Positions 1 through 64,000 of a DNA stretch of 64,000 nt are shown here, in pieces (the first letter of the stretch is position 1; each line of letters starts with the position of its first letter). The position numbers were made by a program, and so were the translations under genes. This DNA is from Convolutriloba macropyga (Eukaryota). Where the stretch lies: contig NC_134475.1 of NCBI RefSeq assembly GCF_964194025.1, positions 67,642,001-67,706,000 on the forward strand, read 5' to 3'. The notes under the pieces were generated by a model. The model saw only the letters and a list, made by a program, of their open reading frames with translations, had not been told where the DNA came from and did not search any database.

Positions 1-29
1 CCATAAAAAACATTGTATCTCGATGACCA

Positions 30-430
30 TCGAAGATGACCTCAAGTGACATCTGAAGTCACCATATCATTACTTAACATCACATAATCTGACCTCAATT
101 ATCCCCCAAGGCAGCCGAATTACCCCGTAAGATCACAGAAATTACACTGAGTTGACATCTCAAGGTCAACAAATTTACTAAATCCAAGGTCACCTTTAAT
201 GACCTCAGTTGACTGCAAAGTTCACCAAATTGCCCGTTGCGTATACCGAGGTTGACCTCAGTTGACACCTGAAGGTATCTAATTTCACCTATCCAGATAA
301 CTAAAGTTGATTTCAATTGACCACCACAGGTTACCAAATTGGCCTATCAAGTCACAAGGTTGACTTGAGTTGACCCCCCAAGGTCACCATATTGTCCCCT
401 AAGGATACCTAATTGACCCCAGTTACCCAT
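30..430. repeat. Degenerate ~54-bp minisatellite (about 8 units)
   Basis: GACCTCAGTTGAC-like core recurs at ~38, 91, 145, 201, 254, 309, 362 and 415, each followed by an AAGGTCACCAAATT-like segment. Confidence 0.7.
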
Positions 431-1240
431 CATTGTCATTTAGCAGGCAAACAAATCAGACAAATTGGATACAATGCTAAGAGAGAGAAAACGAAAAACA
501 CCAAACTAAACATTTTTAACGCTTTCTAATTCTCCTAAGACGTTTCCAAAATGCTCAGCTAGTTGTCGGTTTCATGAAGAGAGAATCAACAGAAAACCCA
601 GCAAATTCTGATGAAAATCTTAGATATATCGAGCAGAAATTATGCGAGTAGTCGCCCAATCAGAAAAAGCTACAGACACAACCACAGGAATTTAAAGCAT
701 TCAAGTGGCGAAACCTCATCCAATTATAATTAGAATATTACAAACTGTCAACCATATTCGATGATCGATGCGACAGGAAAAAGAAAAGTCAAGTTAGCCG
801 ATAATGGCTCTGAAAAAAATGTGTTTTTTTTCGGGATGTCGAGAAGCAATTGATAAAAAGTATTCCAAAAGCAGCCAACTCGGTCATCAGAATGATAATG
901 ACTCCTTTCCAGAAAGAACTATCTGAATAGCCAAGAGGAAGAGAATGCAGACCAGAACTTGATTTAAATGGTAAGACTAATAATAAGAATAGTTAATGAA
1001 AGGGAAGCATAACAAAACTTACCCTCAAAACGAAGGAAATGGTGTCACACGGCCGACCGTATATAAAGAACGGAGAACCCATAATTCTTTGTTTCAAAGG
1101 CCAAACAGTAAATGGATTTCAGCCTTCTTGCAGACAAGCTGACGAAAAAGCTTCTTTGCACTACAACTAGCTTGCACTACCACTTCCAGCCATCATTCAG
1201 CCAAAAGAAATCAGTCGAACGTAGAAAGGATGACATTACT

Positions 1241-1445
1241 GGCGTGATAGCCGAGAGGTGAGGTATGTGATTCACACGCCAAGGATTGAGAGTTCAATCC
1301 CCTGCCTCCGTGAAGTTGTTTGCGTAAGGATGAGCTCTTACCTAACCATAGCTTCAAGGTGACCATAACCTGACCAATGTTGGGTGCAGTAATGGAACCA
1401 CGTGAAAGTCTCAGACGCACAAAAAGTGACCATAGTCGCCGAAAA
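1241..1445 (+). mobile_element. tRNA-derived SINE (Pol III head plus unrelated body)
   Basis: A-box TAGCCGAGAGG at 1248-1258 and B-box AGTTCAATCC at 1291-1300 with tRNA-like spacing. The acceptor stem does not pair, so this is not a functional tRNA. The 3' end is approximate. Confidence 0.6.
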
Positions 1446-1819
1446 GAGCATTTATGCTCACCAAATGAACAGTCTGAGATCAGATAAAAAATTGAAAAAG
1501 GACAGCTGAGAACAGGCTACTGTTAATACTCAGCAGACTGAAAGCCTAATGCTGCTCCGCTGCGACTACGCAGAAACACATTTATATATTATTTCTAATA
1601 GCAGCTAAATTTCCCAAATTAAAACATACTTGTCGCAGAAGTTTTTTAATTTTAACAAACAAATCTAAGCCAATTGCAAACTGGAAAAACCCACGCACAT
1701 CTCTCTCATCTTCACTTAAAATCAATCTGACGGTGGTGATCAATGTTTGAAAAATGATTCAAATGACCTCGATAGTTACCCTGAAGTTGTTTGCCTCTAT
1801 CAATACCGGACAGCATAAA

Positions 1820-2060
1820 GGTCGTGATCTCGAGCACGAGTAACAAGAATTTTATTATTTTAACAATTGAATTCAAAATGGCCTTAATGGACAAATATTC
1901 AAAGGTGTTCATAGTCCGTATCAGTATGAATATTTACAGATCCGTCTAGATATAGATAAACTGATATGGGTTAATCTACACCTTAGTTGTGAACAAGTTT
2001 TTCCCCTTGCCGTATATGGCAAGTACTAGTGCAGTTTTTGGCACTTAACACATTGTTCTC
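1820..2060 (-). repeat. 3' LTR of Gypsy element
   Basis: Aligns with 6190-6430 (CGAGCACGAGTAACAAGAAT...TCCGTCTAGATATAGATAAACTGAT...GCAAGTACTAGTGCAG). Confidence 0.9.
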
Positions 2061-2698
2061 CCTACCTGAGAACATGTCATCTCTATCTATTGGGAGGGTC
2101 AGAGAGTTGGTTTCTGATCATATCTGGTGGTGGGAAGGTCGAATCTATCCCTCAAACTTATTGTTTTGTGTACACTGATAAATTTGTGGTGAGCAGAATT
2201 TCGAATCGACGATTCGGTTCAAATAAGAAGACATTATTCAATTCACTTCACCAAACATCAGGTAAGAAATTTTTTTTATATATCGAACTTATAACTCAAG
2301 TTGCAGAGTTCGCCTCTTCTCGATATATCACATTCTCCCTCCTTTTTAAGCAAGTTTGTAGGAACAGCTTCTCCAAATCTTCCTGGTTATTTTTTTAAAT
2401 TCTGCTTGAAGTTCTCGCGGCAACTGAAGGTTGTTCCCCTTTAATTACTGAGGTTTTTTCAGTAGGGTTGGGTGATGCCACGTCTATGTCGTCCCTACTG
2501 CTCTCAGACTGTGAGTCAGTAGATTCAGTTTTGATGTCATCAAGTTCCAGCCGTGCAATTTGGTTGTCACTAACAAGCACTGTCTTGTTTGAATTCTCCG
2601 GCTGAATGAACGAAGTGTTCATTCCTTAACGAGTGAAAAAAGTAGCTGGAACCGTTAGTGAACCGTTCGTCGATTTGAAGAGGACTCGTTCACAAAGA

Positions 2699-3480
2699 TC
2701 AAAATCTGAGACTGCTGGAAATCTTATTTTGCGTCCCAGTAGCAGTTCTACAGGAGTTTTGCCCCGCGGTCTTGGAAGTGTTCCGATGTTTCATCAAAGC
2801 CCGCTGTAGTAAAGCGCCATATGACACATTCAAGTTTGGACTCCAGGCTTGAATATCCCGTTTCAATGTTTGGACCGCTCGTTCAGCAATCCCATTTGCT
2901 CTTGGATGGTAGATGGGAGATTCCATCTTTTTAAACCGCAGTGATTCACACCGTTGCTTTAGGTCACTGCACACAAACTCAGGATCATAGTCTGATACTA
3001 ATATTCTTTGTATTCCAAATCTTTCAAAGATTTGACTCAAGTGCAGCTTCACGGTTTGTGAGGTTCTATTTCCCGCCTGGAACGCTTCGATCTAAATTGA
3101 ACCCGCGTCTACTATCACTAAGATAATACCTTGATCCTTAACGCAGCCCCAGTCCTTGTGGGGTCTTTCCCAAATCTCAGCTTTCGGCCAAGTATACTGT
3201 TTTCCGCAGGCTAGGCCTGTTTTCTTGGCATTTCTTACCTTTACTAACATATCGGAGAACATCTTGACTGATGCTGGGCCACCAAGCCCTCATTCGAACT
3301 GCTGCTTCAATTGCATTTTTGCCTGGGCGAGTCTCATTAGTTTTGACCATCACAAAGGGCCTTAATTTGAATGGAATGAAAGGAACAACTCCTCGAAAGA
3401 TGATTCCATTGTGAACTGTCAAGGCGTCTTTCTGTGGTTCAAATCCTTTCTCTGCTTCTGAGCACTGTTTCCAGATGCCG
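2699..3480 (-). pseudogene. Gypsy integrase (frameshifted)
   Basis: Zn-binding region (RAWWPSISQDV...KKCQ) and core LVSDYDPEF...YHPRANGIAERAVQTLK. Confidence 0.88.
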
Positions 3481-3639
3481 CTTTTTATTCGTTTGATGAC
3501 ATCTTGAAAAGGTCGATTCGATCCCAGCTCAATTTGATGTCTGACTGGGTCACCAGGTCGGATTGGACGAAGTAGATATTGTCGAGAGCAAAGTAGACTC
3601 GATCATTGTCATCGTCGTCGTCAAAGTCTGGTCTGCTCA

Positions 3640-4960
3640 AAGTATCAGCGTGGGGGATCTAGTCTCTGGATGTATATTTCAACTCGAAGTCAAATCCCAT
3701 CAGCGCTACCGCCCATCTCGTAATTATTGCTGATGCTATTTTCGGAATTTTTTCGTCTGGGGCGAAGAGATATCTGAGAGGTTTGTGGTCAATCCGTAGA
3801 GAGAACTTTCTTCCAAGTAGGAATTGTTTCAGACTTGTGGCCACAAAGAGGATTGCAAATGCCTCTCGCACAATATTGGAGTAATTTTGTTCGGCTTGTG
3901 ACAACTTCTTCGAGACGTAGATCTAAGGATGTTCTTCTTGTGAGAGTACTCCGCCTCTAGCTTTCTCTGAGGCGTCTGTTGTCGCGGTTGTTTCCTTCGT
4001 CAAGCTGTAAGGCTGTAAAAGAGGGTTAGCACATAACTCGTTTTTGATGTTTTCAAAAAGCATTTTGCTCTTCTTTTTCACATCTGAATTCTTCTTTTCG
4101 AATTTCGTTTAGGGGTGGCATTTTTGTTGCGAAATTCGGTATCATTCGACTTCAAGAATTTGCTAAGCCGACAAAGGACTCGAGTTGTTTCATATTTGAT
4201 GGGGGTTTTGCATTTTTGGTTAAATCAACATAATTAGGATCGGGTGCTATTCCTTCTTTGGAAACAGAGTAACCAAGAAAACTTACGATTGAAACTGGTT
4301 TTGAGTCGGATTTCTTTTCATTGATGGTGAAATTTGTTCACGTAGCCGACTCTTGACTGCAAGCATTCGTTTCTCGTATTGATCCTTTGTTGTTCCATAT
4401 ATCAGGACGTCGTCTTGGAAGAAGACCACATCCTTGATTCTTTTGAGAGTTGACTCAATGCAATTCTGGAAGACTGATGAAAAGTTCATTAGGCCCTGAG
4501 AAAACCTGCACATCTTGAACAATCCTTGGGATGAGTTGATTGTGCATATTTCTTTTGCATCCTCGTCCAGCTCAATTTGATAGTATGCGTCTGATAAGTC
4601 AATTTTTCCAAAGTAAGAGGCCACATGGAGATTATGGAAAATGGTCTCCATGTCTGGGATTGGATAGTCCTCGGCCGTAACTTTGCCATTGATGTGAAGG
4701 TTTAGGTCCACGCATAGTCTCAGAGCTCTATTTTTCATCGGCTGCCACACTACTTGTGATGCATTTGTGACCCCACCAAGTTGTATTGGCTCCAGCATGC
4801 CCTGTCGTACCATTGTCTCAAGCTTCTCTTTGACCCTGTCTTGGAGAGGTTGAGGTATCTTTCTGGCTTTGCACAACATTGACTGTGATCCCGGTATTAC
4901 TTTCATATGCGCTTTGTATCTTTTGACTGCAGGTAGTCTTTCATCACTCACTGCATTGAT
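3640..4960 (-). pseudogene. Gypsy reverse transcriptase / RNase H (frameshifted)
   Basis: LRLCVDL, KIDLSDAYYQIELD, FQDDVLIYG (YxDD-like); RNase H TTDASE, AEQNYSNIVREAFAI, IDHKPL. Confidence 0.92.
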
Positions 4961-4983
4961 GCCTTCTTGGAGTAGTATGTCTC

Positions 4984-5322
4984 TTAAAAGTAACCAAAAG
5001 TTTTGTCGGATTGCACAACTGGTAGTTGTTGTTGCCTATACTTGCTTCCGTTCCACTCAACATCACATGTTAGTGATCCGAGAAGCGTCAGTTGATGACC
5101 GTCATAGGCCTCAAGACGTCTGACTTTCCCATTTAACTGAGGTTTACCAAGCTCAGTCCAGATTAATGATGATATCACGGTGTTATCAGCACTGGTATCA
5201 ACTTCTATTTTTATTTTACGGTCTTTTACTGTAATGTACTCCCATGTCACCGACATGTTAAACACGTTTTCCCGTGTATAGTACATTCCCAGCTCCATTT
5301 TGGACGATGTTTGATCAGACAA
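4984..5322 (-). pseudogene. Gypsy aspartic protease
   Basis: IEVDTSADNTVIS (DTG-like motif) and LEAYDG. Confidence 0.8.
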
Positions 5323-5382
5323 CTCACCTTCTTCCTCTCAGAAGTTGTTGTGCTGGTCGGACTTACCTGACTTAGGCTGAGT

Positions 5383-6189
5383 TTAACTTCTGCACATTTT
5401 TGAAAAATGTCCCACCTTTACACAGGTGTTACATTTCTTGTTCATGGCCGGACACGGCTTGCTACTGGGTGGTTTACCTCTGCATCTAATACACAAGTTA
5501 CCATTGCCTCTATTACCACTGAACTTCTCACTAGAATTTCTGAAGGTCTTTCTTAAGTTGTATCCCACTTCTTCTTTTATTACCAATGGTCTATTACCTG
5601 TTGAGGAACTCGCAAAAGCCATTGCTTGACTTCTGAACTGTAAGTTTTCAGTCATTTCAGACGGATACATCGTTGGCTTAGTTTTAATGCCTTCTAATAG
5701 TCCTAATTTGGCCTCAGGGTCTCTCAAACCTGAGATAAATTTAATTTTTACCAACTCTTCCTCGGGGTTGGTTACTGTTTTAAGATTTTCGAAGTCAAAA
5801 TTACGTGCTTCTTTTCTGAGGCGCGCTAGAAAATCGTCGTCAGATTCTCTGACACCTTGGACAACGGACAGAATTTTAGCCCTTTCTGCCGTTTCTACTC
5901 TCTCGTTAGAGGAAATATAGTTTTGAATAGCTTGTCTGAACGCTTAAAAAGGAGTGTCTAACAATTTTTTAAGGCTCCTAAGGCTCCTAAGGTTAAGAAG
6001 TGCGTCCTGGCCACATATACTAAGAAAGACATTTGTTACCTGTAGGTCTACGATTGTACTGTTGATGTGGATTTTATCTTCTTTCTTCTCTGCGCGACAT
6101 TTCGCCAAAAAAGACAAAATCCAAGCCGTACAGGACTCAGCATTCAGCAGATCCAAAGTTTGTCGGTCGTTTGTTGGTCTGGACACCAT
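5383..6189 (-). pseudogene. Gypsy Gag (frameshifted) with two zinc knuckles
   Basis: CIRCRG...KPC and CNTCVKVGHFSKMC (CCHC). The ATG at 6189 overlaps the PBS. Confidence 0.85.
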
Positions 6190-6441
6190 TGTTGTGGTCT
6201 CGAGCACGAGTAACAAGAATTTCATTACTTTAACAGTTGAATTCAAAATGGCCTAAATGTACAAAATTTCACAGGTATTTATAGTCCGTATCAGTATAAA
6301 AATTTACAGATCCGTCTAGATATAGATAAACTGATACGGGTTATTTTACACCTTCGTTGTGAACAAGTTTTTCCCCGTTGCCGTACATGGCAAGTACTAG
6401 TGCAGTTTTTTTGCACCTAACACATTGTTCTCTCTGTCACA
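6190..6441 (-). repeat. 5' LTR of Gypsy element
   Basis: TGTTGTGG...TGTCACA ends; paired with 1820-2060. Confidence 0.88.
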
Positions 6442-7151
6442 AGAAACGTTTCACAATATTTTTTCAGAAAAATCAAAAACTTATCATAACACTTCCCAAG
6501 GCAACATAAAATTTACTTCAACCAAATAGCAAAAAGCAGCACTTCTTATTAATCGCTCATTCATCCGCAATTTTTCGATTACCAGAAAACTCAGTTTCTT
6601 TGAAATAATCGCAGCTCAATAGAAATTTTGATCGCACAATCAAACAATTTGATGGAGGTTCTGTAAAGTAGAATAAATGCTCAATTATCCTCTTCTCTGA
6701 AATCCGTGAACCTTGTGACACCACATCAATAGAAAAAATTGTTGTCTGCAAACGACTTGCGGGTCCGAAAGAGGAGCTTTATTGGGACACCTTTGTAACA
6801 ACTGATTCTACCGTGAACAATTATCTCAAAATGCAGTAATTTTCTGAAATCAAGAAATTACTCAAACACACATCAAGCATCAAGCAAAACTGGGGCAACA
6901 ACAGACAAAGGACCGGGCAATTCATTAAGCCAGATAAATTGATTCAACAAAGAAAAAAGCAGCTAGTTCTGTCAACCTAAAACCAAACTGTTGAAGCCAC
7001 TTTGCATGTTCAACAAACTTTTATACGCCAATCACAAACTGGAAAATGAAATGAACAATCAGTTGTCTCATCTTCACGTAAAATCACTTTGATTGTCTTC
7101 CTCATCGTTTGCAAAATGGCTAAAGCAATCTCGATAGTGGCCATGAAAACA

Positions 7152-9466
7152 TGAGCTTACATCCATACCCGCCATCAATGACGGAGCTTCCATCCATACC
7201 CGCCATCAATAACGGAGCTTCCATCCATAACCGCCATCAATAGCGGAGCTTTCATCCATATCCGCCATCAGTAACGGAGCTTCCCATCCATATGCGCCAT
7301 CAAAAACGGAGCTTCCATCCATATCCGCCACAAATAACGGAGCTTCCATCCATATCCGCCATCAATAACTGAACTTCCATCCACATCCACCATCAATAAC
7401 GGAGCTTCCATCCATATCCGTCATCAATAACAGAGCTTCCATCCATATCCGCCACAAATAACGGAGCTTCCATCCATATCCATCATCAATAACGGAACTT
7501 CCATCCATTTCCGCCATCAATAACGAAGCTTCCATCCATATCCGCCTCAAATAACGGAGCTTCCATCCATATCCGCCATCAATAACAGAACTTCCAACCA
7601 AATCCGCCATCAATAACAGAGCTTCCATCCATATCCGCCACAAACAACGGAGCTTCCATCCATATCCGCCATCAATAATGGAACTTTCATCCATATCCGC
7701 CATCAAAAACGGAGCTTTCATCCATATCCGCCTCAAATAACGAAGCTTCCATCCATACCTGCCATCAATAACCAAATTTCCATCCATATCCGCCTTCAAT
7801 AACGGAGCTTTTATCCATATCCGCCATCAATAACGGAGCTTCCGTACATACCTGCCGTCAATAGCGGAGCTTCCATCAATATCCATCATCAGTAACGGAA
7901 TTTGCATCCATATCCGCCACAAATAACGGAGCTTGCATCCATATCCGCCATCAATAACGGAACTTCAATCCGTATCCGCCATCAATAACAGAGCTTCAAT
8001 CCATATCCGCCACAAATAACGGAGCTTCCATCCATAACTGCCATCAATAACGGAACTTCCATCCATATCCGCCATCAATAACGGAGCTTCCATCCATACC
8101 TGCCATCAATAGCGGAGCTTCCATCAATATTCACCATCAGTAACGGAGCTTCAATCCATATCCGCCACAAAAAACGGAGCTTACATCTACATCCGCCATC
8201 AACAACGGAGCTTCCGTCCATACCCGCCATCAATAGCGGAGCTTTCATCCATATCCTTCATCAATAATGGAGCTTCGATCCATATCCGCCACAAATAACG
8301 GAGCTTCCATCCAAATCCGCCATCAATAACGGAGCTTCCATCCGTATCCGCCACAAATAACGGAGCTTCCATCTATATCCGCCATCAATAACGGAACTTC
8401 AATCCATAGCCGCAATCAATAACGGAGCTTCCTTCCATATCCCCCAATAATAACAGAGCTTCCATCCATATCCGCAATCAATAACGGGGCTTCCATCCAT
8501 ATCCGCCACAAATAACGGACTTTCCTTCCATATCCGCCATCAATAACGGAACTTCAATCCATATCCGCCATCAATAACGGAGCTTTTATCCATATCCGCC
8601 ATCAATAACGGAACTTCCGTCCATACCTGCTTTCAATAGCGGAGCTGCCATCATTATCCACCATCAGAAACGCAGCTTCGTCCATATCCATCATCATTAA
8701 TGGAGCTTCCATCCATATCCACCACAGAAAACGGAGCTTACATCTACATCCGCCATCAACAACGGAGCTTCCGTCCATACCCGCCATCAATAGCAGAGCT
8801 TTCATCCATATCCTTCGTCAAAAATGGAGCTTCCATCCATATCCGCCATCAATAACGGAGCTTCCATCCATATCCGCCACAAATAACGGAGCTTCCATCT
8901 ATATCCGCCATCAATAACGGAACTTCAATCCATAGCCGCAATCAATAACGGAGCTTCCTTCCATATCCCCCATTAATAACAGAGCTTCCATCCATATCCG
9001 CAATCAATAACGGAGCTTCCATCCATATCCGCCACAAATAACGGAGCTTCCTTCCATATCCGCCATCAATAACGGAACTTCAATCCATATCCGCCATCAA
9101 TAACGGAGCTTTTATCCATATCCGCCATCAATAACGGAACTTCCATCCATACCTGCCTTCAATAGCGGAGCTGCCATCAATATCCACCATCATTAATGGA
9201 GCTTCCATCCATATCCACCACAGAAAACGGAGCTTACATCCATATCCGCCATCAACAACGGAGCTTCCGTCCATACCTGCCATCAGTAACGGAGCTTCCG
9301 TCCATATCCACCATCAATAATGGAGCTTCCATCTATATCCGCCACAAATATATCCGCCATCAACAACCGAGGTTCCGTCCATACCTGCCATCAGTAACGG
9401 AGCTTCCATCCATATCCACCATCAATAACGGAGCTTCCATCCATACCTGCCATCAATAACGGAGCA
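7152..9466. repeat. 31-bp minisatellite, ~75 units, consensus CCATCCATATCCGCCATCAATAACGGAGCTT
   Basis: Direct 31-bp periodicity with no unique spacers. Diagnostic variants recur ~526 bp apart (e.g. CATAGCCGCAATC at 8405 and 8931). Confidence 0.97.
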
Positions 9467-9639
9467 AAAAAATTAACCCTTCAATTGACTATCTCCTCAA
9501 ATCACTTTTTAAGGCCTTGTACTTGAACGTAAAACAGCAGGTCCTATTAATCACTCTTTCGACTGCAATATTTCAATGGCCATCAAACCCAAATTTTCTT
9601 CCCGGCTCGAAGTTTTTGGATAAATTTTTGTGAGAAATG

Positions 9640-9900
9640 TAATGAATGCTGTAAAATTTGTAAAGAAATGCGACTATTGCAAGATAAATAATTTACCGCA
9701 TTTCACCGTACAAAAATTCATCACATAACTCACCGCTTTTTTTACAAATATTCACCGCATCAATTTTTGTGGCAAAACAATGTAAGAAATGCTGTAAAAG
9801 CTGTGAATGCGATGAAAAAAATAATTCACCTCATTTCATCGCATTTCTTACAAAAATTCACCGCGAAATTCAAGGCATTTTATACAAAAATTCACCGCAT
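9640..9900. repeat. Degenerate TTCACCGCATTT / AAATGCTGTAAA repeat in both orientations (MITE-like)
   Basis: Repeated ATTCACCGCAT...ACAAAAA units alternate with reverse-complement-like AATGCTGTAAAA units. Confidence 0.45.
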
Positions 9901-10499
9901 ATGATTTCCAAAGTTTACTCAATATGATATAACTTCACACGAAATTGCAGTGGAAGTAATTTCACACGAAATTGCAGTGCTTGTATCCATGAAACATATG
10001 ACACAAATAATTAATGGAAGGAACAATTATCTGCACACCACTTAGTTTGCGGAAGAGGAGCTTTATTGCCACACTTTTGTAACTACTGGTTCTAGCAGGA
10101 CGCTTATCTGAAAAAAAATTGCTTTTTGGAAATCAAAATTTTTCTCGTCCAACTACAGGCTCAAATGGTGCAACAACCACAAGGAAGCACACACTCAACT
10201 TTTATAAATATTGCTTCATTTGTGTAAAATTTTGGGCAGAACTAATAAATACAATTTTTACGCAGAGTCGCTTCCTATCTAATTAGTCCACCTAGCATGA
10301 AGTTAACTACTATCGTTAGTGGAAACAAAATGAACTTAACAGCTAATCGGAATTGGAAGTTGAAGACAGAAAGATTTTATGACTTGTACTGATTTGGCTC
10401 CACAGCTTATTGGGCAGAAAGTTTTGGTGCCCAACAAGCGCACCCTATTTCTGCACATAGTAACGCGCAGTCAAAGCAGAACGTAGCGGGACTTCAGTG

Positions 10500-11056
10500 T
10501 GTCAAACGAGCTCTTCTCTCGAACCTGTGTTCCGCAATACGTACCCCAGATGTCTTTGCCACGATTATTAGTGAAGCCTAGTGTCTTATCATCTCGCGTC
10601 AACTCACCCATGTAAGAACCAACCACGAAGACGACAACTCACTTACCCCAAACCATTTCTTGCTCGGAACGCTCTTCTGCAATGTTCCTGGAGCCGTTTT
10701 CAACGAGACACTTACCTTGAAGAGTTCGCCATGGACACATGTGAAGCTGAGACTTCAGCAGATTTGGAAGAGGCTGCTAACCGATTATTTTGCTTCGCTG
10801 AACAAACGACAGAAGTGGACGTCTCGTGAAGCAGCTTTGGATGTAGATGATGTTGTTGGGCTCCTTGAGGAGTTTACACCAAGAGGATCCTGGCCTCTGA
10901 GTTGATTCACACGGATTCCTCGGCCCCGCCAACATAGCTATATCATGCGAACAAGACCACTTTAGGCAAACTAATTAGACCAGCAGTAAAACTTCTGCAT
11001 ATCTACCCCAAACCCACAGTCAGGTCAGGGTTAGGTTTTTTTGTCCCGGAGGATGC
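10500..11056 (+). pseudogene. BEL/Pao integrase C-terminal (DUF5641-like) fragment
   Basis: NHFLLG...IWKRLLTDYFASLNKRQKW...DVVGLLEEFTPRGSWPL, homologous by eye to the C-terminus of the 44676-47534 ORF. A PPT-like CCGGAGGA follows. Confidence 0.85.
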
Positions 11057-11194
11057 CAATGCTAGAGATTAACTTTTTATGTTCCTTGAGTTTTACCGCC
11101 TTTTGTAAGTTGATTTGTTTCCAAAAGTTGTAACGAGAAAACTCATGATGATGAAATTATGTAAAATCGGAAATGATACTCTTGCTCAATGAAT

Positions 11195-11292
11195 ATTATC
11201 ACACGGCTGTTACCGCCACCGAGGAGTTATCAAACTCCAAGGCGAAGCCGAGGTGTTACGATAACTCCGAGGGCGATAAAAACCGTTTGAAA
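11195..11292. repeat. Long imperfect palindrome with GGCGAAGCC central hairpin
   Basis: TTATCACACGG..TTACCGCC..GGAGTTATC / GATAACTCC..GGCGATAAAAACCGTTTGAAA arms around AAGGCGAAGCCGAGG. Confidence 0.6.
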
Positions 11293-11297
11293 ATTTT

Positions 11298-25056: not shown

Positions 25057-28000
25057 GCAATCAAAATTTGACTTCACCACTGTATAATGGAATTGGAACA
25101 TGTGTAATTTGGCCAGATCAAGTACGCATGCACTTACAATAGTAGGTTTGTTCCAATAAATCCGTTTTTTGCAATTTTCATTGCAGCCATGCTTTCTCCA
25201 AATGTTTTGAACGATTTAAAGTGAAAGTTTTGCGTTCTTTGTAGCACAATTTGAGCGTTTCGAACAATAACGACTTGATCACGGTTCCTTTTAGACTCGC
25301 ACGTTTTTCCAAACGCTGAGTTTTTCATTCCTTTATAGAAAACTTTGCCAAAAGCAGTACTGGCAGCAATCCGGAGACTTGTATTTAGCTCCATGTAGGG
25401 TCGCATCCAGTTGGCTCGCTCAAACTTTAATGCCCTATGAAATTTTGTGATTTTGAATTGTAGAATTGTGCAAGCCGATAATGTAGCTTGTAACGCTTTT
25501 TAGGCAACAGCGTTTGAACGAGTTTTGGCCCAGATAACTTTCCAGGTAAGTGCATCTGTACTTTCAAATTTTTCTGGTTACCGCTCGGCCAAGAATGTTT
25601 GATTTTCAATTTGGATGGCGGCAGAGGGTAATTTTGATGAGCTTCCTGAAATTCGGGTGGATAATCAATATCAACTCTAACGATGTATCCAAGCTGTGCC
25701 GTCGACGAAATTTTGAGCTCTTCATCGAGCTTGATGTGAGCATCTGGCGCAAAATTCTTCAAGGACAAATGATCGTTCTGCATTACGCCGCTGTAAAGGT
25801 GATTTGCGTCTAGCATCAACGCATATGTAGACGCATAAAAGTTCAGCAGATGGCAGTTGTTTGCTTGAAAGAGTCGTTGCCCATAGATTGAAGACACTCC
25901 TTCGCGCATCATGTTCTCTACAAGTTCAAGTTGTTCTCTCTCGGTTAGCAAAAGCAGGTCGGGTTTGCACACCTTGAGGAAGGCATCTCCTGATAAATTT
26001 GATGCTCCATAGTACTGTACGCAATCTAAAGCGTACGTGTAATAACAGATATCTCTGAAAGCTTCAAAGACGCACTAAAAGAGCAAAGTGTTACAGGTTA
26101 GATAAAGGTCGTGGTAGTCGCCGACGTTTTGACAAACAAGTTTTGAAAACACTGTTTGAGCGTGATTGTAGTCGGTTTTGCTGATAGTGATTTCACCGCC
26201 ATGCAATGTATTTTTCCGTTCCAATAATGGCGGCAATTCTTTTTCTTGAAAAAAATTGTTCTGATGTGATGTAGGAATAACCGTAAAAACCATTTTGGAA
26301 GCGAAGTTGAAAATCGCTATTGGAGTAAGATTCATACTGAGAGTATAGAATGTCAAAGGAATTCTCAGGCGGATCAACTACCAAGGACTCGAGTGATTGG
26401 AGCAGGAAGTTAAACGAGTCAATTGACCTTACGTATTTGAAGATGGGTACTTGTTGTCCAGACTCCGACTCAAAGTTTTTTATGAACACTCCGACAGAGA
26501 GTGATATATAGTTTTCGTCAGAAGAAGGTATAATTTCGAACTCTGTTTCCGGCTCAAAATCTGCTAGTGCAAGACATATTTGATGAATATCATACTTTTT
26601 GATATTGTGACCAATCATTGGCGTAAAGTTAGATGTTCTGCGACGAGTGTTACAGAGTTGATGCGCCCACCCTAGAAAAAAACCATTGTAGTGACAATGG
26701 TCAAGAAAAAGCTCAGCCTCATCGTTTATTTCGTTTTCATTGATCCAGCATCTTGTGTTATTTTCACGTGCTGGAACAGTTCCTCGGTAGGGTCCGTTGA
26801 AAGCTCGTTTTCAGTTGTAGATGTCACGCGCCAGTACGTGCAAAGTTTTTATAAATTCGTTCGAACAGTTGTCACCTCTTTTGAGTTAAAGTATACAGGA
26901 GTTGCGTTACAGTCTTCTACGGCTGCCATAGCATAACCACAAGGTTCAAGTTTTTGAATTGCAACTGTGTAGGAAGTGTTGCTTTCTTTTGGAATAACAA
27001 TTTCTGCTGCTGTATGTTCGCTGCAAGTTTTTACATGGTTTTGATAATTTTCTCGGTTTGTACACAAATGAGAACAATTTCGACAAATACTATGCGCTGC
27101 ATTGTGCGCTATACCTCTGAAGTATGCGACAAATCTTTCCAAATTCAGGATGGGAACATAGTGATGGGCATTCTCATCTTGGAGGAGAAGAAGGTCCATT
27201 GTTAAGGATTTGTTTGGTTTTTTGGAAACGTAAATCATCACCAAACGTGTTCCCTCGATTCTGTAAACAAAAGAGATTCATGAAGACCCAACCAGTTTCT
27301 AACATTTTGATTCTCTTAGCGGGAATATTTGATTTCTATTGATATTATTTAACAAACACTTACCCTTAAACATTGACGCGAACACCGCTGGCGTCTTCAA
27401 AGTATGGGATCCTGTTTATGGGCATCCGCATCTGATAGTCTACAACTGGCTGTCGTTCCGCATTCTTGTACGTATCTGGATTCGTCTTTTCAATTCCCGA
27501 TCCACCTTCTGTCAGTAAATTGTTTCGATTTTTGATATGTTACGCGGCTACCAAGCATTACACGAAGCAGTTGTGGTCAAAATGGTTTCGTATGTTGAGC
27601 AATGAACGGCATCCGTTCAGGAAACCGGGTAGAGCTATATATGACGATGCATGCACGGGGACCAAGGCGGCTGTCTTGATTTCCAGTCTGTTTACTTTGC
27701 GTAGAATCCATCCACTGCCTTGTGATGTAAACATGAAGAGAAGATTTAACATCTTACTCAACAACTTGAAAAAATCTTCGTTGGAGAGTCCGTCCAAGTA
27801 CACTGTAGTCATTTTAGAGCTAGCAAAGATTTCGATAGTTTGATCTTCGGTTTCATTTTCGTTTTTTTCTTTGTAGATATCTAGAGACGCAAGGAAGTGA
27901 ACTCTTTTAGCTGCATTTGAAACTTCGCTGTTTATAATGTTAATTATGATGTCTTTTGTTCAGCATGAACTCCATGAGGTCTTGGTTGTCCTCCGTTTCA

Positions 28001-28210
28001 TCAATAATGAAAACTTGAAGTGCTACTTGAAAAACGGATTCTGTTGGTCTTCTGCTTGTTTCACTAGTTCTCGAGGGCAGTCCATGTTGACCTCTTATGT
28101 GTGTGGCAAAGCGATCAGCAGAATCAGAGCAAATGTAGCAGTACAGGCAACATTGTACGAACGGGTAATGTCGGTTTCCAAAATGTCGTTCGACAGTTCA
28201 TGAGAAACTA
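25057..28210 (-). pseudogene. Protein-primed family B DNA polymerase (pPolB), truncated before motif C
   Basis: N-terminal C2H2 remnants (CCLYC...THIRGQH); SQGSGW...SSYIALP...LNIRN..DHNCF; HHYVPI; LDHCHYNGFFLGWAHQLCN; GHNIKKYDIH; IDSFNFL; LDANHLY; KNSAFGKT; KPTIVSACVLDLAK. The sequence breaks at ~25057, just before the expected YxDTDS. Confidence 0.93.
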
Positions 28211-28289
28211 ATAGTTGAATCAATTGAAGATAAAATGGTTTTGAGTTCGAGCTAAATCAAAACTTCCACTCTCTAATCTAAAAATAACC

Positions 28290-28720
28290 AACGTCCTGAT
28301 TGGTTGAATTTGATAACATACTCAAAAAGAATTTTCTATGGACAAAGTTTCTTTCGAATTAATTAACTAAAGGATTACACAGGTGTGAATAATACCTTGC
28401 GCAAGTTTCGCAGCCCAATTAATGAAATTATTAGATTGATGAAGCTTTAGAAACAACTATTTTATCCCGTAAGAAGATGTTAAGCATTTTATGCAGATTT
28501 AGTCCCTGCTTTATGCAAATTCTATCATTTGCCAGTGAGGGCGTAGATCATGTTGTATGCAAATCCATTTGCATATATGATTGGTATTCTGGCCAAAGAG
28601 GGCTACAATCATGTCTTTTGCAAAGTTGAATTGGAACGCAAATACCAATGTTTTGCCGTAATAGCCGGGGAGACATATGCGTAACTTCTATGCAAATTAG
28701 AAGTAATTTCTATGAAATGA
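28290..28720. promoter_or_regulatory. Octamer (ATGCAAAT) cluster upstream of pPolB
   Basis: Exact octamers at 28513, 28557, 28567 (reverse) and 28690. Near matches at 28491 and 28636. ATTGG (CCAAT) boxes at ~28299 and ~28580. Confidence 0.6.
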
Positions 28721-30202
28721 CGTGTTTTATCACGCCCTATCTGGTTAAATAGCTTTATTGGTGTTGTAGTGCAACTGAATATCTCTTTTTAGGTTTAAAA
28801 AAATGATTATTACCGTTTTTTAATCAAAAACATCGAAAAAAACGTTTTTGAAAATAACTTTGAATTTTAGTATAACAACTCTCATCAAGGATTACTGGAG
28901 GCTGTAGCAGAATCAGTTGAGGGTTGAAAAACTTTATAAAAGTAAGAAAAGACGTTTTTAAGAATTGGAAAAAAATTGATTCGCATTTTTTAATGGAACT
29001 CATACTTGCCGAACAGCTAGCTTCATCATTCTTAAGATCAAAGTTTCACAGCGTGCGATTTTATTACGACTACTTTTTACAGAAGTGTGAAAAAAACCTC
29101 GGGAATAAAATTTTTCAAAACATCTGGCAGCCACAAGTTTCCAATTGAAAACAGGTGTTTGCAAAAACCCTGTTTCCGGGGTTTTTTTGGCTATGATCAT
29201 CATAACGTTCTATTTCTGTTACTGGGCCTAAGGAAAAACTCATTCAGGGTATTCTTCAGCAAAACAACCACATCATTAGTTTTTTTTCAGTTTTTCTGAA
29301 AAATTGACCTTTTTTTCAGAAAAAAGTCTTTTTCCTCTAAAAATTTATGTGAGGTCTTTTTAAAGTAACACCTTCAAAATGTAGTAAAAACATAGGGATA
29401 ACATTGAAACGTTAAAAAGTAGCTTTCAAATTATCTGAACAAGAAAAATTTTCAAAATTTGAAGTTTTCACAAATTTTAACTTTTTTCTGTTACAGATAT
29501 GAAAAAGTTAGTTGGGACCAAAAATTTAGAGCGTGTTGTTTTACATCATGTGAGATATTTCTCAATAGTTTCCTCATCAGTCTTCCACTTGTAAGGGGAT
29601 AAGCAAAAGACAAAAATATATGATTGAACATAGACTTTGTTCTCTGCGACCCGGAAATTGTGCTCCCTCAAAATTTTTGTTCAGAGGTTTATTGTAGAAC
29701 ACTTTGCGTTCAGAAAAATGCCTCCTTAAAAATTTATCTCTTTTTTGTTTTCATTGTTTTTTTTGTTTTTTCTTCAAAAATTTCAATTTTTCAGGAAATT
29801 TGTTCAAAAAATGGTTTGAAAATTAGCAAAGACCTATCACATTGCAATAAAGTTGTTCAAGTCTTATTTTGTAGACCATATTGTGTTCGTAAAACCATGT
29901 TTATACATGATTTTTCATTTTGCAATTATAATCACTTTTTACAGGTTTTCGAAAAAAAAGTTTCAACTTGGCATAGTCCTTCGATACTTTTTTCAATTTT
30001 CAAAAACCAAACTAATAATACTAAATTTTTATTTTGTACACAACGAACATTTAATCTCCTTTACAAAGTTGAAACAAATTAGTCATAGAAATTGACTCAA
30101 CATTTTTATAAAACACAATTTTTGAATACTCTAATAAACATATTTCCACACCATCAAACTGAGAGTTTGATTTTCCTTTCAGATTTTCTAATCAAAGAGT
30201 TT

Positions 30203-30950
30203 TCACGGGGACCTTCTTTTTCTTGGCGCACGAGTAACTTTTGGCGTATCGGAGTTGTCAGGTGATGTTGTTGTTGTTGATACCAAGCTTGAACCGGTCT
30301 CCAAAATAGTTGTTGGTGTCGTCGAGCAAGACGGTGTTCTGAAGTCGGTCGCATACAAATTTTCCATCAATTGACTTGCAGTTGGTAGTGAGCCGAATTT
30401 CCAAGCAAGTTTCTCCTCTGTAACGGGTGAAAACAGAGACGGTGAGCTTTCGGGAGTCCCAGTGGCACTATGATCAGAAGTTGGCGTTGAAACACATCCT
30501 GGTGATGGTTGTGGTGACTCGGGAGAATGCGGAAGGCCCAATAAATCGGCCAGGACATTACAGGCTTGAACTACTCCCAACTGATTTTCGAAAAAGGGCA
30601 CGCAGTCACAGTCATATTTGTATAGAATAGTTCGAGTGTCTTTTGTCCAGTGTCACCATGTCATACGGGTACAGAGGATGTGCTAACGACAAAGGTGGTG
30701 CGAATTCGCCTAAAGTGACAAAGGTTCCACCGCAATCTTCACTCTCGTTTTTGTTCGGCAAGGTTGCAATGAATTTAATAAAGATCTTGGGTATCATAAA
30801 GTGCTCAAGAGTTGTCCAATTCTCATTTTTCTCCTTTCTCGTTTGTCCTTTTCTGTTGGAGAAAAACCACCAAGATTTCGTAAAACGTTAGGTACAAAAT
30901 TGTCCACTCCCAGACATTGCTTTGGTTATTCAGGTTATAGAAAGACATTT
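30203..30950 (-). pseudogene. Polinton accessory ORF with S/T/P-rich C-terminus and basic tail
   Basis: ORF fragments 30823-30950, 30612-30797 and 30203-30601 join across frameshifts and end in TPKVTRAPRKRRSP. Confidence 0.5.
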
Positions 30951-31843
30951 TCAGCGTTTGAAGACGTTTGAAGAGATAAAAATGTTTTTCTTGAACAATT
31001 TTGGAATGCTTTGAAGAGAAGATACGCAAATTGAATGTTTTTGATAATTGAACAAGAAGAAAGTTTTTAAAGTATTTCAAGCGCAAGGATATTTGTTCAC
31101 AAAATTTAACTTCTGCTCTGTCAGTAGATTTTCAATGAAGTTAGAGTTGCTGTTTCGAAACTGAAAAGAAATATAATGTAGCGGGGAATTTACCCCCATG
31201 TAGTTTATGTGAGTTAACAATGTAGGTACAGTGGCAGTTCTCTTATCTGCCCCGGCACACCCAAAGGCCAATTATTTTGGCCCGGAATTTTGATCGAAAT
31301 ATATGTTTTTTATTGCTCTGACTATAACAGATTTAGGTGCAAGCCTTAAAACTGCACATGTATTAACAAAATTTAATTGAACGCCACTTGCTTTTCATTA
31401 ATTTGGACCAAGTCAGATAAGTATACCACACACGTGTAACCCACGCATGCCGCGCGCCTGAGGTGGGGAGCACGTTGCTTGTAATTGAAACCATACTTTG
31501 GTTCCTTGTTACGATTGTTTTATAACACTTAACATGTATTCCCCTCTTATCAGTCAGTTTTCTTGAAACTCATGGTGATATGGTATAATACCAGTGTGTA
31601 TTTGTGAATGTGGGTTAGCAAGGCTATGCCAAGAAATTGCCCGTGTTGTTCTATATAAAACTCCTCGATATGTAAATATTAAGGAAAATACACGGACCTC
31701 TGAAGTCATTGGTATTTGTAAATCACGTGAAACACCCTTATCAATACCGTTTTGAAAAGAATACTGAACGTTTGAATCATTTAACTTTTCCCTAACAGTT
31801 GACTACGTTCTACAACAAAGTTTTCCAAGCTAATTTGATACTT

Positions 31844-32100
31844 ATGCCTTTCACTGCAAGCAAAGACCAAAAAGTACGGTGATTGCTATTCTGATCTATC
31901 TAAAACCGAAAAAAGATCGATAAGAGTTACTCTCAAAACCTAGGAAAACACCAGGACGTATGTCTTTTTGAAACTTTTTAAGAGAACAGAGAATAGCCCT
32001 TACAACAGAGGAATTTGACAAACTTATTAAAAGAAGTGGGAAGATACGAAAACTCGGTGCCAGAGTCAGAAGGGAAGATAGAGACTTCTGTTGCTAAAAA
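31844..32100 (+). pseudogene. Putative PC4-like ssDNA-binding protein remnant
   Basis: KRSIRVTLKT*ENTRTYVFLKLFK / EQRIALTTEEFDKLIK resembles the PC4 pattern (RVT..F....YV.I...KGISLT.EQW..L). TATATAAAA at ~31653 lies upstream. Confidence 0.4.
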
Positions 32101-32359
32101 AACCGGTTGCTAAAAAGCCTCAACTAGCAGAAAAAGATTCTGGATACAAATCGGCGTCCTAGTCTTCGGCTTCTTCCGCAGATCAATCAAAATGGTTGAA
32201 GCAATGTTTGAACGATTGCCGGGTTACTTCAAACAATTTCAGAAGGCGTTCAAATTTTCAGTTTGCGATAAAAAACCGATGAGTTAAATAGTGTAAAAAA
32301 ATATACTGTGTGTGGTTAATTTGAAAACCCCCTTTTGCACTTTGAAAACTAGCCATTAC

Positions 32360-32855
32360 CATGTTTTGGTGGATACATCAGACGTGACAAAGTCTTCAGA
32401 CAAACCAAAGTTTTAAAAAAAGCTATACAGTGCCTTGTCTCTACACGATTTTGTTTGTCCATTCAAATACCCTAGGGCTGAAGGGAAAAATTTTCAACAA
32501 CCTGTATTGGCGGTTGAATACAACAAAAGTTCGAGCACAGACTCCCACTCAATTCAGAAACAGTTACCAACTTTCTCTAACGTTGCTGCGAATCAAAAGG
32601 TCATGAACAACAACGTGACCTTGAATGAATCCAATCAACGACGAATACAGCAAGGAAGCAGCTCATTGTTTCAACTTCATCAAAAACTATACCAAAATTG
32701 TACTACAAAGTCCAATAACCAATAAACTCAAACAGATAGCTTTGCAAGTGAATCTCAAAAGAGATTTCAAAATATCTTGTCTGGGCCACACTCAGGTGCT
32801 TTCTGCCAAATAATGGACATATTTGTGAGCGGATATGGTAACTTGCTTGTTGATT
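32360..32855 (+). pseudogene. Unidentified Polinton accessory ORF remnant
   Basis: Overlapping ORF fragments 32435-32725 and 32625-32813 inside the Polinton; no motif recognised. Confidence 0.35.
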
Positions 32856-32945
32856 CTGATGTTTTGTTTGTGCGCATAGTGTATGAAGAGAAAACTAAAT
32901 ATTGAAAAAAAATTATTTAGCTAAGCAGAGTTTTAGTAGAGTTAG

Positions 32946-33389
32946 TTAGAGCATCATATGAAGCGCAAATCGAATCAAATCAACATCACTCAATTTTACA
33001 AATTCTGTTTTGTTTTAAATGTAATGAGCAACATAAATACAAAATAAGCCACACAAAATGGAGTTTTGTGTTTGTATTGGTTGATTTCTAAGCAATTCAT
33101 ACACGCTTTGAATATAAAGCGCAGCAGAGGCCAGTCGGTTGTACAAACTTTTGTATGATGTTAGTTTCTGTCCAAGCGGATCAGCAAAAATGTAACTGCG
33201 ATTCTTCCTACACAAAAGTGTCCAATGTGTTCCAATAGAATCAGAGCTGGATACCTTCACAATAATGAATGTGTTCTGTGATAGTTCCAAGGAAAAAATA
33301 TCAGCTGCAAAGACACCACAAAATTTGTACTTGCTACACCACAGAAGTGTACATGCTTGAACCAGGTTGTTTATTTCGTCTTCATCCAT
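32946..33389 (-). pseudogene. Adenain-family (C5-like) cysteine protease
   Basis: GTHW (His), IFADPLG (Asp), QTQNSILCGLFCIY (Gln/Cys). Probable premature TAA at 33015-33017, after which the frame continues to ~32946. Confidence 0.92.
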
Positions 33390-34720
33390 CAGTTTGTCAG
33401 AATATGATTTTTCGAAACTTTCCGAGCCGAATCGACGAAAATAGTGCGCGCTTTCTTGCTAATAATGAAAATTTCTATATTACTTGGCAAGGCAGCTGAG
33501 AATTTGAGTTCAATTTAAATTGAATAATTTGTGAGTTCAGGGTGAATAAAATCATGCGACGCCTGCTGAATGCTAGTGAAATCAAACACCATAATAAAAT
33601 GGCTCGGGTACTCAGAAAATTTACTTCCATGACCATTGTCAATATAGCCTAAGTCTGATATTGTGTTGAAATATAAGCGTTTTTCATCAGTTGTATTTAT
33701 TGGACTGTCAGCAACAGTAAGTCCATTTTGGAAATACATATCTGCTGCAGATTGAATTTACGAAAGTGGAAAGGATTGAGTTGTTTGCTTCCTAAAAATG
33801 CTTCATTTGTGTTAAGGCATATAGTAAGACGTCGAAATGGCTCCCTGCTGAAATCATCCTCTTGTTCTAACTTTCTAGCTATAAAAGCCATTGGAAACAA
33901 GAAACGTTTTAGTTACGGTCTCCAAATATGGATAAGACGCTGGACTTGACAGTAAAATTTTTTCAATCGCAGAAACCACGTCATCGTTCAACGTCATTTT
34001 TCTCACATACAAATTAGCTTCTATAATTTTTATTTTGTAGGATTTTGCAGCATCATCGGAAAATGTGACAAAATCATCTATTGATCGTCGAAAAGAAATT
34101 CGCAGCGTCACACCACTCAAAAGATGCCAATCGCAAGTAAAAAAATCTACAGCTACTTTTCCATAGAAAGTGTTTTCGCCTGATTGTCTACCCAAAGCTT
34201 TTCGTCTGTTAACTTCAGCTGCCGGTATTGCCCCGGGGTTCTCTTCGTATGTATAACCTTGGCAGGCCAAGCAAGTTGCTTTTGTATCTTTGTTATGAGA
34301 AAATTCAGTTTCAATGAAAAATTTTTGAGCATAATTTTCATTTGCATCTGAAATTTTAAATCCGTTGGCAGATACTGTGCAGTCAGAAAAGAGCGAATGT
34401 AAAACATTAATGCAGAAGTAAGGGGCGTCTGTTTTGGTTACCTCTGCTGCAGCTCCAGCGTCATATTTCAAATCGGCTTCAGAAGCCTGAACTATTTTGC
34501 ATTTGATTTCCAGGAATATTTTTTGTAGGTCAATAAAATTATTTCTGTCTCCAGCCACCTCAAATTCAAGCATGGGTCCGTTAGGGCTGTACACCGGCCC
34601 TACTTTTTGACAGAAACTACCATGAAAAGTGAAAAATAGCGCTGGTTTTTCAATCCAATCCAGGGAACTATGTGTTGCCTCTGTTGGTAACATATTACCG
34701 ATCATCTTAAAGTCTATCAA
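33389..34720 (-). pseudogene. Major capsid protein (double jelly-roll, PY)
   Basis: GPMLEFEVAGDRNNFIDLQKIFLEIK, NVLHSLFS, EANLYVRKMTL, NPFHFRKFNL, FIMVFDFT. Frameshifts near 33890, 33735 and 33515. Confidence 0.9.
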
Positions 34721-34774
34721 AGAAGTCCGACCGACTTCTTTTTGGCTGTTTATTTTTTGAAATGACGAAAACGT

Positions 34775-35100
34775 TTAGACCGTCTCCGATTCATTTGGTT
34801 TTGTCCTCTCATTCGCAGTGCTAAGGAGTCTCCATTTTGCTTTTTGACTGTATTTGAAATAAGGTTTTTCAGCGCCTGCTTTGCGGTTTTTTTTGCTGAC
34901 AACATCGACTAACTCTGGTACGCTTTGTAAGAGAAGTTCGTTCTCGACTCGTTTTGCTGCGGATAGAGTGAATTTTTGTGCAACGGCAAAGCAATTCAAC
35001 CTATGCTACTCGCTAAAGCTCCAAAGCCGCTTCCTCTTTGTCTATAGTGTCCAGAAAAATAAGGCAACGGAGATGCTTGATTGGTGCTTTACGATTCCAT
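34775..35100 (-). pseudogene. Basic core protein precursor (adenovirus pX/pVII-like)
   Basis: Translation MES*STNQASPLPYFSGHYRQRGSGFGALASSIG*IALP.../AAKRVENELLLQSVPELVDVVS. Its position between the minor and major capsid genes is typical of Polintons. Confidence 0.75.
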
Positions 35101-35104
35101 TGTT

Positions 35105-35993
35105 TTACTCACCAATTTTTTTGAACTGCAACGTCGATATTACTTTATCAGTCGCTGAAAAGAGGAGAAATTGACTTGTTTCAGTACGTAGCTCTATGGC
35201 AATTGATTGAATCGTATTTGAAAGCAATTTTTTATAGTCCAGATTTGACAAAAACTATTCTATGTGTTAGCTCAAGTTGACACACGCTGCCGTTTTTCAG
35301 ACGTTGTTTTGAATCAATGACATCTAATAACGGCGCCTTAGCATCACCAACATACTGATACTGGATAATATTTGCGTAAATGCATATTAGGTGTTTTCCC
35401 GCGCACATATCGGAAGGGAATTCTCCATAATAAGCTTTTGTCTCATCGTTCTTCATTAAATAATTTGATGTAGCTGTATTCATTTTGTACCCAATATGTA
35501 CACCATGTTTACCTGGAATTCCTGTAAAACGCTCAATACTGGGCATTTTTTCACCAGGAAACGTGATTGTCTCATTTTTACCAAAATGAGTCTCGTATTT
35601 TCCAGTACTCTTGATTTCGCGAAACAAAAAATTGGGTAGTCCAACTGCTCGCTTGAGAGTAAATAGTAGTTGAGCAACCGTGTCAAAGTTTCCAGTCATG
35701 AATGAAAATTTTTCTCCACTGTAAGGTGAGGAGATGACATTGGCATCAGATGAGAATCTGTGTGAGTACTCGAAACCCTTGAGACTATATGCTATCAAAT
35801 CTTCATTGACAATATGCTCAATTTTGGTCGGAAAAATAATTTCACTTAGAGCTACCCTCCAGTCTCCAAATAGTCGAATTTCATCGTTTAAAAAGTTTCT
35901 GAACAAAGCTAGTGTGTTTTGATCAGAGGTCTCCATCGAAGTGCTAGAACTAACATGTACCGTAAACTCGTCTTCGAATCGTTTACTTCCCAT
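35105..35993 (-). pseudogene. Minor capsid protein (penton, PX)
   Basis: FTVHVSSSTSM..QNTL..FRNFL...GDWRVALSEIIFP; IYANIIQYQYVGDAKAPLL; after a frameshift, IQSIAIELRTE...TLQFKK. Confidence 0.9.
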
Positions 35994-36911
35994 TTTTCAT
36001 AGAAGACTCTAGTTGAAATTCGGGTTGATAGAATTTACTCTGGATAAGTTCTTTATCCGCGTCAATATGAGAATATGGGGGAGGATGAAATGTTGGGATA
36101 GATGCGATTTCAAATAACTTGTCGGTAAATGACTGTTTGTAGCCTTTCCCGAACGTCTCCTCTTTTTCCACTATGCGCACAAAATCACCAATAAAGAATT
36201 TGGGTTTTTGAGAAGTTGCTGTATTTGCAGTCAACGACACAAGCCTTGGAACGTCTTTCTTTTTGACGTTGTTCGGAGCGAGCTTTATTGTCCAATTTAC
36301 TCTAGAATTGATTGTTTTAACAAACGCGACCAATTTTTCTAGATATGAATAAGTCCACTTTTCTTTTGAGTATCTTTAGATTAAGTTTTTCAACGATCTT
36401 ATATTTCTTTCCGCAAAAGCAGACTTTTTCTCACTGGACGAAGGCACCTAGGAACTCTGTGACATCATCAACCCAAATTTATTCAGGTTGTTTATGCTTG
36501 ATCATCTTTTTGAAAAGCTGTCTCTGTGGCATATTTTGTTTTCAGTGGCTCAACCCTGAGATACCTTGACAAACAGTCAACAGCCACAAGCACATGTTTT
36601 ACACCAAAGTTGTATTTTGCAATTTTATCAACATATGCTAGATCTACGGACCAGATATCATTTATGTCGTTAACAACAATTTTAAGCCTTGGAAACCTGA
36701 GGCGACGTGAACGGTATTTGTTGAAGGATGGTTTTGTTTCCAAGTACATTTTATTTTTCTTCATTGATAATTTACTCAAATTTTGCGAACTCGTTTTGCT
36801 TCCAATTGACGCAGGACCGTTTAGATAGAGCTTGTCAAGTTTTCGCACATCATCAATAGAAATCCCAGACCTTTCTATGCGCCTCTTCCGCTGTCTTCTC
36901 TTTATCTTCAT
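35983..36911 (-). pseudogene. Polinton retroviral-type (rve) integrase
   Basis: IWSVDLAY...VLVAVDCLSRY..VEPLKTK; IWVDDVTEF; AFAERNIRSLK; KFFIGDFVRI..ETFGKGYKQSFT. Confidence 0.92.
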
Positions 36912-37628
36912 CGGTTCTTTGCTTTGCGTTTTTTTCTTTGGTTCAGATCGCCTTCCTTATTGCTCTTTTTTTAATTTTTGCTTTGGTTGTTTTGATAGGG
37001 TTTTCTTTTCATCTTCACCATAAAACTGATCAACAACTTTTTTTGCGTGAGTATTATAAACCAAGTCAGCTGATATATCAAGTTCACTCAAGATTTTGGA
37101 TTACTTTGACAAGTCATTTTTTTGTGGGTTGTTGTAAATTGTAGAAAAAACTTGTATTATCTACTCCTTGAGGCTCACCGTCAATGTGCAGAATGTTAAT
37201 CTCTTCACTATTAGAAACGCTTTTTGAATTTAAAATTTTTTTAAAGATATTTGCAGCTCTTTTGGTTTTGTTTTTATCCACTAGTTTCAGTTCTAACATT
37301 ATTGAGTCAAATGCTGAATCCCTCTTTTTTTCACTATTGGCTCTATTTCACTGTCGTCAATGAAAAACGGTTCGGTTTTTACATCATCTGCATCACTTGT
37401 TGCATCGCCGCTACTCTTTGTTCTCCTGGTTGACCCATTAAGGTTAGTGTCCGCATCTTGTACTTTTTTCTCATAATTTTGTTCGAAATTTGGATTAGTC
37501 TTTTGTAGGATTGCTAACTGAGTTGCTTTTTGCTGATAAATTGGATTATCAAATTTTTCTTCTTCGTTTGTTGGGTTTTTTGAAATGAACATTCGTTTGG
37601 GGATTAAAACAAACTCTTCTGCATCCAT
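36890..37628 (-). pseudogene. Polinton PZ-like protein remnant
   Basis: MDAEEFVLIPK... and ...ANIFKKIL...LHIDGEP; conserved position between PW and integrase. Confidence 0.5.
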
Positions 37629-37649
37629 TATTCGACCTTTAAGTAAATA

Positions 37650-37927
37650 TAGCACTACAATCCCAACGCTTGAATGAGTTCTCGTTTTTTGGCTAAAATG
37701 TTTCGCTTTTTCTCCATAATTGTTTCCTTTGATAATAATTAGTGAAATGATTTTTCCTGATTTTTAAGTAACTGCTTATTCACTGGAACGTTGCCATTGA
37801 TCACATTGAGCATACGCTCACAGAGAAAGGTAATAAAGGTATTTGGTGCTTGTTCGAGGAACTTCCTGAAGTTGCTCTTGGGCAGCTCGGGCATTAACTT
37901 TAGCATACATAACTCTTTCTCTCTCAT
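37650..37927 (-). pseudogene. Polinton PW-like small protein
   Basis: FLCERMLNVINGNVPV matches the characteristic ECxLNxxxGNVP motif. Overlaps the ATPase 3' end. Confidence 0.7.
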
Positions 37928-38560
37928 CTACCAAAGTAGTGATAACCGCTTTGGAGGACGGTAGATAAAAAATTGTTGGACCTGGTTGTACAATATTTGA
38001 ACAAAAACGCAGGGAGTCTGATGTTTTTGGATCTAAGTCAATGAGTAAGTGTCCAAAAGGTTGTTTTGTGGCAAGTTGATAGCTTTCCTTCACAAAATTT
38101 GTATTTTTCAGCTGTTTTCCAACATAGATGATCTGCTGTATGCCTATAGGTGATTTGAATAAAATAATTTGCGTGTTGTTCGGATCAGTCGTTAGCGACC
38201 ATTTACTCTGCTGAAACAATTTATGTTTAATATAAATCACACTAATGTTTCTATGGCGTCCGGCAGTCGCAAGTTTTGAAAAACTCTTTGTCATTGAATA
38301 TTACTTTACACGAATCGTCAAACACAAGCAGACAATTTTCTAGCTGAGAAATGAATTGGAATCAAGAAAACTTAATGAAAAAAATATTCGCTCTATTGTG
38401 CTAAACTTTGGCTGCTCGTGTTGATAGAAGTAGTAAATAGAACTAAATTTTGGATAGAAAGTGTTTTTCAATAACATTTGAAATATAAGTTCTGTTTTGC
38501 CACAACACGAAGGACCGCAAACAGCCATAAAAAGCCTATGGCAAGTGGATATAATTTTGT
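37818..38560 (-). pseudogene. A32-like DNA packaging ATPase
   Basis: Walker A GPSCCGKT, Walker B LLVFDDS, arginine-finger GRHRNISVIYIKHKLFQQSK; frameshifted. Confidence 0.93.
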
Positions 38561-38890
38561 TCTTAGCTTTGGATTTGGAAGAGCGTAGTCAACTGTACAC
38601 GAAAACAATGAAAACCAAAATGTTGATTCTTCACAACCAAGTTGGGAAAACAGAAGCTTGGTTAAAGAAACAGCAATAAGGAAAAGTATTATTAAAATAT
38701 GAGTAAAATAAACAACTTTGGAACGTGGTAGCCGAGAATAAAACAATACTTCCACAAACGCCTCTCTTGATTTTTCTCATCAAAAACAAAAGCATTCAAA
38801 CCCCTAAATTAGCGGAGTGTATCTGGTCTTCTCTAACACTCATTTGAATATAAGTTATTTGAGAAAATGAATTAACACTCAGTTTTTAGT

Positions 38891-39190
38891 TTAAATTGCT
38901 TTTTTGTTAGTCTCTCTTTCAATCCAAAAGAATCCATAAGTAGTATATCTAGAGTCTTTGTCGTCTTCCTTGTAAGTCACTGTATAGTTTGCCTGCATGC
39001 CGTAACCACTTCCATAGTAGACAACAGACTCTACGTTGACTTCACTGACCAACATTTTATTTTCATTCTGGATATTGTCTTTGTCCAGAGCTACTTGAAC
39101 TGGTGCTGGCCACTTGGGCGTAGGTAAAGATGTAAGTTTCAGTTTTCTCATATTCTGTTGTAACGACATGGTACATTTGAAAATGTTCAA
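38891..39190 (-). CDS. Unidentified Polinton accessory ORF
   Basis: Open 99-aa frame co-oriented with the Polinton gene block; no motif recognised. Confidence 0.4.
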   Translation of the reverse strand: MNIFKCTMSLQQNMRKLKLTSLPTPKWPAPVQVALDKDNIQNENKMLVSEVNVESVVYYGSGYGMQANYTVTYKEDDKDSRYTTYGFFWIERETNKKAI

Positions 39191-39399
39191 GTAATGAAAA
39201 ATATTTAATCAGCGTCTCAATTTCCTTAGTGTTGCAGAGAATCTGTCGTTTTCAAAGAATATTCTGTCCCCGTGTTTCTATTTTCTCAACTTTTAAAAAA
39301 AGCCAATGTCAACTGATTTTTTTTCGTTATGCAACTGCATACTGTCAAACTTGGAGATAAATTCACTTGAAGAACTGACGGAGCTGCCTTCTCCACTCG

Positions 39400-39670
39400 A
39401 CGGCTCATTGGATGACAGGGAGATCCAATAGAAATACAACTGAGCTTTCCTTTTAGCACAATGTTTCCCCTTTTGCTTTTCTGGTAGGTAGGAAGAGTGC
39501 AAGTAATATTATCAATTGGCAATTTAATATCTTCAATTTTTGGACATAGAAGAGTTTCCAATTCTTTTACCTTTTTCTGCAAGAGAGTTTGAAGTGATTC
39601 TGTTTTCTCTTTCCCTTTGGCATAAAACTTCCCTAACAAAAACCGAAGTTTAATGGCGACAAAAATTTGT
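39400..39670 (-). pseudogene. C-terminal half of a DEDD/DnaQ-like Polinton accessory protein
   Basis: FYAKGKEKTESLQTLLQKKVKELETLLCPKIE...C...KHCAKRKAQLYFYW pattern. Confidence 0.55.
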
Positions 39671-39679
39671 GAAAGAAAC

Positions 39680-39982
39680 CCGGAAGGATAAGTACCTTTA
39701 TGAGTGTAATCTGCTATAAAATCCGATGCGTCGTGGAGTATTGCATGAAGTCGTAGCATTTTGAACGATTTGAAGTAGTTGTCCGGCGACGAATTATCAA
39801 TTCCAATCAGACTACCATACGGTCTCAGCTTGAATGTGTCCTCAAATCAATTTCAGGATCAATTTATTGACAAGCAGCTAGAAATTACAGAAACCTTTCA
39901 CCGTACTTTGGATCAGTGTTCTTTATCTCCAGATAAATTTCATGAATATTTTTAGATCAATGGTTTCTATCGTTTTGGCCAT
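39680..39982 (-). pseudogene. PLA2-like (HD motif) Polinton accessory protein remnant
   Basis: LRPYGSLIGIDNSSPDNYFKSFKMLRLHAILHDASDF; the LHD helix resembles a phospholipase A2 active-site HD. Confidence 0.45.
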
Positions 39983-40138
39983 CTTTTTCATCAAAGATGA
40001 TTCTGGCAAAATGAATCCTAATCTTATCTCCTAGGATTGACCACTTGAGCTCCCAAACAAATTATATTCACACAAATACATTTAGCAAAAGTACCACTAA
40101 CATGAAGGATCTCTCCTCTCTCGCACTCGCGAAATGTA

Positions 40139-40550
40139 TATACCAACTATAAGCCGCCAGGCAAATACATGTAGCGCAATTACCGCTTTCTTAACATTAA
40201 TGATTTTCCCTAAGGGGTCAGGGATCCCCCTCTGCCGAACGGATCTCGAAAGGATCTCCCCCGATCTTCCTGTATATAAACGATACTACTATTGCCATTG
40301 CGACAATTCTACGAAGAACTATTCTGAAGTTGACCAGTACAATGAGAACGAGAGTGCAATTCAAGAAAATTGACAAAAAAGAAAAAAGACAAAAAAAAGA
40401 TGAACAGAGCCAAGGAAAGACCTCGGACCAGCAACAAAAAATTGGCATAGGCCAGACCAGAAAATAGACCAAACTGTAAAGATATTTGGGCAAGATTTTT
40501 GACGGGTTCCTGAGGCAAAACACATAAACATTGTTCAATAGTTGGGTATA
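40139..40550. mobile_element. Small non-autonomous DNA element with short TIRs
   Basis: TATACCAACTAT (40139-40150) versus ATAGTTGGGTATA (40538-40550). Confidence 0.45.
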
Positions 40551-40618
40551 AACGTTAGTTTAAAAGTTTTGTATAAATATATTATATAATCAAAATATAA
40601 TATATTTGGCTGCGTCAG

Positions 40619-40917
40619 TGAGCTGCGATGATAACAAAATTGACCGACTATTGGTGAAACTGAATCAATACAGACATGTGTTGGAGATTCCAGAATTCAT
40701 GTTGAAGATTTCGATTGGGTTTACTGTTTCTATAATGGCCTACGAGAGATATGTTATGGTGTGCAAACCATTCAATTATGAAACTATTCTCTCAGACAGA
40801 AGAAGAATGGTCGCCTATGTTGGCTATGCTTGTTTCCTTGCCTTATGTGGTGTTTCCTACTACATCTCTCAAGTCAGATTTATGGAAAACAACCCTTGCC
40901 TTTTCGAGATAAACGAC
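40619..40917 (+). CDS. Class A (rhodopsin-like) GPCR exon encoding TM3-ICL2-TM4-ECL2
   Basis: IMAYERYVMVCKPF is the (D/E)RY..(V/I)C.P signature, followed by a hydrophobic TM4. Candidate acceptor TCAG at 40615-40618 and donor GAC|GTAATT at 40917/40918. Confidence 0.8.
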
Positions 40918-40931
40918 GTAATTAAAACCAT

Positions 40932-41276
40932 CCCAGGTTGAGTTGCCAGACAGAAGTGACCTCTAATCAGACTGATTTGCGCTCAAAGTGTGCTCGAAGC
41001 TGTCTCTGATCAGAAGACCTTCCCGGACGGAAGTGACTGCCAATCATACCGAAATCAGACCACTGTCCAGACTTTTGTGCGACCCGGGCCCCAACCAATT
41101 CCAGACAATTGTCCGGATGTTTCCGAGCCTGAAATTGCTGCTGATCAGGCCATTTTCTACGTTGTCATACTGCTGACAGGATATTTTGGTCTGGAATTTT
41201 GGTCTGGAAACACACCGTGTGCGAGTTCGGCTGGGGTCTGATTAGAAGTCACTTCAGTCTGGCACCTCAACTTGGG
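40932..41276. mobile_element. MITE with ~40-bp TIRs, flanked by AT
   Basis: CCCAGGTTGAGTTGCCAGACAGAAGTGACCTCTAATCAGAC versus GTCTGATTAGAAGTCACTTCAGTCTGGCACCTCAACTTGGG; internal CCAGAC subrepeats. Confidence 0.85.
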
Positions 41277-42539
41277 ATAAGCGAGTAATGATAATCACGA
41301 TGGACAGATATATCAATGAAGCTGTAATCCTAGAAGCTAAAAAAGTTCTCAATGCAAAAATCACCACTCATCAGATAGGACCGGGAAGAGTTTGCCGCTA
41401 CAAAAATTTTATTAAATTTAATCACTTTTATCACAGCGTTCTTCCGCTTTTCCTTTGTTGGCACCTTTAAAAGTAACCCCCACTTACAGTCCGCGTGGAG
41501 AAAAGGCGGTAGTTTTTATAGAAATTCTTAAAGAAGTTTTAATTTTGGGTCGTAAACTCCGCTCTATCGCATTCAAATTTTCTGAGAAGAAAATAGGTTT
41601 TGAATATGACTACGACTAATGCATTCAAAAGTAATAATTTGGTTTTAGGCGGGTACGATGCCTTGATTGCATTTAGAATTTAAAGCCGCCAGCCATTTTT
41701 CAGAGACTTCCAAAAACTCGTCCTGCATTGATAGAGTTAAATCTAGGACAACACATAGACATTTAGCTTTTTCATTATTGTAAATTTTGTAGTTATTCAG
41801 AATAAGTTCAAGTATACGTTCATTAGAAATTTCTGTTTTGCTTATTAAAAAATGAATTTTGTTTTGAACGTATTCAAATTCAAATAGTTACTATCAAGAT
41901 ATTAAATTACGTTTTCAGGACAAGTTTGAATATACCTTTCTTCTTTGTCAATTTTCGGGGAAAATTAAATCATCTGCATATTGAGTTATTCTGCAGCCAC
42001 TTGCGTTAAATTACTTCTTTTCATTTAAGCATTTAATAAACAGCAGAGGGCCAGACAAGCACTGTTCTCCATTGTAGACCTTAATACAGATTGACCCAAT
42101 CAGATTCGATTATTCACAATCGTCTTGTAAAAACGTTTAGAAATAAAAAAGTTAAGAAGATCGAGTGGTGATTACTCAAAGTCAGGAAGCAAAATTTTCT
42201 CCAGGAGCATTTTTTGGTTATGTGACTCGAAGGTTTTCAAAAGGTCGATTCAAACTACTGTATTTTTTTTATATCTTATTTCAAAGAAAACCCAAACTAA
42301 AATGATGTGTTTCAATGGGAGCCGTGGTCATTTCACTAATTCAAGTTAAGCCGTTTGTCAGACAGATTTGTGACCCCTTCCTACATCTGCCGGTTCGGTG
42401 AAATAACTATAATATCAAGTTATATAAAAAGTAACTAAACTCACAATTCCTAAAAAAGATTATCACTTCTCTGAAATGTATGTGCCAAACGCTTTGATCA
42501 GTGTCACTCGATAAGGTGAAGACAAATTTTTATTTTTCA

Positions 42540-43380
42540 GCAAAAGATTTTTTTAAAAATTACTATCTTTCTTATCTATAAATAAAAACCAAATGTCGAT
42601 TATCATACAAAAATAAAATAAGAAAAATCAATTTTTTTTAATTTAAAAAATCTAAAGCAATGAAAAATGGGATAAAAAAATTATTACTCTACCCAGACAA
42701 AATTAAATCTATCTCTCATTTCTTAAATAAATAAATAATGTCTAAAGAAACTATTACTGTCTAAATAAAATAAAAAACGTAAATATCTTCAAAATTAAAA
42801 AGATATGAAAAAGATAAAGCGGAAAATTTTGTAAAACCTTTCCAAGATCATGTCTAAAAAGAAATTACAACCTCTAAATAAAATTAAAAACTATTTTTCA
42901 CTACGCTTAAATGAAATAGATGATATCAACATATCTAGAAACAAGTATACCAGGCATAAATACAATGGGGAAGAGAGTTATTACTATGTCTAAATAAAAA
43001 AAAATTGTTGCAAGAATGTATTGAAAAATTAAAACGACATATTTATCACTCTGTCTAAAGAAAATGGAAAAAATCAATCAGCGAAGCTGTGTTACTGTGA
43101 GTTATTAAAAATGAAAATATCATGTCTAAATAAAAAGTTTAATATCTTATCTTGTTGAAAATTGAGCTTTGTGATAAATCTTTTCAAATCAGGAAAATAT
43201 GAAACGTAAATTTTTTTAAAAAATATATAACCGTGACTAAGTGGAAAAAAAATGCTCTAGTTAATTTGGAAAAATGAAGCAAAATTTTCTTAAAAACTCA
43301 ATTAAACAAAAAAGAAAACTATCACAATGTCTATGTAAAAGAACAGTTTTAATAATAATGGAAAATATCAACCAAAATGT
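42540..43380. repeat. Degenerate AT-rich tandem repeat (TATCACTATGTCTAAATAAAA-like)
   Basis: Repeated TGTCTAAATAAAA-like cores throughout. Confidence 0.6.
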
Positions 43381-43629
43381 CTTCAAGATATTGGATTTGT
43401 AATTAAGTTGTTTTTTAAAAAAAACTTGAGATAGTCACAAATAATCATCGCTAATTGTAAACAAATTAAAAATTGTGCAAAGGCAATAGTAAAAATAAAT
43501 TCCTTTGTCATATAAATAACATATAAGGCCATCACCTCTAAAAAACAATTCATGCGTTAGATTTTATTGTAATTTCTTTCATTTATATCATATGTAAACA
43601 ATACTCGAAGCATTATGACACCGTTTAAT

Positions 43630-43928
43630 CAGCAAAATCTGATCCTGCTAAATCCACCTGTTAAACATAACTGAATACATGAATCCAAACAATGACCTAC
43701 CTAAAATCGGCCTAATTCATACCCCAAACCTACCTGATACCGACCTCAACCCTACAAGAAACCTTCCTGAATACCTTACCTATTCCAAACCTACCTAACA
43801 CCCAGAGAGCTTTTTCCTTAAAAAATGGCAGTCATTTCTCCGTACAACAAACAATATGGAAAACAACTTTTTTCTAAAACAAAGTGTTTGTTACGTTTTT
43901 GTTTCAGAGGAGGGATCATGGATTGAAA
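43630..43928 (-). mobile_element. Leader remnant of an older BEL/Pao copy (left flank of the young insertion)
   Basis: ACCTACCT repeats and adjacent sequence resemble 50437-50960 of the young element. Confidence 0.65.
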
Positions 43929-43933
43929 TGCTT

Positions 43934-44192
43934 TGTCACATTGACCGCCTTAAGTATACTCAGAAAATCATTTTGCTTATTTGAATTAATGATGATGATA
44001 CAAGCGTTTAAGATAAATAAATCAGTTCTCAGTTTTTTAGTTTTTTGTGTGTTGAAATTCGACTGCTTTTCTCTGCTTCCTTTTGTTTTGTCACTTCTTC
44101 TCTTAACCATTGAAGGTCTGTTTCGGGCAAAGATCCATAATAGTGCATAGATGTTCTCTAAATAATTGGGCATCAATGATGTATTGATGACA
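43934..44192 (-). repeat. 3' LTR of BEL/Pao element
   Basis: About 98% identical to 51340-51598. Confidence 0.96.
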
Positions 44193-44675
44193 TAGCCGGC
44201 CCCATTTGCAGGATTGCAAAGAATAGTAAAGTAAGTCCATAAAATTAAAGACAATTCTTGGTTGAAAATGCAAACTTGGTGACCCATTAACAAAGAAACA
44301 AGTTTCGAGATAAACGAATAACTGACGTTACGCAAGAAAATCAACTCACGGATTTCAATGAACGTTTTCGCGAAGATAAACGAAGTACGTGAGAATAAGC
44401 GGTTAAAAAGCGTAATAAACCGATAAACGCAAAAAAATAAAGTAAACATTTCGCAAAACTGCGGGTCCGCAGAAAATTTAATGAGGAGGTCAAAATATAG
44501 ATGTCCGAATGCTCCGAGGGGAGTAACAGGTTGCCACGGTGTAGTAATTTTTCTACCCGCGCAGAAAAAGCAGAGTTTGAGTACAAATTGTCATGGAAAA
44601 ATTGTTCTTTTCCTAATACCAGAACTTACAAAGAGACGAACCTTGTAATTTAGTGTTTGAATCAATGATAAAAAA

Positions 44676-47600
44676 TTAGTCAGCTAGAACTTTGCTTAAT
44701 CTAACAACAGGGTGAATTTTTTCCCTAAATGCGGTTTTTAGTTTAACGGATCTGACAATTTGGTCCGAACTAGGATATACTTCAATGACTTTCGCCAGTG
44801 GCCAAAGACCTCGAGGCGTGAAATCCTCTAAAACCCAAACTAGATCGCCTACTTGTAAATTCGGACAACCTTTAGTCCATTTCGAACGTTTCTGCTGGTT
44901 TGGGATATATTCTCTAAGAAATCTGTTCCAGAAGTGTTCGGCCAAGTGTTGTGAAGTTCTCCAAGACTTTGAGATTGTAATCTTTCTCTCGGAAAAAACA
45001 CCAGGTGGAAAAATAACAGTGGGTCTGCCCCAAAGAAAATGGTTTGGTGTTAGGGGAAGTGGATCATTAATGTCACTCGAAGTGTATGTGAGGGGACGAG
45101 AATTCATGTTAGATTCTATTTCGCAAGTGAAGGTAGACAACGTTTCATGTGTTAGTGTTCTTGATCCAATGACCTTGTACAAAGACAATTTGAACATCTG
45201 AATTAACCTTTCCCAACTGCCACCAAAATCTGGTGCAAGGGGAGGATTAAACTTCCATTCAATTTCAATATCAAGAATATGGAGTTTAGAGGCCAATTCC
45301 TTTGATGCTCTGAGTGCTTCGATACCTTTCTTTAGTTCCGAACAAGAGCTGACAAAAGATTTCCCGTTGTCGGAGAGAAATTTTTTTGGCTTTCCGCGGC
45401 GACTAATGAATCTGCAGATGCAATTCATTGTTGAGTCTGTAGACAGGTTTTCTGCTATCTCCAAGTGAACTGCTCTTACCACCAAGCAGGTGAACAGAAG
45501 TACGTAGCGTGTAGCGTGTCTGCCGCATTGAGATACGGGGAAAGGACCTATGAAGTCGAGTCCTGTCGTCGCAAAGACAAAGTGGTGCTCACTTGGTAAC
45601 CGCTCGCATGTTAGATCAGACATTTGAGGTTGCTGGATTTCCTGTATCATTCGCCGACAAGGAATGCATTGGCGGACCGTCTGCCTAACGACAGCTCGGC
45701 ATTTTAAAACCCAATAGTATTGCATCAGGAGGCAGCGCGTTTGTTCAACTCCTGAGTGAGTGTTAGTAAGGTGAAAATTTTTGATGAGCAGCTTCACAAT
45801 TGGGTTTAGACCATCCAGAATGATTGGGTGTCGGGCAGTCTCCAAAACCATTGCCTTAGACAACCGACCTTTGGCGCGGAGCTGATCATTATTGTCAACA
45901 TACGGACAAAGGTCTTTCAAACGACTTGATGCTGAAATTTCCTTTCCCTTACGTAGAGCAGATATTTTGTCTGCAAAATTTTCAATCTGCGATACCTGGA
46001 TCAGATATCTGTACGCAAAAGTATGATGAGAGAGAGCCAAATGTTTGGTTCGCTTCTTGCAAAGGTCGCGGAAAAAGAAGCAGTACGCAGTCACTCTTAT
46101 CAACCGATTCCAGTTGCTAAAACGTGTAATATCTATTACACACCCTTCAGTTGACAGTTTAGGGGCTTCCAGTGGCTGTATTGAGAATACCAGTGGGTTA
46201 TGCTTCAAGAGATCTTGACAAGGCCACTCTTTTTCTTCGGAGCGGAGAAATGATGGTCCACTCAACCAACGAGAAGTTGCATTCATCTGTCGAACCTCAT
46301 AGCCTCTTGAGCCCTCATCAGCGGGATTATCAGAAGAAGCGATGTAGCGCCAATTGAGAGATGAAGAGACGTCGAGAATCTTTGCTAGTCTATTGGCAAC
46401 GAAAATTCGATGCCGCATTTCTGGAGTTCTCAACCAATGGAGTACAGTTGTACTATCGGACCAGAAAAAATAATTTCCGATTTCCAAATCTTGCTGTTCT
46501 TTGATAAACTGAGCTAATTGCGCGCCATACACTGCCGCTTGCAACTCCAGGTTTGGAATAGTCATCCTCTTGATCGGAGCTACTCTGGCTTTGCCCATCA
46601 TGAACACTACATCAACTGTTTTATCAACGTACTCAGTTCTTAGATAAGACACTACTGATAGAGCGCACTCTGAAGCGTCTGTGAACGTGTGAAGAGCTGT
46701 TGACTGAATTTTCGTGTTTCTACGGAAGAGAGCACGTGGAATGCTGATATTCTGATAAGTTGGAAGTTCGTTTTTGAATTGGAGAAAGTCTGGGAACTGC
46801 TGAACTTCCAGAGGTGCGTCCCATTGTGGACCTTTATTCCAAATCGCTTGCAATATTTTTCTCACTCTGATTGTTAAAGGGGCTATAACGCCAAGGGGAT
46901 CAAAAATTGAAGCGACGAACTTCAAAAGTTTCCTCTGTGTTGTGAATTGATCATTGGGGAACCTTTTGAAAAGCCTTTTGTCAATGATGTACTCGTCCGT
47001 GCTCGCGTTCCACGGTAAACCCAAAACTTTTTGAGGTTGAGGTGATGGTAGATCAGGCTTCAAAAGATTTTCGTTTGCGACGTTTTTCAAGAACTCGTCT
47101 GAGTTAGAGTTCCACTTTCTGAGGTTGAAACCACCAAGTGAAAGACACTCTTTGGTGCTGTTCATAACATTTACAGCACTTTCAACGTCTGCTGTCGAGA
47201 TATATAGGTCGTCCATGTAAACATTACGCTCAATGACGTGCCAAACTTGAGGAAATTTGTCCTGAATGTCACGTGCTGAACGACGAAGAGCGTAGGACGC
47301 TATGCATGGGGAAGATGTTGCGCCAAAGATATGACGTGTGTTTTGATACTCTTCGATTTTGCCATTGTGATTCCAGAGAAACCGAAGAAACGCACAATCA
47401 GAGGGAGCAACTTTAATTTGCATAAACATTTGCTCAATGTCTGCTGAAATTGCCACTTGTCGCTCGCGGAATCTTAATATGACTCCCACAAAATTACTCA
47501 ACAAATCGGGTCTCTTCAAAAGGTTTGAATTCAAGGATTGACCTTGAAAAACACTGGATGCATTGGTGACTCTCCTGATTTTTCCGGGTTTGTTTTCATT

Positions 47601-48036
47601 TGAAACGGGATGATGAGGAAGATAAGAACATGCTGTTTCTTTGTCTGTAGCTGGATCAACTTTGACAACATAACCATTTTGAAGATCTTTCTGGAGCGTC
47701 TCCTCGTACTTACTTTGTAGATCTGGTTTTGTTGAGAGTTTTTCGTTTAATTGCTTTAACTGTTTTTCTGCTAGCTATCTGTTGTTTGGTAACTTGGCGT
47801 TTTCCTTCCAAAGAAGGCCTATTTCGTAGTGACCATCAGAAAAGTTTGTAGTCGACTCAAAGATTTGCAGAGCTTTTTCATCATTTTTAGACATAGCCCT
47901 TTTTGATGAAGCTAAACCGTAGTTCTCAACTTTTATCCACTGTTGTACTTTTGTGAAAAGTTCATTGTCTAGATGAGGATGAGAGTTGATTTGTGTTTTG
48001 AACACTGGATTCTGTTCGTCTGCTGTGACGCTAGTT
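44676..48036 (-). pseudogene. BEL/Pao Pol: RT, RNase H and integrase (952-aa open segment 44676-47534; in-frame stop at ~47775)
   Basis: ADIEQMFMQI, FGATSSPCIA, NVYMDDL, HTFTDASE, KRMTIPNLELQAA, GLDFIGP, SDNGKSF, GGSWERLI, LTPNHFL, TPRGLWPL. Confidence 0.95.
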
Positions 48037-48800
48037 TTACCTGCACATGTTCATCCTAGAGGAGTTTCTACAGCCCAGGGCGTGTTTTTTGGGGCCTTTA
48101 ATCACCTTACTGTAATGGATCAGTTCCAGATTGTTGATGCCGATGATTATTGAGACTTTATTTTCATCAACATTAGGGAACGAAATGTGATTGAGATGTT
48201 CAAATTTCTTGCAAAGCTTGTTCAGCTCATTAGTGTTAACAGGGTTGATGTTCAATTCGGGTACTGCCAAGACTTCGTTTACAAGGATTGGTGTCTTTTT
48301 AGACTGATAAAGTTTAATTTTTAAAGACACTGGAGAACAATCTATTTCTTTTGTTGTGTGGTAGCCACTAATAGGCATCTTGCCAAAAGTGTTCATATCA
48401 ATACCTAGAATCAGAGCTGCGGATTGGAGGAGGAGGCTCTGGCAACTTCCGTTGTCGAGATAAGCATATGTCTCAAACGTTTTCTCCCCGTTAGACAGTT
48501 GAACTGGTAAGAAAGCAACTTGACCTGTGCCATGCATTTGAACCGATTTAACTGTTGAAGAGGGTCGGATTGCTTGATTTTTTGCAATGAAGCTTTCATG
48601 GAGCATTGTGTGGTGCTTTTTGCCGCAGTCTGCAGAGCGACAAACATTTTTTGATGTGCATTGTTGTACATGGTGACTACCAAAACAGTTGAAACATAGT
48701 TTCAATTTTTTCACGTGTTCTCGTCTATCGAGTGGAGACAGATCTTGGAAATGAGAACATTTGTATAAATACTGACAGCTACCGTTGTTTGGACAAACGA
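48037..48800 (-). pseudogene. BEL/Pao zinc knuckles and aspartic protease
   Basis: CFNCFGSHHVQQC...CRSADCGKKHHTMLH; AYLDNGSCQS. Confidence 0.92.
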
Positions 48801-50378
48801 CACCTTTCGCAGAGCTTGGTTGAAAGCTATTTGACGGGTTTGTGCGTTGATCCTGGTGTGATCTGTTGGACGGACGGTTGAATTGGGTTTGCTGATTCGA
48901 TTGCTTCCAAAGATGGTTAGAGGCCTTTGAATGAGTGCTTGGAGGTTGAGCTGATGCACAAGAGGTGGGTAAATCTCTGCAAGCCTTCGCATAGATTAGA
49001 AGCCACTCCGAAAGCTCTCTAAGAGATGGTTGAAGTAAACTTCTTTCCTAAACGTGCTTATTCCATTCCAAGCGGAGTGGTGTTGGAAGCTTGTTTAAGG
49101 CTTGATTGACATTTGTAGTGGAATGTATGTCATGGTTGAATCCAATTTGCTGAAATATGTCCACAAGGGTTAAAAAGAAAGCAGAGAACTGCGTATAACT
49201 GTCTGGGATTGTCAGGTTAGGGGGTCTAAAATGTGACAGTTTTCGAGGAAGGCATTGACAATCCTGTTCGGATTACCAAAATGTTCTTCCAGACGTGCTA
49301 AAGCGGGTGCGTACAGACTGCCATTGCAACCATAGCCGTCAACCAGTGCTTTTGCTTCTCCAATCAGGAGCGATTGCAGATGAATCATTTTTTCTGCAGG
49401 GGACATTGGAGAACGATCAATTGTTGCTTGAAACACACTGAACCACTTTAACCAACTTAATGGATCTCCATCAAACTTTGTTGCCTGTAACTTCGGAACC
49501 GATTTCTGAAAACAAGAAGACATTGAGGTGGGAGTCTGAGGCACAACACCAACTGTTGGAAGTGTAAAGGATGGTTGCGAAGTTCTGATTGGCGGATTTA
49601 AAGAAGAAGTTTGGGCCGCCTGATGAAAAACATGGAATGAGGGAAATGCGCCGTCGATTTTGGCGGAAGTGGAATTGAAGTCACCAGAGGTAACTCCAGA
49701 CAAGGCATTGTTGATGGTGCTGGTGCCTGATACGTCAGCAGATGTGGTGGTGAGTTGTTGCGACAAATTTGCCGGCGGCAAAATTGTGTTTGAATCTCCC
49801 ATTAAGCTACTGGGTGCAGCATTGTTAAGGAAGGATTCACTGTAAAAACTGTATTCAGCGGGTGCTGAGAAAAGGTTGGTCGTTAGGGATGCCTCAGTAT
49901 GAGTTTGATAACTGCTGTTGTCAAAGGTCACCCTCGGGATGTTATTTGTTTGGTTGCTTTGTGCTGCGGACACAAGTTCCTTTTTGTATTTTCGGTATGC
50001 GGAAATAATCTTCCGTATCTTGAATTTGAGTTTGCTCAAATGAGAGCATAGAGTTTCTGCATCAGATGATGGTGCTTTGTCTAAAAGTTCTTGAATTGTA
50101 AGCTCGTACTTCTCCTGAAGTTCCTTGATTTCAAGGAGAGTTTCCTCGACTGTTTCTGAGTCCTCGCCGCAGTCGATGCCGGATGTAATAAATTCGATGC
50201 ACGACTCAATTTCACTTTCGTACATCAACTTTAACTTGGTCAGACGTTTTAAATGGGGATCTTCAGAGACCTGCTTGTGACTTTCGGTGTTGTCGTCTGA
50301 GTTTTGTGTCTGCGAATTTGAGGAGATCATTGTTTGGTTGTTACTTCCTGTGGATTTTCCAGTTCTAGTAAAAACCAT
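48800..50378 (-). pseudogene. BEL/Pao Gag (DUF1759-like), frameshifted
   Basis: KFDGDPLSWLKWFSVFQATID...EKMIHLQSLLIGEAK...LEEHFGNP. Confidence 0.9.
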
Positions 50379-50449
50379 TGAATTTCACCGGTCTAACAAA
50401 GACAGCTTCTTTCTTCGAAGCGCTACGAAATTTTTTCAGCAAGTCTGTT

Positions 50450-50850
50450 AGAACCTGCAAAACCTACCTGGTAAACCTACCTGAATACCTAAAAACCTAC
50501 TAGATACCTACCTGAAACCTAACCAGAGACCAAATTGAAAACTACCTGAAAAAAAACTAGCTGAATACCTAGAATCTACCAAATACCTACCTCGACCTAC
50601 TTGCAACCTAACTGAAACCTACTCAATAACCTACCGGATACCACTGAAACCTACCTTATACCACCAGAGGAACCTACCTGAAAACCTAACCGATTACTTT
50701 AAAAAAATCCCTACCTGGATATGCCTACCTGGAACCTACCTGCAACCTACCTGATATGTCTTCAATAACCTACCAGATACCACTTAAACCTATCTGATAA
50801 CACCAGAGATAGCTACCCGAAAAACCGAAACCTACCTGAATACCCTACCA
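50450..50850 (-). repeat. ACCTACCTG short-repeat array in the BEL 5' leader (CAGGTAGGT on the element's sense strand)
   Basis: More than 20 degenerate copies, nine of them exact CCTACCTG. Confidence 0.9.
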
Positions 50851-51339
50851 ATGCCGACTCTACATAGCATTTGGAAAAAATATAGTTCAGAGTAAGGTCG
50901 TTGTTTTTCCGGACATAAAAACAAAGAGAATGCTGTTGAAACGTGTTTGGTGCGCTCGTGTGTGATACGCTCGTTTCGTAAAATTGGGAACGGATATTAA
51001 AGCGCTCGGTCGGAATTACCGGAAAATGCAAGAAGGTGAAATTGTTGAAACATCGAATTTTTGTCAGTAATTTTTGGTCAAATCCGGAAAAAACTCTCAG
51101 GTCGCAAGAAAGGGGTGAATAATCAAACGGGCGAAAAATTAACAGGGAAAGATAAATAATAATGAAACAAGAAAGCCCAGTTAAATATATGAAGCTCGTC
51201 TCGTGATGGAATGGGTATTCTCCCGGGTATTGGAGGGGATGGGTTTTTTCTAAAATTTCCTTCTCTACCCTTTTTACGAAAAAAAAAATCTTCGAGAAGG
51301 AAATTTTAGATCCTTTGTCTTTTTCGTTGGGCGTCAGAA

Positions 51340-51598
51340 TGTCACATTGACCGCCTTAAGTATACTCAGGAAATCATTTTGCTTATTTGAATTAATAATG
51401 ATGATACAAGCGTTTAAGATAAATAAATCAGTTCTCAGTTTTTTAGTTTTTTGTGTGTTGAAATTCGACTGCTTTTCTCTGCTTCCTTTTGTTTTGTCAC
51501 TTCTTCTCTTAACCATTGAAGGTCTGTTTCGGGCAAAGATCCATAATAGTGCATAGATGTTCTCTAATTAATTGGGCATCAATGATGTATCGATCACA
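51340..51598 (-). repeat. 5' LTR of BEL/Pao element
   Basis: Paired with 43934-44192; PBS immediately internal. Confidence 0.96.
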
Positions 51599-51603
51599 TG
51601 CTT

Positions 51604-52116
51604 GGTTGGAAAAATAAGAAAACTCAAAATGGAATTCGTGTGAAATCATCAATGTTCTGACAGTAAGTTCTGATTGCATACAGAAAAGAAAATTTATTAA
51701 TGAGATAATTAAAATTCCAGTCAATTATACGAAGCTCATAATAGGTGTTCTCCCAGGTTTGTAATGAAATGGTTTTTTTTCATGTTTTCCCTTCTACTCT
51801 TTTTACGAGAAAACTCTTCGGAATGGAGTTTTTGGATACTTTGTTTTTTGTTGGTTGCCAGAATGTCGCTTTGGCCGCTCCGGTAACAAATTTTGTTTGT
51901 TTAGATTAATATGGATACAAACAATTAAGACAACAAAATCATTTCTCACGTTTTATAGTTGTTCATGTTCAAAATCGACTGCTTTGCTTCGATGCTTTTG
52001 ATTTGTCACTTTTTTCTCTGAATTTTTGAAGGTCTGTATTGGTCCAATGTTCTTAATATTGCAAAAATGTTCCCTTATGAATGTTCTCTTAGGACATCAA
52101 TGATGTTTTGATGACG
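51604..52116 (-). mobile_element. Older BEL/Pao copy: leader, PBS and diverged 5' LTR (51864-52116)
   Basis: Colinear with 51175-51598 (GAAGCTC, TCTCCC.GGT, TTGG..G.CAGAATGTC, TCGACTGCTTT, TGAAGGTCTGT, CATCAATGATGT). PBS TGGCAACCAAC. Confidence 0.85.
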
Positions 52117-52722
52117 CATACTGATTGAAACCAATGGAAACCACAACACTGGTTGAATTTCAGTTGCTTATTTTGCACAATACTTTTATCTTTTTCTTGA
52201 AAAAAAAGCAAAGCGGTCATTGGGTATAACTAAGAAAAGATATAGCTTGAACGAATAATTTTATTTGTTGTCTGTCTAATTTTATCCAAAGATTCCAGCG
52301 AAAAATCTTTGTGAAGCATAAATTATCTTCAGCAAAAGAATATGGGGTGGGTAGAAAAACGCTTTTGCCATTATAACTTAATTTGATCGTCGTAAAAATC
52401 CAGTCATTAAAGAGGGTAAAATTTAAAGCAGTAACCAAATGATATCGTTTTTCATTCTATAAAAGCTCGAAAGTTCGTGAGATTTTTCTACTGTTGACCC
52501 CTATGATATTTTTAAAGACGAAAAGTGTTGGCTTAGTTTCTAATTCAACCTTAACGTTACGGCAAATGTCATGCTTTCAGAAGACATTTTAAAGCTTTCG
52601 ATAATTCAGCTTTTTGGGGTGGGGGTGTGCTTGCACGAACGGAAAAGGTCCATTTTTGAACAGAGCTGTACCTACTGTTAGGATGTTTTTCTCTGTCCAT
52701 CGCGTTTGTCGCATTTGATCAG

Positions 52723-53050
52723 GTGTGTATTGATGTAGAGGGGATACTAATGGGCATAAGTGTCCCAAGTTTTGTAGATCTATCAACTACCATTATTTTA
52801 TTCTTCTTTTACACGAAGGCATTCTTCGCACTGAGAACTTCAGTTCAACAAGATATCGAGCGAAATAGTCGAGCTAATAAATCTGCGATGGTATCCAAAG
52901 CGAGTCAAAGGAAGAAGTTGCTCTCACGTGCCTTCTCTCTCATTTCTGTCTGTTATGTATTAGTTCGGCTTCCTGTTTCTATCGTGTATCCATTTATGGT
53001 TTATTTTGAGGAAAAAAACTTTCAATTGGGACGTTACAGGGAAACCTTTG
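52723..53050 (+). CDS. Class A GPCR exon encoding TM5-ICL3-TM6
   Basis: Hydrophobic TM5 ending FFFYTKAFFAL, basic ICL3, TM6 AFSLISVCYVLVRLP. Acceptor TTTGATCAG at 52714-52722 and donor G|GTAGGA at 53050/53051. Confidence 0.72.
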
Positions 53051-54344
53051 GTAGGAGATTTTTGATCTTTTCTGCCAACCCACCCCCCCCCCCGGGTTTT
53101 CAAGCCCTAAACTTTAAGTTAAGAGCTATTATACAGCCCGCTACAATAATGTCAAAAATAGCAGGTTCGTCTGAGGGCGTCAAAGGGGGAAATGTATATG
53201 CACTATGAGGGGCGACAGAATACATCCGACATTTTTACAATATTTGGAGCCTCTTTAATTAATCAAAACTCATTGAAAATGCAAATATCTTCGTGTAGGA
53301 ATATTCTTAAAATCTTGCAAGAAAACAAATCTCAGAAAAGGATTTTTTTAAAAACCTTAAAATCTGCCGAGAAGTTAACATACCGGACGTCGCTTTTCAA
53401 GCTCTAATATTGCGAGTTTTGAGGAAGGTTTCGTGGCTATACGGCAGTCATTTTGAAATTCTGGCGAAACATACAGTCAAACTGTTCTATAAAGGCCAGA
53501 AGCTCTCATTGAATTGAAGCTGAATTAGCATTCTTTACTCAGTAAAATAAGCTGGTAAAAGCAAACATGGTTAAAAAGTTTCAAACTAAAAAAAACGAAA
53601 TTTAATTGTGCACTTAGCATTTATATTAGCTATTATACCACTGTCAAAAAACATTTATGATGCTTAAGTTGGTCCCTGAACAAATTATTTAATTTTTTGA
53701 GACTGAAACCAAAGATTAACAAGGTTTATAATGACACAAAAAATTCTTTTGCTTAAGCACAGTGATTGTTCTAGACTAAGATTTTAAAGTATAAAGAAAC
53801 TTAAAATGGCTATGTCTGTTTGTTGGCTCTAGCATACGCATGTGATTTGACCTGCTTGCTCAACTCTAAACCTATTTTTGATATATTTGAGAAAACATCT
53901 GAGTTTTATAACGTTGCGAGTAGCCATAACATCAAAATGATTGACCTTAACCAGAGATCGAACAAGCAATATTCACTGATCGACGCCCAGAAGTCATCAA
54001 CTAAAAAAGGTAAACTCATGAGCCAATACAGATCTTTGATTCTAATTGTCACACAATTTGTAAACCTCCGTGCATATGCAGTATATACTGAAGAAACAAA
54101 AAGGTTACAGAAATCCAATCTCAAACAAATAAAAATTTCAGTAGAATCATTTTTTCAAGAACGAAGCCAACGTGCACATACAATGACAAAAATATATGCA
54201 GACCAAACAATCAAAAACTATATAAAGAGGTCAAAACAATATTGCATCAAATATACACGTGACTATAAAAGATAAATTGACTTGAGAAAATTCATGTAAA
54301 ACCATCAACAGTCAAGTTTATTACACTTTGAGAGCTTAAAATGA

Positions 54345-54768
54345 AAATTGGGTCATTGCCTGTAAAACTCCCCGGTCTATCGCGGATACTGAGCCATTTT
54401 AAGCATTGGGGAGGGTTCTTACTGGGTTTTGCCAATTGTGTTTTATTCCCGCTGTGTATCTCTTTCTAATCACGGTTGCAGTTGCTAGAGTGGCTGTTCA
54501 GCGTAAGTGTAAGAAAAAGAAATATTTTCGTGTCCCAGATGGGAAAAACAGAGGGAAGTAACAAAAAAGAAATTTAAATGAAAAAATTTAAAAAATAATA
54601 ATTTAAATTTAAAAATAATTTAAATGTAGCAGAATGGAAATATAATGGAGCATAAATATTAAATGTCTGCTTAGTATAGACAACTGTCGCACGTGGGGGG
54701 CATCGAACTCCCAATAAATATTTTATTTCCTAAACTGAAGCACGGTGCCAATATGAGCCATTGAACCC
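54345..54768 (-). mobile_element. tRNA-derived SINE-like element
   Basis: Minus-strand A-box TGGCTCATATTGG (54748-54760) and B-box GAGTTCGATGCC (54699-54710). Extent of the body is approximate. Confidence 0.5.
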
Positions 54769-55039
54769 GGATTTCACGGGTTTTAAAATGCTTCGTAGTT
54801 TGTACATTAAAAAAACTTCATATTTGAGGCTAATACTATAATGTCTGTGCGCATCATCCCAACAGTCCTCATCAAGAGGAGAAATATCAACACAACCCGA
54901 TTCGGGTTACTCAGAAGAGTAATTTAAAGCCTTGGAGGCGGTGCCTAAATTTAGATTAGATAGCACCGAAGAAGTTTCCTGGCCCTAGATTTGATCATGA
55001 CTTCAATCCAAAGGATCCCTAGGGTCTTGGTCAGTGATC

Positions 55040-56400
55040 AATGAATTTTATATCAGTAAAAAAAAGAAACAAGAGTAGTAATGCCTTTAAGTAAAACCTT
55101 TTGCGGTCTGGTTATTTAATCAATTAGTAGGGCTAAATAACTTTTTCAAAAGTTGTTTGAACATAGCTTTTCATCTCTATGAGGTGTAAAATTTATTCAT
55201 TTTTGCTTTTGGTGAACTTGTGATGTAATCCATTGTCACTGATATACAAGGTTATGCCTGTTTGTTTCTCTGAAGGACCTTTTAAAAGCATGTAATTCGT
55301 TCTGGTGGGAACTATTTTTGTAGTCTGCCTTTCACACATATTTCAGAGTTTATCGTTCAATGATTGGAGTTTGCCCTATATTAATTGACTGCTAGGTCTT
55401 GAAGTGTTATACCGTGGGAAGAGATCTGCAAACTGAGAAACTTTACTTGGAGCGTCTGGTATTTTTGAGACATTAATTAGGAACAGCCTGGGCGCCCCAA
55501 CACTTCCCTTAGGGAAACCAGCTGTGGGTGAAAATTTCAGGCTTCTTCCGTTCTCGATTTTAACATCATTGTTTCTTTGTGAAAGGAATACAATCAACAA
55601 TTTGCTGATTGCTTTATGTATTCACTTTTTTTAAGTTTGTCAATCAACCCTGTTCTCCAAACTACATCGAACGCCTTTTCTATATCAATGCAAACAAGTC
55701 CTAACCATTTGTATGCTTCAGTTACAAGCTGTGTCACTACTATGAGGTTGTCAGTCGTGCGTTTGTTTTCTCTGTATGTATTTTTCCCTTATTCAAAGAT
55801 TTTTGTTGGCTTCACAGTGGCCCAGGATGATTTTCAGTGACAACTGACAACAGTTATACAGATTTGGCAACAGATTTTTTACGGATAACTGTTCTGTAGT
55901 TTGTTTTTTACTCTTTTTGACGTTTTTGAAGCAGTGTTACTTGTGATTCCCTCCAAAGACATGTCGAAATAGAGATTATGATTGAACTTTATATAATCAG
56001 GCAAGTCGAAATTTCAAGGAGTTCTGGTAACGCCTTTTGTAGTTTGTAACTTGTTTCTTCTGGTCAGTTAAATGATTTTTTAAGTTTCCTTAAGCTTCTT
56101 GTTAACGCTTCAAAGCTAGGACACTTTCTTCATTCAACCTGTTTTCTTTCAGAACGGTTTCAATTACATTGCCTAAATTAGACCATTTTCTAGTAATTAT
56201 TTGGGTTTTGTTTGTTTTCAAAAAATGCTACATTAGCCCTGACGTTTTCTACTGCTGATCTTTTATTGTCTCCTACAGTAAGTTAACTGGCAGATCATAA
56301 ATTACATCGTCATTTACGGCAACTTTGTCTATGAAAATCTGATGTGCTTGACTGTTGTGTCCAAAAAAAGTGTCATCTAGTGTTAAGTTGATTTCATAAG
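55040..56400 (-). pseudogene. Non-LTR retrotransposon (LINE) ORF2 reverse transcriptase remnant
   Basis: IDIEKAFDVVWRTGLIDKL, GFPKGSVGAPRLFLINV (PQGS motif), SQFAD. Confidence 0.85.
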
Positions 56401-56589
56401 TCGGTTTTAGTACATAGGGTTTTTCAATTGTGTAGTAGTTCGATGAGATTTTGGTAAACTTTGTTCCGATTCTCTTTATCCGGAATCATTGGTGAATACT
56501 AGCAGTATTCGTGTACTTTGCATTTGCAGATTTCATACACTTCTCGAAATCGATTTTTTTCTTTTTTACTAACACTCTTTTCCTATTAA

Positions 56590-59500
56590 TTTTACCTCTG
56601 TTGGGGAGAAGTTCATTTGTTCAATTGTTCATAGGTCTCGTTTTGTGATTTTAGGTACTCATCACTTTGCAATAGTAAATTTCAATTCGTATCTGTATCC
56701 TATTTCGAGCAGATATTTTAAGTCAGTTTTATCGTCCCTCCCTCCCCGTGTTTCCACATTCCCAAAATCTTTGTGGAATTGCCACAACTTTTCACGCTGA
56801 AATAGAAGTAATACAGTAAACTTCTAGTCTAGCCACAATTCGTGAAGTCAATTAATTGACAAATATTGTGCACGCATTCTTTGCAAGTTGCTACCCTATA
56901 AACAAATTATCTAACGGCACCTAAAGAACGGTCGCTCTTTGGTTTTGGATCATTTTGGGACAAACCTACATTGGAAGCACACGCTCGATGGGAAAGATTG
57001 CGCGCGATCTTACAGTTTGTAACACCAGCAAACGAAGAAATTTCAACCGACATTCTCAGAGCCGCCCGTCAGACAAGATAATTCTGCTCTCAGAGCCGGC
57101 CTATGAGGATGCCAAAAACAAAACAATTCAAAGAGAAGGTTTATTTTAGAATCAGAAACGAGCAACAAGAAGGCGTGGCTCAACATATTTTAGAAGTCGG
57201 GCGCTATTGCAATATTGTGTGGCAACCACCCATGGCATCTATGAGACATCAAAGCGGTCTCCTAACCTATTTGAGCCTTAGAGCAGAAGGATTTCAACTC
57301 TCGTGTTCTCCAGTGATAAAACTATTAGATTGTTGGACTGAGACAAAAGAGATCCGGGATCTTCTCAATGATATCTTTACAAAACATTGCAATATTATAT
57401 TAAATAGATAGTCTACTTAACTTGAAAACAGCGAAAACATTGACCGACCAAAAACTTAATTTGATCTCTTTGCGAGCTATTATTGAATTTTGATCAAGGC
57501 AGTCATGAAGAATTGTACGAGAAGTGTTCACCGGGAAACTGCTGGTGAGAGAATAGAAATGTGAATAAATGAAGCAGGCAAACACGCCTAAGAAAGAATC
57601 GGAGTTGGCAATCTTTATTGGAATGGGCATTCAAAATCACTTCAAAAAACAGGAATTTTCAATTACACAATCAGCACGAGCGGAACAAATCCATAAGTCA
57701 TCAATAAACAAAAGAATGACATTTGAGCAGGTCTCAATGTAGATACCGCTCTCAGCGACAAAATAATAAGCTGAGTGCAACTACTTGTCCGAATTATTGA
57801 AACAAACTGTTGCCAGGTTATTGTCAAACTGTTCTGCTCAGAGAAATTTTTGCATGAATGCTGGTAAAAGGAACAATTTTGCTAAAATTTGGAGAAAACA
57901 GAAGTCAGGAAATTTGAAACCGGAACCTCGGATAAACAACGTTGAATACACGTAAACAGATGCGGCAACAGTTGCTACCAACGCTGATTAACAGGTAAAT
58001 AAAATCACTTCCATGATGCTGAAGCATCAGATGACCAACAATGCGTAGCGCTAACTTCAGAAATCACTGCCTTCGTGCTGTTGAACATGTCAATCTTGAA
58101 GTACAATTTGTAAGTATTCAAACAAAGATAACTTTGAATTCGAGCATTGTGTGCACTAGGAAAAAATATTGGCCAATGCGATCACGAATCGTGACGATCA
58201 GATTTTTTGGCTGCAAGTTCCATCCTCGACTGACTTGAAAAAATCACTAATGAGTTAATCAAGAACACGCTGGGATGATAATCAATACAACTGTAAATTG
58301 TAACGATTGGACTTCAGAAGAACTTAAAATTGCAGTTGTAGAAGATAGTCATTGGCCAATTATTGGAAGAGATCTCTTCAGACAGCTGGGCTCGTTTTTA
58401 AATCAGTCAAAACAAGTAAATGTGAAAACACAATCTCCAATACATTCAAAAATACGTAGAGTCCCAATTAATTTAATAGAATTGGTAAACACAGAACTTA
58501 AAACATTAGTTTCTGAAAAATACATAAAAAAATTGAACAGTTGTTCTTATAAATATTCAAATTAAAATAAATTTTTGTTTTAATTCTCCATATTGCTTGC
58601 ACTTGACACATTGATAACCTTATAGAGAGAATTCAACAAAGTTGTAGCAAACATTCAAAACATGACAATGCTTTTTTGACAATTCTGGATTTAAAGTACG
58701 CAGAGATTCTGGATTTAAAGTACGCATAGATAATTTTTTTTAAATTTAGACCCGGATACGTATTTCCATTGCAATCCGAACATTATAGGTGCTGAATCCA
58801 ATCGAACTTACGCTTTTTATCCGGTTTTAAAGCGCAAACTGACATGCCAGCAGCATTGCAAAACGTAGAATTGTAACAATTATGACACCCTTTTTGTCCA
58901 TTAATTAAAAAGGCCGACCAAATTTTGTAAAGAAAGACACATTTGATGGACACTTCCAGGATGCCAAAAATTAAGTCGCAAAACAACAGAAATTTAAGAC
59001 TGTATTCGAAGCTTGAAAAGGCTTCTTAATCGAGATGCATCCTTTTCAGGTTGGTGAGCAGCACTGAAACAACCTTCCGCGAATAATTGGCAGACTGAAG
59101 CATTCGCAATCACGTCTCCTCAACAAAAAAATGAAGTAAAAAATAGCGTCAACGATTCAAAGTTTCTTGGAGGGTTTTTGTACAAAATTTTAAACATTAT
59201 CTTTCTACAAAATGCTCCACTACCACTACAAATCACTGAGCCTTTTTTTGTACTGAAAAAAAAATTTGTTCAAAAAACCTATACTAGCTGATCAAGAGGT
59301 TGTGTGGACCGTTTGTTACTATTTGATGTTAAAATTGAACTAATTCCGGGTGCCAAAGTACGACTATTGGACTACATTTTGCGCCAAAGAAAACAAGAAG
59401 CAAAATCCATTGAAAAAGTATGACCTAGAATTTGACGCAATTGCGGCAATTTATACACAATGTCATTCGTCCTAATTATCGGGATAGTTAGAGAACATAT

Positions 59501-62143
59501 TATTTGCGACACGAATGTGAGCAAAATAAACACCCATTGCGCCTGCTAATCTTATCTCTCGTACCACTCAATTGCTTCGAAAAAAATTGGCAACGCATCG
59601 CCTGCCCAGTCTCCGACAAAATAATCAGTGAGCAGGGCAATTCCATCACTCACTACTGCCAACAGCAACTCCAGTTGCTTTGTTCCATATCAGAAGACGA
59701 CATTCCCTCCCCCGTCAGCTGCAATTGATTTTTCCCATGACAAAGCGTTTGAAACAACCTGACACAATTGTTCACTAAAGCATTCTTGGGTGTCGTGACC
59801 TCAAAGGAGTCTTGAAAAAGGTAAAAGAAGGCGTTCTCTAAAACCCTGAATAACGCTGCAAAGACGTCAGTTCATAATTGTATTCTATTTGGCGTGACCT
59901 TTATATACGTTCAACGTTTGCAAGCGTCGATTAAAAACGAGTCTACTTCAAAATCAATCAACTAGCCCTTCTCAAATATTTGAAAAACACGCCAACTGGT
60001 AGCTGGGCTTTGACAACATTGGGTCGTTATGCATTTCGGCCGTACATTCACCACGTGTCCAAATGTTATAAAGATTTTAGAAGACTACATAAAGAATAAT
60101 GGAACACAAAGAAACATACGAAGCTAGTTGTTTAATTGTTTAAAAAGAATTATAAAAATTTCTGTAATAACTTTAAAATCAACACTGTCAATGCTTCTGC
60201 AAATGATCATGGAGCAATTGGGTTAGTCGAACGTTTGATACAAACAATTAAATGGGCAAAAATTACGAGGCATAAAATTAGGTTGTAAACAAAACACATT
60301 TCAATGCAGAATTCATTTAATTCAATTGTTTATTATCTCTGCGAACGCAACAAAACACAACAGACGTATCACCTTCCCAAGCAAACTTCGAAACAACACT
60401 AAATAGACTACTGAGAAATTTTAGTTAGCAACCTAAAGACACAAATCTCTTTTATGAAAAGTTTTAAATTACTATTTAGACAATGATACCATTCCATCGG
60501 AGGACTATATTGACAAGAGAGCTTAGGTCAGCACAGCAAAAACTATATTCTCATGGAGAATCTTCTGACAAAAGCTCAAGTAGATGCCGGCAAAGGTTAT
60601 AGCGGTGATTGCAGTAACTCGGTGTCGAGATTCATTATCCATCCGAAGTTGACGAATCTGGTTCTACGAACAGAGAGGACGCTTGAAAAACTCCCAAACG
60701 AACGCTGAACACAAAACTGATTTGCGGGATATACCCAACGGCGTTCTCTTCCTTGCAAAACTACGGAGGAAAAAACAAAATTTTCCATAAAAGAAACCAA
60801 GACAAAGTACAGTGGAGGCATCAGAATCTGCCATTAAGACGCCTGGAGAACCATCTGCCGATTCTAATTTTCCTAAAACATTGCCGGCGCAAAAATCAAC
60901 GAAACCAAAAACCTCCCCTATTATAACGAAAAAAAACCATCTCCGCGGCACTAAATCAGCTTCGATTATTCAAGAACTCAAATTGAATGCCAATATCACC
61001 AATGTAGAAAACAACCCTCTTACTACAGATTCAGACAACATCATGTTACCAGTAACGGGGTGAAAGAGTTGGAATGTCGGAGTCGAAGAAGCGGACACAA
61101 AAGCCTAACGACCCTGTAATATAAACAATTCAACACGAAGAATAGATTTGACTTCCAGTCATAGAAACGGACTTTTAATTGCCCGTATTTAGCCCTGCTG
61201 ATCTCAAAATTCTCCCGCTCTAAAGCACATCCAAAATAAGTATGTGGGGAGATCAGTATGTGGGCTTCTGACGCCGAGAATTAACATTAGTTTGGTCCAA
61301 ATTAAAACATAAACTATTTATGCCCAATTTCTTTAATTCTAATCAGCTTGATTTACAATATAAACTACTTTTGTTTTAAAAAAAAGGGTTCACTCAACAA
61401 ATGGTGATATTTTTCATTGCAGTGGAATAGCAAAGCGCACCCACTTCATATGAACACTAGGAATTTGGTGGTGGTATCGAAAAAATAATTTTAGTATTTT
61501 CAAGAGGCAGTAACCTACAGTTACTACTAACACTAGCTTTGATCACCAGTACATATATAGTTTTAGTTTTGCTAACCCGAAATTATTGTTGATAACCCGC
61601 AATATTATTGCTTTCATTTTACCGCAATTTTACTCTTTATTATTCTAAACGTTGATTCATTTTGAAAAACAATGAAAAAATTGTTAATTTTTCTTTGCTC
61701 TTTGAATTAATTTATTGCACTAATTAATTTGTTGTGAAGTCTGATATGTGATACACGAGAAATTTTCACCAAATTTATTGATATTACATTATTTTTAAAA
61801 TTATTGTTTACTTTTTTTAAGTAAACCTCTGTCTGGAGGAAGTCATTTGGTCAAAATTTCGCGCATCCCGTTTTTTGATTTCAGTTGTTCATCACTTTTG
61901 CAAATATATTTTTGAAATTCAGTTCATCTCTGCATCCCTTTTAGAGCTTGAGCCGATATTGTAGGCCAATTTAATTGTCTCTCACTGCGATATTCCTAAA
62001 GTCCTGGTGGAATTGCAACCGCTTTCAAAGAGAGAAGGGAAGTAGTAAAGTATACTTCCAATCTGACCTGGACTCCGAATCTGTTAACAAACGATTCGAT
62101 CACTTTCGTCGGACGTTTGGTACTCTTAACCAAGAAATAATCA
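56590..62143 (+). mobile_element. Highly decayed Ty3/Gypsy element with diverged LTR remnants (~56590-56912 and ~61822-62143)
   Basis: RT remnants LDLKYA and TDMPAALQ; integrase DHGAIGLVERLIQTIK; PBS-like sequence at ~56915. Flanking direct similarity blocks (CATCACTTT, ATTCC.AAA.TC...GTGGAATTGC, GAAGTA.TA.AGTA.ACTTC.A.TCT). Confidence 0.7.
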
Positions 62144-62220
62144 TCTCATAGTTGTATAAAATTCGCTGCCAATAACTTCTTTTACAAGAAAACTGTCAAA
62201 GTGTATAAAGATTTAAAGAT

Positions 62221-62372
62221 NNNNNNNNNNNNNNNNNNNNNNNNNNNNNNNNNNNNNNNNNNNNNNNNNNNNNNNNNNNNNNNNNNNNNNNNNNNNNNNN
62301 NNNNNNNNNNNNNNNNNNNNNNNNNNNNNNNNNNNNNNNNNNNNNNNNNNNNNNNNNNNNNNNNNNNNNNNN
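62221..62372. other. Assembly gap or masked run (N)
   Basis: Run of N. Confidence 0.99.
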
Positions 62373-62855
62373 ATTGATATAAAGGATAACCGCTGTTCAC
62401 TAGTTTGAAGTTCCCGTCATCAATTGAGTCTACAACTTAGTCCACGTCAATTTTGTTTGATTTAATTTAAAACATACAATATTTGGAAACAATAACATTA
62501 ATTTTGTTCTATTCGATTTGCAATTTGAACCCTTTTCGGAAATATATTGCTGAGTAAAAAATTTTGTATTTATTGCTCAAGTTGTCAAGTGAATTTGGAT
62601 ATATTTAATTGTAGTAGAATAGAAAAGCATATCAGCCTCAATTGAGCATTGAGATTTCATTGAGGTCATAGAAATAAACTTATAGTATCGTCATGTGGCG
62701 TTTAATTAGAGTTACTAATATCACTAGCTATGACACACAGTAAAAATATTGTTTTGATTATGATAATCAACAACTATTGCTGTTATTATATAGTCAAAAT
62801 CTTACTATAAATAACACGTAAACTATTTATTTGTTTTAAAATTCAATGTAAATAT

Positions 62856-63053
62856 GAGCCGATTTTGAAAGGCAAGTTAAAGGTCTTTCGCTTTCACATT
62901 CCTAAAGTCTTCATGGAACTGCAACGACTTTCCAAGATAAAAAAAATTAGTGAAGTATAATTCTAATCTACCTGGACCTCGTAAGCGAATCCGTTAATGA
63001 ATGATTCGAACGCTTTCGTCGTACGTTTGATACTCTGTAACAACAAAGTATCA
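62856..63053 (+). repeat. Additional partial LTR copy of the same Gypsy family
   Basis: Aligns with 61950-62143 (GAGCCGAT, ATTCCTAAAGTC, ACCTGGAC, CTTTCGTCG.ACGTTTG.TACTCT, ATCA end). Confidence 0.7.
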
Positions 63054-63329
63054 GACTGTTGCTGAATGTTTGCTGCAAATTACTTGAGTTACGTGAAAAT
63101 CGCCGATATGTTTGAAGACTAAAAGATCGCAGAAAAGAAATGAGGATCAAGCTTGCTCTCGCTCTGTTGTTGATTTGATAGATATGTAGGAAAACATTTA
63201 TTCAGTAGTTTGTAGATTCTGTCGTCAAAATAGGTCTAACAGTCTTTCTCCTTTATTGGTGTTGTAGTTACAGTAGAGTTCTTGATGAGGAGAAGTGAAA
63301 TCTGCGCAGGGGAACAGGTTCTGAGAGCT

Positions 63330-64000
63330 TCTGTCATATATTTCATCATTTTTTTTTGGAGTTGGCTTTCAGTTTTTCTTTTCCTGTGTCTGTTTTGTTG
63401 CTTTGGACATGGCGTTTTGATATGCGGGACATCCTCTATTCACAGTGGCGTGTGATCTTTCACATTTTGCACAATTTGTCTGTTCTTACGATTAATTCAG
63501 GTTTTATAGTGTGTTGGCCTGAACATCGCAGATATTTCAGTTCTCTTTTGCACTCGCTTGCCAAGTGGCCTAATTTTTGGCATTCCAAATATTGTTTGGA
63601 GTGTGTTGGGTCTTTTCTTGGTTCAAAAATGAAGTATCCGGCCTATTTCAACACCATGATTAATTGCTGCTAATGTATTGTTCAAACATATTGTTAACTC
63701 GCCAATTGGTTTCGTTGGCTTTCCAGTGGCCCTGCTTTTTATCATTTGTACCCTGATAACATTCATTGCATTGTTGTTAAGCTGTTTTCCTTTTACTTGA
63801 TTTCCTTGTAGCTGGTGGTGAACCTTCACAATTACAAAACTGGCTTTCGGCAGCGTGTTTTTTCATTAATAGAAGTGTTTAAAAAACATTCTGTATATTT
63901 GAATTACTCATCAGACAATCTCGTGAAATGTTTTTGAAGCAATTCTTATCAGTTCTTGCTCAGCATAAAATTGAGCTAAGCACCGATTTAAGTCTGCTTA
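63330..64000 (-). pseudogene. LINE ORF1 (Gag-like) remnant with zinc knuckles
   Basis: VIRVQMIKSRATGKPT...AINHGVEIG, then in a shifted frame ECQKLGHLASECKRELKYLRCSGQH (decayed CCHC repeats typical of Jockey/I-group ORF1). Confidence 0.7.

Follow-up and report, generated by a model that had tools for sequence, protein, structure and literature searches.

A decayed, one-end-truncated copy, very probably of a germline Polinton/Maverick, in the acoel Convolutriloba macropyga

The stretch of DNA analysed here (the window, 64,000 nucleotides of contig NC_134475.1) carries at positions 25054-40290, on the minus strand, a 15.2 kb block with gene-by-gene colinearity to full-length Polinton/Maverick elements of the same assembly. 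Its ATPase-side end is complete and its pPolB-side end is truncated. When the genes called in two relatives, L001 and L002, were searched against the window with tblastn, they covered 25057-39953 colinearly with E-values down to 0.0, confirming the co-oriented gene block of an initial annotation and placing it on the minus strand. That annotation had set the extent at 25057-40100; the block itself is real, but homology begins at 25054 and the element reaches 40290. Three closer relatives (L003, L005 and L006), which form one subfamily with the window copy, align to 25054-40290 at 85-91% nucleotide identity. Read 5' to 3' on the minus strand, the element begins with four small ORFs, the ATPase, two more ORFs, an rve integrase and a penton-like protein, continues with a small basic protein, the major capsid protein (MCP) and an adenain-like protease, and beyond the protease contains two opposite-strand ORFs, orf251, a C2H2 zinc-finger protein and pPolB. 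The sub-orders int > minor capsid > PW > MCP > protease and atp > PM > PZ are those of published Maverick maps, and the same order of gene modules recurs in an IMG/VR contig with a capsid identity of just 30%. Besides pPolB, at least eight accessory ORFs are common to the window and its relatives, in line with the pPolB and at least six accessory ORFs listed initially. A BEL/Pao retrotransposon and a fragment of a rhodopsin-type GPCR neighbour the element within the window. The window's contig is part of ENA assembly ERZ25071359, one contig of which matches C. macropyga chromosome OZ077305.1 with 100% identity over 3332 bp.

The MCP gene (33392-34705, minus strand) is broken by two frameshifts and one stop. 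A stop-free piece of it returned 550 database matches, the best of which, a protein of 436 aa (P0001), is 88% identical. The AF2 model of P0001 (pLDDT 90.8, pTM 0.88) matched the Sputnik MCP (3j26_A; Foldseek E 1.3e-17, TM 0.67), followed by the MCPs of PBCV-1, SGIV and mavirus, and its structure matches in BFVD include a bracovirus protein, adomavirus LO7, and adintovirus and MELD virus proteins. Through this 88%-identical relative, the window MCP is identified as a double jelly-roll protein (PY). The neighbouring adenain-like cysteine protease (Peptidase_C5; 32964-33389, minus strand) has one stop and no frameshift. Its stop-free piece scores 23.8 bits against Pfam Peptidase_C5, above the cut-off of 21.3, and the L001 homologue scores 27.7 bits.

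The putative penton-like gene (presumed minor capsid, PX) lies at 35108-35993 on the minus strand, with one frameshift and no stop, and its product is 73-83% identical to proteins of 294-295 aa in the relatives. Homologues are found upstream of MCP in L009 and in metagenome loci containing both genes, and across the diverse loci checked this ~295-aa gene sits one gene upstream of MCP, the position reported for the minor capsid gene (PMC4028283). The initial minor capsid call is a positional one; profile searches of PDB and Pfam gave no match, and the AF2 model reached a pLDDT of 38.6. From its conserved position, the protein is presumed to be the penton. Between this gene and MCP, at 34698-35100 (minus strand), is a small, very basic ORF with three frameshifts and three stops (tblastn E 3e-35 with a relative). 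Its L001 homologue has a pI of 11.6, with 26% K+R and 5% D+E; a Pfam search of the relatives gave no match.

The genome-packaging ATPase (A32/FtsK type; 37848-38561, minus strand), broken by two frameshifts and one stop, is 74% identical to the ATPase of L001 (tblastn E 8e-107). A Pfam search with the window's stop-free ATPase pieces gave no match; the L001 ATPase scores 27.6 bits against Pox_A32 (cut-off 22.8), and the L009 homologue matches both Adeno_IVa2 and Pox_A32. The retrovirus-like (rve) integrase (35986-36869, minus strand; two frameshifts, two stops) is 77% identical to that of L001 (tblastn E 1e-121), in which the rve domain scores 36 bits (cut-off 32.6); the stop-free window piece matches it weakly, at 18.2 bits. 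Two ORFs adjoin these genes on the same strand. The first, at 37631-37927, is the homologue of L001 orf99 (tblastn E 3e-41; two stops, no frameshift), occupies the Maverick PM position and is fused to the next ORF in L002 and L004. The second, at 36856-37628, is the homologue of L001 orf256 (tblastn E 9e-55, 48% identity; three frameshifts, two stops) and occupies the PZ position; searches of Pfam and PDB gave no match for it. No homology was found to support the names 'PW', 'PZ' or 'core protein' given initially, which are at best positional assignments. On the vertebrate Maverick map (PMC8097293), the ORF earlier called 'PW' stands at the PM place, and the earlier 'core protein', the small basic ORF, stands at the PW place.

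The truncated pPolB gene (25054-27199, minus strand) has four frameshifts and two stops over 641 aligned residues. It covers residues 78-687 of 949 and is 43-44% identical to the pPolB of L001 (949 aa) and L002 (tblastn E 1e-119 and 1e-103). The L002 pPolB scores 45.8 bits against DNA_pol_B_2 (cut-off 25.8), and the N-terminal part of the L003 pPolB scores 25.3 bits against Endonuclease_7 (cut-off 23.6), which the window piece matches weakly. Two polymerase lineages of the acoel have a CxxC...DHCH segment of Endonuclease_7/HNH-like type, located between what by eye appear to be the motifs Exo I and Exo II. Since the window pieces either fall below the Pfam cut-offs or find no match, relatives carry the calls of ATPase, integrase and polymerase: at 44-77% identity to the window genes, their proteins match Pox_A32, rve, DNA_pol_B_2 and Endonuclease_7 above cut-off. 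The identities of the capsid, protease, ATPase, integrase and pPolB are well supported, and the initial calls of capsid, ATPase and protease are borne out by the Foldseek match of the MCP (1.3e-17), by Pox_A32 in L001 and by Peptidase_C5.

Next to pPolB is a C2H2 zinc-finger accessory gene (27387-28197, minus strand; one frameshift, three stops), homologous to a 327-aa ORF of L003 and L006 whose C2H2 Pfam matches are sub-threshold and which matches CTCF fingers in PDB at E 9.5e-5. The spacer that follows (28198-30211) has no conserved ORF and is part of the element, aligning at 84-87% with L003, L005 and L006; no gene was consistently called there in the relatives, and no tRNA or Rfam match was found. 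The homologue of the acidic L001 orf251 (30212-30948, minus strand; tblastn E 5e-44, 46% identity) has two frameshifts and no stop. Two accessory ORFs lie on the plus strand: the homologue of L001 orf110 and L003 orf137 at 31799-32183 (tblastn E 1e-12; 3-4 frameshifts, 1-2 stops), and that of L001 orf222 and L003 orf203 at 32192-32881 (tblastn E 3e-44; two frameshifts and, depending on the reference, 1-3 stops). Searches of Pfam and PDB gave no match for the orf251 and orf222/orf203 homologues, nor did a Pfam search of the orf110/orf137 relatives.

The four small ORFs of the ATPase-side end are all on the minus strand. The L001 orf93 homologue (38564-38802; 1-2 frameshifts, tblastn E 2.6e-27) has relatives with a hydrophobic segment that is probably membrane-spanning, the maximum Kyte-Doolittle 19-residue mean of the L001 protein being 2.65. 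The L001 orf86 homologue (38903-39169; tblastn E 1.7e-25, coverage 97-100%) is the sole unbroken gene, with neither frameshift nor stop. The L001 orf197 homologue (39323-39696; tblastn E 1e-42) has one frameshift and is partly deleted, with only 63% of the reference covered, and the homologue of L003 orf134 and L002 orf137 (39694-39982; tblastn E 2.5e-24) has two frameshifts and two stops. Pfam searches gave no match for orf197 or for the relatives of the last ORF.

The element terminates at 40290 with AGTAGT, the (AGT)2 end motif of Polintons/Mavericks, whose conserved ends read either 5'-(AGT)2 ... (ACT)2-3' or 5'-(AG)3 ... (CT)3-3'; vertebrate Mavericks have the former together with a 6-bp target-site duplication (TSD; PMC8097293). 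The terminal bases, 5'-AGTAGTATCG on the minus strand, are shared with L003 (5310), L005 (12393) and L006 (17317). A terminal repeat of about 150 nt (~40140-40290) matches, in inverted orientation and at 81-87%, the opposite-end repeats of L005 (12227-12391) and L006 (17160-17315). The initial annotation had seen no terminal inverted repeats (TIRs): there is indeed no pair, but one repeat survives, and the copy has only one because its opposite end is missing. The loss of the pPolB-side end follows from homology to all relatives ending at 25054; beyond this point nothing recognisable was found, and a further 25 kb of the window is without an element match. Judged from L005, about 1.2 kb has been lost here, comprising the C-terminus of pPolB and one terminal repeat.

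Sixteen of the 17 genes are broken, by about 30 frameshifts and 22 in-frame stops, counts that vary with the reference protein chosen and the penalty settings. The stops or frameshifts noted initially in nearly every gene were therefore correctly described, as was the verdict that this copy is dead: with three internal deletions in addition and the polymerase end lost, it is capable of none of replication, integration or particle building.

Other copies in the genome are better preserved. All six core genes are open in L001 (~17.6 kb), whose TIRs, 96% identical, are 451 nt or longer. L002 (16.9 kb) has both TIRs (198-290 nt at 96%), ends in 5'-AGTAGT...ACTACT-3' and is flanked by a perfect 6-bp TSD, CTTCTA. 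The younger intact relatives that had been anticipated are thus present, and the L001/L002 subfamily looks far younger than that of the window copy, in which L003, L005 and L006 are also broken and the window copy is the most diverged of the four. Family copies are scattered across separate contigs and chromosomes. The MCP accounts for 550 clusters at E<=0.001, some of which comprise hundreds of sequences, and the penton-like protein for 237. The lineage had been described as host-specific, which holds only in part, as environmental metagenomes contain capsid relatives at 40-60% identity, and the capsid family has 5638 representatives in a 50%-clustered library. It had also been called probably undescribed; we found no report of an acoel Polinton in searchable papers, but such integrants have been stated for all eumetazoan phyla (PMC8502044).

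Taken together, these data leave us highly confident that 25054-40290 is a Polinton/Maverick (polintovirus/adintovirus-type) element of C. macropyga, preserved as a germline copy that has decayed by mutation and lost one end. This reading is supported by every test run: for pPolB, rve integrase, double jelly-roll MCP, A32/FtsK-type ATPase and adenain-like protease, and for element size (15.2 kb surviving, against ~15-20 kb for Polintons/Mavericks), the AGTAGT terminus and the TIRs and 6-bp TSD of relatives. The window copy is an ordinary genomic fossil of a type already known. Judging from the family's established biology, in an intact member the protein-primed polymerase would copy the linear double-stranded genome starting at the TIRs, and the rve integrase would insert it into host DNA, generating a 6-bp TSD. 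The double jelly-roll capsid, penton protein, A32/FtsK-type ATPase and adenain-like protease would build, fill and mature an icosahedral particle.

One alternative adds to this explanation and is compatible with it. The window subfamily may be a mosaic, with a morphogenesis/integration half recently akin to L001 and L004 and a replication/accessory half, from the far side of the protease gene to pPolB, derived from another Polinton lineage by recombination. Compared with L001, protein identity is 73-77% and DNA identity 78% for the genes from ATPase to protease, nucleotide similarity is gone at once past the protease gene, and the other genes show 27-46% protein identity; both halves are equally similar (85-91%) to L003, L005 and L006, and exchange of pPolB among Polintons has been proposed for nematodes (PMC10748475). 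However, polymerase and accessory genes generally evolve faster than capsid genes in Polintons (median identity in C. briggsae is 92% for MCP versus 77% for pPolB1; PMC10748475), so unequal rates could mimic a mosaic, and no lineage turned up whose right half matches closely enough to mark it as the donor. We regard recombination as plausible, with the odds somewhat against it. That the window copy is instead the relic of an exogenous adintovirus endogenized once, rather than of a transposon-like Polinton multiplying in the genome, is unlikely: very many copies in several subfamilies within one assembly fit repeated integration, even though adintovirus, MELD-virus and adomavirus capsids are among the best BFVD structure matches and endogenized adintoviruses have been reported in all eumetazoan phyla (Starrett et al., PMC8502044). 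The labels adintovirus and Polinton overlap heavily, and the distinction is therefore largely one of naming.

The missing end might also be an assembly artefact, the true locus holding a complete element. The window contig is labelled with 80x coverage, against 37-61x in the other contigs retrieved, which could mean collapsed repeats; yet 25 kb of the window past the break has no element match and the copy is heavily decayed regardless, making this very unlikely. An origin in the acoel's Tetraselmis algal symbiont, as an integrated polinton-like virus, has next to no probability in our view. Tetraselmis symbionts are present in C. macropyga (bioRxiv 10.64898/2026.03.06.710013), integrated polinton-like viruses occur in Tetraselmis genomes (PMC9356565) and the source assembly could include cobiont contigs. 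However, the family's MCP genes sit on chromosome-scale scaffolds of 75-89 Mb in the C. macropyga assembly, and animal Mavericks have the same end motif, TSD and module order. The BEL/Pao retrotransposon and the rhodopsin-type GPCR fragment in the same window are likewise known as animal features.

It is conceivable, though doubtful, that C. macropyga, which is culturable, carries a still-active Polinton/Maverick population and that the EndoVII/HNH-type nuclease insert, until now described solely for the pPolB2 of nematodes and oomycetes, as a synapomorphy, also belongs to its polymerases. Activity is suggested because one sampled relative has six open core genes and some MCP clusters contain hundreds of sequences. 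If both turn out to be true, Maverick expression and particle formation could usefully be sought in this acoel, and the history assigned to the nuclease insert would have to change.

Several known systems resemble the acoel element. Mavirus-type virophages share the double jelly-roll MCP, A32-type ATPase, cysteine protease, rve integrase, pPolB, TIRs and a putative penton, and the capsid model matches the mavirus MCP (6g43/6g44/6g45) at a Foldseek E of ~1e-14 with a sequence identity of only ~9-10%. Virophages infect protists and need a giant virus, whereas nothing in the acoel element suggests a giant-virus partner. Adintoviruses and MELD viruses (Starrett et al. 2021, PMC8502044) are animal-associated and share adenovirus-like virion genes, an rve integrase and PolB, the combination by which the proposed Adintoviridae are recognised and which is found here. 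No adintovirus accessory gene mentioned by Starrett et al. was detected in the acoel element. Unlike adintoviruses, which occur both free and endogenized (PMC8502044), the acoel family showed no free form, the sampled copies all being flanked by host DNA.

The virus-like Polintons of nematodes, which have pPolB1 or pPolB2 (Jeong et al. 2023, PMC10748475), likewise encode MCP, mCP, ATPase, integrase, protease and pPolB, with a polymerase far more diverged than the capsid and a His-Me finger nuclease domain inside it; in contrast to them, no fusogen-sized gene was seen in the acoel element. According to that study the HNH domain is confined to pPolB2 from terrestrial nematodes and oomycetes (PMC10748475), whereas an Endonuclease_7/HNH-like insert is present in two acoel polymerase lineages. 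The acoel element differs from most vertebrate Mavericks (Barreat & Katzourakis 2021, PMC8097293), which have two converging modules on opposite strands, in carrying all its core genes on one strand, with pPolB at the far end, apart from the ATPase. Its accessory set, with a C2H2 zinc-finger protein, two opposite-strand ORFs and orf251, is also different. The core genes (pPolB, ATPase, integrase, major and presumed minor capsid, protease) are nonetheless the same, as are the atp>PM>PZ and int>mCP>PW>MCP>pro sub-orders, and the two share (AGT)2//(ACT)2 ends, a 6-bp TSD, TIRs some hundreds of nt long and an overall length of ~17 kb. In vertebrates as in the acoel, degraded fossils form the majority, alongside a few intact-looking copies.

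The Polinton/Maverick copy at window positions 25054-40290 lies in a region without long ORFs, where the short open stretches fall mostly on the minus strand. When the genes of its relatives were used as tblastn queries, 17 genes could be placed colinearly within the copy, which is oriented on the minus strand and reads downward from 40290. The terminal repeat is followed by four small ORFs, one with a hydrophobic segment in relatives, and then by the ATPase, two ORFs that are fused in the related loci L002 and L004, and the integrase. A penton-like protein, a small basic ORF, the major capsid protein (MCP) and the protease come next. Beyond these lie two opposite-strand ORFs, orf251, a 2-kb spacer, a C2H2 zinc-finger protein and finally pPolB. 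Scans of the whole window for tRNAs and Rfam families returned nothing.

We scanned 30 stop-free pieces from the region against Pfam. The adenovirus endoprotease family Peptidase_C5 (23.8 bits; cut-off 21.3) gave the sole match above cut-off, with weak matches to rve and Endonuclease_7, and relatives were therefore required to identify the other genes. DNA around natural relatives was taken from the ENA assembly ERZ25071359, within which the window's contig is the 89,925-bp ctg31243_80x_l; the reported heterozygosity of the genome is 3.65%. In one of these loci, L001, the ATPase, integrase and protease passed the Pfam cut-offs for Pox_A32, rve and Peptidase_C5, respectively, and the pPolB of L002 passed that for DNA_pol_B_2. 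Searches of PDB sequences gave nothing significant for the L001 pPolB, the N-terminal part of the L003 polymerase, orf251, orf344 or orf222.

The longest stop-free piece has 550 relatives in the protein collection, the best being 88% identical and many being full length at 436 aa; the only named matches were 'F54H12.2-like' proteins of Convolutriloba macropyga. An AlphaFold2 model of one natural full-length MCP relative (P0001) was built with 47 diverse homologues (5638 representatives at E≤0.001) and reached a pLDDT of 90.8. Fold comparison matched this model to the Sputnik double jelly-roll capsid protein (E 1.3e-17, TM 0.67) and to the double jelly-roll capsids of PBCV-1, SGIV and mavirus. 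Matches in BFVD comprised a bracovirus-borne protein, adomavirus LO7, and adintovirus and MELD proteins. The capsid profile found nothing among PDB sequences, so that matches came from the fold comparison alone.

The penton-like gene is called a putative minor capsid protein from its position. In metagenome loci that carry both genes, its homologues are found upstream of MCP, where PX has also been described (PMC4028283). Neither the penton-like profile A2 nor the more diverse A4 matched anything in PDB or Pfam, and the AlphaFold2 model, built on a shallow alignment, had a pLDDT of 38.6. The L001 homologue of the neighbouring small basic ORF has a pI of 11.6 and 26% K+R, a composition that would suit a DNA-binding virion protein.

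Breaks were counted by frameshift-aware protein-to-DNA alignment to the closest open reference for each gene, a procedure tried on synthetic sequence. The initial annotation had described stops or frameshifts in nearly every gene, and this was borne out: 16 of the 17 genes are broken, with approximately 30 frameshifts and 22 stops, values that vary with reference and penalties and are thus estimates. Frameshifts and stops, respectively, number 2 and 2 in orf134, 1 and 0 in orf197, 0 and 0 in orf86, 1-2 and 0 in orf93, 2 and 1 in the ATPase, 0 and 2 in the PM-position ORF, 3 and 2 in the PZ-position ORF, 2 and 2 in the integrase, 1 and 0 in the penton-like gene, 3 and 3 in the basic ORF, 2 and 1 in the MCP, and 0 and 1 in the protease. 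In the remaining genes, the counts are 2 and 1 in opposite-strand ORF A, 4 and 2 in opposite-strand ORF B, 2 and 0 in orf251, 1 and 3 in the zinc-finger ORF, and 4 and 2 in pPolB, which is also truncated terminally. Compared with all close relatives, the copy has also lost three internal stretches, each of about 0.1-0.3 kb.

No terminal inverted-repeat pair was found within the window, in agreement with the initial annotation, which had seen no terminal inverted repeats (TIRs). A single repeat nevertheless survives: positions 40140-40290 match, in inverted orientation, the repeat at the opposite end of L005 and L006, and it was detected solely through comparison with these relatives. The terminus at 40290 reads AGTAGTATCG and is common to L003, L005 and L006. 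On the opposite side, homology to all relatives ends at 25054, and the flank beyond matches neither Pfam nor any of the related loci retrieved. Of the 949 residues of the L001 pPolB, the window's gene spans only 78-687, and measured against L005 about 1.2 kb is missing. Of the defining features of a Polinton/Maverick, the copy shows pPolB, the rve integrase, the MCP, the packaging ATPase, the protease, the end motif and the size; it is an ordinary genomic fossil.

Intact-looking relatives, whose possible existence the initial annotation had raised, were recovered from the same genome. L001 has six core genes, all uninterrupted, and its inverted repeats are 451 nt or longer. L002 is a 16.9-kb element (4042-20937) with TIRs, ends of the form 5'-AGTAGT...ACTACT-3' and a perfect 6-bp target-site duplication (TSD), CTTCTA, on both sides. 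Part of the value of the window's copy is as a pointer to same-genome relatives in which all core genes are open. L003, L005 and L006, each with its own breaks, are 85-91% identical in nucleotide sequence to the window along the whole length and therefore form one subfamily with it. The window's copy is the most diverged of the four; L003 and L006 are 95% identical. In L006, a segment of approximately 2.4 kb that takes in the first two-thirds of the polymerase gene occurs three times in tandem (9252-16106). About 340 bp of the L003 spacer is duplicated in tandem (about 16250-16930), a stretch that is single in the window, L005 and L006. Between this subfamily and the L001 lineage, the left half is far closer than the right half. 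This contrast could mean an exchange of modules, or the right half may simply have evolved faster.

An origin in the Tetraselmis symbiont was considered and rejected, as MCP genes of the element's family lie on C. macropyga scaffolds of 75-89 Mb. Further evidence against it comes from another ERZ25071359 contig, which shares a stretch of 3332 bp at 100% identity with the C. macropyga chromosome OZ077305.1, and from the BEL/Pao retrotransposon, reverse-transcriptase remnants, GPCR fragment and satellite in the window.

The BEL/Pao LTR retrotransposon (43934-51599, minus strand), which seems to be far younger than the Polinton copy, has 260-nt LTRs sharing 98% identity, a gag-like DUF1759 ORF, and an open pol frame of 1032 aa with Peptidase_A17, RVT_1, Integrase_H2C2, rve and DUF5641. 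A rhodopsin-type GPCR fragment (40564-40938, plus strand) lies immediately beyond the Polinton terminus; it scores 30.1 bits for 7tm_1, where the cut-off is 30.5, and covers profile positions 72-144 only. No additional 7tm pieces were found near it, and the fragment is an exon of a host gene or else a pseudogene beside the insertion. Directly after this fragment lies a MITE-like pair of 43-nt inverted repeats (40930-40972 and 41236-41278), 91% complementary and 263 nt apart. The intervals 7153-9465 and 11594-12520 hold about 70 copies of a 31-bp satellite, strongly negative in GC skew, and CA-rich microsatellites that adjoin N runs at 11430-12926. Remnants of a further retroelement at 2700-6250 (minus strand) include a 250-aa open piece that matches RVT_1 at 44.2 bits.

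Near the N-terminus of the polymerase is an Endonuclease_7/HNH-like segment with a CxxC...DHCH pattern, observed in two lineages with about 40% identity between them (L003 19345-20571, L001 17107-19956 and the window's pPolB gene). Judged by eye, it appears to sit between the presumed Exo I and Exo II motifs. An HNH domain has been described as specific to pPolB2 of terrestrial nematodes and oomycetes (Jeong et al., PMC10748475), and the His-Me-finger nuclease insert of the acoel polymerases bears on this published claim about its distribution.

Integrants of the Polinton/Maverick kind have been stated to occur in all eumetazoan phyla (Starrett et al., PMC8502044). In the searchable literature we found no paper on Polintons/Mavericks in acoels, and the genome note is silent on them. 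The large, multi-subfamily population described here is a first acoel record, for which we found no published description in Xenacoelomorpha.

In maps of vertebrate Mavericks (PMC8097293), one gene run reads ATPase>PM>PZ and another integrase>minor capsid>PW>MCP>protease, and both agree with the window's copy by position. In contrast to most vertebrate elements, every core gene here has the same orientation and pPolB occupies the far end; the accessory gene sets also differ. L009, a 12.3-kb environmental contig filed as viral (IMG/VR UViG_3300040792_000067), has at 30% capsid identity the same block as the window's copy, ATPase>x>x>integrase>penton-like>x>MCP>protease. However, its polymerase lies upstream rather than downstream, and its integrase carries a chromodomain, which Pfam does not detect in the acoel integrases. 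Since the gene runs are as in the vertebrate maps and this contig, the genes initially annotated as PW and 'core protein' would correspond to PM and PW, respectively, all of these names being positional labels. The vertebrate Maverick end motif, TSD and gene sub-modules are conserved across Bilateria.
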